This document shows, in pieces, positions 1 to 64,000 of a DNA stretch of 64,000 nucleotides. The notes under the pieces were generated by a model, which saw only the letters and a list, made by a program, of their open reading frames with translations, ran no database searches and had not been told where the DNA came from. The position numbers and the translations under genes are program-made. Source of the DNA: an uncultured Saprospiraceae bacterium (GTDB taxonomy: Bacteria; Bacteroidota; Bacteroidia; Chitinophagales; Saprospiraceae); assembly GCA_964548175.1 (NCBI GenBank), contig CAZJQS010000015.1, forward strand, positions 920-64,919. The letters are read 5' to 3'. Each line of letters starts with the position of its first letter. Position 1 is the first letter of the stretch.

Positions 1-409
1 CCAACCAACCCAATATCCCGCCAAGACTGACCACAACGGCAGCTGCCGTCCAGCCGCTCGTACTTATCCGGGAAAGATCAGCCGGCGTTATCCGCAAACG
101 ACTAAACAACAGATAAACCGCAAACAAATACCACCAGCCCAGCACCCCGCCTATGCTTTCGACCAACGCACCACCCAAAGCGCCGATACTTCCCAATATC
201 ACCATAGCCGCTACGCCCCAATCCAACGCATCAAAACGCCGGCAACGCCATGGTATTTTTCCCAAAACCACCAATACCACCGCTACTAGAAACACCACTT
301 CGGACAACTGCAACTTGAAACCCGTCAATGGAAAGCGCCACCATTTGGAAAAGGCGAGAGAGACCAGGTACAGGAAGAAAATATATAAGGTACGTTTATA
401 AGGTGACAT
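1..409 (-). CDS. Partial CDS (N-terminal ~136 codons, runs off the window start): polytopic membrane protein, O-antigen-ligase/polymerase-like
   Basis: Absent from the supplied ORF track because it is open-ended. Minus-strand ATG at 409-407 reads MSPYKRTLYIFFLYLVSLAFSKWWRFPLTGFKLQLSEVVFLVAVVLVVLGK... and stays open to position 1. It overlaps the stop of the upstream gene by 14 nt. The N-terminus resembles that of the 2975-4273 protein (GTKVQLAELFFLLLAGVVLV). Confidence 0.5.
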   Translation of the reverse strand, partial: MSPYKRTLYIFFLYLVSLAFSKWWRFPLTGFKLQLSEVVFLVAVVLVVLGKIPWRCRRFDALDWGVAAMVILGSIGALGGALVESIGGVLGWWYLFAVYLLFSRLRITPADLSRISTSGWTAAAVVVSLGGILGWL

Positions 410-1976
410 CCGGTTGCTTTAACAAATAAACTGTTTTCCTTTTCATCCCCACCCAACTAAAATAGCCATATTCCTTCACAACCTCCATCTCCTCCAGCTT
501 ACGAAAAGAAAAATGATACCTCGCTACTTCCGGATCAACCCCGAAAAAGCCGTTTTTGGCCAGCCCCGCATCCAGTTCCTTCTGGGAGATGCCTTTCCTG
601 AGGTATTCCTTTCGCCCCTCGTGCACCACCCGGTTCCACGAGAGGTAGTCATGAGTCCCGGCTACGGAAAATGCGGTATACAAAATCATCAGGGTATAAA
701 ACGACCAATGACGGGCTGTTTTACCCACCAAACCCATTTTATACAGCCAAATAATGGCCAAAACCAGAATCAGCAGCAAGTGACGATCAAAAAAAGAAAA
801 GACGCTCATCGCCCCAAAATAGAAGGCCAACAAGAGCAGCAAAAACAAATTTCCTGGCGACGCCCATTTTTTCCATAAAAAATGAACCAGCAAAACCAGC
901 AACATACTACCATTCAGCTGTGACCACAACCCCAAAATGAACATCACCGCTTTCGGCAACTGATCGGGCGGCGGAAGACCCAGCTCTTTCGTATCGTACA
1001 ACAATAAAGGCCCCAGCCCCCAGTTGTAAAAAATATTTCCCCCAAACGGAAAAACGCGCCCCAGCCACCACCATCCTCCAACAGCAATCAATACATTAAC
1101 AACTACTAAAGCCAGGAACCTTACCTTCGACTTTCTCTTAAAAAAAGTTTTAGTGATCCCCCACCCCACCGGCAGCAGGAAAAACCCTATATAATAAACA
1201 GCCATCAAAAAGCGGGTGCCTACATCAAATAGAAATTCACCCGGCTGCCGAACGAGCTTCAGGAAATACTCCGATTCCACTTTGATGAAGTTTGCTTCCA
1301 AACCAAGGGCGGGTTTTACCCACCAATCGATCAGGAAGTAGTTCGCCAACGCCAGCAAAACAAAGCCTGCGGAGGACAACCACTGTCGATTCGACTGCCT
1401 GTTGGTCCACCACCAGCTCAGTTCAAAAGCCAGGATCAGGAACAGACCCGGCTGTCGTATCCACACTGCCAGCAAGGCCGCCAGAGCACCCAGCAAGCGG
1501 AAAGTTTGGTTGTTAGTTTGTAAAAAACGCATATATCCCCAGATGCTGATCAGGCAGAACGTTAAAAAAGGCACGTCCGTCATGAAAGAGAAGGCCAGCA
1601 CAAAATAAACCGGATTGAACGCCAGCAAAGCCATCCCCTTCCAGGCCGGTTGCTGGGGTGATTCGCGGCGCAAGAGCATATGAAAAAACCAAAGGCCGGC
1701 CACCGCCAGCACCAATGTAGAAACCCTGAGGAGGGAAAAGGAAAAATAGCCGGCTACAGCTACAAACAAATAGCCCCAATAGGCCTGCAAGATCATCGTG
1801 GGAGCGATCTCAGAATTCAGGACAGGGCTGCCGCTGACCCAGAGCGCACGCACCATAAAAGCATAGCGCCAGTCGTCATTAAGCGGAAAATTCCCTTTGG
1901 GCTCCACCAGGATAATGACCAGCATGCCGATCAGCAGGATGAGCCAGGAAATGATAGTTTGTCGAGACAATTTCAT
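396..1976 (-). CDS. GT-C fold membrane glycosyltransferase (family 39 / ArnT-PMT_2-like)
   Basis: About 12 or more hydrophobic spans with an acidic motif in the first loop (FPLNDDWRY). I chose the start at ATG 1976 (MKLSRQTIISWLILL) because it forms an ATGA overlap with the upstream stop (plus strand tcat at 1973-1976). The ORF-track start at 2027 is probably over-extended. Confidence 0.55.
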   Translation of the reverse strand: MKLSRQTIISWLILLIGMLVIILVEPKGNFPLNDDWRYAFMVRALWVSGSPVLNSEIAPTMILQAYWGYLFVAVAGYFSFSLLRVSTLVLAVAGLWFFHMLLRRESPQQPAWKGMALLAFNPVYFVLAFSFMTDVPFLTFCLISIWGYMRFLQTNNQTFRLLGALAALLAVWIRQPGLFLILAFELSWWWTNRQSNRQWLSSAGFVLLALANYFLIDWWVKPALGLEANFIKVESEYFLKLVRQPGEFLFDVGTRFLMAVYYIGFFLLPVGWGITKTFFKRKSKVRFLALVVVNVLIAVGGWWWLGRVFPFGGNIFYNWGLGPLLLYDTKELGLPPPDQLPKAVMFILGLWSQLNGSMLLVLLVHFLWKKWASPGNLFLLLLLAFYFGAMSVFSFFDRHLLLILVLAIIWLYKMGLVGKTARHWSFYTLMILYTAFSVAGTHDYLSWNRVVHEGRKEYLRKGISQKELDAGLAKNGFFGVDPEVARYHFSFRKLEEMEVVKEYGYFSWVGMKRKTVYLLKQPDVTL

Positions 1977-2941
1977 GAGCGGTCGGTTATGCGTTTTTGC
2001 CATACAACTTTCAGCCCTTCCACCCAACGATACCGTCCTTTGCTGATCTGATAATAAGGGACCAACTGAGCGCCGAAAGAACGGAAGAAAGTTTCCACCC
2101 CCGGAAGTATGCTGCCTTCGAAATCAAACTGACGCACCTCTCCCGAAAAGTCCTGCAAGGCTTGCCAGATGAGCAGGGGAACTGCCCCGGAATGGCTGCC
2201 GGGCATCCGGCCACTGGCCAGCAGGTAGGCCGCATGCCGATCGCGAACGATATAGATGCCGGCCTCGTATCGGCCTTCTTCAGAAACAGCCAGGTAAAGC
2301 TGCCGCCAGGAACGGGGCTGAAGCTGCTCGTCTATTTTTTTCAAAAAGTTGAAGCTGTAAGGAACGGTCTTATTCTGCGACTGGAACGTTTGTTGATTGA
2401 GGATAAAAAAGTCAGCCAGACTACCTTCTTTAACGATCCGGTATTGCCTGCCGGCCACGCGAATATGATTGCGCGTGGCGCTTTTAAAGTGTGAAAACAG
2501 CTGTTCGGGCCGGCTCAGGTCGGGAAAAAGATAGGTGTAATAAGTCGTTTGCCTAAAGCCTTTCCAATAGAAGGGCAGCCAGTTGTCTATGCGGGCTGTC
2601 CAGTTTTGTTGGAAGTAAAAAAAGGAGGGCAGTTGTTCGATGAGCGACTGCATGACTCGTTTTTCGAAAGCATATCGTTGAGTGGTGCTTATTTTTTTGG
2701 GATAAAGGAGCAATGGACCCATATAAGGGGTCAGTGTGGGCATGCCGATCCATCTTACTCCCCATCGCCGGTAGTGGTGATAAGGCATAATGCCTTCTAT
2801 GGCGCCGTTAGCGTCTTGCACCAGGGCGACATCCCAGTTTTCCGGACCGCAAACGGCGTCCAGCCACCAGGGGTAGAAGAAGAGGGGCAGCTTGGTATAG
2901 GCGGCGGCCCATTCGTGATAGTGGTTTTTGTTTTTGTTCAT
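1973..2941 (-). CDS. FemAB-like / GNAT acyl- or aminoacyl-transferase (Acetyltransf_6-type)
   Basis: 322 aa and soluble. C-terminal half pattern: ATRNHIRVAGRQYRIVKEG...LYLAVSEEGRYEAGIYIVRDRHAAYLLASG...LLIWQALQDFSGEVRQFDFEGS, typical of FemAB-like GNAT proteins found in glycan loci. Confidence 0.5.
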   Translation of the reverse strand: MNKNKNHYHEWAAAYTKLPLFFYPWWLDAVCGPENWDVALVQDANGAIEGIMPYHHYRRWGVRWIGMPTLTPYMGPLLLYPKKISTTQRYAFEKRVMQSLIEQLPSFFYFQQNWTARIDNWLPFYWKGFRQTTYYTYLFPDLSRPEQLFSHFKSATRNHIRVAGRQYRIVKEGSLADFFILNQQTFQSQNKTVPYSFNFLKKIDEQLQPRSWRQLYLAVSEEGRYEAGIYIVRDRHAAYLLASGRMPGSHSGAVPLLIWQALQDFSGEVRQFDFEGSILPGVETFFRSFGAQLVPYYQISKGRYRWVEGLKVVWQKRITDRS

Positions 2942-2974
2942 GTGTTTTGGGGGTTGTATGTTACCACGGGGCGG

Positions 2975-4273
2975 CTACTTCCCGTTGTTTTCTGTGGGCT
3001 TGCGCTGTCCCCCGGTAGGCCATCCGATCATGCCGATACAAATCCACAGATGCCGGAAGTTAAGGACATCTGTGGTAAATGTTTGAATAGTAATGAACAA
3101 AAAATAGAAGGCCAGTGCTTTGTAGACAATCAAATGCGGATGAACGCTCAGTCGCTTCTTTACTTTCACAAAGATCATCCACATCAAAGCCAAAAGTGCT
3201 AAAAAGCCCAGGCTTCCCATCTCGGCTAAGGTTCCGCCCAATGTAGAATGTGGATCGTAAACTGGAACATCAGCCGGATAATGGCCGGCAGCTTGCTCTT
3301 TTTTCAAATAAAGATTAAAATTTCCAGGCCCCACGCCCACTACAGGATGAGTTAAATAAGCTTTTACGTTCATCTGTTTCAGGCGAAATAAGGTCGTTTC
3401 AAAAATTTGAAGATGTTCATTCTCCAGAAGCACCTTTCCCGTAAGATAACTTTGCCTGGATAAGGTATCCCTTAAAGTCTCCGAAATCTTAGGCTGAACC
3501 AGGAAGTGAGATAAAAACACAAAAATAAAAGAAGCGGTAATGACTATTCCTCTGGCGCCCCAAAGCAGGAATCTATGTCTTACTCTTAAATAAATAAGCG
3601 ATAGCAATACCCCAAAAGGAAGAATTACGACAAGAGATTTCGAAAACGTCAATATCAATCCCACTAAAATTAAACCCGAATATCTGAAACGCTTAGTGGG
3701 TATTTCCTCCGCCAAAGCTAAAAACCAACACAAGGTCAACAAATCTGCTAACAAATTTGTACTTGGCATCCACCCCTGAACCCTTGGAAAATATCCCAGC
3801 GGAGCAATAAGCTTTAGTTCCACCTGCCCCTCTACAATAGAAGGATACCTGAGATAAAGTATTGCAATAACAATATTTGAAAGCGACAGCAACAGTCCTA
3901 GTTGGATAAAACTTCTTTGACAAAAAGGGATAAAGTCTTCCGTTGTAAAAAACAACATCCCCACCAACAAACTACTCCCAACTAAATACCACAAGCCAAT
4001 ATGCTCTAAAACAGCAGTCCGGGTCGGATGCACCAGCACCGCCAGAAAAGCAACCAATAAAAAACCAACCACTGTTTTCCCAAAATCAGAAAAGAACGCC
4101 TTTTGCAAAGGCGCCCAGCTTTCTTTTCCATATTCCACCAACACCACCCCTGCCAGCAGCAAAAAGAACAGTTCGGCCAACTGCACCTTCGTCCCCACCA
4201 CCGGCCAGTCAAAAAGATAGATGAACCCCAGCGAAAAAACCCAAGCCCGAAATAACAGTTTAACCATATGCAT
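2975..4273 (-). CDS. O-antigen ligase / polymerase family membrane protein (Wzy_C-like)
   Basis: 432 aa with about 10-12 TM segments and one larger loop, in a glycan-locus context. Confidence 0.55.
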   Translation of the reverse strand: MHMVKLLFRAWVFSLGFIYLFDWPVVGTKVQLAELFFLLLAGVVLVEYGKESWAPLQKAFFSDFGKTVVGFLLVAFLAVLVHPTRTAVLEHIGLWYLVGSSLLVGMLFFTTEDFIPFCQRSFIQLGLLLSLSNIVIAILYLRYPSIVEGQVELKLIAPLGYFPRVQGWMPSTNLLADLLTLCWFLALAEEIPTKRFRYSGLILVGLILTFSKSLVVILPFGVLLSLIYLRVRHRFLLWGARGIVITASFIFVFLSHFLVQPKISETLRDTLSRQSYLTGKVLLENEHLQIFETTLFRLKQMNVKAYLTHPVVGVGPGNFNLYLKKEQAAGHYPADVPVYDPHSTLGGTLAEMGSLGFLALLALMWMIFVKVKKRLSVHPHLIVYKALAFYFLFITIQTFTTDVLNFRHLWICIGMIGWPTGGQRKPTENNGK

Positions 4274-4335
4274 TTTCTACCCCATTAAAATTAAATAACA
4301 ACCCCAGCCGCCCCCCTAACCTGGGACGCAAGTCC

Positions 4336-4620
4336 AACCCCAAAAGCTGCAACGCAGCAACACACCATCACCTGGGGCGCCAGCCCCAACCAAAAGCTGC
4401 AACGCAGCGGCACACAATCACCTGGGGCGCCAGCCCCAGCCACCAACCACCAGCCCCAACCAAAAGCTGCAACGCAGCGACACACAATCACCTGGGGCGC
4501 CAGCCCCAGCCACCAACCACCAGCCCCAACCAAAAGCTGCAACGCAGCGGCACACCATCACCTGGGGCGCCAGCCCCAGGCTACCAAGCGCCAGCTCCAG
4601 GCTACCAAGCGCCAGCCCCA
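4336..4620. repeat. Intergenic C-rich tandem array: four 50-nt units (period 50, 70, 70), two 20-nt inserts, two 21-nt units
   Basis: The motif caaaagctgc recurs at 4341, 4391, 4461 and 4531. Unit sequence: aacc(cc)aaaagctgcaacgcagcRRcacacMatcacctggggcgccagcccc. The insert agccaccaaccaccagcccc occurs twice, and the tail aggctaccaagcgccagc(t/c)cc occurs twice. Each unit holds two mini-hairpins (gctgc-aac-gcagc and tggggc-gcca-gcccca). Confidence 0.9.
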
Positions 4621-4625
4621 GGGCG

Positions 4626-5891
4626 CTACCCCCAGGCACCCAGCCGCATCCCTCCATACGTCCACCCAAGATAAACCAAACTAAACAAAACCGTATTACC
4701 CACATAAGCGATAACCAGCCACTCAGCAGAATACTCCATATGGTATAACCAAACGAAAAATGCGAATAAGAAAATGGCCCTCATCAAATGCACCCACAAA
4801 ATAATCTGCTGTCGGTTAATCCTATTCAAAGTATGGAAACACAACGCATTCCAAAAATACGCCGGCGCCAGCCAGCTCAAAGCCGGAACCAGCGCCGCCG
4901 CCGCTGCCCATTCAGACCCCAGCACCCACAGCAAAACCGGTCCGCCCAAAAGCGCCATGCCCAACCCGATACTCAAACCTACCAGGCTGATCAAAGCCAG
5001 GCTGCGAAGAAAAAAAAGAACAAACCCCTCTTTATCCACCTCCTTCCTTTTTCCCAAAGCCACCAAATAAGCCTGTGCAAAAGCATCCCCCAGGGAAGAC
5101 TGCACCAGGTAAACCAATAACACCCCTATGGAAAACTGACCGGTAAATTCCATCGACAATACAGCTCCGAAAAACAACAAAGGAAAATGGGTATTCAACA
5201 AATCGGCAAAAGTAGAAGGCAAAGTATACAAAGGATAACCCTTAAACTGAACTAGCGTCCGCCTCCAGTTTACCGACCGAAAAGAAGCAAAAAGCGCAAC
5301 CATTTCTTCTTTCATCTGCCGAAATAAAAAAAACAGCACCGCCGACACTCCCCACAATTGGGCACTCACTAAAAGCCACAAGCTGGCTTTCATCCATCCG
5401 CCCGTCAGCTCCATACCAGCTTTGATCCCGGCCATCCAGTATCTGGACAAAGTCAGCGAGCGGCGGTGAGCCAAACGGGTAGCCCAACCCAGAAACGCTT
5501 TCCTACCGCCGGACAACAATAACCCCGGCGCCAGGAGCCATAGGAAAGGCCCCACCGGATGACCGGCCAAAGGGGTTAGCCATACCAGGCCCGTCATCAA
5601 AAGCGCCGCCCCCGAAAGCATCAGCGTTATCCAAAGAGAAGTATTGAAAAGTGCAGCAGCTTCTTTCCTGCTTTGCGCCAGCGGCACAGCAAATTCCAGG
5701 TTGAGCGTTGCAAAAGGCAGTAGCAACATGAGCAAAGCCGAAAAAGTCGCCCTCACCCCAAAATCGGACGGCTCGAACAAGCGGCTGATGATGGGATAAA
5801 CCGCCAACCCGATGAGCTGAGCGCCAAGGCCCGCGCGGCTAAGCTGAAGGAAAAGGGTCCAAAGAGTCGTATTGGGTTCTTTTAGCTGCAT
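4626..5891 (-). CDS. Polysaccharide/oligosaccharide flippase (Wzx-like, MOP superfamily)
   Basis: 421 aa with about 12 TM segments. It sits at the head of the minus-strand glycan operon. Confidence 0.6.
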   Translation of the reverse strand: MQLKEPNTTLWTLFLQLSRAGLGAQLIGLAVYPIISRLFEPSDFGVRATFSALLMLLLPFATLNLEFAVPLAQSRKEAAALFNTSLWITLMLSGAALLMTGLVWLTPLAGHPVGPFLWLLAPGLLLSGGRKAFLGWATRLAHRRSLTLSRYWMAGIKAGMELTGGWMKASLWLLVSAQLWGVSAVLFFLFRQMKEEMVALFASFRSVNWRRTLVQFKGYPLYTLPSTFADLLNTHFPLLFFGAVLSMEFTGQFSIGVLLVYLVQSSLGDAFAQAYLVALGKRKEVDKEGFVLFFLRSLALISLVGLSIGLGMALLGGPVLLWVLGSEWAAAAALVPALSWLAPAYFWNALCFHTLNRINRQQIILWVHLMRAIFLFAFFVWLYHMEYSAEWLVIAYVGNTVLFSLVYLGWTYGGMRLGAWG

Positions 5892-5945
5892 AAATGGAAA
5901 ATGGCATATAGGAGTTGTTTAAAGTTAAGGATGATTTTTATTTTT

Positions 5946-7127
5946 ATGGCTAAATTTATTTTGATGCAAGTCTTGATAATCACTCCCTGGTACCCCAATG
6001 TACGCTTTCCGCTGGAAGGAAGCTTTGTGGAAGCACAGGCCATGGCCCTGGCCAGGGAAGGAATGGACATCAAAGTAGCCTGCCTTCACTTGTCGCCCTA
6101 CGAAATACGCCAACCGCTCTACTGCTGGCACCGCCCCATCCAGACCACTGAAAAAGGAATTCCGCTCATGCGCCTCGAAGGGCCTTTTTTCCCGAAAAGA
6201 AATGCCCTGACTACCCGCCTTTGGGCGCAGTACACTGCTCAAATTCTTTACCGAAGGTCCAAAAAAGAAAGACTGCCCCAACTCCTGCACGCCCATACGC
6301 ACCTGGGGGCCTTGGTGGCTTTTTATCTTCATCAAAAAACGGGAATACCCTATGTGATCACCCTTCATGAAAGTCTTTTTCTAAACAACAAGCTGGAGCC
6401 CTGGCGGAAAAAATTGCTCACACCGGCTTTCGAGCGGGCAGCACAGGTCATGTGCGTATCCAGCGCTCTAGAAAATAGCATCCGGGAGGCTTTTCCGCTT
6501 TCCAGCCCGATCATCACCGTGCCAAATAATATCGACCTGGAACTGTTTTACCCTTCAGAAAAAAGACCTCCTTTTCCTCCCTTTCACTGGGTAGCAGTGG
6601 GTGACCTCAAGCCGATCAAACAACTTGACCTGCTGCTGCGGGCTTTTCGGTTGGTTTCGGAAAAAAAGGAGGGCGTGTTTCAGCTTAACCTTTTCGGGTA
6701 TGGCCCTGAGCAGAAGCGGCTGGAAAAACTATGTGCGGAGCTGGGACTGGAAAAAAGCGTTACCTTCCACGGCTATTTGTCTGCAGCTGCAGTGCCTGAC
6801 GCCCTGCGCAAGGCGCATGCGTTGGTTTTAAGCTCTCGAGTAGAAACGTTCGGCATTGTGCTGGCGGAAGCACTGGCCTGCGGACTGCCGGTCGTCGCCA
6901 CTGATGGCCAGGGACCGAGAGACATTGTAGGGCCGGAGCAGGGCATTCTGGTTGAAGAACATAACCCGGAAAAATTGGCTGCCGGGATGATGCAACTGTT
7001 TGAAAATTATGAAGCATACCGGGCAACCGTTCTTTCCGATTATGTTAAAAAGCACTTTAGCAATGCGGTAGTGGCAAAGGAAATTAAAAGCGTATATAGT
7101 GGGACATCCCGAAATCCCACAGATTAA
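5946..7127 (+). CDS. Glycosyltransferase family 4 (GT-B fold)
   Basis: N-terminus VLIITPWYP. C-terminal EX7E-type region: SSRVETFGIVLAEALACGLPVVATDGQGPRDIV. The start is uncertain (ATG at 5901, 5931, 5946 or 5964). Confidence 0.8.
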   Translation: MAKFILMQVLIITPWYPNVRFPLEGSFVEAQAMALAREGMDIKVACLHLSPYEIRQPLYCWHRPIQTTEKGIPLMRLEGPFFPKRNALTTRLWAQYTAQILYRRSKKERLPQLLHAHTHLGALVAFYLHQKTGIPYVITLHESLFLNNKLEPWRKKLLTPAFERAAQVMCVSSALENSIREAFPLSSPIITVPNNIDLELFYPSEKRPPFPPFHWVAVGDLKPIKQLDLLLRAFRLVSEKKEGVFQLNLFGYGPEQKRLEKLCAELGLEKSVTFHGYLSAAAVPDALRKAHALVLSSRVETFGIVLAEALACGLPVVATDGQGPRDIVGPEQGILVEEHNPEKLAAGMMQLFENYEAYRATVLSDYVKKHFSNAVVAKEIKSVYSGTSRNPTD

Positions 7128-7128
7128 T

Positions 7129-8487
7129 TTATGGCCTTATGTCTTTTCTGACTGTCCATTTTCGCAAAATAGGACAGCCGCTGAACATTTGATCGACGTC
7201 AATGTAAGTGGCGTCAACCTTTTCCTGTATCCATTCGTCTATGTATTCACTTCTTTTCGCTTCAATGGAGGCTTTTTGAATCTTGGCGTAATCCAGGGAA
7301 AGGTCTGCCCGGTGAGGTTCCGTGCGGGATTGCAATTGGACGACCTTGTAATAGGTGTCTCCGTCGGGGCCTCTGAATTCAAAAGGAGTAGAAATGTTAC
7401 CCACCTTCATGGTGTCAATAGCAAAATAAACATCAGGTTCCAGGTCGCCTATCTCGAAGAAGGTGTTGCCTGTGACGGGGTTGACCATACGTCCGTCATT
7501 ATTATAGCTTTGGAAGTTTTCATTGGAAAAACGTTTAACGGCTCTGGAAAAAGACATAGAATCGGTAACGAGCAGTCCGCGAATGGAGTCCAGGTACTCC
7601 TGGGCCAATTCCAGGTCTTTATCTGTGATTTCCGGGCGGATCAGGATATGGCTTACGCGAATGGAATTACCCCTTCTTTCCTGCATCTGAATGATGTGGA
7701 AGCCAAATTCCGTTTCAATGACCGGCGAGATTTCCTCCTTATCCAGTTTGTAGGCGGCTGCTTCGAATTCCTGCACGTACTTGCCGCGTTTGGCCCAGCC
7801 CAGATCACCTCCCAGTCGGGCAGAGCCGTCCTGAGAATATTCCATGGCCATATCGGCGAAAGTCGCCTGCCCGGACACAATGCGTTGGCGAACGCTTTCC
7901 AGCGTATCAATGGCCTTCTGTTTCTCCTCCTCGTTGATCACTGGTTTATAAACGATCTCTCCGATCTCCACCTCAGAGCTGAAGTAGGGAAGGCTATCAC
8001 TAGGGATCTGGCTAAAAAAGCTTTTGACTTCCGAAGGCGTTACCGTAATATTAGCCATGATCTGCGAACGCATCCGTTCGGATAAAAGCTGGTTCTTCAG
8101 GTCTTCCCGGAATTGATCCTTAACTTCGGATACCGACTGCCCGTAGTAAGCCTCAAACTGATTAAGGTCTCCGTTCATGAATTCAAGGATACGGTCGACC
8201 CGGGCATTGAGCTGTACTTCAACCTCTTCATCTGATACCTCAATACTATCCAGCTTAGCCTGATTGACCAGCAATTTGTTGGCCAGCAGTTGATCCATGA
8301 CAGAGCAGCGGGCGTCTTCAGGCAATATGCCGCTTCGGGCCTCCATCAGGGATATCTGTTCCTCAATTTCTGACAACAGCACCAGCTCGCCGCCTACCGT
8401 AGCCACCACTTTGTCTATGATCTTCGTTTGGCTAAATCCCGCCGTGAGTAAAAAAGAAAGGAATAGAGTAATGCTAAAATTTTTCAT
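7129..8487 (-). CDS. surA: Periplasmic chaperone / parvulin PPIase, SurA-like
   Basis: Signal peptide, then a SurA N-domain-like start (IIDKVVATVGGELVLLSEIEEQ). Parvulin motifs: VSHILIR...GGDLGW...FGFHIIQ. Confidence 0.75.
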   Translation of the reverse strand: MKNFSITLFLSFLLTAGFSQTKIIDKVVATVGGELVLLSEIEEQISLMEARSGILPEDARCSVMDQLLANKLLVNQAKLDSIEVSDEEVEVQLNARVDRILEFMNGDLNQFEAYYGQSVSEVKDQFREDLKNQLLSERMRSQIMANITVTPSEVKSFFSQIPSDSLPYFSSEVEIGEIVYKPVINEEEKQKAIDTLESVRQRIVSGQATFADMAMEYSQDGSARLGGDLGWAKRGKYVQEFEAAAYKLDKEEISPVIETEFGFHIIQMQERRGNSIRVSHILIRPEITDKDLELAQEYLDSIRGLLVTDSMSFSRAVKRFSNENFQSYNNDGRMVNPVTGNTFFEIGDLEPDVYFAIDTMKVGNISTPFEFRGPDGDTYYKVVQLQSRTEPHRADLSLDYAKIQKASIEAKRSEYIDEWIQEKVDATYIDVDQMFSGCPILRKWTVRKDIRP

Positions 8488-8504
8488 GATCTTCGTTTTC
8501 TACG

Positions 8505-9362
8505 CTAATAAAATATCTCTACATTTTTTCGGTCCATCGCCATATCCAGCATGTCATTCTTGCGTTCCTCCAGCAGTTTGATCTTTCTGTGATGGAGGAT
8601 TACCTTTCGCGCCTGATCCTGAATAAATCCCAGGGGCGCGATTTCCTTTTTATTCTTCAACTCAAATAACTTAAAAAAGTAAAGAAATTTATCATCTCTC
8701 AGAATGAAATCCCTTTTCGATGAAATGTTGTCCACGTTAAGAATGCCGCTTGGCAGTTCTATGATGATGTCCTCCACGCGCTGCCAGGTACTGTCGACCA
8801 GATGATGTGCCTGGGCGTTAGCGCTGGCGTATTCGACCAGTTTTTCGAAATTATTATCCTGATCGGGATTTTGCCACCAGGAGCGCAGTTCGTTCTCATT
8901 TTCCACCGGCAGTGGAAACTTAATAAAATAACAACGAGCAATAGGCGTTTCGAGTTGATATTGCTCTTTATTTTGTTCGTAAAAATTGATCAGTTCTTCC
9001 TGCGCAATATTGGAATCCAGTAATTTCTGGACCAGTATTTGTTCGTAATTGTGACGGAGCAGGGAGGCTCTGTAGTCCCTCACCAGCTTGTCGATATTCA
9101 GGTCGTTGGGGATGTTGCGTTCCGCTTCATGGAGCAGGATCGCTTCCCGCACCCAGCGATTGGTGTAGGCCTGTATGATCAGGTTGCTGTCTTGCGGCGT
9201 CGTCCCTTCCGGGAACATGCCGTCCAGTTCTGACAGGTACAGGCTTTTGTTGAAGACTGTAGCCAGAAGCCGGTCCTCTTGCTCCACCTGTGGCGGGGTG
9301 CAGGAAGGAAACGCTGCTGTAAAAGCGGTTCCAATGATCAAGAACAATGCTATTCGCTTCAT
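8505..9362 (-). CDS. Lipoprotein, SurA-N-domain-like chaperone without an obvious parvulin catalytic motif
   Basis: Lipobox AAFPSC. Helical chaperone-like sequence (LLATVFNKSLYLSELD...). It lies between two PPIase genes with gaps of 17 and 3 nt. Confidence 0.45.
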   Translation of the reverse strand: MKRIALFLIIGTAFTAAFPSCTPPQVEQEDRLLATVFNKSLYLSELDGMFPEGTTPQDSNLIIQAYTNRWVREAILLHEAERNIPNDLNIDKLVRDYRASLLRHNYEQILVQKLLDSNIAQEELINFYEQNKEQYQLETPIARCYFIKFPLPVENENELRSWWQNPDQDNNFEKLVEYASANAQAHHLVDSTWQRVEDIIIELPSGILNVDNISSKRDFILRDDKFLYFFKLFELKNKKEIAPLGFIQDQARKVILHHRKIKLLEERKNDMLDMAMDRKNVEIFY

Positions 9363-9365
9363 GAT

Positions 9366-11342
9366 CTACTTCTTTTCTTTGATCAAACTGTTGAAAACCC
9401 TTTCCTTGATGTCCACGTCGTATTGTTTCCGTAGTCCTTCGATCCAACGCGATTCGAGGTAATCCTGGTACTCGGCGATGATGTATCCCCGCGCTTCGTC
9501 GAGCGTTTTGGCGCGGGCGGGCAGGATTTCTTCGATCTTAGTGAAATAGAGGGACTTCGAACGGGAGGCTTCCTTGGCTTCCGATACTTCGCCGGCTTTC
9601 CAGGGCATCTGGAAGAACAGCTCGTTTTTCTTTTTTTCCACCGTTCGATTCTCCGCTGTGAGAATGGTCTTGCCGTCTACATTATAAAAAGCCAGTACTT
9701 CCTCCGGATTATGGTTTTTTGCGTAGTTCATAACTTCGTCTATCCTTTCGGCTGCTTCCGGGACCAGGTTGTAGGTAGTGGCCACTGCTCTTTCGTCCCA
9801 GCGGAAATTATCCTTGACTTTCTCGTGGAAAACCTCCAGGCCGGCCGTATCCTGTGAAGCTTTATCCCATACCTCTATTTTAGTGGCTTCAAAGAGCAGG
9901 ATGCCTTCTTCATATTCCCGCATCAGCAATTTAAATTCGGGGTATTTCTTTTCCAGTTGCATCTCTTCATATTTCATGCAGCTGCTGTCCAGAAAATCGC
10001 CATAGAGCTGATCCACTGCGGTTTTTATATCCGTGCCTCTGCCCATACGGATGCGCTGCCGGGAGGCCTGCCCAAGGTAATCGGTAAAGTCACCCAACGT
10101 TACCTTAAAGTCCTCGCCCAGTTGAAATAGTACCGTTGCAGACTTATTGACCGGCGCTTTCCATTTGAACGTCAAGAATTCTTCTGAAAGCGTGTCGGCA
10201 AAAGCCTGCAGCACTTCTTCATACTCTTTCAGGCCGGCCTCTTTTTTGATCCTTTCGATCATGGCCAGCCGCGCCTGCTCGTGCCGGTCATCTCTCTTGA
10301 CCTGTGTCTGTAAACGACTCTTTTCTATTGCATAAGGTTGTATGGCGCGACGGCTGATCCGCTTTATTACATGCCAGCCTATGGTCGTTTGTACCGGCTC
10401 ACTGAAACCATCGTCTTCAGGAATGGCAAAAGCTGCGTCCTCAAAAGAGGTCTGAAAACGATTAATACCAAAAAGGCCGATGTAGCCGCCTTTTGAAGCC
10501 GTACGGCTGTCTTCCGAATATTCCTTAGCCAGTGCTTCAAAAGAAGCACCGTTCTGCAGCGCCTGATAAAGACTGTCGATCAGTTGCTTGCCTTCCTCTC
10601 CCGGGTGGTTTTCATTGCGCAAAAGAATGTGCGCCGCCTCGATCTCACCTCTCGCCGGGCGACGACTGTGTACTTTTAAAAGGTGATAGCCGGAGCTGGT
10701 CCTGACAGGCATAGACAATTCGCCGACCGGCAGCGTGTAAGCCGCCGTTTCCAGATTGTAAAAACCATTCGGGAATAGAACATTCACAAACCCGATATAG
10801 CCCCCGTTCTTAGCCGCCGATTTATCATCGGACTTGTCCCTGGCGATCTTGGCAAAGTCTTCTCCTCCCTGAATCATTTTTCGAATACCCATGGCGGCGT
10901 TGTAGGTCTTCAGCGTATCTTCAGGGGAAGCCTCCGCAGGCAGCGAAAGAAGGATATGACTGATCTCTACATCTTGCTGAGCCCTGTCATAGACCTCCTG
11001 GGTCAGTTTCTCCGTAACTTCTTTATCGATTAGGTAAGAATCGGCGAGCTGACGGCGGTATCCTTCCAGCTCCTTCTTCAGAGAGGGGATGGTATCCAGT
11101 TGAAGGTCTTTTGCCCTTTGTACCTTTAACTTAAAGCGAACGTACAGGTCCAGATATTCCTCCAGCGATTTTTTGGAAAAATCGGCTTCCTTACCATTAG
11201 TTTTGGTGTAAATGTACTCAAACTCCGAAACGTGCACTGGATTGTCTTCTACAGTGAACAGCACCGGGTCGTCTTTCTGTGCGGTTAGGTTCACCATTCC
11301 GCAAAACAACAGGATCAGTACAGTCAGACTATTCTTGTTCAT
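9366..11342 (-). CDS. Large periplasmic parvulin-type PPIase with two parvulin domains (PpiD/SurA-like)
   Basis: Signal peptide and two parvulin cores: ISHILL...GGYIGF...SGYHLLKV and AAHILL...GGYIGL...IGWHVIKR. Confidence 0.75.
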   Translation of the reverse strand: MNKNSLTVLILLFCGMVNLTAQKDDPVLFTVEDNPVHVSEFEYIYTKTNGKEADFSKKSLEEYLDLYVRFKLKVQRAKDLQLDTIPSLKKELEGYRRQLADSYLIDKEVTEKLTQEVYDRAQQDVEISHILLSLPAEASPEDTLKTYNAAMGIRKMIQGGEDFAKIARDKSDDKSAAKNGGYIGFVNVLFPNGFYNLETAAYTLPVGELSMPVRTSSGYHLLKVHSRRPARGEIEAAHILLRNENHPGEEGKQLIDSLYQALQNGASFEALAKEYSEDSRTASKGGYIGLFGINRFQTSFEDAAFAIPEDDGFSEPVQTTIGWHVIKRISRRAIQPYAIEKSRLQTQVKRDDRHEQARLAMIERIKKEAGLKEYEEVLQAFADTLSEEFLTFKWKAPVNKSATVLFQLGEDFKVTLGDFTDYLGQASRQRIRMGRGTDIKTAVDQLYGDFLDSSCMKYEEMQLEKKYPEFKLLMREYEEGILLFEATKIEVWDKASQDTAGLEVFHEKVKDNFRWDERAVATTYNLVPEAAERIDEVMNYAKNHNPEEVLAFYNVDGKTILTAENRTVEKKKNELFFQMPWKAGEVSEAKEASRSKSLYFTKIEEILPARAKTLDEARGYIIAEYQDYLESRWIEGLRKQYDVDIKERVFNSLIKEKK

Positions 11343-11356
11343 TGGTATTATATTAT

Positions 11357-12625
11357 TTAAAGATCAAAACCGATATCACGGCGGTAATATTTCCCTTCGA
11401 AGGTGATTTTTTCGGCATGGTTAAAAGATTGCTGCAGAGCTTCCTTAAAATTTTCGCCCAAAGAGGTCACCGCCAGCACCCGGCCGCCATTGGTCAGGAT
11501 ATGATCCCCATCGGCTTTGGTGCCGGCATGAAAGATCAAACTGTCGCTTGCTTCCTCTAGTCCGCGGATTACCTTCCCTTTCTCGTAAGCTCCGGGATAT
11601 CCTCCGGAGACCAGGATAACGGCTGCCGCCGCCCGCTGATCGACCTGGACATCTACGGCAGATAATTGCCCGCTTTCCATAGCCTGAAATATTTCCACCA
11701 GGTCATTCTTTAAACGGGGAAAAACGACTTGCGTTTCAGGATCTCCCATTCTACAATTGTATTCTATCACAAAGGGGTCGCCTTCGACCACGATCAAGCC
11801 GAAAAAGATAAAACCCCGGTAGATGATGTTCCGCTTCCGCAGCCCTTCAATAGTTGGAATTATGATTTCCCTTTCTACTCTCTGCATCAGAACTTTATCT
11901 GCAAAAGGAACGGGAGAGACGGAGCCCATTCCGCCGGTGTTCAGGCCGGTGTCTCCTTCTCCGATTCGCTTGTAATCTTTAGCTTCCGGCAACAAAATGT
12001 AGCTTTCTCCGTCCGTCAGCACAAAAACCGAAAATTCAATGCCCTTCAAAAATTGTTCTACAACTACCTTCTGACCGGCCGGCCCGAACTTTCCTTCCAG
12101 CATGGACAGGAATTCCTTTTTCGCTTCCTCTGTTGTCTGGCAAATAAGCACCCCTTTGCCTGCGGCCAAACCATCTGCTTTAAGGACGACGGGGGTCATA
12201 TGCTGTTCGATATAGGCCAGGCCTTCTTCCTTGGTGTCGGCTGTAAATTCGCGATAAGCAGCGGTGGGGATAAGCATTTCCTTCATAAACTGCTTGGCGA
12301 AGGCTTTGCTTCCCTCCAGTTGAGCAGCCTCTTTGTTAGGCCCTATAATAGCAATGGTCTTTAGCCGATCATCTTTTCTGAAAAAATCGACAATGCCTTC
12401 CACCAATGGCGCTTCCGGCCCTACGATTACCAGGTCGATCTCTTTTTCGAGCACCAGCTGCCTGACCGCCTGAAAGTCGGTCGGCGACACAGCCACATTA
12501 ATGCCAGATTCCGCAGTCCCGGCATTTCCGGGAGCAATGTACAATTGATCGCAGTGTTCACTCCGGCTGATTTTCCAGGCAAAGGTATGTTCCCGGCCGC
12601 CGCTGCCCAGCAGTAATATCTTCAT
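11357..12625 (-). CDS. purD: Phosphoribosylamine-glycine ligase
   Basis: MKILLLGSGGREHTFAWK N-terminus, ATP-grasp core, 422 aa. Confidence 0.95.
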   Translation of the reverse strand: MKILLLGSGGREHTFAWKISRSEHCDQLYIAPGNAGTAESGINVAVSPTDFQAVRQLVLEKEIDLVIVGPEAPLVEGIVDFFRKDDRLKTIAIIGPNKEAAQLEGSKAFAKQFMKEMLIPTAAYREFTADTKEEGLAYIEQHMTPVVLKADGLAAGKGVLICQTTEEAKKEFLSMLEGKFGPAGQKVVVEQFLKGIEFSVFVLTDGESYILLPEAKDYKRIGEGDTGLNTGGMGSVSPVPFADKVLMQRVEREIIIPTIEGLRKRNIIYRGFIFFGLIVVEGDPFVIEYNCRMGDPETQVVFPRLKNDLVEIFQAMESGQLSAVDVQVDQRAAAAVILVSGGYPGAYEKGKVIRGLEEASDSLIFHAGTKADGDHILTNGGRVLAVTSLGENFKEALQQSFNHAEKITFEGKYYRRDIGFDL

Positions 12626-12671
12626 AGTCCGAATTTTGGGGCAAATATACGGAAGTTTGTTTGGATGTTGG

Positions 12672-12728
12672 ATGTTAGTTGATGTCGATGGTTCTATTAA
12701 CTATCAACCATCAAGCATCAACTAACAT
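12672..12728. repeat. Imperfect hairpin repeat containing TGTTAGTTGATG (family 2)
   Basis: Left arm atgttagttgatgtcgatggtt (12672-12693) pairs with right arm aaccatcaagcatcaactaacat (12706-12728). It shares the 12-mer tgttagttgatg plus gatggtt with the hairpin at 25386-25455. Confidence 0.75.
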
Positions 12729-12740
12729 AAAACTTTTCAC

Positions 12741-12748
12741 TAGCTTTG
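12741..12748 (+). promoter_or_regulatory. Candidate Bacteroidota sigma-A -7 box (TAnnTTTG) for ruvA
   Basis: tagctttg lies 26 nt upstream of the ruvA ATG. Same extended form (TTTGTAG) as the box upstream of carB. Confidence 0.35.
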
Positions 12749-12773
12749 TAGCCCATTTCGAAAACTACGTCAA

Positions 12774-13364
12774 ATGATCGCTTACATCAAAGGAGACATC
12801 ACCTTTAAAAGCCCTAATGCCCTGGTAGTGGAAGCCGGAGGAATCGGGTACATGGTGAACATCAGTTTGCACACCTACGCCCAGGTGGAAAAACTGGAAA
12901 AAATAAAAATTCTTACCTACCAGCATATCAAAGAAGACAGCCACTCTCTGTATGGATTTGCCGAAGCAGCCGAACGCTCTTTGTTCGTCCATCTGATCTC
13001 CGTATCCGGTATCGGCCCGGCCACAGCCCAGCTCATGCTGTCCTCCCTCAATCCGGAAGAGATTCGCAACGCCATCATAGGCGAAAATGTGGCCGCATTC
13101 AAGCAGGTAAAAGGGGTGGGGCCGAAGACAGCCAAACGACTAATTCTGGACTTAAAAGACAAATTATTAAAAGACTCGGGTGGAGAGGCGTTAACAGTAG
13201 CTCCTGTAGACAATACAATGCGAGAGGAAGCGTTATCTGCTTTAGTTGCATTAGGATTTAATAAGACACAGGTACAGAAAACCCTGAATAAGGTCTTGCG
13301 TTCGGAGGCATCCTTCAATGGAGTCGAAGAACTGATCAAGGTTACTTTGAAAGAACTTTCCTAG
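12774..13364 (+). CDS. ruvA: Holliday junction DNA helicase subunit RuvA
   Basis: MIAYIKGDI... N-terminus and HhH motifs (ISVSGIGPATA, VKGVGPKTAKRLILDLKDK). Confidence 0.95.
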   Translation: MIAYIKGDITFKSPNALVVEAGGIGYMVNISLHTYAQVEKLEKIKILTYQHIKEDSHSLYGFAEAAERSLFVHLISVSGIGPATAQLMLSSLNPEEIRNAIIGENVAAFKQVKGVGPKTAKRLILDLKDKLLKDSGGEALTVAPVDNTMREEALSALVALGFNKTQVQKTLNKVLRSEASFNGVEELIKVTLKELS

Positions 13365-13563
13365 TGCCTCGCTATGGGAGAATTACCTCTGCCATCCCAG
13401 AAATCAATCGAAACAAGATCTGGGCTTTTGCCAAAGGTACCGATTTGTGCATTTACATTATAACGCTCCGGATGTGATTTCGGTTCGCGTTGTGTAAATT
13501 ATTGATTTTCAGCACCAATTTCAGACGAACAGCAAGTTATTGTTGAATCCCGTGATTTAAACT

Positions 13564-16500
13564 ATGAAACAAATACTTTTACCACTAACGCTCGTACTTA
13601 GCTTTTTTGCTTTACTCACAGCCTTAGGAAACAGCCGACTGAATGATCCTTATGCCGTCAAATATGTGATCAATTCCTCCAGCGAACAGCTCGTCAGGGA
13701 TACCGTGCCGCCTATTCAGGATCGTCAAGGGGATTTTCTCAACCAGAAAAACCGCAATCCTTTCGACCTGAAAGATCCGGACGCCATCGAAAAATCCGTG
13801 GAGTTTGATCCGGAAACCGGACAATACATCCTTACCGAAAAGATCGGTGAGGACTTCTTCCGCCCGCCCACCTATATGACCTTCGAGGAATATCTGGAGT
13901 ACCGCCAGCAGGAAGAAGAACGCAATTACTTCCGAAAACTGGCGGGGATCGGCGTGGAAGGCGAGGGACAGGCCGGCACCGACCCACTGGCCAAAATCGA
14001 CGTCGACCGCAGCCTGCTGGACCGATTATTCGGAGGCAGCACCGTCGATATCCAGCCGCAGGGACAGATCGACCTTACCTTCGGCGTCGACTTCTCCCGG
14101 GTAGAGAATCCTATCCTCACCGAACGCCAGCGTCGCCAGGGGGGCTTCGATTTTGATATGAATATCCAGATGAGCGTCAATGGTAAGATCGGTGAAAAAC
14201 TGAACCTGACCACCAACTACAATACCAACGCCACCTTCGATTTTGACAACCAGATCAAGCTGGATTACAACAGCGACCTTTTTGACGATGACGCCATCCT
14301 GAAAAAAATTGAAGCCGGTAACGTCAGCCTTCCTTTGCGAGGTAATCTGATCCAGGGCGCCCAGAGTTTGTTCGGGGTCAAAACAGAATTACAGTTCGGC
14401 CACCTTCGATTGACCGCCATCGCATCCCAGCAGAATTCGCAGCAGGAGAACCTGAGAATCGAAGGAGGTAGCCAGCTGACCGAATTTGAAGTGAAGGCCG
14501 ATGAATATGACGAAAACCGCCATTTTTTCTTAACGCACTATAACAGAGATAATTTCGAAAGTAACCTAAATAACCTCCCTCAGGTGCGCTCCCTTTTCCG
14601 CGTAGAGAACATTGAAGTGTGGATCACTAATGACCGGAATGAAGTGGATAACGTTCGCGACATCGTTGCTTTTGCCGACCTGGCCGAGCCTATTCCCGGA
14701 AAACTGGTCAGCCCGGATAAAATCACTGTTCCCGCAACGCCGGTAAACCCGGATATCAGCGGAAGAGGACTGCCCGATAATACTTCCAACGACCTTTACC
14801 AGAGATTGCTGACCAACGGCGATGTCCGCGAAATCGACCGGGCCGTTTCCGTTTTGCAGGGCCCTGAATTCGGCCTTCAGCAAGCCAGCGACTTCGAAAA
14901 GGTCAGCGCCCGTAAGCTGAGCCCGCAGGAATATACCTTCCACCCTGAGCTTGGGTTCATTTCTTTAAATGTGAATGTCCAGCCTGATCAGGTGGTCGGA
15001 GTAGCATTTACTTATTCCTACAACGGCCAAACCTACAAGGTGGGGGAGCTGTCCTTCAACCAGGAAAATACCAGCGCCGATTCCTCTCTGAACGTCTTGT
15101 TCGTCAAAATGCTGAAAAGCACCACTCAGCGGATCGACGTGTCCACCTGGGACCTGATGATGAAAAACGTATATTCCATCGGAGCCTTTAACGTTAATCG
15201 CCAGGACTTCAAACTGGATATCTTTTACGAAGATCCGGGTAAAGGCGAAAAGCGATTCCTGCCCGAAGGCGAAGGCATCCAGGGTAAGCCGCTCCTGCGG
15301 GTATTTAACCTGGATAACCTGAACGTCCAGGGGGACCCGCAACCGGACGGGGTGTTCGACTACGTCCCGGGGATCACGATCAACCCCAGGAACGGGCGGA
15401 TCATGTTTCCCGTCCTCGAGCCTTTTGGCTCTGCGCTGGCCGAACAGATCGTAGAGCCCGAACTGGAAGAACAATACGTCTATCAGGAATTATACGATCT
15501 TACCCTTTTCCTGGCCAGGGAATATCCGGAAAAAAACCGGTATACCATTCGCGGTAGTTTTAAATCGGATGTGACCTCGGAAATATCGCTGGGCGCCTTC
15601 AACATACCACCCGGCTCCGTCCGGGTGTCGGCAGGAGGGCAGATACTGGTGGAAGGCCGCGACTATGAGGTCGATTACAATACCGGCCGGGTCAGGATCA
15701 TCAATGATGCCATCCTGAACTCCGGCGTGCCGATCAATGTCTCTTTCGAAGACAATACCCTATTTGGATTCCAAACCAAAACCATGGTCGGCCTGCGGGC
15801 GGATTACGAAATAGACAAGGATTTTAATATAGGCGGTACTTTCCTGCAGTTGTTCGAACGGCCTTTTACCCAAAAGGTGAACATTGGAGAAGACCCCATT
15901 AATAATAAGACCTATGGTTTTGATATGAACCTCAACCGGGAGGCGCCCTTTTTGACCAAGGTCGTTAATCTGATCCCCGGTATTAATACTAAGGCCCCTT
16001 CCAGTATTTCATTTACCGGGGAAGCAGCTTTTCTAAAGCCAGGACACTCCCGTGCGATCAATCAAAACAGAAAGGACAAGGGCGGAGTAGTGTACCTGGA
16101 TGATTTTGAGGGCAGTATTAATGGCTTTGACATCACGCAGCCGGCAGCCAATTGGTTTATCGCCAGTACTCCGCAAAACGACAACAACAATAACAACCCG
16201 CTCTTCCCGGAAGCACAGCTCGTGAATGACAGGCGCTACGGCGCCAACCGGGCCAGGATCAACTGGTACCGGATCGATCCGAGTATCCGGCCGGCTAATG
16301 ATCCCAACCCTTATACCAGTGAGGTGCCGCAGGAAGAGGTTTTTCCGAATTTTATCCTGACGCCGGATCAGCCGCGATTCCGGACGTTCGACTTGTCCTT
16401 TTATCCGCAGGAACGGGGCCCTTATAACTTTGACATCCCTGAAGGTTATCCCGGCTATTCCCGCGGCACGTCTTTTGTCGGAGACTCGATGATCCTGAAT

Positions 16501-19500
16501 GATCCGGCGACTCGCTGGGGCGGCATCATGCGTGCCTTAACCAACAACGATTTTCAATCGGCTAATATCGAGTTTTTAGAATTCTGGATGCTCAGCCCCT
16601 TCCTCGATCCCGAAGACCCACTGCGTCCTGCTGAGAATTTTGAAGATCTCGAAGGTTCTTTGTACATCAACCTGGGAAATATTTCTGAAGATATTTTGCG
16701 CGACTCCCGGATGTTCTTCGAAAACGGCCTGCCCGGGCCGGCCAACCCGGATCGGAGGGTGGACACGACCAACTGGTCGGTGGTGCCCATCGCTCAGCAA
16801 ATTACACGGGCATTCGACAACGATGAAGAAACTCGTCTGCTCCAGGATGTGGGCTATGATGGCTTAGCCAATGATGATGAACGCCGGCAATATGGCGATT
16901 ATCTGACCTCCATTGCGAATCAAAACCCGCTCGCGGCGGATAAGATCGCAGCGGATCCCGCTAACGACGACTACAGGTACTACCGGGATAACGTTTTTGA
17001 TCAGAACGCTACTGTCCGGGATCGCTACCGTTTGTACAACAATCCTCAGGGGAACTCTCGCTCTAATGACGGCAGCGGTTTTGTTTCTTCCGCCACTAAC
17101 ATTCCGGATGCAGAGGACCTCAACCGGGACAATACGCTGAACGAAACGGAATCTTATTTTGAATATCAGATCAATCTAAAGGCCAATCCCACTAATCCTC
17201 GTGAGATCGATCAACGGATCACGAACTTCATCACGGACCAGCGGGTGAGTGCGGATGGCCGCCGCATCTGGTATCGCTTTAGGATACCGCTAAACGGACC
17301 GGATAAGAGGGCTGTCGGCGGCATCAATGATTTTCGCTCCATTCGATTCATCCGTATGTACATGCGGGGGTTTGAGGCGCCCGTGACGCTGCGTTTTGCA
17401 CGCATAGAGCTGGTGCGCAATCAATGGCGGCGCTTTACTCAGGAGCTGAGTGACGATGCTGTGGATTGTGACCAGGCGCCGGAGTTTGATGTGGACGCGG
17501 TAAACATTGAAGAAAACAGTAGCCGGGAGCCCTTCAATTACGTATTGCCGGAAGGCATCCAGAGGGAACAGTCGCTCGGTGTTTTCAATGCCCTGCAAAA
17601 TGAACAGTCGATCACTATGAACATACAAGGGCTATGCGACCGGCAGGACGAATCCATTTTTAAAAATATCAATATGGACTGGAGGGTGTATGAGCGGTTT
17701 AAAATGTTCGTACACGCTGAAGAACTGAACGGCCAGACGCATGAGGACGGCGAACTGACGATGTTCGTCCGCATCGGTAGTGATTTTCGGAGCAATTATT
17801 ACGAATACGAGGTGCCCCTGATCATGTCCGACTCCACCAACCTACCCGCCAGTCCGGTGGATGTGGAATATAAAAGAGAAGTCTGGCGAACGGAAAACGA
17901 ATTTGACTTTCCGCTGGCGCTGCTGCGGGACGCCAAGCTACGGCGAAACACGGAAGGTTTTCCCGGTACTGAAGAATATTTTGAGCTAGTGGACCCGGAA
18001 GATCCGGGCATGTCCCCTCGCATACGCATACGAGGTAATCCGAACCTGGGCCTGGTGAAAGTAGCCATGGTAGGGGTGCGCAATCCGGAGGGAGGCGCCA
18101 GTTCCAGTATTCCCAGAGACGTCGAGGTCTGGATCAACGAAATGCGCCTGACCGGCCTGGACGAAAGAGGCGGCATGGCGGCGGTCGGACGGGTAGACCT
18201 TCAACTGGCGGATTTTGGAAACATTACGGTGGCTGGAAACTACAGCAGTATTGGGTTTGGATCATTGGATCAGAAGGTTCAGGAGCGCAACCGGGAGAAG
18301 ATTTCCGGGGTCGACCTGGCGGCCAGTCTGGAATTAGGGAAGTTTTTCCCTACTTCCTGGGGGATTCGTTTGCCGTTTTATGCACAATACTCCCGAAATG
18401 TCAGTACGCCGGAATTTGATCCCTATGATCTGGATATCCGGTTAAAAGACAAGCTGGCGATAGCCGAGACGCCTACGGAGCGCGATTCCATTAAAGACAT
18501 TACCCAGACGGTGACCACCATACGGAGCATCAATTTCACCAACGTACGCAAAGAACGAACCGGCGGCGGTGGCAGCAGGCAGGGAACACAGCCTAAGCCG
18601 GCCCCCTGGGATATTGAAAACTTCGGCTTAAACTATTCGCAGGCTACCACGGAAAGAAACGATCCGATCATTGAATTTGACCGGGAGACGCGTCGGACAA
18701 TGGGTTTGGATTACGGCTTCAACCGAAGCGTCAAATACCTTGAGCCGTTGAAATTTTTAGGGGACAGCAAGTTGCTGGAAGTTTTCACTTCGTTGAATTT
18801 CAATCCGCTGCCCAATTCTTTTACTTTCAGCACCATTCTGGATCGGCGGCTGAATGTCACCCGTTATCGGTTTACGGGGCTGGATGATCGTTTTAATACT
18901 TTTTTCAATAAAAGCTACCGCTGGGGCCGGGATTACAACATGCAATGGGATCTGGCCCGTTCGCTCAAGTTTAACTACAATGCGATTGTGGATGCTGTGA
19001 TCGATGAGCCTGACGAAAACCGCATATTAGAAGATCCTACCATACCGGATGCGGAAGCTTTCCGCCGGGACAGCATTTGGCAGAACATAAAGCGTTTTGG
19101 TCGAACGAAAAACTTCCAGCATTCTTTCAATATCAGTTATACGGCTCCGACCCGTTTTATTCCTTTGATGGACTGGGTTCAGGTGAAGGGGCAGTATCAG
19201 GGGCAATACTCCTGGACGGCAGCGGCGCTCAATGTCGACAGTTTGGGGAATGTCATTCAGAATGCTCAGACGCGGCAGGTCAATGCTGATCTTAATTTTG
19301 AGGGGCTGTATAATAAGGTGCCGTATTTGCAAAAGATCAACGGTCGGGGCAGCAATCGGCGGCCCAATTTAGGCGGGCGAAGACCGACGCAGCAACCGCC
19401 TGCCGGGCAGGAAGGGGAAGAAAAGAAAGAACGCACCGGACCGGGGACGATAGAGAAGATACTCATCAGGCCCTTGATGGCATTGCGTCGGGCTCGGTTT

Positions 19501-20943
19501 AACTATGCGGAAACCTTCTCCACGACGGTGCCCGGCTTTATGCCGCAGGCGCGATTGCTGGGGATGGAAAGAGGACTGGGAGCGCCCGGATGGGATTTTA
19601 TCGCGGGGATACAACCGACCATCCGGGGGCTGGAAGAAAGTCAGTATTACACCAGCGAGGACTGGTTGCATCAATCCGCTCAGAAGGGGTGGATTTCATC
19701 CAGTGTGTTTCTCAACCAGGAAGTGGTCCAGGAATACAACCAAAAATGGGATGGGCGAGCGACGATCGAGCCCTTTCCGGATTTCAGGGTAGACCTGGAA
19801 ATCACCCGGAATTTTACGGAAAACCATACTGAATTTTTTAAAGACATTGATCAAACGGACGGGATCAACTCGTGGGTGCACACGGTGCCTAAGCAGTTCG
19901 GTCAGATGGAGATCAGTTTTTCTGCATTGTCGACCTTATTTGACGACGACAGGGAGCAGCTGATCGGCTTGTTCCGGCAGTTTGAGCAAAACCGGGTGAT
20001 CATCTCCCGCCGGCTGGACGAAACGGGCGAACTACACGATGACCCCAACCTGGCGGCTCAGGGTTATGCCAAGAACTACGGCCGCAACCAGCAAAACGTA
20101 TTGATTCCGGCCTTTATGGCTGCTTATACCGGACAGGATGCCAATAACGTCAACCTGAATATTTTCGACACCAAGCCGAGGTTCAACTGGCGGATGACGT
20201 ATAATGGGCTGACGCAGTTGCCTTTGTTTAAGGAAGTGTTCCAGAATTTCAGCTTATCGCATGCCTATCGTTCTTCTTTGCGGATAACGCAATTCAATAC
20301 GGGTTTAGACTTTCTGCGAACGGAAGATCAGCCGGGAGGCCCGGTGAACGAGTTGAATCAGAATTTTTATCCGAGGCTGGAAATTCCTCAGGTGGACATA
20401 CAGGAAGGGTTTTCTCCGCTGGTTCAGGTAGATGCTACGCTCATCAACGGCATGTCTTTTCAGGCGAATTACAACAAGACCCGCCGGCTGGGGATGAGTT
20501 TCGTGAGCAACCAGCTGAGTGAGACTCAAATGACGGAATTGACGATCGGATTCGGATACCTGATCCGCAATCTGGATTTGAACAACCTGTTTGGCGGGAA
20601 TAACCGCAGCCGGAGAAGTAATGACAATGAGCCGCCTCAGAACAACCGGATCGGAGGCGTCCGGCCGGGTAACGCCCAGGGGCAGGCACAAGACCTGGAC
20701 TTGAAGTTTTCCTTGTCTTTAAGAGATGACGTAACCTTCAATCACCTCCTGGATCAAGGCATTATTGAGCCCACACGGGGTAGTTATCAACTGAGTTTCT
20801 CTCCCTCAGCAGAGTACCGGATCAATCAGCAGTTGTCCCTGAGGATGTTCTTTGACTACCGGCGCAATGTGCCGAAGACCTCGGCGGGCTTCCCCCGGAT
20901 CGATACTTCAGGGGGCGTACAAGTAAGGTTCTCACTCCAGTAA
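13564..20943 (+). CDS. sprA: T9SS outer-membrane translocon SprA (Sov family)
   Basis: 2,459 aa with a signal peptide. Beta-rich with low-complexity loops and a C-terminal beta-signal ending VQVRFSLQ. The size and the ruvA-sprA adjacency match my recollection of SprA in Bacteroidota. Confidence 0.85.
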   Translation: MKQILLPLTLVLSFFALLTALGNSRLNDPYAVKYVINSSSEQLVRDTVPPIQDRQGDFLNQKNRNPFDLKDPDAIEKSVEFDPETGQYILTEKIGEDFFRPPTYMTFEEYLEYRQQEEERNYFRKLAGIGVEGEGQAGTDPLAKIDVDRSLLDRLFGGSTVDIQPQGQIDLTFGVDFSRVENPILTERQRRQGGFDFDMNIQMSVNGKIGEKLNLTTNYNTNATFDFDNQIKLDYNSDLFDDDAILKKIEAGNVSLPLRGNLIQGAQSLFGVKTELQFGHLRLTAIASQQNSQQENLRIEGGSQLTEFEVKADEYDENRHFFLTHYNRDNFESNLNNLPQVRSLFRVENIEVWITNDRNEVDNVRDIVAFADLAEPIPGKLVSPDKITVPATPVNPDISGRGLPDNTSNDLYQRLLTNGDVREIDRAVSVLQGPEFGLQQASDFEKVSARKLSPQEYTFHPELGFISLNVNVQPDQVVGVAFTYSYNGQTYKVGELSFNQENTSADSSLNVLFVKMLKSTTQRIDVSTWDLMMKNVYSIGAFNVNRQDFKLDIFYEDPGKGEKRFLPEGEGIQGKPLLRVFNLDNLNVQGDPQPDGVFDYVPGITINPRNGRIMFPVLEPFGSALAEQIVEPELEEQYVYQELYDLTLFLAREYPEKNRYTIRGSFKSDVTSEISLGAFNIPPGSVRVSAGGQILVEGRDYEVDYNTGRVRIINDAILNSGVPINVSFEDNTLFGFQTKTMVGLRADYEIDKDFNIGGTFLQLFERPFTQKVNIGEDPINNKTYGFDMNLNREAPFLTKVVNLIPGINTKAPSSISFTGEAAFLKPGHSRAINQNRKDKGGVVYLDDFEGSINGFDITQPAANWFIASTPQNDNNNNNPLFPEAQLVNDRRYGANRARINWYRIDPSIRPANDPNPYTSEVPQEEVFPNFILTPDQPRFRTFDLSFYPQERGPYNFDIPEGYPGYSRGTSFVGDSMILNDPATRWGGIMRALTNNDFQSANIEFLEFWMLSPFLDPEDPLRPAENFEDLEGSLYINLGNISEDILRDSRMFFENGLPGPANPDRRVDTTNWSVVPIAQQITRAFDNDEETRLLQDVGYDGLANDDERRQYGDYLTSIANQNPLAADKIAADPANDDYRYYRDNVFDQNATVRDRYRLYNNPQGNSRSNDGSGFVSSATNIPDAEDLNRDNTLNETESYFEYQINLKANPTNPREIDQRITNFITDQRVSADGRRIWYRFRIPLNGPDKRAVGGINDFRSIRFIRMYMRGFEAPVTLRFARIELVRNQWRRFTQELSDDAVDCDQAPEFDVDAVNIEENSSREPFNYVLPEGIQREQSLGVFNALQNEQSITMNIQGLCDRQDESIFKNINMDWRVYERFKMFVHAEELNGQTHEDGELTMFVRIGSDFRSNYYEYEVPLIMSDSTNLPASPVDVEYKREVWRTENEFDFPLALLRDAKLRRNTEGFPGTEEYFELVDPEDPGMSPRIRIRGNPNLGLVKVAMVGVRNPEGGASSSIPRDVEVWINEMRLTGLDERGGMAAVGRVDLQLADFGNITVAGNYSSIGFGSLDQKVQERNREKISGVDLAASLELGKFFPTSWGIRLPFYAQYSRNVSTPEFDPYDLDIRLKDKLAIAETPTERDSIKDITQTVTTIRSINFTNVRKERTGGGGSRQGTQPKPAPWDIENFGLNYSQATTERNDPIIEFDRETRRTMGLDYGFNRSVKYLEPLKFLGDSKLLEVFTSLNFNPLPNSFTFSTILDRRLNVTRYRFTGLDDRFNTFFNKSYRWGRDYNMQWDLARSLKFNYNAIVDAVIDEPDENRILEDPTIPDAEAFRRDSIWQNIKRFGRTKNFQHSFNISYTAPTRFIPLMDWVQVKGQYQGQYSWTAAALNVDSLGNVIQNAQTRQVNADLNFEGLYNKVPYLQKINGRGSNRRPNLGGRRPTQQPPAGQEGEEKKERTGPGTIEKILIRPLMALRRARFNYAETFSTTVPGFMPQARLLGMERGLGAPGWDFIAGIQPTIRGLEESQYYTSEDWLHQSAQKGWISSSVFLNQEVVQEYNQKWDGRATIEPFPDFRVDLEITRNFTENHTEFFKDIDQTDGINSWVHTVPKQFGQMEISFSALSTLFDDDREQLIGLFRQFEQNRVIISRRLDETGELHDDPNLAAQGYAKNYGRNQQNVLIPAFMAAYTGQDANNVNLNIFDTKPRFNWRMTYNGLTQLPLFKEVFQNFSLSHAYRSSLRITQFNTGLDFLRTEDQPGGPVNELNQNFYPRLEIPQVDIQEGFSPLVQVDATLINGMSFQANYNKTRRLGMSFVSNQLSETQMTELTIGFGYLIRNLDLNNLFGGNNRSRRSNDNEPPQNNRIGGVRPGNAQGQAQDLDLKFSLSLRDDVTFNHLLDQGIIEPTRGSYQLSFSPSAEYRINQQLSLRMFFDYRRNVPKTSAGFPRIDTSGGVQVRFSLQ

Positions 20944-20950
20944 AGCTCGA

Positions 20951-20987
20951 GGGCGTATCAATGTCCCTACGCCGCATTGATACGCCC
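20951..20987 (+). terminator. Stem-loop immediately after the sprA stop
   Basis: gggcgtatcaatg (20951-20963) and cattgatacgccc (20975-20987) form a perfect 13-bp stem with an 11-nt loop. Confidence 0.6.
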
Positions 20988-21004
20988 AGGGAATTTCTTT
21001 TCGG

Positions 21005-21122
21005 GCTTGTGTAAAAAGTCAGTCGCTCCTCCCGTCTGACGGCAGCAGGTTTGGTCGGCAAAAAACTCAAAAAAGAATTTTATTAGCTGCGCAAACGAGG
21101 ACAATGACTTTTTACACAACTC
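21005..21122. repeat. MITE-like palindromic element (family 1), rearranged copy
   Basis: Termini cttgtgtaaaaagtc and gactttttacacaac are inverted. The interior matches blocks of the 35864-36084 copy (ctgacggcagcaggtttg; ggcaaaaaactcaaaaaagaattttattagctgcgcaaac is the reverse complement of the left interior of that copy). Confidence 0.8.
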
Positions 21123-21392
21123 CGAAGCACAGTTATTGGCTGGAGCAACCCGTCTGTTGCCTGGCAAACATCGTTAATTTAACGATAGATAACTCTTTAA
21201 AAACGAAATCAAACCCACATGAAGCCCGCCAGAGAGTTTGCGTTAAAGGTCTGTTAAAGTGGCGTATAGCGTTATATGAAAGGGTAATTTTGTAGTTAAA
21301 TTAAGTACAAGCTTACTAACGGGGTTATTTTTGGAAAGAGCTGAAGAATTCTGAAAATGATCTTGTTGGTCAACCTTATCATATAAACTAAG

Positions 21393-22880
21393 ATGAATAA
21401 AAGAGCAATAGGATTAATCATCGGGCTTTTGAGTGCGGCGGTGATCGGTGTAGTCTGGTTGCAGATCGACTTGATCCGCACGGCGGCGAGGGTAAATGAA
21501 GAGCGATTTGAGAAGAACGTATACAATGCGCTCAACGCTGTGGCTGCCCGTTTGGAGCAGGAAGAAGGCAAGGAGATCGACAAATTTCTGTACAGCGGCT
21601 TTACCAGTAGCTTTTTGCAGCGTCAGTTGTCGGTGGATGTGGGCATTTCCGGAGGAGCTTTGAATAGTTTGAAGGGGCAGGAAGGCATGAACAAAATTTT
21701 TAAAGACCTTTCCAATGCATGTCCTTATTGTCTGAAAGAGCGGGAGATCACTTTTCGCCAGATTGTTTCCAACCGCAATTTTTCCGAGCGGCCGCTGGTG
21801 GAGCGAATCAACCTGGATTTTCTCAAAAAAACGCTCAAGCAGGAGTTGGCCAACCGTGGTATCGATATTGATTATGATTACGGTATCCTTTCTAAGAAGA
21901 AAAAAAGTTTTGTGATCATTAATGACCACTATGCGGTGGAAGACAATCAGCCAAAGGTTACCCTGACCGGATACGACAACCTGTCCACCTCGGATTATTA
22001 CATTTCATTGTTTACCAAGGAGATGCCTTCTCCTGGTTTACTGATGATCCATTTTCCCAACAGGAACAGTTTTGTCTGGCAGTCGCTGTTTTTGAACCTG
22101 GTGGGGTCTTTATTTTTAGCGGCTATTATCTTATTTTGTTTTGGGTACACGATCCAGGTTATTTTCCGTCAAAAGAAGCTATCTGAGATGAAGACCGACT
22201 TCATCAACAACATGACCCACGAATTTAAGACGCCTATTGCCACCATTTCACTGGCAGCCGATTCCATCAGCAGTCCTTTGCTGGCCGGCCAGCCGGAAAA
22301 GGTACAGCGCTTTGCCAATATCATACGACAGGAGAACAAGCGCATGAACAGCCAGGTGGAGAAGGTATTACAAATGGCTCAGATCGACAAGCGGGATTTC
22401 TCGTTGAAGCTGACGGAAGTGAATTTGCACGACGTCATTGCGAGAGCGGTGGAGAACATAAGTCTGCAAGTCGAGAAAAAGAATGGCGTGGTTCACACGG
22501 AATTGGAAGCCACCAATCCGATCGTGGAAGCGGATTTGACGCACGTATCAAACATAGTCAATAACCTTTTGGACAATGCGAACAAATATTCTCCTGAAAA
22601 GCCTGAAATTTCAGTATTGACGTGCAATGTTCCTAACGGAGTGGAAGTTATGATCAGGGATAAGGGGATTGGCATGACCAAGGAGGTGAAAAAGCATATT
22701 TTCGATAAATTCTACCGGGTGCATACAGGCGATCTGCACGATGTCAAAGGGTTTGGTCTGGGCTTAAGTTATGTAAAAGCCATGATCACCGCGCATAAGG
22801 GCCAGATCGATGTGAAGAGTGAGTTGGGAAAGGGTAGTAGTTTTATTTTGACCTTCCCCTTTTATGTGAACAGCAATTGA
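21393..22880 (+). CDS. Sensor histidine kinase (two TM segments, periplasmic sensor, HisKA + HATPase_c)
   Basis: H-box MTHEFKTPIATISLAAD, N-box LLDNANKYSPE, G-boxes RDKGIGM and GFGLGLSYVK. Confidence 0.85.
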   Translation: MNKRAIGLIIGLLSAAVIGVVWLQIDLIRTAARVNEERFEKNVYNALNAVAARLEQEEGKEIDKFLYSGFTSSFLQRQLSVDVGISGGALNSLKGQEGMNKIFKDLSNACPYCLKEREITFRQIVSNRNFSERPLVERINLDFLKKTLKQELANRGIDIDYDYGILSKKKKSFVIINDHYAVEDNQPKVTLTGYDNLSTSDYYISLFTKEMPSPGLLMIHFPNRNSFVWQSLFLNLVGSLFLAAIILFCFGYTIQVIFRQKKLSEMKTDFINNMTHEFKTPIATISLAADSISSPLLAGQPEKVQRFANIIRQENKRMNSQVEKVLQMAQIDKRDFSLKLTEVNLHDVIARAVENISLQVEKKNGVVHTELEATNPIVEADLTHVSNIVNNLLDNANKYSPEKPEISVLTCNVPNGVEVMIRDKGIGMTKEVKKHIFDKFYRVHTGDLHDVKGFGLGLSYVKAMITAHKGQIDVKSELGKGSSFILTFPFYVNSN

Positions 22881-23014
22881 TTATTTGATATAAAATAGAG
22901 ATATTAAGAGAATAATGGGGGCGGCGTTATCATGTGTAACATTCAGATTACCAAACCATATCCACAACAAGAAATCCCAAAAATTTATTTAAGTGGGTAG
23001 GAAAACTTAGGATT

Positions 23015-23737
23015 ATGTCAAAAAATAGAATTTTATTGGTTGAGGATGACCAGAACTTTGGCGATGTGCTCAGGTCTTATCTTGAAATGCACGATTATGA
23101 TGTGACGCTCGCCAAAGACGGCAATGAAGGATTGGAAAGCTACAACAAAGGAGAATTTGATCTTTGCATTTTTGATGTGATGATGCCCAAAAAAGACGGA
23201 TTCACCCTGGCCAGAGAGATCAGGGAGAAGGACACAGAAATGCCCATTATTTTCCTGACGGCCAAAACCATGAAAGAGGACGTTCTAAAAGGATTTAAAA
23301 TTGGGGCGGATGATTACATCTCCAAGCCTTTTAATTCTGAAGAATTATTATATCGCATCCAGGCCATACTGAAACGCAGCGCACAAAAGGCCGACCCTCG
23401 CGAGGAAGTTAAAGAATTTACAATTGGGAAATATCATTTTAATTTTCCATTAAGAATTCTTACATTTGACTCCGGAGGAGAAGATGAAGAAAAAATGAAA
23501 CTCTCTCCTAAAGAAGCACAGCTGCTAAGGATGTTCGCCATGTACCTGAACGACATTCTGCCACGCTCAGAAGCCTTGAAAAAGATCTGGGGCGAAGATA
23601 ATTATTTCACCGCCAGAAGTATGGATGTTTTTGTAACCAAGCTCAGAAAATATCTTAAGCTGGACGAAAACATCGAGATCGTGAACATTCACGGGAACGG
23701 CTTCCAGCTGTTGGTTAAAGCAGAAGAAGAAGCATAA
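23015..23737 (+). CDS. OmpR-family response regulator (RprY-like)
   Basis: Receiver motifs LLVEDD, DVMMPKKDGF and FLTAK, with a winged-helix C-terminus (IVNIHGNGFQL). Strong resemblance to Bacteroides/Porphyromonas RprY, from memory. Confidence 0.85.
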   Translation: MSKNRILLVEDDQNFGDVLRSYLEMHDYDVTLAKDGNEGLESYNKGEFDLCIFDVMMPKKDGFTLAREIREKDTEMPIIFLTAKTMKEDVLKGFKIGADDYISKPFNSEELLYRIQAILKRSAQKADPREEVKEFTIGKYHFNFPLRILTFDSGGEDEEKMKLSPKEAQLLRMFAMYLNDILPRSEALKKIWGEDNYFTARSMDVFVTKLRKYLKLDENIEIVNIHGNGFQLLVKAEEEA

Positions 23738-23831
23738 AAAGAAGTATAAAATAGTTTTTGGGATTATGATTAAGGCTGGATGGTCTGCTATGACTTTCCG
23801 GCCCTTTTTTTGCCTTTAAATTCATTCTTAC

Positions 23832-24875
23832 GTGTATCAATACCTGCTCAAACCGCTTTTCTTTCTTTTTTCTCCTGAAAAGGCGCATAGCCTGACTCTC
23901 CAACTATTTCGCATCGCCCTGGCTATTCCCGTGCTCAGCCCCCTGTTAAAAAAGGCTTTCCAATACCGTCACCCTAGCCTTAAACGGGAATGCTTCGGCC
24001 TAACCTTTCCCAACCCGGTGGGGCTGGCCGCCGGCTTCGATAAGGACGGCAAATACCTCGATCTGATGTCCGCCCTGGGATTTGGTTTTCTCGAACTCGG
24101 CACCGTCACCCCCAAACCACAGCAGGGAAATCCTCAACCCCGCCTTTTTAGACTGATCTCGGACGACGCCCTGATCAATCGCATGGGCTTCAATAACGAA
24201 GGGGTCGAAGCTTTGGTCAGCCGACTGAAAAAATACAACAGGAACAGCCCCGTCATCATCGGGGGCAATATCGGAAAAAATAAAGTGACGCCTAATGAAG
24301 AAGCTGTAACCGATTATGCCTACTGCTTCGAGGCCTTATTCCAATACGTGGACTACTTCGTCGTAAATGTAAGCTCTCCAAATACCCCTGGCTTGCGGGA
24401 ATTACAGGAAAAAGAACCGCTGACAGCTCTGTTGTCCCACCTCCAAGAACTCAACCAGACGAAAGACCAACCCAAACCCATCTTGCTGAAGATAGCGCCG
24501 GACCTTACCGACAGCCAACTGGACGATATTCTGGATATCGTGCAATCTACTCAACTGGCCGGCATCATCGCCACTAATACCACCGTTGACCGCTCCGGCC
24601 TGACCGCCTCCGCTGAAACCATCAAAGAAATCGGCCCCGGCGGACTGAGTGGCCGCCCACTTAAGCATAGAGCTACAGAGGTGATCCGATACTTGTCTGA
24701 TAAAACAGATGGCCAACTACCTATCATCGGCGTAGGGGGCATCGCCTCCGCGGAAGATGCTCTTGAAAAGCTGGATGCCGGCGCCTCACTGGTTCAAATC
24801 TACACCGGTTTGATCTACTCCGGCCCTCAATTAGTAAGGCAGATCAATAAAATTTTGGCTCATCCGAAAAAATAA
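23832..24875 (+). CDS. pyrD: Dihydroorotate dehydrogenase (quinone), class 2
   Basis: GTG start. Motifs: [55 protein letters not shown]. Confidence 0.9.
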
Positions 24876-25193
24876 GGATTTTAAAGAACCATTTACCGTG
24901 AATTCCCTGTTAATATTTTATAAATAAGGGCTATCCCTAATTCAGGGGTGTCTCATATTACCCACCGTCCATAACATATGATAAAAAAATGTGTTGGCAT
25001 CCTTTTTGGTATAGAAGAGATGCAAGCCTATGGGTGTGAAGGATGATCATAAGATGCTATATGATTATCACTTTTTCCTGGCACCCATATTACGAAAGGA
25101 AAACCTAAACAATGGCATAGGGATTTGTTCCGAACGGCTTTAGAAAGCTGTAAAAAATGCGTTTGTCTGGCCATGGTCAGACCCTAAACTGTT

Positions 25194-25379
25194 TTGGTAA
25201 GACTTTTAAAACGGCTTGTCATGGTATTTTTTCTGATGTTATTTTTATTAATCGCTTACAATTTGATTTACGTAATTATGGATAAGGGAACCATTTTTTA
25301 CAAGGATTTTCGTTTTTGGCTGGTCTTTCTTTCTTTAGTTGTTCTGGTGAGCCTGGTAGCGAGAGGGTATCCGTTGTAG
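25194..25379 (+). CDS. Possible small two-TM membrane protein (61 aa from TTG; an internal ATG is possible)
   Basis: Strongly hydrophobic (LVMVFFLMLFLLIAYNLIYVI ... FWLVFLSLVVLVSLVA) and followed directly by a strong hairpin. No homology is recognisable. Confidence 0.3.
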   Translation: MVRLLKRLVMVFFLMLFLLIAYNLIYVIMDKGTIFYKDFRFWLVFLSLVVLVSLVARGYPL

Positions 25380-25385
25380 GAAGAT

Positions 25386-25455
25386 GGTTGTTAGTTGATG
25401 GTTCATGGTCGATAATTGTTAGCTCCTAACAACCATGAACCATCAATTAACAACC
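25386..25455. terminator. Long hairpin (family 2, TGTTAGTTGATG) between the small ORF and the nadC stop
   Basis: ggttgttagttgatggttcatggt (25386-25409) pairs with aaccatgaaccatcaattaacaacc (25431-25455) with one mismatch, plus an inner ttgttag/ctaacaa stem. It abuts the nadC stop (25457-25459). Confidence 0.65.
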
Positions 25456-25456
25456 A

Positions 25457-26317
25457 TCAACCAATCACTTTCAAGCTAAGATCCAGGCTTATTGCGGAAT
25501 GCGTGAGCGCTCCGACGGAAATATAGTTTACACCGGATTTAGCGATTTCACGAACATTGTGTATGTTGACCCCGCCGGAAGCTTCCGTCTCGTAATGACC
25601 GTCGACGATGGCTACGGCCTCATGGAGTAAAGGAATAGCGAAATTATCCAGAAGGATACGGGCGATGAACCCGGTTTCGAGTACTTCATAAAGTTCGATC
25701 AGGTTTCTGACTTCGACGGTTACACCAAGGGACAGTCCGTGTTGTTGTTGATATTCCTGTACTTTTTGAATGGCTTTAGCGATGCTGCCGCAAGCATCGA
25801 TGTGATTGTCTTTGATCATAAACCAATCGTATAATCCAAATCGATAATTCTCGCAGCCGCCCAGCCGTACCGCCCATTTTTCCAGAAACCGGATCAAGGG
25901 GGTAGTTTTGCGGGTGTCTAGTATAGTAACAGGTAAGTCTTCCACTTCAAATTTGAACCGGTTGCTGAGTGTAGCGATCCCGCTCATGCGTTGCATGGTG
26001 TTCAGCACCAGCCGCTCGGCCTGCAATAGCGCGCGGGTATTACATTCTACTTCAAAAGCAATGTCGCCATAGCTCATGGGGCGCCCATCTTCAACAATAA
26101 CATTAAATTCGGAAGAGGGATCCACGGTTTGAAAAATACGTTGTGCCACTGCTATACCGGCCATGACACCGGGATCTTTGATCAGTAAATGAGCTGTTGT
26201 CCGCGAACCGGGATCGATACAGGCCAGAGAGGTATGGTCGCCGTTGCCTGTGTCCTCCTTTAAGGCTGCCTCGATGAATTGATCCAACTGTACCTGTTCT
26301 TGCGTTTTGGTGGTCAT
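25457..26317 (-). CDS. nadC: Nicotinate-nucleotide diphosphorylase (carboxylating)
   Basis: QPRTase-like sequence (LKEDTGNGDHTS..., MIKDNHI, LLDNF). Start chosen at ATG 26317 (MTTKTQEQ), giving 286 aa; the ORF-track start at 26398 is over-extended. Confidence 0.9.
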   Translation of the reverse strand: MTTKTQEQVQLDQFIEAALKEDTGNGDHTSLACIDPGSRTTAHLLIKDPGVMAGIAVAQRIFQTVDPSSEFNVIVEDGRPMSYGDIAFEVECNTRALLQAERLVLNTMQRMSGIATLSNRFKFEVEDLPVTILDTRKTTPLIRFLEKWAVRLGGCENYRFGLYDWFMIKDNHIDACGSIAKAIQKVQEYQQQHGLSLGVTVEVRNLIELYEVLETGFIARILLDNFAIPLLHEAVAIVDGHYETEASGGVNIHNVREIAKSGVNYISVGALTHSAISLDLSLKVIG

Positions 26318-26422
26318 GTAAGGATTTTTTGGTTGTGGGGACAAAAATAATAATTTTATTTGCCAAGCAAACCTACCGGCCGGTCGTCGCAGCAACAATC
26401 TGTTCCATGGCTTTCTTTTCCA

Positions 26423-27157
26423 TTAAAACAACACCCCTATTCTTATCGTAATATTATGGGCTTTTCCTACGGAATTTTCATCACTCTCTATCCCGGTATC
26501 TGGGTTGATCTCAGTTCCACTATCCTTGGTAATGTCCGTAAAGCCTACCTGGAAGCCTATGCCCCCTACAAGAGCGGTTGTTTCGGATAAGCTGTATTCG
26601 ATACCGCCTGTGATGCCCCAGGCCAGGTTGAGCGCATTGACTTCACTTTCGATATTAATGTCCTCGAATTCGTCGCCCAGGTTACGGCCGGTTAGGGTGC
26701 CTTTAGCCTGTGTTTTGATGCCGAGGGTAATGGCAGGTTCGAGGAAATACCGGATAAATCCGAACTCCCGGGTGCGCATTTTCAGCCCCAGAGGGATTTC
26801 AAGAAATTGAATATTGTATTTGAGTTTGGTCATCGAAGGCAGCGGGAGGGTGTCTGTAGTTAGCTGCCGGTAGGAATCACCCCAGTAAAAGCCTTCCCAC
26901 TCATGCTGGAGAGTGCCACCCTGATTAAATCCAAAGCCGATACCGGTGGAAAAAGCATAATTTTCGCGAAAGTAGAATTCTCCGAGCATACCCAATTTAA
27001 GGCCAAGATTAGTCCCGCTGGAATTGATGCGGTTGTTATTGGCAGACATCCAGGAAAACGTCGGACTGGCTTGCAGACCAAAGCGGACATCATTAAACTG
27101 GGCGTGGGCAAAATGCAGGGAAAGCCCAAAAAATACGATCAATGCAATTTTTTTCAT
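26423..27157 (-). CDS. Small outer-membrane beta-barrel protein (OMP_b-brl_2-type, PorT/SprT-like size)
   Basis: Signal peptide ending AHAQ, alternating beta-strand pattern, terminal aromatic (RIGVLF), 244 aa. Confidence 0.65.
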   Translation of the reverse strand: MKKIALIVFFGLSLHFAHAQFNDVRFGLQASPTFSWMSANNNRINSSGTNLGLKLGMLGEFYFRENYAFSTGIGFGFNQGGTLQHEWEGFYWGDSYRQLTTDTLPLPSMTKLKYNIQFLEIPLGLKMRTREFGFIRYFLEPAITLGIKTQAKGTLTGRNLGDEFEDINIESEVNALNLAWGITGGIEYSLSETTALVGGIGFQVGFTDITKDSGTEINPDTGIESDENSVGKAHNITIRIGVLF

Positions 27158-27341
27158 TATAAATTAGTTTTTTGTGTACAATTTAAGGGATGATTCATAA
27201 TGCTCCAACCCCCTAAAAACGGGGTAAGTTTACTGCTTTATTGTAATTGTACAAAAATAAATAAGTTGACAGGCATTTTTTGATCTAATTGCCCGGCAAG
27301 TCACAGGCCGCCAGTTAATTCATTGCCAAATTTTTTTACTA

Positions 27342-28385
27342 ATGAGATATACAAAAATAATAACGACTATAGGAATACTCTCTGTCTTATGGGGGTGTCA
27401 ACAGGAGGATCAGCCCTCCGCTCCGAATATATCCGACATCGCCGTCGAAGTACCTCTTCGAAGGTTTGAGAAAGCCCTTTTTTCTGCTGATACTACTCGG
27501 CTGCCGCAGGAGTTGGAAAAGATCCAGGCTGAATACCCTGAGTTCTCTAACATTTTTTTCGGTCAGATACTCGGCGCAAACGATCCTGCCGTCCAAAACA
27601 CCATGAGCCCGGCGGAATACATCAAGGGTTTCGTTACTTTCCCGGCTGTCCGGGAGTTGTACGATACCTGTATGCATCTGTATGACGATTTTTCAGCAGA
27701 AAAAGCTTCTTTTGAAAAGGCTTTCCAGTACTTGAAATTTTATTTTCCAGACTTGCCTACTCCTGACCTGACTACCTTCATCTCAGAGTATTCAGTAGGA
27801 GTCTTCATTTACAAAGACAATTCGTTGGCCGTAGGTCTGGATTTTTTCCTGGGCAGCGATTACCCCTATGCCCGGCTCAACCCCAATAATCCGGCCTTCT
27901 CCGCTTATCTGACCCGCACCTTTAACCGCGATCACCTGGTGAGTAAAACCATAAGGGTCCTGGTAGAGGACATGACAGGCGCTCCCCAGGGCGGCAAAAT
28001 GCTTGACGTCATGATCCACCGGGGCAAACAGATGTACCTGCTCGACCAAATGCTGCCCCATGTAGCGGATACCGCTGTTTTTGAATTTTCAAGCCCCCAA
28101 CTGTCCTGGCTGCAAGATAATGAAATGGATATCTGGGCGTTCTTCCTGTCCGAAGATCTGCTCTATTCCACCGACATGCAAAAATACCGCAAATACGTTG
28201 ATTACAGCCCGAACGCTCCGGGAATGCCCATCGAAGCTCCCGGCCGAACCGCCAACTGGATGGGCTATCAGATTGTTAAGTCTTATATGAGAAATGTACG
28301 AAGCGCAACACTGAAAGACCTCGTCGATTTGAAAGACGCACAGATGATCATGGATAAGTCAAGATATAAACCAAAGAGAAGGTGA
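27342..28385 (+). CDS. gldB: Gliding motility lipoprotein GldB-like
   Basis: Lipobox LWGC. N-terminal pattern I..V.LRRFEKALFS and a size of 347 aa fit my recollection of GldB. Not verified. Confidence 0.55.
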   Translation: MRYTKIITTIGILSVLWGCQQEDQPSAPNISDIAVEVPLRRFEKALFSADTTRLPQELEKIQAEYPEFSNIFFGQILGANDPAVQNTMSPAEYIKGFVTFPAVRELYDTCMHLYDDFSAEKASFEKAFQYLKFYFPDLPTPDLTTFISEYSVGVFIYKDNSLAVGLDFFLGSDYPYARLNPNNPAFSAYLTRTFNRDHLVSKTIRVLVEDMTGAPQGGKMLDVMIHRGKQMYLLDQMLPHVADTAVFEFSSPQLSWLQDNEMDIWAFFLSEDLLYSTDMQKYRKYVDYSPNAPGMPIEAPGRTANWMGYQIVKSYMRNVRSATLKDLVDLKDAQMIMDKSRYKPKRR

Positions 28386-28548
28386 CCTGCAAGGAGTAAT
28401 ATTTTACTTAACATTGTATTAATTTCTTGCAAAAGCCTTTAAACCTTTCGACCTTTGCCTTATCTTAGTTTAATAAATACTGTTTTGCAGAGGAGTCGGC
28501 AAGATGCTGAAAAATTACTTAAAAAATTATTGTTAAAAAAAAGAAATT

Positions 28549-28770
28549 ATGGATACTATATTATTGTTCAATTGGTTCGGTCCTGAAATGCTGGTGGTGT
28601 TGTTCGCTATCCTGTTGCTTTTTGGTGGACGCAAAATTCCTGAACTGATGCGCGGCATCGGCAAGGGGATCAGAGAATTCAACGCCGCACGTTCAACCAT
28701 CGAAAGTGAGTTGAAAGAAGGAATGAGAGAAAACGATAAACTTGAAGAAGAAAAGAAAGGAAAAAAATAA
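28549..28770 (+). CDS. tatA: Twin-arginine translocase subunit TatA/E
   Basis: A single TM segment followed by [20 protein letters not shown]. Confidence 0.85.
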
Positions 28771-28780
28771 AGATCAAAAT

Positions 28781-28859
28781 GGGGGCTGTCTCAAAACACC
28801 GCTAAAAAAGAAATTGATCAGGCGGCGCGAAGGTGTAAAATGCTTTTGAGACAATCCCC
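28781..28859. terminator. Large stem-loop between convergent tatA and the DUF937 gene
   Basis: gggggctgtctcaaaa (28781-28796) pairs with ttttgagacaatcccc (28844-28859), 14 of 16 bp. It shares the 11-mer ggggctgtctc with the element at 47761. Confidence 0.6.
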
Positions 28860-28874
28860 ATTCCTATTCTAAGG

Positions 28875-29504
28875 TTACTTTCTTCTTTTAAAAAGATTCC
28901 CCAACATTTTAAAGCCGATGTTGGCTACATCATCGGCGATGCTGCCGTCCCCATCCTGATCCAATAAGCTGTTGATCAAGCCGGAAGAAATGCTGGTTTG
29001 CTGTCTTTGCTGTGAAAAGCTTCCGGATAACAAGCCCGCCAGGTCTCCAATATCCAGGCCCTGCTGTCTTTTGGTTTTACCCAGAGCGCCCATGATCACC
29101 GGAGCCAGCATTTGCATGAGGTTGCCGGTTTTGTTCTGGTCCAGTCCGCTAACCTGGCTGATCATGTTAACGGCATTGTTTTGCTTGCCGCCAAGCAGGT
29201 GATTCAGGATGCCGGATCCATTGAGCATGCGTTGATTCTGAGGCTGTGCATTTCCAGACAGCATACCCATAACGTCATCAAGAATACTGCCGTCGTGGTC
29301 CTTTTCCAGCGCCTGATTCAAAGAACGGGCGCCTTCTTCTGTAGAGGCATTCTTGGCCAGCGCCCCGAGTAAGGTCGTAGCAATGCCGCTGGCCGCCATT
29401 TTAGTTTTCTGGGTATCTGCTCCGCCGATCTGTTGACTGAGGTTTTCCATGAAATTGTCATCATTCAACTGGCTTTGGATAAGGTTGAGAAGATCATTCG
29501 CCAT
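28875..29504 (-). CDS. DUF937-like protein
   Basis: MANDLLNLIQSQL...GIATTLLGALAKN...DHDGSILDDVMGML repeats. Start chosen at ATG 29504. Confidence 0.55.
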   Translation of the reverse strand: MANDLLNLIQSQLNDDNFMENLSQQIGGADTQKTKMAASGIATTLLGALAKNASTEEGARSLNQALEKDHDGSILDDVMGMLSGNAQPQNQRMLNGSGILNHLLGGKQNNAVNMISQVSGLDQNKTGNLMQMLAPVIMGALGKTKRQQGLDIGDLAGLLSGSFSQQRQQTSISSGLINSLLDQDGDGSIADDVANIGFKMLGNLFKRRK

Positions 29505-29584
29505 GATTCCTGAGTTTTTTAGTTGTAAAAAATAAGTGCTATTATTTATACGATCGGAATTGCGCTGGGTCACGAGGCGATCAA

Positions 29585-31039
29585 CTATAATTTCTTCACT
29601 TTTAATAAGACACCGGGCTCAAGAGACGCATTGTTTTTTAGGTTGTTAAGGCGTAGAAGAACGGCGTAATTGATAAAAGGGAGCTCCAGGGCCACATCAA
29701 ACGGGCTTTCTCTCTTATTCAGCCGGTAACAGAGATATCCGTTATGTTCCACCAGCTGTTTTTTTATCCTTTCCAGCCGGTCGCCTGATGTTTTCTTTAA
29801 GGGAAAAACCTCCTTTAAGGGCTTCCGCGGCTCCAGCAGCTTCAGTTCCGTCAGCCCCTCCTGTAGTTCGAAAGGCAATATCTTTCTGGGAAAATAGATC
29901 ACCAGCTGCTGCCCGAGGGTAAGTTCTCCCCCCTTTAGTCTGTTCCAGGCCTTGAGCTGATGGACGGTACAACCCGTATTTTTACTCACCGATTCAAGCG
30001 TTTCGCCGCTAAGCACCGTGTATATTTTCTTTTCGTACTGGCTGTTATTGATCTCCCGGGGTTGGGAAACATAGACGGGGGTGGATTGAACACGGAGCCG
30101 GGCTTCAAAATCCGGCCGCTTCTGATCCAGGTAATCCTGAAATGAAGGCATTACTCTTTTAGGCAAGGTCACATAATAGCCCTTCTGTGCAGATGGGACA
30201 TATCTTTGCAGATAAGCAGGGTTCAATCCTTCGATGATATCCAGAGGAAGCCGCGTGACCTGTGCTATTTCGTAAAAATTGATGCTGTCGTACACCATGA
30301 CCGTTTCGGTCATCTGCATATCCAGGTCGGGATACCTGGGCGTCAGATCGTGTTCCTCATAATGGTGGATCAGGTAGGTGGCGGCAATAAAGGCCGGTAC
30401 ATAGTTGCGCGTTTCACGGGGAAGGAACCGACGTATATTCCAGAAGTTTTTACTCCGTCCTCTTTTGATGGCGCGGCTGACCCGGCCGCCGCCGCTGTTG
30501 TATGCTGCGATGGCAAGCTCCCAGTCGCCGAATCGCTCGTAAAGCTTTTTTAAATAAACTGCAGCTGCTTTGGTAGACCGCTGCGGGTCAGAGCGCTCGT
30601 CGACTATGTCGTTGATCTCTAACCCGAAATATTTACCCGTGGAAGGCATGAACTGCCACAAGCCCGTTGCGCCCACCCGGGATACTGCTTTGGGATTCAG
30701 TGCAGATTCCACCACTGAAAGGTACTTCAGGTCTGAAGGAAGTCCTTCAGAACGGAAATGTTCTTCGAACAATGGGAAATACATGACAAGATTACCGAGG
30801 ATGTTCTCTGCTTTGTCCCTTTTTCTGATGGTATAGGTTTGGAGATAGCTTTTTACCACCTCATCATAACGCGGGGGGACGATCTCACTTTCCATTTTAT
30901 TGATGCGCTCAATAACGGCAGGTTCGTCATATTCGGGTTCCGAATCGTTGAGATTTGATCTGTCACTGGCATTCAGTACTCCACCGAAGATGCTAAAAAG
31001 CAACAGGAGTACGTACAGCTTAAACGCTGAGGGTTCCAT
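29585..31039 (-). CDS. Lytic murein transglycosylase with LysM domain (MltD-like)
   Basis: SLT motif ESALNPKAVSRVGATGLWQFMPSTG, LysM-like YTVLSGETLESVSKNTGCTVHQLKAWNRL, and a signal peptide. Confidence 0.8.
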   Translation of the reverse strand: MEPSAFKLYVLLLLFSIFGGVLNASDRSNLNDSEPEYDEPAVIERINKMESEIVPPRYDEVVKSYLQTYTIRKRDKAENILGNLVMYFPLFEEHFRSEGLPSDLKYLSVVESALNPKAVSRVGATGLWQFMPSTGKYFGLEINDIVDERSDPQRSTKAAAVYLKKLYERFGDWELAIAAYNSGGGRVSRAIKRGRSKNFWNIRRFLPRETRNYVPAFIAATYLIHHYEEHDLTPRYPDLDMQMTETVMVYDSINFYEIAQVTRLPLDIIEGLNPAYLQRYVPSAQKGYYVTLPKRVMPSFQDYLDQKRPDFEARLRVQSTPVYVSQPREINNSQYEKKIYTVLSGETLESVSKNTGCTVHQLKAWNRLKGGELTLGQQLVIYFPRKILPFELQEGLTELKLLEPRKPLKEVFPLKKTSGDRLERIKKQLVEHNGYLCYRLNKRESPFDVALELPFINYAVLLRLNNLKNNASLEPGVLLKVKKL

Positions 31040-31062
31040 AAGGCAATTGTATTAATTTCAAG

Positions 31063-32498
<1,436 letters not shown>

Positions 32499-32502
<4 letters not shown>

Positions 32503-33842
32503 GGACGCAGTTTTTCTATGATTTCATCAATGGTCATCATCTCTTGTTCTCCCGTGGTCATATTTTTCAGGGACAGCTGACCGCTTTCCATTTCCTGACT
32601 ACCAACGATGGAGACATACTGAGTCCCCCTGGCATTGGCGTATTTCATCTGCTTTTTCATTTTGACCGGATCGGGATAGATCTCTGCATTAATGCCGGCA
32701 GCTCTTACTTTGACAAGCTGTTCAAAGGCATACAGATGGGTATTTTCATCAAAAGATAAAAAGATCAGCCTGAGGTTCCGGGCGTCGTCCTCAGGGAACA
32801 GTCTGAGCTCTTCCATCACATCGTAGATGCGCTCCGCCCCAAAAGAAACGCCAACACCAGATACGTCTTTCAGCCCGAAAACACCTGTCAGGTCATCATA
32901 GCGCCCGCCACCCCCGATGCTGCCCATATCGACATTTTTCGCGGAAACCTCAAAAATGCATCCGGTGTAGTAGTTCAGTCCGCGCGCCAGGGTGACGTCA
33001 AACAAGATCTCGTTGGCCGGCTGATAATACTGGAGGTAGCGGAAAACCGTGTTGATCTCTTCAATGCCTTTCATTCCGGCGCTGCTGCCTTCCATCAGGG
33101 GGGCGAGCTCTTCCAGCGTTTTTACCAGCAGTATGCTTTCGATCTTGTCGACTGCTTCCAGGGGTATGCCTCGGTCAGATAATTCTTTTTTCACCCCCTC
33201 CATCCCGATCTTGTCCAGCTTGTCGATCGCGACGGTCATAGCCGTGAACTGATCGGCGATACCGGCGACCTCTGCTATGCCGGCCAGTATTTTCCGGTTG
33301 TTGATCTTTATGGTGACAGGCAAATTTAATTTGGCGAATACCTCATCATAGATTTGTGCTAATTCCGCTTCGCAGACCAGTGAATCGGAGCCCACCACAT
33401 CCACATCGCATTGATAGAATTCCTGGTACCGGCCCTTTTGAGGGCGATCGGCGCGCCAGACCGGTTGTATCTGATAACGCTTAAAGGGAAAAGTGAGGTC
33501 GCTTTGATACATCACCACATAACGCGCAAAGGGCACCGTAAGGTCATACCGCAACCCCCTTTTTGATATAGAGGGTAATATCTTGACGGAATCTCTGGCA
33601 TCCAGGGCTTCTATATCGGCTTTATTGAGAAAATCGCCATTGTTCAGTACTTTAAAAAGGAGTTGGTCCCCCTCGTCGCCGTATTTCCCGGTAAGGGTAG
33701 AGAGGTTCTCCATAGTGGGCGTCTCGATGGGTTGGTAACCGTATTTAATGAAAACACTTTTGATGGTGTCGAATATAAAATTGCGTTTATTAACCTCTTG
33801 AGGGCCGAAATCTCTCGTTCCCTTTGGTATGCCTACTTTCAT
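32499..33842 (-). CDS. hisS: Histidine-tRNA ligase
   Basis: KGTRDF, RYDLTVPFARY, QPVWRADRPQKGRYQEFYQCD, GGGGRYD. Confidence 0.95.
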
Positions 33843-33916
33843 AATGCTAAGGGGTGAAATATGAAGAAATGCAGCGGCCGGCCGTATCTGTCGGAAGCGG
33901 CCGGCTGCTGTAGGTT

Positions 33917-34954
33917 TTATATGATCGAAGCGAATTGCCTCAAAAAGCGTACGTCGTTCTCGAAGAACATACGGATGTCTCCTATGTCAAACAGGCGCAG
34001 AGCCTGACGTTCGATGCCCATGCCAAAGGCGAAGCCGGTGTATTTTTCGGAGTCGATGCCGCAACTTTCCAATACGTTAGGATCAACCATGCCGCAGCCC
34101 AGTATCTCCAGCCAGCCGGTCCCTTTAGTAAGGCGGTAGTCTTTCTCTGTAGCCGTTCCCAGGTAAACGTCCATTTCGGCGCTGGGTTCGGTGAATGGAA
34201 AGAAAGACGGCCGCAGGCGGATCTTAATGTCCGGGCCGAACATTTCGCGAGCGAAGTAGAGCAATGTCTGCTTCAGGTCGGCGAAGGAGACCTTTTCGTC
34301 AATATAGAGCCCTTCCACCTGATGGAACTGACAGTGCGAGCGCGCCGAGATGGTCTCATTGCGATATACCCGGCCGGGGGCAATGATCCGGATGGGCGGC
34401 TTTTGAGCGGTCATTACACGAGCCTGTACAGAGGAAGTGTGGGTGCGCAGCAGCATGGTGTTGCTGCCCTTCAGGTAAAAGGTGTCCTGCATGTCGCGCG
34501 CCGGATGGTCCTCAGGAGTGTTCATGGCCGTAAAATTGTGCCAGTCATCTTCGATCTCGCGCTCCTCAGCCACTACGAAACCGATGCGTTCGAATATTTT
34601 GATGATGCGGTTCATGGTAAGGGCTACCGGGTGGCGGGAGCCCAACTCCAGAGGCTCACCGGGGGCGGTCAGGTCGAGGTTAGCAGCCGATTGTTCTTCT
34701 TCAGCAGCTTCCAATTCCAGTTTGACGGCTTCAAACTTTTGCTCGGCCGCCTGCTTGGCCTTATTGATCAGCAGCCCGAAGTCCTTTTTTTGCTCATTAG
34801 GAATATTACGGATCTCGCCCGACAGAGGCTTGAGAATGTTTTTACTGCCCAGGTATTTGATCCGGAACGACTCCAACTCTTCCGTGCCGGAGAGGGTCGT
34901 TGCTTCGATCTCGCTGATGATCGCATTGATCTTGTCGAAGATTTCGGTAGCCAT
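33917..34954 (-). CDS. pheS: Phenylalanine-tRNA ligase alpha subunit
   Basis: HPARDMQDTFY, FFPFTEPS, GFAFGMGIERQ. Confidence 0.95.
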   Translation of the reverse strand: MATEIFDKINAIISEIEATTLSGTEELESFRIKYLGSKNILKPLSGEIRNIPNEQKKDFGLLINKAKQAAEQKFEAVKLELEAAEEEQSAANLDLTAPGEPLELGSRHPVALTMNRIIKIFERIGFVVAEEREIEDDWHNFTAMNTPEDHPARDMQDTFYLKGSNTMLLRTHTSSVQARVMTAQKPPIRIIAPGRVYRNETISARSHCQFHQVEGLYIDEKVSFADLKQTLLYFAREMFGPDIKIRLRPSFFPFTEPSAEMDVYLGTATEKDYRLTKGTGWLEILGCGMVDPNVLESCGIDSEKYTGFAFGMGIERQALRLFDIGDIRMFFENDVRFLRQFASII

Positions 34955-34998
34955 GGTTGTTGTTTTAGTCGTTGTTTCAGTCTGGACTGCAAATGTAA

Positions 34999-35070
34999 AG
35001 AATTTTATTTAAGCCGGGCAAACCCGCCCGGCCGATAGGCGGGCGAGCGCGATGACTTTTTACATAACCC
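34999..35070. repeat. Half copy of the family-1 MITE-like element
   Basis: gaattttatttaagccgggcaaacccgcccggccgataggcgggcgagcgcgatgactttttacataac aligns with the right half of the 35864-36084 copy (caagccgggcaaacctgccgg...gctgactttttacacaac). Confidence 0.7.
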
Positions 35071-35075
35071 TAATT

Positions 35076-35744
35076 TTATACATTTAATTCCCTGGCGGCG
35101 TGTCTTGAAAAGCTGCGGTAATAAATTCCCGCCAGCACACCGAAGGCAAAGCCGCCGATGTGAGCCCAATAGGCAATGCCGCTGCCGTCCCCTTCAGCCT
35201 GTAGACTGGCCGTGCCGTCGAACATCTGCATGGCGATCCAGATGCCCAGAAAAAGAAAAGCAGGCAGGCGAAAAGGAAAGATAAAAAACAATACCTTGAT
35301 TTGGGATTGAGGATACATGACCAAATAAGTCCCCATAACAGCAGCAATAGCACCGCTGGCCCCAACTAAAGGGATGTTGCTGTATAAATTGAAGAACATA
35401 TGACCCGCCAGAGCCGCCACCCCGCCCAGCAGATAAAAGACCAAAAAGCGGCTGCTACCAATGGTAGCCTCTATATTGTCGGCAAAAATCCATAGAAAAA
35501 CCATATTGCCGATCAAATGCCAGCCGCCTCCGTGGAGAAACATGCTGGTAATGACCGTATGCAACCCTTCTCCCTGCATGATCCTGGATGGAATGGCGCC
35601 ATAGTTTATCGTTATATCGTAAACCGATTCCGGAACGATTAAATATTGGTACACAAACACGGCAATATTTAACAGGATAAAGCCGTAACTAAAAAGAGGA
35701 TAATGTCCGCCTTTTATCTGATCGTCACCAATAGGAAATAGCAT
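35076..35744 (-). CDS. Rhomboid family intramembrane serine protease
   Basis: HGGGWHLIGNM, GASGAIAAVMG and AHIGGFAFG motifs, with six or more TM segments. Confidence 0.85.
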   Translation of the reverse strand: MLFPIGDDQIKGGHYPLFSYGFILLNIAVFVYQYLIVPESVYDITINYGAIPSRIMQGEGLHTVITSMFLHGGGWHLIGNMVFLWIFADNIEATIGSSRFLVFYLLGGVAALAGHMFFNLYSNIPLVGASGAIAAVMGTYLVMYPQSQIKVLFFIFPFRLPAFLFLGIWIAMQMFDGTASLQAEGDGSGIAYWAHIGGFAFGVLAGIYYRSFSRHAARELNV

Positions 35745-35863
35745 AGTATGAAAGGTTTATATTAAATTTGCTATGGTTAGAAGATCGGTCTTGCTTCCAC
35801 AAGATCGTAAAACTTTAGATGAAATGTTTTGAATTGAAGACAATTAAATAAGTAAGCCATTAA

Positions 35864-36084
35864 AAGCAGGATAGAAGTTGTGTAAAAAGTCTTCGTACTC
35901 TTCCCGCCTGACGGCCGGCAGGTTTGCGCAGCTAATAAAATTCTTTTTTGAGTTTTCTGCCGAAGAAAATCTGTGATTTTCTTCGGCAGAAAACTCAAAA
36001 AATAGAATCTTTCAAGCCGGGCAAACCTGCCGGCTGTCAGGGCAGGAGGAGTAGCTGACTTTTTACACAACCCCTGTCCTGCTT
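35864..36084. repeat. Full-length family-1 MITE-like element: ~220-bp near-perfect palindrome
   Basis: Nested inverted repeats: aagcaggatagaa/ccctgtcctgctt, gttgtgtaaaaagtc/gactttttacacaac, gcctgacggccggcaggtttgc/gcaaacctgccggctgtcagggc, and a perfect core ttttttgagttttctgccgaagaaaat (35944-35970) / attttcttcggcagaaaactcaaaaaa (35976-36002). Confidence 0.85.
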
Positions 36085-36138
36085 AAATATACTTAAATTA
36101 TCCACCGCCCGCGGGCGATGGATAATTTAAGTATATTT
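36085..36138. repeat. 54-bp near-perfect palindrome upstream of the PorU-like gene
   Basis: aaatatacttaaattatcca (36085-36104) and tggataatttaagtatattt (36119-36138) are perfect reverse complements. The spacer ccgcccgcgggcga contains the palindrome cgcccgcgggcg. Confidence 0.9.
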
Positions 36139-36176
36139 TGCTCCCTGGCATATCATTTTCCCAAAACGAACATAGA

Positions 36177-39100
36177 ATGAAAAAACTAGTACTCCTGTCT
36201 TTATTTTCCTTCAGCCTGTCCCTGGCCGTTACCGCTCAGATGCAGGTTGGCAATGAGTTGCTGTTCGGAAACGAGTGGATCGATTACGAACAGACTTACC
36301 TAAAGATCAAAATCACAGAAGATGGCTGGCGCCGCCTGACCGGCGCCCAGATGGCCTCCGCAGGGATCGACCTCAGCGAGGTCTCCGGCCGTAATCTGAC
36401 CCTCTTTTGGATGGGGCGCCCCATCCCCATCGACCGGTCAACCTCAGGTGCTTTTTCTCCAAATGACTACATCGCCTTCTTTGGTCAAAAAAACCAGGGC
36501 GGACTGGATCGCCATCTTTTTGAAAGCGAAGAAGACATGCTTAATCCTTACTACAGCATGTTCTCCGATACTTCAGCCTATTTCCTGTCCTGGAAAGTCA
36601 GCGGGCGGACCAGCCCCGATTACGAAGAGGTGGAAAACGACCTGGCCGACCTTCCGGAAAAAGAACAATGGTATTGGGCGGTGGAGCGTAGGGTTTTGGG
36701 GGAGCAGGCGCGCTACAAAAGGGAAGGCCCGGATAATCTTCTTGCATACTCTGCCTTTGACCGTGGAGAGGGCTTCGTTTCAAATGAGAACGATTACCAC
36801 AAAATTGAATTTTCTTCGACCTCCCCGGTGCCTTCTGCAAATACCCAGGCCCGAATACGTTTGCATTTAGTCACCCGTCTTTCCGGCAGCACTATGATCA
36901 TAAGCTTTAATGGGAAGGAGTTTTCGAGAGAACAGGTTGCAGGTAATAATCATTTTCTAAAAAAAGAAATGGACATTCCATTATCTGACCTGGGAGCTTC
37001 TTCTGAATTAGAGATTATAAGAGAAGGATGGACTCCTGATGGAAAAAACAATAGAAACCAGTACGCCATTGCATTTGCTGAATTAAGCTATCCGCGTGCC
37101 TTCGATGCACAGGGAGCGGGGTATTTCGCATTTGATCTGGCGGCAGGGCCTCGTCGTTATCTGGAGGTCGACAATTTTGACACCCAGGGAGGAATGATCT
37201 GGGTGTATGATTTGACAAATCAGAAAAAAATTCCAACAGTGACTGAAGGGAGTAAAGTTCGTTTTGTTACAGAAGCCTCCAATCAGGATACGCGATTCGT
37301 ATTGGTCAATGAGCAATCTGCTTTTCAGCCTGCCGAGCATTTTTCAACTACAAATTTCGTAGATCTTACTACCAGCCGGGCAGATTTTCTGATCATTACC
37401 CATCGGGATCTTTTCAAAGGCCCCAATGGTCGCAACCTGATTCAGGAGTACGCTGATTACAGAAGTTCAGCGGATGGGGGCAACCATGTTACTCAGGTGA
37501 TTACGGTTGATCAATTATACGATCAATTTGCCTATGGCGTGTATAACCATTCTTTAGGATTGCACAATTTCGGGCAATACGCGGCTCAGGAGTGGAATGC
37601 CCTAAAGTATATCCTATTACTTGGGCACGGATACACCTATGACATCAACCGTAACCCGGAGAGAGAACTGGGGCAAAATCATTTTGTGCCTACCTATGGC
37701 GTTCCCGGTTCTGACAATATTTTATTTGCACCCAAAGGCAGGGTCACGCCCAGTTTTGCCGTCGGCCGTCTGGCGGTGGATAGTCCGGAGGAAATTGCCG
37801 TGTATCTGAACAAATTAAGAACCTATGAAGCGGACCTTCGCAATGCACGAGGGATAGCAGAAAGGCTTTGGCGCAAAAGGGTGCTTCATATTGGTGGTGG
37901 AAGTGAGCCTCAAGATCAGAGGACGTTCAGGATCACTTTACAAAACATGGAAAAATTTATAACCACTGAAGGCTTTGGAGGGTTCGTTACCGCCGTTTCA
38001 AAGGACAATAATGAACTGGTGCAGTTCACTACTTCGGATCAGGTAAAAGACGCTATGAGTGAAGGAGTGGCGATCAAGTCGTTTTTAGGGCATGGAGGGG
38101 TGACGGGCACCGATTTCGGTTTGGATAATCCTTTAGCTTTTAATAACAAAGGGAAATTTCCCTTGATCTTTTCTCTGGGCTGCCAGACTGGCAACCTGTT
38201 CGACCAGCAAAAAAGTTTGAGTGAATCGTTTATTTTGACGGAGCTGGGTGGGATTGGGTATTTTGCTTCTCCAGGCTATGCATTTGCCTTTTCACTGGAA
38301 GACCTGGCAAGTGAGTTTTACCGGCTATTGAGTACAAAAGAACATTACACGGCCGGTATCGGAGAACTCATGAGGTTGATGCGGAATAAATTCGAACAGG
38401 GATACAATCAATGGACGAGAGAGCTGGCCATCCAAATGTCTTATCATGGTGATCCGGCCGCCAAAATAAACCTTTATGCTACCCCGGATCACATCATCGA
38501 TCCAGGTTCCGCCAAGATCGAACCCAGGGGACTCACAGCCGCCCAGGATTCTTTTTCTTTCTCTTTTGATGTAGTCAACCTGGGGTTCAACCAGGTCGAT
38601 ACCTTTGCTATCCTCTTGACGCGCATTTTCCCGGACCAGGAAAAAGAGGAGGTCAGGGATACCATCTCAGCAGGCATAGGCAGGACCAGCCTCAGCTATC
38701 GCTTTGCTGTAGGCGAAGAAAATGTGGAAGGCGAACACCGCATAGAAGTCACACTGGATATAGACAATGACATACGCGAGGAACCAGCTGAACGGGGCGA
38801 ACAGAACAATGAACTCATCGAGGGAACGGGTCAGAAGGGCTTCCGCTTTTTTATTCAGCAAAATGCTGTTCTCCCTGTTTCACCCGCCCCCTTTGCCATT
38901 GTCAGTGAGGGCGGTATCAAACTGGTGGCTTCCTCCAATACCCTTAGCCAGGAAGAGCGTAGTTTTCTTTTTCAACTGGATACGACCGCTGCCTTCAATT
39001 CCAGCAGGTTATCTTCATTCCAGTTGCAATCCCGGGGGGGCGTGCTAGAATGGAAGCCCAATGTCAGTTGGGAAAACGGGAAAGTGTACTACTGGCGAAT

Positions 39101-41207
39101 CAGAGAATTGGACATCGCCGAGATCCGATGGGAAGAAAGATCTTTTATTTATCTGGAAAATGAACCCGAAGGCTGGAATCAGTCGGAACACGATCAGCTG
39201 ATCAGCGGAAGCCTGGATGGGATCGTCAAAGCCGAGGCGGAAAAAACATTGGAATATGGAAACGGCCAGAAAAGCATTAGAGGGGAGGCCATGTCGTTTG
39301 ATGTAAACAGATTGAATGATTACTCGAAATATACTGAAGATGGTGTTAGAAGATACTGGGGAGGGCATTTTGAGGGGCCAACAGATGGAATTTCAGATAA
39401 GCATATTTTTGTAGGGGTGTTCGATCCGCTTACGGGCGAGATCTGGAGGAATATGGGTGCGGGAAGGTTCGGCTCAATCAGGCGGAATAATTACACGGGT
39501 TTTACTTTTAGAATAAACACGCCTGAGCAGCGAAAAAATATCGTAGACTTAATTAATGACTCTATTCCTTCAGGTCATTACGTTTTATTGCTCACTTCCC
39601 AGGAATACGGCGTCAGCTTATTAGAAAAAGAATGGGCGGCTGATTCCCTGATTTACGGCACGAATTTATTCGAAACCTTAGAAAAACAGGGCGCTTTGGA
39701 AATTCGGAAAATGCTGGATTTCGACCAAAGCATGCCTTACGCCTTTGCCTTTATAAAGGATGTGGAGCCGCTGGATGAAGCCCTGGGCTATGACATCTAC
39801 AGGGAGGTCTCCGTAGAATTCAACCTCCCCTTCAGGAAAACCTACGGCTGCATTACTTCCCCCCTCATCGGCCCGGCCCGCGACTGGCGTAGCGTCCGCT
39901 GGCAACCTCTGCTGCAAACCGACCAGAGCGACGAACTAAGCTTTTCCCTTATCAGATGGAACCCTTCCCGCACCCGGCCGGATACCATAGCCCTGCCGGC
40001 GCAGGTGAAGGGGTTCGATATCTCCGGCACCGATGCCCGCCAACATCCCTACCTGCAGTTGCGCTACTGCGCGCGCGACCAGGAAAATCGCAGTCTGACC
40101 CAGCTCGGCTACTGGCGCGTCTTCTTTTCCGGCGAGCCGGACCTGGTTCTGACCCGGGGAGCAAACTACAATTTTGAATCCGATACCTTGCAACAGGGCC
40201 GGCTACTGAAACTCTCGGCTGCCCTCATGAATTTCAATGCCGAGGTCAAAGACAGCATAGACCTGCGCATCAGCATACAGTCTACCAATAACGAACGTAC
40301 TACCATTAACCGGCGACTTGCACCCATGGATAAAGACAGCGAGCAAGCCCTCTCCTTTGAAGTCGACACCAAACCCCTCAACGGGGATCAGGAAATAGCA
40401 GTGGAGGTCAATCCGGCCCGGAATATCATAGAAACACAATACGCCAACAATCTGGGCGTACTGCCGTTTTTTGTACAGGCCGACAATGAAAACCCGCTGC
40501 TGGACGTCACCTTCGATGGTCGACGTATCCTGAACGGCGAGCTGGTCTCCGCCCGTCCATTGATCGGCATTTCTTTGAAAGACGAAAATAAATTTCTGGA
40601 AATCCGGGATACGTCTTCCTTCCAGTTATGGGTCGATTATCCGGACGGTGTGACGCGGGAGTTTTATTTCAGCGATCCGCAAATCCAGTTTTTCCCTGCT
40701 GAAGATGCCCGCAAAAATAAAGCGCGCGTAGAATTCCGGCCACAGCTGGAACTGGATGGCGAATATACTCTCCGCGTCAGCGCTACGGATGCCAGCGGCA
40801 ACCAGGCGGGCGCGTCGAATTACGCAGTGCAATTCAAAGTGATCACGGAAAGCCAGTTGTCGAATATTCTGCCGTATCCCAATCCATTTACCACTTCCTG
40901 CCAATTCATTTACACCCTCACTGGTGATCGCGAGCCGGCTGATTTTAAGATCCAGATCATGACCGTCTCCGGCCGCATTGTCCGGGAAATTACTCAGATG
41001 GAGTTTGGCTCGATGAAGGTAGGCACACACCGGTCGGATTTCGTCTGGGACGGCACCGATGAATTCGGCGACCCACTGGCGAATGGGGTATACCTCTACC
41101 GGGTAATGGCCAAAGATGCAGAAGGAAAGGAGATCAAGCAGTACGAGCAGCGTGAGGTGGATGGATATTTTAAGAATGAGTTTGGGAAGATCGTGATACT
41201 GCGATAA
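36177..41207 (+). CDS. C25 (gingipain-family) cysteine peptidase with multiple Ig-like domains and a T9SS/FlgD-Ig-type C-terminal domain; PorU-like
   Basis: Start chosen at ATG 36177 (MKKLVLLSLFSFSLSLAVTAQ signal). His/Cys dyad context: SFLGHGGVTG and LIFSLGCQTGNLF. C-terminus: PYPNPFTTSCQFIYTL...KIQIMTVSGRIVREI...WDGTDEFGDPLANGVYLYRVMAKD. Confidence 0.7.
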   Translation: MKKLVLLSLFSFSLSLAVTAQMQVGNELLFGNEWIDYEQTYLKIKITEDGWRRLTGAQMASAGIDLSEVSGRNLTLFWMGRPIPIDRSTSGAFSPNDYIAFFGQKNQGGLDRHLFESEEDMLNPYYSMFSDTSAYFLSWKVSGRTSPDYEEVENDLADLPEKEQWYWAVERRVLGEQARYKREGPDNLLAYSAFDRGEGFVSNENDYHKIEFSSTSPVPSANTQARIRLHLVTRLSGSTMIISFNGKEFSREQVAGNNHFLKKEMDIPLSDLGASSELEIIREGWTPDGKNNRNQYAIAFAELSYPRAFDAQGAGYFAFDLAAGPRRYLEVDNFDTQGGMIWVYDLTNQKKIPTVTEGSKVRFVTEASNQDTRFVLVNEQSAFQPAEHFSTTNFVDLTTSRADFLIITHRDLFKGPNGRNLIQEYADYRSSADGGNHVTQVITVDQLYDQFAYGVYNHSLGLHNFGQYAAQEWNALKYILLLGHGYTYDINRNPERELGQNHFVPTYGVPGSDNILFAPKGRVTPSFAVGRLAVDSPEEIAVYLNKLRTYEADLRNARGIAERLWRKRVLHIGGGSEPQDQRTFRITLQNMEKFITTEGFGGFVTAVSKDNNELVQFTTSDQVKDAMSEGVAIKSFLGHGGVTGTDFGLDNPLAFNNKGKFPLIFSLGCQTGNLFDQQKSLSESFILTELGGIGYFASPGYAFAFSLEDLASEFYRLLSTKEHYTAGIGELMRLMRNKFEQGYNQWTRELAIQMSYHGDPAAKINLYATPDHIIDPGSAKIEPRGLTAAQDSFSFSFDVVNLGFNQVDTFAILLTRIFPDQEKEEVRDTISAGIGRTSLSYRFAVGEENVEGEHRIEVTLDIDNDIREEPAERGEQNNELIEGTGQKGFRFFIQQNAVLPVSPAPFAIVSEGGIKLVASSNTLSQEERSFLFQLDTTAAFNSSRLSSFQLQSRGGVLEWKPNVSWENGKVYYWRIRELDIAEIRWEERSFIYLENEPEGWNQSEHDQLISGSLDGIVKAEAEKTLEYGNGQKSIRGEAMSFDVNRLNDYSKYTEDGVRRYWGGHFEGPTDGISDKHIFVGVFDPLTGEIWRNMGAGRFGSIRRNNYTGFTFRINTPEQRKNIVDLINDSIPSGHYVLLLTSQEYGVSLLEKEWAADSLIYGTNLFETLEKQGALEIRKMLDFDQSMPYAFAFIKDVEPLDEALGYDIYREVSVEFNLPFRKTYGCITSPLIGPARDWRSVRWQPLLQTDQSDELSFSLIRWNPSRTRPDTIALPAQVKGFDISGTDARQHPYLQLRYCARDQENRSLTQLGYWRVFFSGEPDLVLTRGANYNFESDTLQQGRLLKLSAALMNFNAEVKDSIDLRISIQSTNNERTTINRRLAPMDKDSEQALSFEVDTKPLNGDQEIAVEVNPARNIIETQYANNLGVLPFFVQADNENPLLDVTFDGRRILNGELVSARPLIGISLKDENKFLEIRDTSSFQLWVDYPDGVTREFYFSDPQIQFFPAEDARKNKARVEFRPQLELDGEYTLRVSATDASGNQAGASNYAVQFKVITESQLSNILPYPNPFTTSCQFIYTLTGDREPADFKIQIMTVSGRIVREITQMEFGSMKVGTHRSDFVWDGTDEFGDPLANGVYLYRVMAKDAEGKEIKQYEQREVDGYFKNEFGKIVILR

Positions 41208-41291
41208 GTATGGATTACCGCTGATTTGTGGAGACCACAGGTGTCGGTGGTTGGTTAATGGTTAAGGTAAGTAAGTGAGCAAGTTTACTAT

Positions 41292-41324
41292 AAAACATAC
41301 ACCGCCGACGGCGGTGTATGTTTT
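41292..41324. terminator. Bidirectional intrinsic terminator
   Basis: aaaacatacaccgcc-gac-ggcggtgtatgtttt is a perfect 15-bp stem with flanking A and T tracts, between convergent genes. Confidence 0.85.
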
Positions 41325-41401
41325 ATAGGTGAACTTTAACGTTCTCAACCAGAGAACTACAAATTACTTTTTTTTAAAAGAAATTCCGGGAAGTTTCAGG
41401 T

Positions 41402-41863
41402 TTAACTTTCCAGTATCCTTGTCTTCTCTTCCTCGCTTAGATTATAAGCTTCCATGAACTGATGTATAGAAGGCCGGAAATAAAAAAAAGCCATCAGGCC
41501 GATCAGGAAATAGATCGTGTAGTACAAACGTCCTTCCACCAGAGCGATTACGATAGCGAATACGTTAGTCGACTCCATCAGGATCAGACGCAAAAAAACG
41601 GAATTTCGATAAAAACGGAATTTTTCCCTCACATTAGACAGCCTTATCCCTTTTTTTTGCCTTTGCTTATCGATCAGATGGATGGCGAAAGTCATGGATA
41701 GAATAAAGACCGGAATAAGTGTGCTGAATAATTCCGTTTCCCGTCCTTTTCGAGCGGCATAATCCGGTCCGGAGTTCAGGAATACGACTGTCAGACAAAA
41801 GAAAAGCTGCCCGGCCAATAAAACGAGAAAAAGAAGATTCAGCTGTTTAAAGAGTTCTCTCAT
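41402..41863 (-). CDS. Hypothetical membrane protein (about 4 TM segments)
   Basis: 153 aa with four hydrophobic spans. No recognisable family. Confidence 0.45.
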   Translation of the reverse strand: MRELFKQLNLLFLVLLAGQLFFCLTVVFLNSGPDYAARKGRETELFSTLIPVFILSMTFAIHLIDKQRQKKGIRLSNVREKFRFYRNSVFLRLILMESTNVFAIVIALVEGRLYYTIYFLIGLMAFFYFRPSIHQFMEAYNLSEEEKTRILES

Positions 41864-41887
41864 TCAGAGGGACTGATTTTTGAGGCT

Positions 41888-41940
41888 GGGAGTTTTCTAA
41901 GCCCCCTGCTTGCCGGCAAGCAAGGGGCTTAGAAAACTCC
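41888..41940 (-). terminator. Long hairpin after the POT transporter gene
   Basis: gggagttttctaagccccctgcttgcc pairs with ggcaagcaaggggcttagaaaactcc, giving a ~26-bp stem with one mismatch. Confidence 0.7.
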
Positions 41941-41954
41941 AATTCCATTTCTTT

Positions 41955-44039
41955 TTATTGTCCGAATTCCTCAGCGCCATGGGTCAGTTTCTTCAGGCGT
42001 TTAAGGAAGACGATCAGGAGCAAGCCGAATAATGCTGTGAAAATAAAAATGGAGATGAACGTCCACAATTCCTGATTATCCTGTACTTCGAAGACTTCGA
42101 TCTCACCCTCCCAGCCGGTATGGCCATTCTCGGAAGCAGTTTTTTCCAGAGAAAGGATAGCGGTAAGAGGTTCTTCGGGAGAATGTTCATAACCATCCAG
42201 GTAATTTTTTAGCAGCGCCCTGTTCTCTTCGGTGATAGCGATGAGGGGCAACAGGTCTTTACCATTCTGAGTTATTTGTATCGCATCATTCACCAGGGCG
42301 ATCTCCCCTACTATTTCAAAGTTACCTTGCTGTGGGAAGCTATCCCGGGTGAGTGACACTTGCCCTTTGATCTGGGAAGGCTGTATGGTCAGGTCAAAAG
42401 CATCGACGATCTCGGCGGGTTCTGCAGTCATTTCGATCTTAACGGTCTCCAGCTGGGAAGCTTCGCCGACGACGCCCGCCACCTTGTTGCCCAGTCCGGT
42501 AGCTGCAAAGTAGACTCCCATCATGATCGACACATATTTCACAGGTGCTACTTTTGTGATGAAGGACAAGGCGACCGGAGAGGCGCAAAGTTCGCCTATG
42601 GTATGGAAAAGATAAGCCAGGATCAACAATATCAGAGCGGCCTGGTCACCATATTGTTCGATGTCCACGGAGGCTTTGGCCATCCACAAAAAGCCGACGC
42701 CCATAATGATGGTCCCTACCGCCATTTTAAATAAGGAAGAAGCTTCTTTCCCCAGCTTAGCCCACCAAATCCAGAAGGCGCCTACCAAGGTTCCGAAAAT
42801 GATAATGAACATCGCATTTACAGACTGAAAGACAGCTGTTGGGATTTCGTAAGGGTCAGACAGGACATTTCCCCTCAGGTAAAAATACAGTCCTATGATA
42901 AAGGCGCCGATGGGAAAATACACGTAGGCGGTATCTTTTTTCCTTATCAGTTCCCAGATCCCTCGCAGCAGCAAAAAGCCGCCGGCGCCGTAAAAAAGGA
43001 GGTCCATAGTAGTCATGGACACTACGCGGTCAATTTTTTTTAGGGTATAGATATTCATCAATCCACCGGCTTGCTCAAAAGCCCCCCAGAATACGATCAC
43101 GATCAGAAAGGAGATCAACAGGACCACATACTGATCCTTTTCGATCTTATTGATGTCTTGATAGATCATCATCAGCAGGCCTATGGTCACGGCCAGGAAT
43201 ATACTGAGCAGGCTATAGCCTATGCGATTGTACCCTTCTGTGTTGAAATAAAAGATCAGGATCCCGGCGACACCCAGTGCGATGGTAATGGCCAATTGCA
43301 TCGGGGAGCGAAGCAGAGCGCTAAAGAGCGCGCCCATAGAAGTATTTTCCCCGGCCCCTTCTCCGCTGGCCTTCATGATCGTTTTCGGAGATTCGCCGAC
43401 GCCTCTGAGGTATTTCTGCCCCAGCATAAAAACGATCTGTCCGACAGCCATACCTATGCCGGCCAGGCCAAAGCCGTAATGCCAGCCATATTCTTTGGCA
43501 ACAACACCTACGATGATGGCGGAAAGAAAGGCGCCGATGTTGATCCCGATATAAAAAATAGTGAATCCCTGATCTCTTCGCAGGTCTCCTTTTTTATACA
43601 GGCCACCGACCATGGTAGAAATATTAGGTTTTAAGCATCCAACGCCCGCAATAATTAACGCCAGCCCGGTAAAGAATGCCCAGGTAGCATCGACTGCTAA
43701 TACCGTATGCCCCGCCACCAGTATCAATCCGCCTATCATCACTGCCTTTTTCTGCCCCACGTATTTATCAGCTAAAATACCACCTGGAATGGAGGCTACA
43801 TAAACCAGCATGGTGTACCACCCGTAAAGCGACAAGGCCGCTGCCTCATCCCATCCCAAACCAGGATTAGCATCGGTTACTCTGGTAATCATATACAAGG
43901 TCAATATTGCACGCATACCGTAGTAGGAGAATCGCTCCCAAAGTTCTGTAAAGAACAATACATACAATCCTACCGGGTGGCCGAACAGCTGAGGTTGGTT
44001 ATCGAAGTCGTAGGTAATCGCCTTGGCTTTGTCTGTCAT
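41955..44039 (-). CDS. Proton-dependent oligopeptide transporter (POT/PTR2) with a C-terminal extra domain
   Basis: PTR2 signature ELWERFSYYGMRAILTLYM. 694 aa. A hydrophilic segment of ~150 aa (ETVKIEMTAEP...EVFEVQDNQE) is followed by one extra TM segment. Confidence 0.85.
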   Translation of the reverse strand: MTDKAKAITYDFDNQPQLFGHPVGLYVLFFTELWERFSYYGMRAILTLYMITRVTDANPGLGWDEAAALSLYGWYTMLVYVASIPGGILADKYVGQKKAVMIGGLILVAGHTVLAVDATWAFFTGLALIIAGVGCLKPNISTMVGGLYKKGDLRRDQGFTIFYIGINIGAFLSAIIVGVVAKEYGWHYGFGLAGIGMAVGQIVFMLGQKYLRGVGESPKTIMKASGEGAGENTSMGALFSALLRSPMQLAITIALGVAGILIFYFNTEGYNRIGYSLLSIFLAVTIGLLMMIYQDINKIEKDQYVVLLISFLIVIVFWGAFEQAGGLMNIYTLKKIDRVVSMTTMDLLFYGAGGFLLLRGIWELIRKKDTAYVYFPIGAFIIGLYFYLRGNVLSDPYEIPTAVFQSVNAMFIIIFGTLVGAFWIWWAKLGKEASSLFKMAVGTIIMGVGFLWMAKASVDIEQYGDQAALILLILAYLFHTIGELCASPVALSFITKVAPVKYVSIMMGVYFAATGLGNKVAGVVGEASQLETVKIEMTAEPAEIVDAFDLTIQPSQIKGQVSLTRDSFPQQGNFEIVGEIALVNDAIQITQNGKDLLPLIAITEENRALLKNYLDGYEHSPEEPLTAILSLEKTASENGHTGWEGEIEVFEVQDNQELWTFISIFIFTALFGLLLIVFLKRLKKLTHGAEEFGQ

Positions 44040-44234
44040 TACGCGAGATTTAAGATTTTATTATAGAATTAGCCCTATCGGCTTAAAAATAGACGATTTC
44101 TTTCTGACCACGTAAAATTCACCAATGATAATTTTGTTTTTCCAGGATACGGGGGTGAGTAGGACTATATCAGCTGCGCTTGCCATTCGGTAGGCTGGCG
44201 GGTCAAATGTTGTTTTTAAGCAGTCTCTGATTAA

Positions 44235-44852
44235 TTAGTTCAGCAGACTGTCCTGTGGAGCGGGTGCATACTCTTTTCCTTCCACGACGACGATCCATCC
44301 GGCGCTTTCCGTCATGAAGCGGATAAGATCGATCATTTCATTACCCTGGGCCTGGGCCTGCTCAGCCAGGTCGCTTTCGTCGACTTTAGCCAGGATGTAG
44401 TTTTTGGCGTCTTTGTGTAATTTGTTATAGTCTTCTTCTGAGAAGGAATTAAAGGCCCCCTGCTGGAGATCGTAATAATCGATATCGTGCTCGATGGAGA
44501 TGACTTCCGGTTCGGGAATATTGGTGAGATACAGCTTGCGTTCTTCAGCAACGGCCTCTATTTTCATCTTACTCAGATCATAACCTATGGACACCCTTGC
44601 CTTTACCCGCATCAGCGCTTTTTTTCTAAAGATGCCCCAATCATAGCCCCAGTAGTCCTTATAATTATATACTTCTGAAAAATAACCTTCGACAGTAACC
44701 AGCTTGGCTACCGTTTTTACTCTTTCGAGCAGGACATCGGCCTTTTCCTCCACCTTTTGATCAACTTTAAACGCGAAGTAATATCTGGTCAGCAATACGC
44801 CTAGGCCGAAGACCAGAAGGAGGCCTGCTATATACAAAATTCTTTTCATCAT
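44235..44852 (-). CDS. DUF4230-like membrane-anchored protein
   Basis: N-terminal TM segment, then KLVTVEGYFSEVYNYKDY...RVKARVSIGYDLSKM, as recalled for DUF4230. ATGA overlap with the upstream gene. Confidence 0.55.
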   Translation of the reverse strand: MMKRILYIAGLLLVFGLGVLLTRYYFAFKVDQKVEEKADVLLERVKTVAKLVTVEGYFSEVYNYKDYWGYDWGIFRKKALMRVKARVSIGYDLSKMKIEAVAEERKLYLTNIPEPEVISIEHDIDYYDLQQGAFNSFSEEDYNKLHKDAKNYILAKVDESDLAEQAQAQGNEMIDLIRFMTESAGWIVVVEGKEYAPAPQDSLLN

Positions 44853-45712
44853 TTCTTTGAAGTCAAGTCGTGGCGCAGGCCTTTATAGCTTTTTAAAACA
44901 GCCTTAATTGAGCCCACGGACACAGGTGATTCGATCAAGAGGGGAAGTTTGTTCTTATCATCTGATACCCAAACATTCATTTCGGTGCCTTCTCTGAATA
45001 CATTACCCGAGATGACTTCCGGGCTAAACTGGATGGCGTCGAACTTACCCAACTTTTTTATTTTCTTTTTATCTTCCTTTCCTTTATAAGTTACCTTAAG
45101 CGGCCAGGTTTCTTTATCCACAAAAATTTTTATGGGGAAGGCTTCACCCTCGGCCATATTGTCAAAATCCAGATTGCGGGAGAAATAGACGATCGAAAGG
45201 ATGTCGTGCATACAGCTTTCAATGGGATATTCGGTTATTTCAGCCGATTCTTTTGATTTTCCACGCAGGGAGCGTGCAATTTTCTTTTCGTTATCGAACG
45301 TGATCTTGTCGTACAGGGTATAGCGCCCTTCCAGGATATCGCGTATGGATACTTCCGGCAGTAAGGTTTCTTTATCCACGTAGGTATCGTATTTGTCTCT
45401 AACCTTGAAGAACCACTCGTAGTTTCGGTAAGTGGAGCCATGAGCAGACAGATGGTATTGATCTCCTTTGTCTTCTACTTTAAAAACCACTTCTCCGGCG
45501 GAAAGCCAGACAAAATTCCAATTGTAATAGATTTCAAAGACAAATTCTTCGCCTCCCTGAAAAGAGGTGTTGGTGATGCTGCACTGAGTTGCAACATGGT
45601 CGCTAAAATTAGTTATCAGGTTATCATCGGCAATTTGGAAGGGGTAGCTGAAAGACATAAGGATGATAACCAAGGCCAAGGTGAGAGAGGATTTAGTCAG
45701 CATGGTTTTCAT
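44849..45712 (-). CDS. DUF3108-like secreted protein
   Basis: Signal peptide. GEEFVFEIYYNWNFVWLSAGEVVFKVED...LLPEVSIRDILEG pattern, as recalled for DUF3108. Confidence 0.5.
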   Translation of the reverse strand: MKTMLTKSSLTLALVIILMSFSYPFQIADDNLITNFSDHVATQCSITNTSFQGGEEFVFEIYYNWNFVWLSAGEVVFKVEDKGDQYHLSAHGSTYRNYEWFFKVRDKYDTYVDKETLLPEVSIRDILEGRYTLYDKITFDNEKKIARSLRGKSKESAEITEYPIESCMHDILSIVYFSRNLDFDNMAEGEAFPIKIFVDKETWPLKVTYKGKEDKKKIKKLGKFDAIQFSPEVISGNVFREGTEMNVWVSDDKNKLPLLIESPVSVGSIKAVLKSYKGLRHDLTSKK

Positions 45713-46751
45713 AGCCTAATGATTTTATTGCGTTTGTTTTGATAATGTAGATCAATCCCAAAAACGCTGGAATGATCAGATTTATTATAAATAAAGAGAA
45801 CGTGGCGGCCAAAATACTGATTGCATTGGCCCCAAAAGGCGTCCATATCAGCATGGCGATCTGTCCTCGGGCCAGCAAGGCCGATACCGGAGGAAGGGGC
45901 ACGCTCGTTTGTATAAAAAAAATGGAGCTGACGCCGGCCAGAGCATCCCATACCGGAATGCCAATTCCATAGAACCGCAGGATGAAAAAATACTGCAGGC
46001 TATAGATTCCATACCTCAAGGCTGCAAAAAAGACCGCTTTGACCAGTGCGGTCGTAGAGACGCTTTTTAGCGCCAGCAGGTTGTGCACCAATGGTCGCAT
46101 CCAGCGGTATTGTTCCAGTTTTTTCAAATAAGGACTCGTCCGTTGAAGCGCCAGGGGTAATGACCACAGCACCAGTAAAAAAACAATGGCCAGAGGAATA
46201 AGGTTTTGCAGGCTGCTCCATTCTTCTGAGAGATAGCGGCGACCGAAATAAGTCAAACCAAGCACTCCTCCGCTGATCAGTACGAGCAGCTGGCAATAGT
46301 TTCCGGCTACGGTAGCCACGATGGTGGGCCAGTTATCTTCCGCTTTCACCAGCAACACCCGCCCTCCGTAGTCGCCTATTCGATTGGGCGTAAAAAGGGC
46401 GATTGTTACGCCAGCCAGGGTAGCCTTCTGACTTTCCCAAAAAGGCGGCCGCTGCGGGAGAAATTGACGCCACTTCAGCGTTTCCAGCATCCAGTTGACC
46501 GGCATAAGCAGCAATACAAGAAAAACAAAGCCGGGCCGTGCGGAGCGCCATGCTTCCAGGAAGGCGGCCCACAACGCCCTCAGGTCTTCCTGGTAACCGA
46601 TCTTCCAGTAGATGGATCCGCTCAACAAGAGGACGATCATCCCCTTTAAAAAAAGGTTGATCAGTTTTTTATTACCCGCCTTTTTTTCAGCAAAAGAGTT
46701 CAAAAAATGATTTTTAACACTAAACGATTTATATTTGGGTTTGAAAGGCAT
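45693..46751 (-). CDS. Flippase-like / lysylphosphatidylglycerol-synthase TM-region family membrane protein (UPF0104-like)
   Basis: About 8 TM segments, with FTPNRIGDYGGRVLL- and QTSVPLPP-type segments. ATG at 46751 preferred over TTG at 46757. Confidence 0.5.
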   Translation of the reverse strand: MPFKPKYKSFSVKNHFLNSFAEKKAGNKKLINLFLKGMIVLLLSGSIYWKIGYQEDLRALWAAFLEAWRSARPGFVFLVLLLMPVNWMLETLKWRQFLPQRPPFWESQKATLAGVTIALFTPNRIGDYGGRVLLVKAEDNWPTIVATVAGNYCQLLVLISGGVLGLTYFGRRYLSEEWSSLQNLIPLAIVFLLVLWSLPLALQRTSPYLKKLEQYRWMRPLVHNLLALKSVSTTALVKAVFFAALRYGIYSLQYFFILRFYGIGIPVWDALAGVSSIFFIQTSVPLPPVSALLARGQIAMLIWTPFGANAISILAATFSLFIINLIIPAFLGLIYIIKTNAIKSLGYENHAD

Positions 46752-46768
46752 TTTCAAAACAACATCAT

Positions 46769-47332
46769 TTGAAAAATAATAACGACAACAGGCGGTTAGT
46801 AGGCATAGATCCAGGAACTAACGTTCTGGGCTTTGCGATTATTGAATGTAGCGGCAGCAGAATACAATTGCTGGAGATGGGCGTTGTCAAACTTGGTTTG
46901 TACGAAGATCAGGCTGAGAAGCTTAAGAAGATCTTCGAGCGCCTTCAGTTGCTCATTACCACACATCAGCCAGATGAAATGGCCATTGAAGCGCCTTTTT
47001 ACGGAAAAAATGCCCAGGCTATGCTCAAACTCGGGCGGGCGCAGGGGGTAGCCATGGCAGCCGCCATCACACGTGGGTTGCCGGTTACGGAGTATTCGCC
47101 GCGCAAGATCAAACAAGCCGTTACAGGTAATGGCAATGCCACCAAGGAACAAGTGGCGGCCATGGTCCAGCAGATGATGAAACTGGATCTGAGCGATCAC
47201 TACCTCGACGCCACCGATGCCCTGGGCGTAGCCATCTGCCATCACCATCAGTCTGTTCACGGATTCAGTGCTCCTGCGAAAAAAAACAGCTGGGGCGGTT
47301 TCATTAAGGATAATCCCGACCGGGTGAAATAA
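46769..47332 (+). CDS. ruvC: Crossover junction endodeoxyribonuclease RuvC
   Basis: LVGIDPGTNVLGFAII, EAPFYGKNAQAMLKLGRAQG, DATDALGVAICH. The only in-frame start upstream of the GIDPG motif is TTG at 46769. Confidence 0.9.
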   Translation: MKNNNDNRRLVGIDPGTNVLGFAIIECSGSRIQLLEMGVVKLGLYEDQAEKLKKIFERLQLLITTHQPDEMAIEAPFYGKNAQAMLKLGRAQGVAMAAAITRGLPVTEYSPRKIKQAVTGNGNATKEQVAAMVQQMMKLDLSDHYLDATDALGVAICHHHQSVHGFSAPAKKNSWGGFIKDNPDRVK

Positions 47333-47345
47333 CAAGAAGCTGTTT

Positions 47346-47744
47346 TTATGACGCCACATTAGCTCTGATCGCCTTGGCCAGTGCCTCCATCTCCTCCTCC
47401 GAAAACTTAAGCTTGGCCTTTTCAAAGCTGATGTCGCTCATTTTGTTAATGGGCACAAGATGAACGTGAGCATGAGGGACTTCCAGTCCAATGACCGTAA
47501 CCCCAATGCGATTACAAGGAATGGTCGCTTTTAGTGCCTTGGCAACTCGTTTGGCAAAAGGCATGATATCGGCAAGCAAATCATCATCCAGGTCAAAAAA
47601 GCGATCGACCTCTTTTTTGGGAACGACCAGCGTATGGCCTTTGGCGATGGGGTGAATATCGAGAAAGGCGTAAAAGTCATCTGACTCGGCAATTTTATAA
47701 CTGGGTATTTCGCCCTGGATGATCTTAGTAAAAATGGAAGACAT
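47346..47744 (-). CDS. HIT family hydrolase
   Basis: IFTKIIQGEIPSYKI and histidine triad HAHVHLVP. Confidence 0.85.
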   Translation of the reverse strand: MSSIFTKIIQGEIPSYKIAESDDFYAFLDIHPIAKGHTLVVPKKEVDRFFDLDDDLLADIMPFAKRVAKALKATIPCNRIGVTVIGLEVPHAHVHLVPINKMSDISFEKAKLKFSEEEMEALAKAIRANVAS

Positions 47745-47760
47745 AAAAGAATGGTTTTTA

Positions 47761-47855
47761 GGGGCTGTCTCGAGGTTGTGTAAAAAGTAATCGTACTCGC
47801 CCGCCTATCGGCCAGCAGGAGTGACTGATTTTTAACACAACTCCGGGACAGTTCC
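47761..47855. repeat. Short family-1 MITE-like element
   Basis: ggggctgtctcgaggttgtgtaaaaagt ... gactgatttttaacacaactccgggacagttcc form inverted termini (about 21 of 28 matches). Located between the greA stop and the HIT gene start. Confidence 0.75.
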
Positions 47856-47861
47856 ATTGAA

Positions 47862-48335
47862 TTATACAGTAATGTGAACGATTTCAAACTCCAGGTCGCC
47901 TCTTGGCGTTTCGACCTTGGCGATCTCTCCGACCTTTTTGCCGAGCAAGCCTTTACCCATAGGAGAGGTGACGGAGATCTTTTTGTCTTTCAGGTTAGCT
48001 TCCGTTTCTGAGACCAACTGATAGGTCAGTTCTTTTTTATTTTTGGTGTTTTTTATGGTCACTTTAGCCAGAACGGTCACTTTGGAAGTATCAACCTGGC
48101 TGCTGTCCAATATTCTTGCATTGGATAATTCTTTTTCCAATTCATTTATTTTGAGTTCCAGCAGCCCTTGTGCTTCTTTAGCAGCATCATATTCTGCATT
48201 TTCTGATAGATCGCCCTTCTCTCTCGCCTCTGCAATAGCTTTAGCAGCATCTGATCTGCCCTTTGATTTTAGTTCGTCTAATTCGGCTATCAGCTTATCG
48301 TAGCCCTCTTTAGTTAAATAATTATAAACTGCCAT
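47862..48335 (-). CDS. greA: Transcription elongation factor GreA
   Basis: YLTKEGYDKLIAELDELK...GDLSENAEYDAAKE, 157 aa. Confidence 0.95.
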   Translation of the reverse strand: MAVYNYLTKEGYDKLIAELDELKSKGRSDAAKAIAEAREKGDLSENAEYDAAKEAQGLLELKINELEKELSNARILDSSQVDTSKVTVLAKVTIKNTKNKKELTYQLVSETEANLKDKKISVTSPMGKGLLGKKVGEIAKVETPRGDLEFEIVHITV

Positions 48336-48502
48336 AAAACAAGATTTTTGAAAATAAACAATAAACTTCTCCCAGTTCTGAGCCTTGAGGCTTCAGCAAC
48401 CTGCACTTCGTCTCCAAAATGTTTGAAAAAATTCAGGAAAGTGCTCTCCTGACTGAGAGAAAGCCTTGAAGTTTTGTAGTAATCAATTCCCAATACTCAA
48501 AT

Positions 48503-48551
48503 AAAAGGCAAGAACGTTTCCACTCAATAGATGGAAACGTTCTTGCCTTTT
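48503..48551. terminator. Strong intrinsic terminator downstream of the PorV-like gene
   Basis: aaaaggcaagaacgtttcca-ctcaataga-tggaaacgttcttgcctttt is a perfect 20-bp stem including A/T tracts. Confidence 0.85.
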
Positions 48552-48610
48552 AAGTAAAACAAAAATAGGAATATTACTAATAAAACTCAAGAGCTAAGAC
48601 CAGGAAAATA

Positions 48611-49654
48611 TTAAATACTGATTCTCAGCGAAATATTATGCGTTCCGTTCCAAAGCCGGGAATGCCGGTAGGCATAATCGATCCCCAGACGATTGCCTTT
48701 GTTTTCCTTATTCAGCGGAAGCTCAAAACTTGCCCCAGCAGAAAGCCCGGTGTAGATAGAAGCTTCAACTTCAGGCACGTTCCCTAAATCCACTTTGTAG
48801 CCGGCGCGGATCATAAAAAGTTCATTCAGGGAGTACTCTGCTCCTGCGCCCAACTGGTCCTGGGAAAAAGAATTGGAGGTAAAATTGCCCACCATCGTAA
48901 ACCTATGCCGCTCACCGAACAAAAAGTCATAGGACATTCCGATATTCAACATAGACGGCAATTCAAAGGTAGCCGACCTTTGATTGAGCGTCAGCTCATA
49001 TCCTCCGCCATTAGGCGCAGGCGAAGGCGTCGCGAGCCCTTCCCCGGTAAACTTCATGGGGGAGCCGACATTACGCAGTGAAATACCGAACTTGAAATTG
49101 TCATTCTCTCCAGTTACATATTGCACGCCTGCATCCAGGGCAAAACCAAAGGCCGATACGTCAGCAATCGATTCGGAGATCAGCCGCAGCCCCAGCCCCA
49201 CAGAGATCTTATTCTCAAAAGTGTAGGCATAGCCTAGCGCGAGGTGGAAAAAGCTGGGCGAAAAGGTCGTTCCGGTACCCTCCGGCTGATCAACGGTAGT
49301 CACTTCAATCTCCCCAAAATCGAGGGCCATCAGGGTAAGCCCGAAGGCCCCTCCTTCTCCCGCCCTGGTCACAATGCCCAGCGAATTCATGGTAATGCCC
49401 GTTCCTTGCAGATAATTGGCGTAGCCGGCCATGACCTCCAGGCTATTGATCCGGCCAAGCCCGGCTACATTCAAACGCATGGCCTCCACCCCGCGAATGT
49501 TGGCTGTCGTCATCGTATGCAACCCGGCACTCCTGGCCCAGGGATTCATCAGCAGTTCATAAGCCCCGGCTTCTCCCTGTCGGTCTGGATTGCCGGCCCA
49601 GACAGCAGTAGTCGCCACACAACATAAGAGGAGCAGAAAGTAAATTTTGTTCAT
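48611..49654 (-). CDS. PorV/PorQ-family (FadL-like) outer-membrane beta-barrel
   Basis: Start chosen at ATG 49654 (MNKIYFLLLLCCVATTAVWA signal). N-terminal pattern GEAGAYELLMNPWARSAGLHTMTTANIRGVEAMRLNVAGLG fits the PorV/PorQ family pattern as I recall it. Beta-strand-rich, ending ISLRISI. Confidence 0.65.
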   Translation of the reverse strand: MNKIYFLLLLCCVATTAVWAGNPDRQGEAGAYELLMNPWARSAGLHTMTTANIRGVEAMRLNVAGLGRINSLEVMAGYANYLQGTGITMNSLGIVTRAGEGGAFGLTLMALDFGEIEVTTVDQPEGTGTTFSPSFFHLALGYAYTFENKISVGLGLRLISESIADVSAFGFALDAGVQYVTGENDNFKFGISLRNVGSPMKFTGEGLATPSPAPNGGGYELTLNQRSATFELPSMLNIGMSYDFLFGERHRFTMVGNFTSNSFSQDQLGAGAEYSLNELFMIRAGYKVDLGNVPEVEASIYTGLSAGASFELPLNKENKGNRLGIDYAYRHSRLWNGTHNISLRISI

Positions 49655-49674
49655 AAAAAATTTATTTGCCAGGT

Positions 49675-49702
49675 CCGGCCAACCTGCCAGCAGGCTGGCC
49701 GG
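49675..49702 (-). promoter_or_regulatory. GC-rich intercistronic stem-loop between the giant gene and the PorV-like gene
   Basis: ccggccaacctg-ccag-caggctggccgg is a 12-bp stem with one mismatch, inside the 58-nt gap (49655-49712). Confidence 0.5.
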
Positions 49703-49712
49703 GCCCAGGTGT

Positions 49713-52700
49713 TTATAATCCAGAGGGGTCAAATTTCCTATTGATCCCAAACCATTTTATCGTGCGTTCTCCCAATTCACCGGCATCAATGTGCACTAAA
49801 TAAATACCGCTGGCAATAGGTATGCCTCTGTTGTTCCTCAGGTCCCATTCCAAGGCAGGACTGATCTGCTGCCGCTTAATGGCCCTGTTGACCCCGTCAG
49901 GCACCGCACCGACCTCATCACGTCGATACTGCCGGATGAACTTGCCGTCCAGAGAGAAAATAGTCACAATACACTGTGCCGGCAGATTTGTTATTTTAAC
50001 CGTCGTCGTAAATTGCGATTGCTCGTAATCAGAGAAGCCATAATACGGGTTAGGTACTACCTTGATCTGATCCAGGGCGCTTTCTACCTCTATCTCCGAC
50101 AATGGCTCCGGCTCCTTGTTGTCAATTGTAAACTGATAAGCCGGATAGCCGCCGTATTCCCCAGTACCGACAGCCACCTTGAAGGGGTTGTCTACTCTCA
50201 ACTTTACGACCACCTCCTCCGGTATGAGGCCTTCCTCGTAGGATAACAATCCCGTTCCAGGCGCCGTCATGATGAAACCCGCCCAGGTGATGTCCTCTAC
50301 GCTCCTTACCTTCGCCAGGCTGGGCCTGTTACTGTCAAAGTTCTCTCTGAACTCCTGACACTCATCATAAGGTGTATTAGTAACATAAACCATGTGCTGG
50401 CCACCCGCCAGGAAGTTGAACAAGGTTACAAAGTTGCCGGCAGGGAGGAACAATTGCGAAGAAGGATTGAACATCATATCCCCTCCTGTTGGCGGCCCCT
50501 GGAAGCCTTCCGCTGCCAGAGACCCGTTGTAAACGGAGTTTTCAGAGAAGAAAATGTTCAGCCGCTGCCCGGTCTCTACATCGATGGCATAGCCGGGGAA
50601 CCAGCCCATGCCGTTACCGGGATCTTCCGTATCCACATCCGGCAAGCCGTCCCCGTTCTGGTCAAAGCGGGTTACATTAGGATCGGACCGGAGATCAAAA
50701 TGGCGTCGCCCCCCTTCCGCCTGGAAGCCATTTTGATTGTAGTATCGGTTGGCGCCCTCTACAATGACGCATCGGCTCCACAATTCCTTGTTGGGCGTAA
50801 ATACGATATCCACGTTATTCAACATGGACAGTGATGTTCTTCCCCGAACGAGGTTATTCCCGCTCAGGTCGCTCCAGGCAGGCGTGATGTATTGCAGGTC
50901 CCGGTTCTGGTCTTCCCGGCGACGCCAGTTGGCCATATAATAAGGTAGAAAATAGCCGGGGCCTATATTCGTGTAAGCCTGTTCGGGATCAATGTCCGCA
51001 TCTTCTCCGCCGGGGGAGTTATCCACGTAATCAAAGACGAGATCCCCGAAGCTGGTCGTTCCCGCTGCAAAGTCATCCGGTATGCCGGTCAACCATTGAA
51101 TGGGTTCTTCAGTAGCGTATTCTTCTTCATAGCCGATCACGCCGTTGCCGTCTATCCGGGTAGTTCCCACCTCAGGGGTTTGTACGATAGCCACGCTAAA
51201 GCCGTATTCTTTAATGATCTGTTCGTTGAGGCGATCGATCGTGCGTTCTGATAGGATGACCGGCTGGGCAGGATCGCTGAGGTTGCGTAACTCCCAGCGA
51301 ACGTTGTTGTCCAGTTGGTCATTATTCAAATCTTCATCAGCCAGGCGAAGTTCAAAAGAACCGTTCACGACTTCCAGCGGATTGAAAATAGTGATCTCTA
51401 TCGGTCCTTCTCCGCTTTTGTAAGTAATGACCCCATCAAAAGAACCCTCCATTATGGCCTGACGGGTTTCCTCTGAGATATCTAAAAAGCGGCCGCCTGC
51501 CCCAACGCCATCCAAGCGGGTAATGGCAGGGCCCTCACCATATTGAGCATTCAGGCGGCGATCGACGATGGGCCGTGGAATAGCTATGTAAAAGGGATTG
51601 TCCCCGTCTCCGATATTTCGCCGTCCTTCCAAATAGGGCCGCCGCTGCCCAATGACATCTTTAGGATCGAACGGCTCGTACTCGTTAAAGGCATAGGCAA
51701 TGGCTGTAAAGTAATATCGTTTGTGATTGACCAGCCGCCGGTCACCTGATGCGAACCGATCTTCTCTGATGCGAAACGTATGCCGAATACCTTCATTACG
51801 GCCTTCCACCTGAAGGAAAGGAGCATAAAACTCATCCCCTGTAGGATTATCCACCGTTTCCCAATTAAAAATTCGATCCATATTATTTTTTAGATCCGCC
51901 TGAAAGATTAACCTCGCTTTATCGGGATCATCCAGATCGGCCAGGGTAACATCCGGGCCCGAAAGCTGGTAAAACTTATATCCTTCAAAACGATAAAGCG
52001 TATCTTCTGCTCCGGCAGGGATCTGCAAGCCCCTTTGCGCATAAGCTTCGAAGGCATTGTTAGAAGTCAAGGTGTCATTAGTAAAAATAGCGATGATCTC
52101 CCGGTCCAGTTCAATAAAGTCCACATCCGGCGCATCAGGGCCGTCGGTAATCTCAAAGCAGTTATCAAACAAAGCCTGTGCAATGTCATCAGCTTCCTGC
52201 AACTTGCGAATACTCGGACAGGGGTAGTCCTGGTCAGCCACCCAGACTGCACCGATGATCAGCTCATTGACCGCGCCGGGATCCAGGCGGAAAGGGCCGG
52301 AAGCCTGAAGCGTGCGGCGATCACCAAAAGCCAGTCCTTCAGAACACATGGACCAGCCCCGGGGATCATCCGGTGTATCGGTAAAAGCATATTTGATCGG
52401 CTCTCCGTCCTGATAGGCATCGTCACCAAAAGTGAATGGACTGCCGTCTTTCCACGAGCCGGAGATATAGTTGTAAAATTCCTGAGCATTTTCGGGATCT
52501 GTGGTCCCGAATTCCGGAGAACCCACACCGCCGTTGTTATAGTAAGTAAAAGAAGACATGGGTAGCTCATTGCCGTTTTCATCCAACGGACCACGGAAAT
52601 AGTCAACCCCCAGAATAGGCACTTCTTCACAATAAGTATTTACGCCCAGGGGGCAGACGCAGCCGGTTTGCCCGTCAATGGCGTCTTCATTGTACACATA

Positions 52701-53723
52701 AGCCAGGCTGCGCGTGGTATCGCAACCGATGTAATCATCCGTATAACACCCCAGGTCGGGATCGACCCACATGGCAAAAAACATGGAGTCGATACTTTCC
52801 ACAGCCCTGTTGATCAGCTTATAGCGCTGGAAGGTCATGTCGTTGATCTCGTCATTAGTCGCGTAGGCAAATGCCTGGACCTGTATTTCCATTTGTATGG
52901 CGTCACCCATGGACTGGGCATGGATATTTCCGGCATCGTTGTAGATCCAGAAGATCATTTCATCGGGAAACTGTGGCTCGTCCAGGCAACCCCGGATCTC
53001 GATCACGGGAAAATCACCCAGATCCGGGTTGTAGTTGCCGTCGCCATCCTGATCCCAGAAGCCGGCCAATCCCTGAGTGGTATTGGGCAGATCGAACTGG
53101 TGGACTTCGAAGAAGAATTCATTACCTTTGGCCGGCCAGCCTTTGACGTCTTTTGGAATATCGTCAGGGTCGTAAGGAACCCCTTCCACGACACTTCTTT
53201 CATAATTTCGGATGTGCTGTTCGATGCTTTCGCCTTTGACCACAAAGAACTTGTCCCATTTGGCGCAGGACTCCTGGTCCGTCAACCCCGTCTCCGGGTT
53301 AAGCGGGCCGGGCCAGTAGTCGAAGGCGCCATTACTACGCCCGTAAGTTTGCGCAGCTAATTTCAGATTACCGGCAGGGTCAACACCTCCCAGCCAGACG
53401 GCTCCGGCAAATATTGAAGAGACTTCGGGAAGGCCCGGCGATACTTTGGGCACGACATAACGCCCGTCGGTGCCGTCCCACCAAACATCGCCTCCGGTGA
53501 GCAATCTGGCTCTCACATTGTTGATGGCCTGGTCGATCTGGGTAATGGCGTTATCGCAATTCTCTCTGAACGAAACGGTGTTTTTATCTACCGTCTTTCC
53601 CTCTTTCCTATGGATATTCGGATTGATATTTGCCGAAAGGCTCAGCGTTATCCCTAGCCCGATCATTGTCAATAGCCATTGTTTGAATTGGCGCATAGCT
53701 GAATATGATTTTTCTTTTTTCAT
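49713..53723 (-). CDS. Large secreted protein of unknown family with a T9SS-type / FlgD-Ig-like C-terminal domain
   Basis: Start chosen at ATG 53723 (MKKEKSYSAMRQFKQWLLTMIGLGITLSLSA signal), giving 1,336 aa. C-terminus: KVVPNPYYGFSDYEQ...VKITNLPAQCIVTIFSLDGKFIRQY...WDLRNNRGIPIASGIYLVHIDAGE. The body matches nothing I recognise. Confidence 0.7.
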   Translation of the reverse strand: MKKEKSYSAMRQFKQWLLTMIGLGITLSLSANINPNIHRKEGKTVDKNTVSFRENCDNAITQIDQAINNVRARLLTGGDVWWDGTDGRYVVPKVSPGLPEVSSIFAGAVWLGGVDPAGNLKLAAQTYGRSNGAFDYWPGPLNPETGLTDQESCAKWDKFFVVKGESIEQHIRNYERSVVEGVPYDPDDIPKDVKGWPAKGNEFFFEVHQFDLPNTTQGLAGFWDQDGDGNYNPDLGDFPVIEIRGCLDEPQFPDEMIFWIYNDAGNIHAQSMGDAIQMEIQVQAFAYATNDEINDMTFQRYKLINRAVESIDSMFFAMWVDPDLGCYTDDYIGCDTTRSLAYVYNEDAIDGQTGCVCPLGVNTYCEEVPILGVDYFRGPLDENGNELPMSSFTYYNNGGVGSPEFGTTDPENAQEFYNYISGSWKDGSPFTFGDDAYQDGEPIKYAFTDTPDDPRGWSMCSEGLAFGDRRTLQASGPFRLDPGAVNELIIGAVWVADQDYPCPSIRKLQEADDIAQALFDNCFEITDGPDAPDVDFIELDREIIAIFTNDTLTSNNAFEAYAQRGLQIPAGAEDTLYRFEGYKFYQLSGPDVTLADLDDPDKARLIFQADLKNNMDRIFNWETVDNPTGDEFYAPFLQVEGRNEGIRHTFRIREDRFASGDRRLVNHKRYYFTAIAYAFNEYEPFDPKDVIGQRRPYLEGRRNIGDGDNPFYIAIPRPIVDRRLNAQYGEGPAITRLDGVGAGGRFLDISEETRQAIMEGSFDGVITYKSGEGPIEITIFNPLEVVNGSFELRLADEDLNNDQLDNNVRWELRNLSDPAQPVILSERTIDRLNEQIIKEYGFSVAIVQTPEVGTTRIDGNGVIGYEEEYATEEPIQWLTGIPDDFAAGTTSFGDLVFDYVDNSPGGEDADIDPEQAYTNIGPGYFLPYYMANWRRREDQNRDLQYITPAWSDLSGNNLVRGRTSLSMLNNVDIVFTPNKELWSRCVIVEGANRYYNQNGFQAEGGRRHFDLRSDPNVTRFDQNGDGLPDVDTEDPGNGMGWFPGYAIDVETGQRLNIFFSENSVYNGSLAAEGFQGPPTGGDMMFNPSSQLFLPAGNFVTLFNFLAGGQHMVYVTNTPYDECQEFRENFDSNRPSLAKVRSVEDITWAGFIMTAPGTGLLSYEEGLIPEEVVVKLRVDNPFKVAVGTGEYGGYPAYQFTIDNKEPEPLSEIEVESALDQIKVVPNPYYGFSDYEQSQFTTTVKITNLPAQCIVTIFSLDGKFIRQYRRDEVGAVPDGVNRAIKRQQISPALEWDLRNNRGIPIASGIYLVHIDAGELGERTIKWFGINRKFDPSGL

Positions 53724-53727
53724 TTTT

Positions 53728-56700
53728 CTAAAAATCGAAAATAGCCCCCACAAAGATCCTTCTGGGCAGGCTAAAATTATTTGGGTTCAAAAGGGCCCAC
53801 TGGTAAGAATCCAGATAAGCCTGGACCTCTCTCCTTGAGTTCTCGATCGTCTGCAGTTTATCCAATCCATCGGATGACAACAAGAAGCCGTCATCTGTTG
53901 GTGAACCGGATGCGGAATAGACGTTGATCACATTCCGGCGATCCAGCACATTAGAGACCCTCAGGTAAACATTCATGAACATGCCCTGCGAAATCTGGAA
54001 CGATTTATCTATGCGGGCGTTGAGCGTAAAGGTCCAGGGCAATCTGGATCCGTTGATGGCGCCGGCGATGGTGGCCCCGCCCAGTTCAAGCGGAGTGATC
54101 GTTGCTGTGTAAGGACGTCCGGAAACGGCGATTCCCTGCAGATTGATACCAAGGTTAGCTAGCAACTGCTTACCGAAGATCAGGGGGCCTGCATTAGGAC
54201 CACGAGGAGCAAAACGGTAGTCCATGTTAAGGTTGAAGCGATGCCGCTCATCGAAATTCAACGGGAAGAGGGTCCTCAAATTCCCCCGGCTGGTCAGGCC
54301 GCGCTGGGAGTCGGCATTGGAGCCGGTACCGTCAGCAAACTGAAGGGTATAGTTCGCATTCAGCTGAACATTTCCGGTTCTCCTCAGGTCATACTCAAAT
54401 GAAAAGCCTTTAACCGTTCCGAAATCCAGATTATCATAAGTAGTATACTGATTAACAAAAGGGACAGGGAACACGGTACGCACCTGTATCATATCTCTCA
54501 TCTCTTTGTAATAGGCAGCCATTTTGATCGCTGAGGAAGAAGAAACTACCTGCCGGAAACCCACTTCGTAATCGATCGTACGCTCGGGTCTCAGATTCGG
54601 GTTGTTTTTTATTATGCCGGCCTCATCGGTAAAATAAAAATAGTCTCTGGCTGTAGCCAGGGTATTAGTGGGCGGCCGCTGCACCAATATGTCGTAATGC
54701 GCAAAGAAGTTGGCGTACTCAGAAATGGGGAAAGAGAAAGCCAGACGAGGCATGATATTGACCTGCGCTTCGTAATCCTCGAAGGAAACGCTGGGGTCAA
54801 AGTCCCTGGACTTGATGAAATTATTGTTCTGGGTGACTCTGGAATCTTTATATTTAGGAAAAACCAAGCCTCCGGAAATAATTTCAGTAGGGCTGTTTAC
54901 CGGCGTTCCGTCATTCCGGTACCATTGATCCCCATCCCGGTAAGCCAGCACGACCGGATCAGTGGAAATATTATCTTCATTTTCAAGATACACCTTGAAG
55001 TCATCTCCTATATTACCCGGGCGTTGCCCTTCAAAGTTTTCGTGAAATTCGGCGGCGCCCATGATCTCATACAGGGAGTAGATATCCCTGAGCACCTGTG
55101 TGTTGGCGTCGTAGCGGTCGATGCGAACGCCCAGGCGGAAGATGATGTCCCGGAAGGTAAATTTGTCCTGGATATAGGCTGCCTGATAGATCGGGCGGTT
55201 GGGTGCTACAGGAAAGGTTCTGACGCCTTCTTCGTCTTCGGCGGTAAAAAAGTCTTCAAAATCCCCGTTGAAAGGCATACCGAGATAATCGTAGCCAAAA
55301 TAATTGATGATGCGCTGATCGTTCAACTCTTTGGCGGAGAACATGCTCAGGCTCAGCTGATCCGGGGTCAAGCCATCTACATTGACGAACTCATCGAGGC
55401 CCTGCCCGGTTACTTTCCTGACTTCCCGGAAAAAGCGGCTGTCCGATTGCTCCTCTAGTTTAAGGCTTAATAAAGGTACGGAAGGAAATTCCGGAATGCC
55501 GGTAAAAAAGCCTACGGTGTCGGCCGCCTCATCGATTCCCAAAATGTGGATATTGGCCTGCTGCCGGGCAATGTTCCACAAGCTGCGCGGCGCCACCGTA
55601 TAGCCCCGGTTAATCCGCTCTTCGTACATGACGCCGAACTGAATGTTGTGCACGCCCTGATCAGAATTACCGGGCACCAGTTGGAAGCTGGCATTGGCAT
55701 TAAAAGTGATGATGTCGTTCTCGTTCCTGTTGTAATTATTGAACACGGTGCCTACGTTGGCATGGAAGTTCCAGGAGTTGTTATAAAGGCCGGAAATGGC
55801 CCCATTAGGTGCAAAAAAGGTTTCCAGGGCCAGCAAATTGCCGGTTAGGCCGCCGCCGCCCAGCAGATAGTTGCCGATATTGCCGTTCAGCCCTTCCTCA
55901 AAATTAAGGCCCATAGCCCTGTTGTAATTGGTTAATACCGGATTGACCGTACCAGGAGTATAGCCCCGGAGCACGCGCAGGTAGTCTGTGTGGACGGCTT
56001 CGGTAAGTTGCGTTTCTTCATTAAACTGTACAGCAAAGGTGGGTATCCATTCGACGTCAAACTGGCCAATGTAGCCGTAATCAAAAAAGCGATCCTGATG
56101 GTTGAAGTCCGAATTCTCCGATTCATTTTTTTCGTAGCCAAAACTCAGGTCATAGGAAGCATTCTGGATAAAACCTCCTGCTCCGGACAACCGATGGCGG
56201 AATCTAAAATTTCCCCTTATATTAGATCCGGTGACCAACGGATTATTGTGGCTGTTCATCAACGCCCATCCACGTGGAGTAAAGCGGTTTCGGGTATCCC
56301 GGTAGGCGCCTGTAAAAGAGACATCGATATCGTCAGTCAACAAGGCGTCCAGTTTTGCCGTAAGATCCAGTCGGCTGGAAGCCTCATTGGGAAAGGCATC
56401 CAGTTCGTCAACATCGCTATTTCTCAAAAAATCAGCCGCCACCAGGGGAATACCGCCGTTCCCCAGCAGCGGATTGGCTTCCAGCTCTGCCAGCACATCC
56501 TCTTTCACCCGGAACACAGGTACGGCCGGCGGGTCATCATCATACTGGTAAGTATACCTTCCGGCCAGACGATACCCCAAAATAGATCGGCCTTCCGCAT
56601 TTTTCAAAATAGGCCCGCTCAAGTTAAAGCCGATGAGGCTATTCTTGTAGGCATCCAGAAATTCAGAAGTTTCCAGCTCTACCCCTCCCGAGAATTTATT

Positions 56701-57375
56701 GGAAGGCCCTTTAGTCGTAATGGAGATGATCCCACCGGTGACGTCCCCGTAACGGGCTTCGATACCACCGGTGATCACCTGAAGCTGGTCGATTTCCGAT
56801 TCGGGGATCAGACTTCCCTGCACCCGGAGCCCGTCCACGTAATAGTCCGTAGCGTTGGATCTCGACCCCCGGATGGTGATGGCGTCCCCCTCATCGGTAG
56901 TCGCCAGGCCGGCGGCAGTGGAAGCCAGGGCATTGATATTCCGGGTAGGAAGATTGCGAATTTGCTCACTGGTCAGGGTTGTTCCTGAAGTGGTATTGTC
57001 CTGTTCCACCAGGGGCACGGCGTAATCTACGACCACCACTTCATCGAGAATGATCCCCCCACCGGTAGAAATAGTCAGGTCAAGTTTATTAGCTTTACCT
57101 GCCAGCACCTTCACATTGGTTACGCGCTTGGGTTGATATCCGGTGTAGGAAGCCTCCACGTCATAAGTTCCCGGATCGATATTGCTAAAGCTATAGTTGC
57201 CGAAGTCGTCGGTCTCCGTCACATTTCTCAGCACCTCATTCTGATAGAGGGCTACCGTTCCGAAAACAATGTTCTCGCCGGATTCTTCGTCAGTGACCTT
57301 ACCGGACAGAGAGGTTTGCCCATATGAAAGCATACCTACAGATAAGGCCAGCAATACGAGTAAAATTCTTAACAT
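53728..57375 (-). CDS. TonB-dependent-receptor-like outer-membrane protein with N-terminal carboxypeptidase-regulatory-like domain
   Basis: Signal peptide. CarboxypepD_reg pattern SLSGKVTDEESGENIVFGTVAL...TDDFGNYSFSNIDPGTYDVEAS. Plug motifs: NALASTAAGL, ITIRGSRSNATDYYVDGLRV, IEARYGDVTGGIISITTK. Terminal GAIFDF. 1,215 aa. Confidence 0.8.
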   Translation of the reverse strand: MLRILLVLLALSVGMLSYGQTSLSGKVTDEESGENIVFGTVALYQNEVLRNVTETDDFGNYSFSNIDPGTYDVEASYTGYQPKRVTNVKVLAGKANKLDLTISTGGGIILDEVVVVDYAVPLVEQDNTTSGTTLTSEQIRNLPTRNINALASTAAGLATTDEGDAITIRGSRSNATDYYVDGLRVQGSLIPESEIDQLQVITGGIEARYGDVTGGIISITTKGPSNKFSGGVELETSEFLDAYKNSLIGFNLSGPILKNAEGRSILGYRLAGRYTYQYDDDPPAVPVFRVKEDVLAELEANPLLGNGGIPLVAADFLRNSDVDELDAFPNEASSRLDLTAKLDALLTDDIDVSFTGAYRDTRNRFTPRGWALMNSHNNPLVTGSNIRGNFRFRHRLSGAGGFIQNASYDLSFGYEKNESENSDFNHQDRFFDYGYIGQFDVEWIPTFAVQFNEETQLTEAVHTDYLRVLRGYTPGTVNPVLTNYNRAMGLNFEEGLNGNIGNYLLGGGGLTGNLLALETFFAPNGAISGLYNNSWNFHANVGTVFNNYNRNENDIITFNANASFQLVPGNSDQGVHNIQFGVMYEERINRGYTVAPRSLWNIARQQANIHILGIDEAADTVGFFTGIPEFPSVPLLSLKLEEQSDSRFFREVRKVTGQGLDEFVNVDGLTPDQLSLSMFSAKELNDQRIINYFGYDYLGMPFNGDFEDFFTAEDEEGVRTFPVAPNRPIYQAAYIQDKFTFRDIIFRLGVRIDRYDANTQVLRDIYSLYEIMGAAEFHENFEGQRPGNIGDDFKVYLENEDNISTDPVVLAYRDGDQWYRNDGTPVNSPTEIISGGLVFPKYKDSRVTQNNNFIKSRDFDPSVSFEDYEAQVNIMPRLAFSFPISEYANFFAHYDILVQRPPTNTLATARDYFYFTDEAGIIKNNPNLRPERTIDYEVGFRQVVSSSSAIKMAAYYKEMRDMIQVRTVFPVPFVNQYTTYDNLDFGTVKGFSFEYDLRRTGNVQLNANYTLQFADGTGSNADSQRGLTSRGNLRTLFPLNFDERHRFNLNMDYRFAPRGPNAGPLIFGKQLLANLGINLQGIAVSGRPYTATITPLELGGATIAGAINGSRLPWTFTLNARIDKSFQISQGMFMNVYLRVSNVLDRRNVINVYSASGSPTDDGFLLSSDGLDKLQTIENSRREVQAYLDSYQWALLNPNNFSLPRRIFVGAIFDF

Positions 57376-57720
57376 ACTGGAATAATTTTCATTCTGGACA
57401 TCTTAACCACATGGTTTTGACGCAAAAAATATTTTGTAATGGACATCATCATTTACAGCCATCAGTGCGCCCGAGATTGAGCCGTACAATTTTAACAAAA
57501 ATAAAATTACTAACTAAGCGCCTCGTGATATACCTAAAAAAATTAAGCCCTTTGGCAGACAAAAAGGGGGTCTGCATCGTTCGACTCCTTTGTGGAACGA
57601 AAAACACCATCCACCTGCTCCCTGGACAAAGGTCATTTGGTACAGTAAATGACAAAGCCTGGGCCGGGTTAACATTTTCCGTTTATCTTTACCTCGTCAA
57701 AAAATGGAAATTGAAAACTC

Positions 57721-58410
57721 ATGAGATATACGATACTTTTTTTTTCGTTGTTACTCTACCTGAGTGTTTTCAGCTGTAAAAAAAACGATAAGGTCGTTGC
57801 AGAGGGGGAAAGTTTTTTTGCGGATTTGTTCGTGCGATATCTTGAAGAGGAGGGACAGCTAAAAGCGACAGCCACTTTTTTTAAGGGGGACAGCTTGCCT
57901 GCAGCCCGCAGTTGGCAGGCTTCTTCCGACGTTTTGTTCGACGGCCGTCCGATGAAAGAACGGAACATACAAGGCAGCCTGGTCAGGTACATCCTTGAAC
58001 TTAACAGCCGGCCTGACAAAAATAGCTTTCAGCTCGGCCTCAGGGATGAATCGGCTCCGCCACTTGAGCTTGCCGTTTCCCTTGACCCCATCCAGGCGTT
58101 TTCTATTCAGGGTGCTGCTTCCAGGAGCGAGGGCATCCATATTGATGTTCAAAATGGTCAATTGAACGAGCACCAAAGCCTTGTTTTTTTGTTTTCTGAC
58201 GCTGAGAACAAAGCCCATTCCGTTACTGTTCCCGGTCCTCATCAGGGGAACCTCTATTTTTTATCGCCTCAGCGCATTGCCGACTGGCCGGAAGGCAAGG
58301 GGCAGCTTTATTTGGTTAAAAAATCAAATCTGAAGCAAAAGGCAGGAGAATGGGAAGTTTTGCTACAAACAGAATACTATACCGATACGCAGGAGCTGAT
58401 AATGCGGTAA
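57721..58410 (+). CDS. Hypothetical lipoprotein
   Basis: Lipobox LSVFSC. 229 aa. No recognisable family. Confidence 0.5.
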   Translation: MRYTILFFSLLLYLSVFSCKKNDKVVAEGESFFADLFVRYLEEEGQLKATATFFKGDSLPAARSWQASSDVLFDGRPMKERNIQGSLVRYILELNSRPDKNSFQLGLRDESAPPLELAVSLDPIQAFSIQGAASRSEGIHIDVQNGQLNEHQSLVFLFSDAENKAHSVTVPGPHQGNLYFLSPQRIADWPEGKGQLYLVKKSNLKQKAGEWEVLLQTEYYTDTQELIMR

Positions 58411-58459
58411 AAATATAAAAAAAGTAGGCCGGAAAACTTACAAAACAGGTCAGGAGTCT

Positions 58460-58467
58460 TATCTTTG
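58460..58467 (+). promoter_or_regulatory. Candidate Bacteroidota -7 box (TAnnTTTG) for carB, followed by a small hairpin
   Basis: tatctttg lies 30 nt upstream of the ATG. gcaattt-gta-aaattgc (58471-58487) lies between the box and the start codon. Confidence 0.35.
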
Positions 58468-58496
58468 TAGGCAATTTGTAAAATTGCTGACACATC

Positions 58497-61316
58497 ATGC
58501 CTAAAGATACTTCTATTAAATCCGTTCTCATTATTGGTAGTGGTCCGATCATTATTGGTCAAGCATGCGAGTTTGATTACTCTGGTTCGCAGGCTTCCAG
58601 ATCCCTTCGCGAAGAAGGAATTGAAGTGACCCTGATCAACTCTAATCCCGCGACCATTATGACCGACCCGGTCACTGCCGATCATGTTTATTTATTGCCG
58701 CTCACTGTGGAGAGCATCGTTCAGATCCTGGAAGAACGACAAATTGACGCGGTATTGCCTACCATGGGTGGCCAGACGGCGCTTAACCTGGCCATTGATG
58801 CCGGCAAGCAGGGCGTTTGGGAGAAATACAACGTCCGTTTGATCGGCGTGGACCTGGACGCTATCGAACTGGCGGAGAACCGCGAAGCCTTTCGCAAACT
58901 CATGATCGAAACCGGCCTGGGTGTAGCGCCTTCTTACATTGCCAACTCCTTTCTGGAGGGGAAAGAAGCCGCTCAAAAGATCGGATACCCGCTCGTGATC
59001 CGGCCTTCTTATACCCTGGGCGGCACCGGCGGAGGTTTTGTTCACAGGGAAGAGCAGTTTGACGCTGCGCTAAGAAGAGGCCTTGACATGTCACCCGTGC
59101 ATGAGGTGCTGGTGGAAAAAGCCGTGTTGGGCTGGAAGGAATTTGAGCTGGAACTTCTTCGTGACAGTCAGGATAATGTAGTGATCATTTGTACGGTGGA
59201 AAACCTGGATCCCATGGGTATCCATACCGGAGACAGCATAACAGTGGCCCCTGCTATGACCTTATCGGATACGGCTTATCAGGAGATGCGCGATCAGGCC
59301 ATTAAGGCGATGCGATCTTTAGGTAATTTTGCCGGAGGCTGCAATATCCAGTTTTCCCAGAATCCCGAAACGGAAGAACTGATCGTCATCGAGATCAACC
59401 CCCGGGTATCTCGTTCTTCGGCGCTGGCCAGTAAAGCCACTGGTTATCCTATTGCTAAAATTGCCGCCAAGCTGGCCATTGGCTATTCGCTGGATGAACT
59501 GAAAAATCAGATCACCCAGACTACTTCTGCTTATTTCGAACCCACGCTCGACTATGTGATCGTCAAAATGCCCCGCTGGAACTTTTCCAAATTCCAGGGT
59601 GCAGATACCACCCTGGGATTGCAGATGAAATCGGTGGGCGAGGTCATGGGCATCGGACGGAGCTTCCTGGAAGCGCTGCAAAAAGCCTGCCAGTCCCTGG
59701 AAAATAATCGCATGGGGCTTGGCGCCGACATGAAAGAGTGGATCAAAACGGAAGATGTGTTGAGCCGTATCGAAACCGCCAGCGACGACCGGATCTTCCG
59801 CATCAAAGACGCCATCAGACTCGGGGTGCCTCTGAAAACCGTACAGAAACTCTCTCACATCGACCCCTGGTTCTTAAAGCAGGTCAAACGACTGGTCGAT
59901 ATCGAAGATCGGCTGATGCGGTACAATATTCCGGAAGACATACCCGAAGACTTTTTCAGAGAGTTGAAAGCCCTGGGCTACGCTGACGCTCAGATCGCCT
60001 GGCTCATGCGTTTGGAAGAAGAAGAGGCGGTGACTAAGCAACGAAAAAAACTGGGCATCAGGCGCACCTACAAAATGGTGGATACCTGCGCTGCAGAATT
60101 CGAGGCCAAAACACCCTATTTCTACTCCACCTTTGACCAGGAAAATGAAAGCCATCCCACTTCCAATAAAAAGATCCTTGTACTGGGTTCCGGCCCCAAC
60201 CGCATCGGACAAGGCATTGAATTCGACTATTGCTGCGTACATGGGCTTCTCGCCATTAAAGACGTAGGCTACGAATCCATCATGATCAACTGCAATCCGG
60301 AAACCGTATCCACGGATTTTGATATTGCCGATAAGCTTTATTTCGAACCCGTTTTCTGGGAACACCTGGAAGAGATCATCGAGTTGGAACAACCGGAAGG
60401 CGTTATTGTACAGTTGGGTGGGCAAACCGCACTAAAACTGGCTGAAAGGCTGCACAAGAAAGGCATTAAAATCATCGGAACAGATTTCCCTTCTATGGAC
60501 CTGGCGGAAGACAGGGGCGCCTTTTCCGACTTATTGAAAAGACTGGAAATTCCCTACCCCCGCTATGGCGCCGCCAGAAATGCTGACGAAGCGCTGGTGA
60601 TTGCCAACAGAGTTTCTTATCCGGTGCTTGTCCGTCCTTCTTATGTATTGGGAGGGCAAAGGATGCGCATTGTGATCAACGACCAGGAATTGGAAAGTCA
60701 CGTCCTGAATATCTTTAAACATTTACCGGATAACAAAGTGCTCATCGACCAGTTCCTCGACCGCGCCAAAGAAGCCGAGATCGACGCGATCTGCGATGGA
60801 GATGAGGTCCATATTATGGGGATCATGGAGCATATAGAACCGGCGGGCATCCATTCCGGCGACAGCTCGGCAGTGCTTCCTACTTATTCCATTTCCGTAA
60901 CAGCCATTAACAAAATGGTGGAATACACCGAAAAGATCGCAAAGGAACTGAATATCCGAGGGCTGATCAATGTGCAGTTCGCCATCAAAGACGACCAGGT
61001 TTATGTGATTGAAGCAAACCCCAGAGCTTCGCGTACAACGCCTTTTATCGCTAAAGCTTACAAGGCGCCTTATTTGCAGATCGCTACGAAGATAATGCTG
61101 GGTACGCACAAACTGAAAGACTTTGACATCAAACCACAACCAAGTGGCTTTGCCATAAAAGTGCCGGTCTTTTCTTTTGACAAATTCCCTAACGTTGATA
61201 AAAACCTGGGCCCGGAGATGAAATCAACCGGTGAAGCGATTAGGTTTATCAAGGACCTTTCCGATCCGTTTTTCAGGGAGTTGGATAGCAAGCGGTATAT
61301 GTACCTGACGAGGTGA
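58497..61316 (+). CDS. carB: Carbamoyl-phosphate synthase large subunit (short form, 939 aa)
   Basis: Duplicated ATP-grasp halves with [17 protein letters not shown] and [17 protein letters not shown]. The protein ends about 30 aa after MKSTGEA. Confidence 0.95.
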
Positions 61317-61385
61317 TTTAAGATAGGATATATATCATCCTGTTAAGTGCTTATACAACAAAACCTGTATTTAAAGATAATTTTA

Positions 61386-61868
61386 TCACCGCTCTATGCC
61401 GGTATCTTCCAGTTTAAAGGCAATGCTTTTAATCCCAGGTATCGAGTCCTTTCGCATATACTGTTCAAGAACGATGGTGTGGGTGCCGGTTTGATTGAAA
61501 TAAGCATTTTCCTGGATAGGAATGGTAAGGGTACAATACTCTTTACTGCAATCCCCCTCCCATACGCCTGCATTATTGGCCATTTCCAGGGATAATTGTT
61601 CATCCAGCCGTTCTTGGGAAGGGAAAGTGGTATGTATAAAAGTATACAAATTTTGGTAGGCGTAGTCTGTCGTATGTTTCAACTCCAGATAGAGGTTGTA
61701 TATCTTTGTAGTATCTTCTATGTCGAAGGAAAATTCAAGAGAATCTGCGTAAGTCCAGCGTTCTCCTTCTATTTCATAGCTCTTCTGATACTCATATTTT
61801 TGTCCGCAGGAAAGGAGAGAAAAGAAAATCAGAAGAAAAAAAAACGGGCGAAGCCAGATCATATGCAT
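61386..61868 (-). CDS. gldH: Gliding motility lipoprotein GldH-like
   Basis: Lipobox LLSC. 160 aa. W..AD.L.F.F.I.D....YN+Y+.++H...Y.YQNLY...H...P and MRKDSIPGI patterns, as recalled for GldH. Confidence 0.65.
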   Translation of the reverse strand: MHMIWLRPFFFLLIFFSLLSCGQKYEYQKSYEIEGERWTYADSLEFSFDIEDTTKIYNLYLELKHTTDYAYQNLYTFIHTTFPSQERLDEQLSLEMANNAGVWEGDCSKEYCTLTIPIQENAYFNQTGTHTIVLEQYMRKDSIPGIKSIAFKLEDTGIER

Positions 61869-61884
61869 TGTTTTATTATGAAGT

Positions 61885-61935
61885 TATTTAAAGATAATTT
61901 TGCCGCCCTGAGGGCGGCAAAATTATCTTTAAATA
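61885..61935. terminator. Perfect 24-bp-stem hairpin downstream of dnaJ and upstream of gldH
   Basis: tatttaaagataattttgccgccc-tga-gggcggcaaaattatctttaaata. Confidence 0.75.
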
Positions 61936-61960
61936 TAGGTTTTTACACCTTGTCTGCCAC

Positions 61961-63115
61961 TCACTTAAAATAATCTTTCATTCTTTCGAAGAATCCCTTG
62001 TCGGATTTTCCCGGTTTGGGGGTAAAATTCGGCATGACGCGCAATTTTTCAAGCAGGTCGCGCTCTTCATTGTTGAGCTTTTTTGGTGTCCAAACGTTCA
62101 CATGGATCAGTTGATCTCCTTTATTGTAGGACTGCACGGATGGGAGTCCTTTGCCTTTGAGCCGAAATATTTTGCCAGACTGAGTTCCGGGAGGTACTTT
62201 GATCTTTACCTTTGCATCAATGGTGGGTACTTCTACTGAGGTGCCGAGGGCGGCGTCGGCAAAATTCAGGTACAGTTCATAGACCAGGTTCATGCCGTCC
62301 CGCTGAAGATACTGATGCGGTTTTTCTTCCACACTGATGAGCAAGTCCCCGGCAGGCCCGCCTCGGAGTCCGGCATTACCCTTTCCGCGGAGCGACAATT
62401 GCATGCCTTCTTCTACGCCTGCTGGTATCTCTATTTCTATGGTCTCCTCATCATACACACGGCCATCGCCTTTACATTTCGGGCAATTGGCGGTAACGAC
62501 TTCTCCGGAGCCCCCGCAGGTAGGGCAGGTGGTAGTCGTTTGCATCTGTCCCAGGAAAGTATTTTTGATCTGGCGAACATAGCCTGATCCCCGGCAGGTG
62601 CCGCAGGTATTTACCGAGCTGGCGTCCTTGGCGCCTGAGCCTGCACAGTTATCACAAACGACCTCCTTTCGGACCTTGATCTTCTTGGTCACGCCCGAAG
62701 CGATCTCCTCCAGCGTCAGGGCCACTTTAATGCGCAGATTAGCCCCTCGCTGGCCGCGAGCTCGGGAAGTCGAAGAAGCCCGGCCGCCGCCAAAAAAGGG
62801 ACCGAAGCCCGAGTCTCCAAAAATGTCTCCGAACTGCTGGAAGATGTCATCCATGGTCATCCCTTCTCCGCGGAACCCTCCGCCTCCGGAGCTGACCCCG
62901 GCATGTCCAAAACGATCGTATCGCGCTCGTTTATCGGGATCGCTCAATATTTCGTAAGCTTCTGCTGCTTCCTTGAATTTTTCTTCCGCTTGCTTATCGT
63001 CAGGATTCTTGTCCGGATGATACTTGATGGCCAGTTTGCGATATGCTTTTTTTATGTCTCCGGCATCTGCATCCCTGCTAACGCCAAGAACCTCGTAGTA
63101 ATCCTTTTTTGCCAT
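61961..63115 (-). CDS. dnaJ: Molecular chaperone DnaJ
   Basis: J domain ([13 protein letters not shown]...YHPDKNP), G/F region, four CxxCxGxG zinc motifs. Confidence 0.95.
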
Positions 63116-63124
63116 TATTTTACG

Positions 63125-63712
63125 CTATTTTCCCACCACAACTTTGGCGTGACGAATGATTTTGTCATTAAGCTTATATCCTTTTTCTATGGTATCCACC
63201 ACTTTCCCTTTCATTTCTTCGGAAGGAGCTGGGATCTCCGTAATGGCTTCATGAAGTTCAGGATCAAAATCCTGGCCGGTACTGTCCATAGGCTGCAGAC
63301 CTTTCTGCTTAAGGATGTTATATAATTTCTGATAGACCAGGCTGACGCCTTCGCTGAAGGTCTCCTTGCTGTTCTCACCCTCAGCATTTTTCTTAGCCCT
63401 GTCAAAATCGTCTAAAACAGGCAAAAGGGCTGACACAGTGTCTTGTGCCGCCGTCTTCATCATTTCTACTTTTTCCCGGAGCGTCCGCTTTTTGTAGTTG
63501 TCAAACTCAGCGGCTAACCTTAAAAATTTATCTTTCAATTCCTGATTTGCTTTTTGAAGTTTCACTATCTCCTCCTCTTCAGGAGCATTCTGGGTGTTTT
63601 GTTCCTGCCGCCCTTCATCTTGTGATTGATCCATTTCCTGATCCAATTCTTCAACAGTGTCGTTGACTTTTTCCTGCTCGATATTTTGATTATTATTTTC
63701 TTCCATAGTCAT
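63125..63712 (-). CDS. grpE: Nucleotide exchange factor GrpE
   Basis: Acidic N-terminus, coiled coil (LKDKFLRLAAEFDNYKKR), C-terminal beta domain (HEAITEIP...GYKLNDKIIRHAKVVV). Lies directly upstream of dnaJ. Confidence 0.9.
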   Translation of the reverse strand: MTMEENNNQNIEQEKVNDTVEELDQEMDQSQDEGRQEQNTQNAPEEEEIVKLQKANQELKDKFLRLAAEFDNYKKRTLREKVEMMKTAAQDTVSALLPVLDDFDRAKKNAEGENSKETFSEGVSLVYQKLYNILKQKGLQPMDSTGQDFDPELHEAITEIPAPSEEMKGKVVDTIEKGYKLNDKIIRHAKVVVGK

Positions 63713-63867
63713 TAGTTTAGTACTCAGATTTTCGAAATTGCATGGGGCCTGAAAAAGTGGTTACCCGCCTGCTGCAGCCGGTATAATCTTATCCTTTAAG
63801 CTTTCAGCAATAACTTTGCCATTGCGAAATAAAGGACATTTTGTCAGTTGCTATAATAATCCCGGGA

Positions 63868-64000
63868 TTATTTTGTATTCAAATAAGTTCTTACCGCTGT
63901 AAGACTTGGATTGATACCTGCGATCTTTCCGTTTTCATCTAATAAATACCGGAAAGGCACCTGCTCTATCTGAAAAATTCCTGCAATAGGCGTTTTGGCT
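63868..64000 (-). CDS. Partial CDS (C-terminal 43 codons, enters from the window end): thioredoxin-fold/TlpA-like protein
   Basis: Hand translation of the minus strand: AKTPIAGIFQIEQVPFRYLLDENGKIAGINPSLTAVRTYLNTK, stop at 63870-63868. The VP..YLLDENGKI motif is typical of TlpA/ResA-type thiol-disulfide oxidoreductases. Not in the ORF track (too short). Confidence 0.4.
   Translation of the reverse strand, partial: AKTPIAGIFQIEQVPFRYLLDENGKIAGINPSLTAVRTYLNTK

Follow-up and report, generated by a model that had tools for sequence, protein, structure and literature searches.

To our knowledge, retention of a non-cleaved T9SS cargo at the cell surface has so far been known only for PorZ with PorQ, PorU with PorV, and type-B cargo with PorP/SprF. 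The first two pairs belong to the attachment complex of Porphyromonas gingivalis, in which the CTD of PorZ remains attached to PorQ and that of PorU to PorV; a cognate PorV-like barrel has been suggested to shield the CTD from cleavage (PMC10202324). Extra C-terminal residues are present on the PorU and PorZ CTDs, and secretion is not blocked by C-terminal extensions of CTDs (PMC11285876). As for these pairs, the locus analysed here encodes a predicted T9SS-exported surface protein and a PorV/PorQ-family barrel, but the cargo and barrel genes are adjacent, and lie downstream of a gene for a TonB-dependent transporter (TBDT). SprB-SprF and other type-B systems share with it a cargo gene placed beside its own PorV-superfamily barrel gene. 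A literature search returned no publication describing the triad formed by the TBDT, the very large secreted protein (hereafter the giant protein) and the barrel.

The three genes were found on the minus strand of the window, i.e., the whole stretch of 64,000 nucleotides that was analysed, at the positions given by the first-pass annotation, and they constitute a real and strongly conserved outer-membrane operon of Saprospiraceae-like Bacteroidota. The features discussed below are, in window coordinates:

36138-41207, strand opposite to the barrel gene: PorU2, a C25 peptidase (646 bits), 7.4 kb away from the barrel gene
48502-48552, minus strand: terminator-like perfect hairpin at the operon end, before greA, with 21-bp arms (48502-48522 and 48532-48552) and a 9-nt loop
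48611-49654, minus strand: PorV/PorQ-family outer-membrane barrel (NF033709), 347 residues
49672-49705, no strand assigned: GC-rich hairpin in the spacer between the giant and barrel genes, with 16-nt arms (49672-49687 and 49690-49705) that are 88% complementary
49713-53723, minus strand: giant secreted protein of an unnamed family, 1,336 residues, with a Sec signal without lipobox, a predicted N-terminal beta-supersandwich region of ~700 residues, a well-folded C-terminal half, and a CTD
49716-50081, minus strand: CTD of the giant protein (C-terminal ~120 residues), a type-A-derived T9SS CTD, FlgD-Ig-like with an insertion
49716-49757, minus strand: 14-residue C-terminal tail appended to the CTD, KWFGINRKFDPSGL, for which there is a family consensus
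53728-57375, minus strand: TBDT, 1,215 residues, with a signal peptide, a CarboxypepD_reg N-terminal extension, the TonB-box-like segment LDEVVVVDY, a plug, and a large barrel ending in F
57376-57720, no strand assigned: 345-bp divergent intergenic region, read directly, presumed to hold the promoter region and 5' leader
57721-58410, plus strand: divergent lipoprotein of 229 residues with the lipobox LSVFSC and no family match

At the first junction, the TBDT stop codon (TAG, 53730-53728) is followed by AAAA and an ATG at 53723. The tightness of this junction depends on which of two possible start codons is chosen for the giant protein, since public gene callers place the start nine codons downstream (1,327 residues, P0001), and the gap of 4 nt noted in the first-pass annotation then becomes 31 nt. 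Median gaps across the loci are ~28 nt between the TBDT and giant genes, and ~68 nt between the giant and barrel genes. In the window, the latter gap is 58 nt and contains the inverted repeat that had been described as a GC hairpin. A strong hairpin occurs in the operon only after the barrel gene, 59 nt past its stop codon; this is the perfect terminator hairpin that had been noted, although it extends over 21 bp (48502-48552) and not 20 bp (48503-48551). A scan for sigma-70 consensus promoters and terminators yielded sites no commoner than in shuffled sequence, and overlooked the 21-bp hairpin, whose 9-nt loop is longer than the 8 nt that the scanner allows. The 345 bp earlier called a leader are indeed non-coding, but represent a divergent intergenic region that reaches up to the lipoprotein gene on the plus strand. 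Rfam produced no family at the gathering threshold for this region, and nothing meaningful at E <= 1; a riboswitch (e.g., cobalamin, cf. BtuB/BtuG) is ruled out, the window being without an Rfam match. Of 112 long loci, 42 have the lipoprotein gene at this place and in this orientation, and most of these come from close relatives; it is possibly an accessory of the operon, an association that we regard as uncertain.

Synteny of the triad holds far beyond close relatives. Some 140 of the 160 related loci keep the order TBDT, giant protein, barrel, at identities as low as ~30%, and the triad was found in 67 genome loci and 80 metagenome loci, the latter with all three proteins recognised down to ~30-35% identity; one MAG labelled Bacteroidales also carries it. 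Among the Saprospiraceae genomes with the triad are OZ245751.1, OZ244935.1, Haliscomenobacter hydrossis DSM 1100 and Phaeodactylibacter luteus. Sequence conservation is high, 60-70% across genera, and the operon is vertically inherited in Saprospiraceae-type Bacteroidota. A mobile or horizontally acquired locus is ruled out by the unremarkable base composition and by the flanks, which consist of conserved housekeeping genes. GreA (89 of 112 long loci) and HIT (72 of 112) are nearly as syntenic as the triad itself, and RuvC and carB are also kept near the locus in most relatives. Because these housekeeping genes have almost the same synteny, the order of the triad is weak evidence of function, and in part a matter of inheritance. 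Each primary copy of the giant gene adjoins one barrel gene, and extra paralogs of the giant protein occur without extra receptors and without a barrel gene.

The giant protein represents a very large family: its close homologs number more than 2,298, and clustering at 50% identity gives 7,091 representatives. The family is nevertheless without Pfam model, name or structure. Members occur in metagenomes from marine, freshwater, sludge and soil habitats, and for the distant ones no taxonomy was obtainable from the names of cluster members. There was no Pfam match even at E = 10, no NCBIfam domain beyond the CTD, and no sequence relative among PDB chains using phmmer and two profiles; together with the Foldseek results, this bears out the view that the middle protein of the operon belongs to no characterised family. 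AlphaFold2 models of residues 41-1240 (pLDDT 74.7) and 41-740 (pLDDT 90.0) are almost wholly beta. Many glycan-active enzymes use the supersandwich fold as an accessory domain or to bind sugar. Foldseek relates the models to the supersandwich N-domains of GH94, GH116, GH65 and GH15 enzymes, and to the P1 domain of YidC, but the matches are weak, at the level of fold (TM 0.17-0.25, E ~1e-5, ~270-480 columns), and involve non-catalytic domains. This predicted likeness to N-domains of glycan enzymes does not prove glycan binding. A GH94-, GH65-, GH15- or GH116-type enzyme is ruled out by the absence of the (alpha/alpha)6 helical barrel from the models, and a known enzyme or adhesin by the Pfam/NCBIfam and PDB sequence searches and by Foldseek, which found no catalytic domain. 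Unlike gliding adhesins, the giant protein is compact, non-repetitive and highly conserved. It is not a PorZ ortholog since the PorZ model matches the CTD alone; the body outside the CTD likewise has no match to the PorU model.

The type-A T9SS CTD assigned in the first-pass annotation is clear in the relatives and weak in the window copy. Among eight full-length homologs, four match Por_Secre_tail (PF18962, best 3.3e-10), all eight match TIGR04183 below its cut-off (best 9.9e-6), and seven match the CTD part of the PorZ model; distant family members carry the NCBI name T9SS type A sorting domain protein. The window copy is below the threshold of every CTD model, and gives only weak matches to the CTD parts of the models for PorZ (E = 7.7e-5) and PorU (E = 0.0099). 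Judged by these profile scores, the CTD is most like those that PorZ and PorU retain. It is also 27% identical to the CTD of PorU2 from the same window (pairwise E = 2e-11). Neither the window protein nor its relatives gave a match to the type-B CTD (CHU_C / TIGR04131) in Pfam or NCBIfam, which sets the giant protein apart from SprB. The giant protein has a signal-like N-terminus, the window also encodes SprA, GldB, GldH and PorU2, and the giant protein is very likely to be a T9SS cargo.

The 14-residue tail, which constitutes a further difference from PorZ-PorQ and PorU-PorV, follows the consensus K-W-F-G-[VI]-x-R-x-[FIV]-D-[PL]-x-[GT]-[LFY]-COOH (in short form, KWFG-x-x-R-x-F-D-P-x-G-L). It is present in 127 of the 128 giant proteins whose genes are directly followed by a barrel gene, and in none of seven orphan homologs, defined as giant proteins with neither a TBDT nor a barrel neighbour, which end like canonical type-A CTDs. 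The Fisher p value for this association (6e-11) is not corrected for phylogeny, treats non-independent loci, and rests on the seven orphans. Of the extra paralogs inside the clusters, roughly half were called tail-less, a set that includes a few degenerate copies and TBDT ORFs. The proposal made when the operon was first annotated, that the cargo is served by a PorV paralog of its own, thus gains independent support from a cargo tail that tracks the barrel gene, and these sequence patterns suggest that the partnership between giant protein and barrel is probably a dedicated one.

Assignment of the barrel to the PorV/PorQ family is upheld by a full-length match to NF033709 (139.7 bits, cut-off 90, residues 34-346), which nine distant orthologs reproduce at 123-147 bits. 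By curated cut-offs it is not a canonical PorV: it reaches 58.7 bits with NF033710, where the cut-off is 250, and the orthologs reach 38-70 bits. PorQ (NF033711) is the equivalog model that scores best, but covers the N-terminal half only, at 80.6 bits against a cut-off of 220 (orthologs 49-74 bits), and PorV2 (NF052325) scores 31.3 bits against 325. Below each equivalog cut-off, the window barrel and its nine distant orthologs form a subfamily separate from PorV, PorQ and PorV2. The barrel passes the Pfam model PorP_SprF (PF11751, 30.6 bits, cut-off 22.3), but it fails TIGR03519 (26.8 bits, cut-off 90.55). Among PDB sequences, F. johnsoniae PorV is the sole match (E = 2.6e-6). No porU was found next to the barrel gene, and the window encodes a single C25 peptidase, PorU2, which with PorV2 forms a putative second sorting pair (NF052324 / NF052325). 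In just one of 160 loci does PorU2 fall inside the flanking sequence that was retrieved with the triad; this and the low PorV2 score rule out the barrel as the PorV2 partner of the nearby PorU2.

We propose that the giant protein would be exported by Sec and then by the T9SS translocon, to which SprA belongs, and that its type-A-derived CTD probably stays uncleaved. The CTD and the 14-residue tail would dock the protein non-covalently on the co-encoded barrel, and thereby hold it at the cell surface, as PorQ holds PorZ, PorV holds PorU, and SprF holds SprB. Stable anchoring on the barrel, as opposed to transient shuttling, is plausible, although we would place it slightly short of an even call. 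The TBDT would be the working partner of the giant protein, which would capture a polymer (a glycan being the most likely substrate) and hand it over to the TBDT; its role would be that of the SusD/SGBP lipoproteins for SusC-type transporters, but with delivery by the T9SS. Taken as a whole, a T9SS-exported giant protein docked on a barrel of its own through CTD and tail and serving the adjacent TBDT is a reading that we consider nearly, but not quite, as probable as its negation.

The features of the TBDT are relevant to the last of these steps. Pfam matches both the carboxypeptidase-regulatory domain (CarboxypepD_reg, 58.8 bits) and the plug (PF07715, 40.4 bits, cut-off 23.9, residues 125-215) that had been recognised in the first-pass annotation, as well as a C-terminal beta-barrel (OMP_b-brl_3, PF14905, 39.2 bits, cut-off 27); the orthologs carry the barrel domain PF00593. 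The segment LDEVVVVDY, a putative TonB box, follows the N-terminal extension and precedes the plug, and its alternating hydrophobic pattern is kept in ~18 orthologs. It resembles the TonB-box consensus of Bacteroidota. As in SusC/SusD- and BtuB/BtuG-type systems, a TBDT with N-terminal extension, TonB-box-like motif and plug is thus co-encoded with a large partner that is predicted to be surface exposed. Unlike SusD and BtuG, the giant protein is not a lipoprotein and has no similarity to either of them, and it would reach the surface via the T9SS and a barrel anchor. The TBDT also differs from SusC in giving no match to the SusC/RagA models TIGR04056 and TIGR04057. The reported absence of a SusD-like partner was borne out, the neighbours being the giant protein, the family-less lipoprotein and carB, and the TBDT was accompanied by neither a SusD-like gene nor a regulator, a riboswitch or a degradative enzyme, as judged from the window and the gene content of related loci. 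Functional coupling of the giant protein to uptake by the TBDT, suggested by adjacency and shared strand only and by analogy with these transporters, is put forward tentatively, as a possibility that we hold to be less probable than not.

A different role for the TBDT can be envisaged from PorF (PG0534) of P. gingivalis and CHU_1606 of C. hutchinsonii, where a TonB-dependent-receptor-like barrel is tied to a PorV-family protein, physically in those cases and genetically here (PMC5445135, PMC8564354). The operon would then be a dedicated secretion and display module and no uptake system, with the TBDT as a T9SS sorting accessory; it would serve solely to bring the giant protein out and mount it, and the function would reside in the giant protein's own activity, be it as enzyme, adhesin or coat. 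The T9SS requires PorF in order to function (PMC5445135), PorV and SprA are recovered together with a PorF-like receptor by co-immunoprecipitation, and PorV of C. hutchinsonii co-purifies with the TonB-dependent receptor CHU_1606 (PMC8564354). The absence of uptake-associated genes nearby speaks for the same role, as does a locus conserved like a core gene set: with 60-70% conservation and housekeeping surroundings, it resembles a core envelope function more than a substrate-specific uptake locus. The clear plug and TonB-box-like strand of the 1,215-residue TBDT argue against it, since PorF, compared here by literature description alone, is a protein of ~92 kDa reported to lack a plug (PMC8564354). 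The extra paralogs of the giant protein without extra receptors fit display and uptake alike. On balance, we regard a display module as unlikely.

With respect to the barrel, the alternative to the stable docking proposed above is a transient, PorV-like shuttle: once transfer is complete, PorU or PorU2 would cut the CTD, leaving the giant protein either covalently attached to a surface glycolipid or released; the tail would then be a routing tag that directs the cargo to this barrel and not to the general PorV. PorV does carry type-A CTD cargo (PMC5562754, PMC10994853), the CTD of the giant protein is type-A derived, and a PorU2-type peptidase is encoded in the window and, in one locus, directly upstream of the triad. 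The rarity of PorU2 in the retrieved flanks, one of 160 loci, counts against a shuttle, as does the closeness of the CTD to the retained CTDs of PorZ and PorU, and the presence of one barrel gene per primary cargo copy (the extra paralogs having none) together with a conserved tail suggests a lasting pair. We consider such a shuttle improbable. Still less probable are three independent outer-membrane proteins whose genes have stayed together by inheritance alone, in a housekeeping region that is slow to rearrange and where GreA, HIT, RuvC and carB are likewise conserved, given the tight spacing, the absence of a terminator until after the third gene, the retention of the intact triad in a locus with different flanking genes (L073), the co-variation of the cargo tail with the barrel gene, and the loss of TBDT and barrel together in the orphan homologs.

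In its most far-reaching form, the docking proposal would define a new class of nutrient-capture machine in the outer membrane, in which a TBDT operates not with a surface lipoprotein such as SusD, BtuG or RagB but with a T9SS-exported substrate binder that is permanently anchored to its own barrel by an uncleaved CTD and the tail; the barrel would be a fourth functional branch beside PorV, PorQ and PorP/SprF, and the machine a core feature of abundant environmental Bacteroidota. We view this extension as speculative and rather unlikely. The locus does provide a natural and very widespread cargo-barrel pair, in which the candidate recognition element is a simple 14-residue tail, and because the presence of this tail tracks the barrel gene, the question of how a cargo is selected and retained becomes directly testable. 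If the link to the TBDT is true, the T9SS would join lipoprotein export as a route to transporter-associated surface complexes in Bacteroidota.

The operon at 48611–57375 consists of three open reading frames, all on the minus strand and closely packed, in agreement with the first-pass annotation.

53728–57375, minus strand: TonB-dependent transporter (the receptor), 1,215 aa
49713–53723, minus strand: giant protein, 1,336 aa
58-nt spacer upstream of the barrel ATG (49654): GC-rich hairpin with 16-nt arms
48611–49654, minus strand: PorV/PorQ-family barrel, 347 aa
48502–48552, 3' of the barrel gene: perfect 21-bp hairpin

Both hairpins had been noticed before, the latter as a perfect 20-bp terminator at 48503–48551. 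The receptor stop codon (TAG, 53730–53728) is followed by AAAA and the giant ATG at 53723. The 4-nt gap reported for this junction is start-dependent, because public gene callers begin the identical protein nine codons downstream, at the second ATG (1,327 aa), which leaves 31 nt; the junction is tight under both starts, and the public and the biologically likely start disagree within 53696–53753. The barrel is publicly called as 379 aa (48611–49750) from a TTG start further upstream, which makes it overlap the giant gene; orthologs and the signal peptide support the 347-aa form. The supposed leader is indeed 345 bp and non-coding, but is a divergent intergenic region, without detectable Rfam families, common to the operon and a plus-strand gene (57721–58410) for a 229-aa lipoprotein (lipobox LSVFSC). 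No family match was found for this lipoprotein. Its position and orientation recur in 42 of the 112 long loci, chiefly those of close relatives, and it may be accessory to the operon.

As for the barrel, the family model is matched with 139.7 bits (cut-off 90), in line with the earlier PorV/PorQ assignment, and NCBIfam recognises it at family level only. The scores miss the curated equivalog cut-offs of PorV (58.7 against 250 bits), PorQ (80.6 against 220) and PorV2 (31.3 against 325). Because nine distant orthologs behave identically, the barrel is, judged by these scores, part of a coherent branch in its own right within the family. Its sole sequence relative in the PDB is Flavobacterium johnsoniae PorV (E = 2.6e-6).

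The giant protein has a Sec-type signal, as claimed, without a lipobox. That no motif had been assigned to its body is borne out by the absence of any Pfam match even at E = 10, of PDB sequence relatives by single sequence or by profile, and of NCBIfam recognition. The family is large: more than 2,298 homologs came from a word-indexed search, and the best 120 of them are 59–100% identical over their full length, bar one partial sequence. With residues 41–1240 as the query, exhaustive searching of representatives clustered at 50% identity returned 7,091 at E ≤ 1e-3, of which 1,962 reached E ≤ 1e-30. Nearly every named member is a MAG carrying the label Saprospiraceae, Lewinellaceae or Haliscomenobacteraceae; a protein from a Haliscomenobacter sp., a MAG of Phaeodactylibacter and the isolate Phaeodactylibacter luteus are also represented, and more distant members are labelled Bacteroidales, Bacteroidia or Bacteroidota.

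An AF2 model of residues 41–1240 from a shallow alignment has a pLDDT of 74.7 (about 90 in the C-terminal and 50–70 in the N-terminal half), and a model of residues 41–740, from 87 sequences reaching down to 33% identity, reaches pLDDT 90.0 and pTM 0.84. Foldseek comparison with the PDB gave fold-level matches only (E ~1e-5, TM 0.17–0.25, 270–480 columns), to the beta-supersandwich domains found at the N terminus of GH94, GH116, GH65, GH15, GH149 and GH161 enzymes, of ExoMA2, of dextran dextrinase and of some polysaccharide lyases, and to the YidC periplasmic domain. The catalytic (alpha/alpha)6 domain is absent. Across the first 700 aa, the invariant positions of the family alignment are mostly Asp, Asn, Gly, Pro and aromatics, which may form metal- or sugar-binding loops; none of them is His, Ser or Cys, and a classical hydrolase triad is therefore disfavoured.

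The type-A T9SS C-terminal sorting domain (CTD) previously proposed for the giant is supported by matches in its relatives, whereas the window copy has only weak matches, to the CTD part of the PorZ (E = 7.7e-5) and PorU (0.0099) models. Pfam Por_Secre_tail is matched by 4 of 8 distant full-length homologs (best 3.3e-10), and among eight distant triad giants TIGR04183 is matched, below its cut-off, by all and the PorZ model, via its CTD, by seven (best 2e-8). Several distant members bear the NCBI name "T9SS type A sorting domain-containing protein". Over its last 113 residues the window giant shares 27% identity with the CTD of PorU2 in the window (pairwise E 2e-11), and no type-B CTD signal was seen. 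By sequence, the C terminus is probably an unusual type of T9SS signal. The window encodes SprA, GldB, GldH and PorU2, and a T9SS is therefore present.

13564–20943, plus strand: SprA, 2,459 aa (SprA_N, E = 8.6e-170)
27342–28385, plus strand: GldB
36138–41207, plus strand: PorU2, a 1,689-aa C25 peptidase (NCBIfam 'putative T9SS sortase PorU2', 646 bits, cut-off 450) with an FlgD-Ig-type CTD
61386–61868, minus strand: GldH

The core T9SS/gliding genes for SprA, GldB and GldH are scattered around the operon, none adjacent. PorU2 is flanked by a rhomboid protease and a 153-aa ORF, with no adjoining PorV2-like gene. Two genes for PPIC-type, SurA-like peptidyl-prolyl isomerases (7129–8487 and 9366–11342, both minus strand) lie a few kilobases upstream of sprA, and an isomerase subunit has been reported for the SprA translocon. 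At the left end, a polysaccharide-synthesis cluster (396–7127), with Wzy_C O-antigen ligase-like, flippase-like and GT4 glycosyltransferase genes, may bear on the anchoring of T9SS cargo through a surface glycolipid.

Beyond the last CTD strand, giants located between transporter and barrel (127 of 128 directly before the barrel gene) carry a conserved tail, (T/V)(I/L)-K-W-F-G-(V/I)-x-R-x-(F/I/V)-D-(P/L)-x-(G/T)-(L/F/Y)-COOH. Orphan giants, lacking both transporter and barrel within 8 kb (related loci L075–L078 and L080), have ordinary type-A CTD ends or other endings.

Tail counts by gene context, identical sequences removed first; a few in-cluster calls without tail are transporter ORFs or degenerate copies.
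Giant directly before barrel gene: tail 127, no tail 1
Orphan giant, neither neighbour: tail 0, no tail 7
Extra in-cluster giant paralog: tail 9, no tail 8

Fisher's exact test of barrel-followed against orphan giants gives p = 6e-11, a value that ignores phylogeny and includes few orphans (n = 7). [quoted passage not shown]

Several genomes carry one or two extra giant paralogs in tandem 3' of the barrel, without extra transporters or barrels (L003, L033, L034, L037, L063, L079, L083, L094 and L107; 45–64% identity to the window giant, where compared), and some last copies have lost the tail (L034, L079, L083, L107). An altered-C-terminus homolog in L072 (9884–13537), beside a Transposase_31 gene and a toxin-antitoxin pair and without transporter or barrel, is probably a decaying copy.

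The carboxypeptidase-regulatory domain and plug described for the receptor were recovered by profile search (CarboxypepD_reg, 58.8 bits; Plug, 40.4 bits, cut-off 23.9), together with OMP_b-brl_3 (39.2 bits, cut-off 27). Similarity to siderophore and heme receptor models is partial and weak. The segment LDEVVVVDY, located between N-terminal extension and plug, keeps its alternating hydrophobic pattern in orthologs, and we take it to be akin to the TonB box of Bacteroidota transporters.

Synteny of the triad in relatives, earlier posed as a check, extends far. The order transporter, giant, barrel on one strand is kept in 67 genome loci wherever the contig suffices, down to 47% identity, and in 80 further metagenome loci, to about 30–35% identity for all three proteins. 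By tblastn, the transporter and the barrel were each found in 140 of the 160 loci scanned (L003 onward), most of the remainder being cut by contig ends. Neighbour clustering of the 112 loci longer than 12 kb recovered the giant in 112, the barrel in 106 and the transporter in 102, along with GreA (89), HIT (72), 2-hydroxyacid dehydrogenase (44), lipoprotein (42), RuvC (41) and carB (34) genes. Because order and flanks are kept across loci, we regard the triad locus as core and vertically inherited, not mobile. A PorU2-like C25 peptidase, with two small ORFs, lies directly upstream of the triad in one of the 160 loci only (L071, 1–13997; giant about 33–35% identical). A POT-family di/tripeptide transporter gene (41955–44039, minus strand) lies a few kilobases downstream of the triad, as in nine other loci (L005–L008, L079, L083, L109, L124, L131); the recurrence may reflect inherited gene order or point to peptide uptake, and is too weak to build on.

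We infer that the giant would be exported by the T9SS, held by CTD and tail on its own barrel as in the PorZ/PorQ model, and partnered with the adjacent TonB-dependent transporter, most simply for surface capture of a polymeric substrate. The main rival, by analogy, is that the transporter-like barrel would be a PorF-like sorting accessory, since PorF is a TonB-dependent-receptor-like T9SS component (PMC5445135) and a related plug-bearing receptor co-purifies with Cytophaga hutchinsonii PorV (PMC8564354). Alternatively, the PorV/PorQ-family barrel may be a transient shuttle, the giant CTD being cleaved afterwards. Mere inherited adjacency draws on the fact that gene order alone is weak functional evidence, because housekeeping genes such as GreA and HIT are nearly as conserved in position, but L073, where the triad is retained amid entirely different flanks, counts against pure inertia.

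A literature search found no published description of triad or tail, consistent with the earlier view that the system had not been described. That a cargo can be paired with its cognate PorV-superfamily barrel is known in principle; new are a type-A-derived CTD plus tail paired with a barrel of a fourth subfamily, a plug-containing TonB-dependent transporter as the constant companion of the pair, and the large unnamed cargo family to which the giant belongs.
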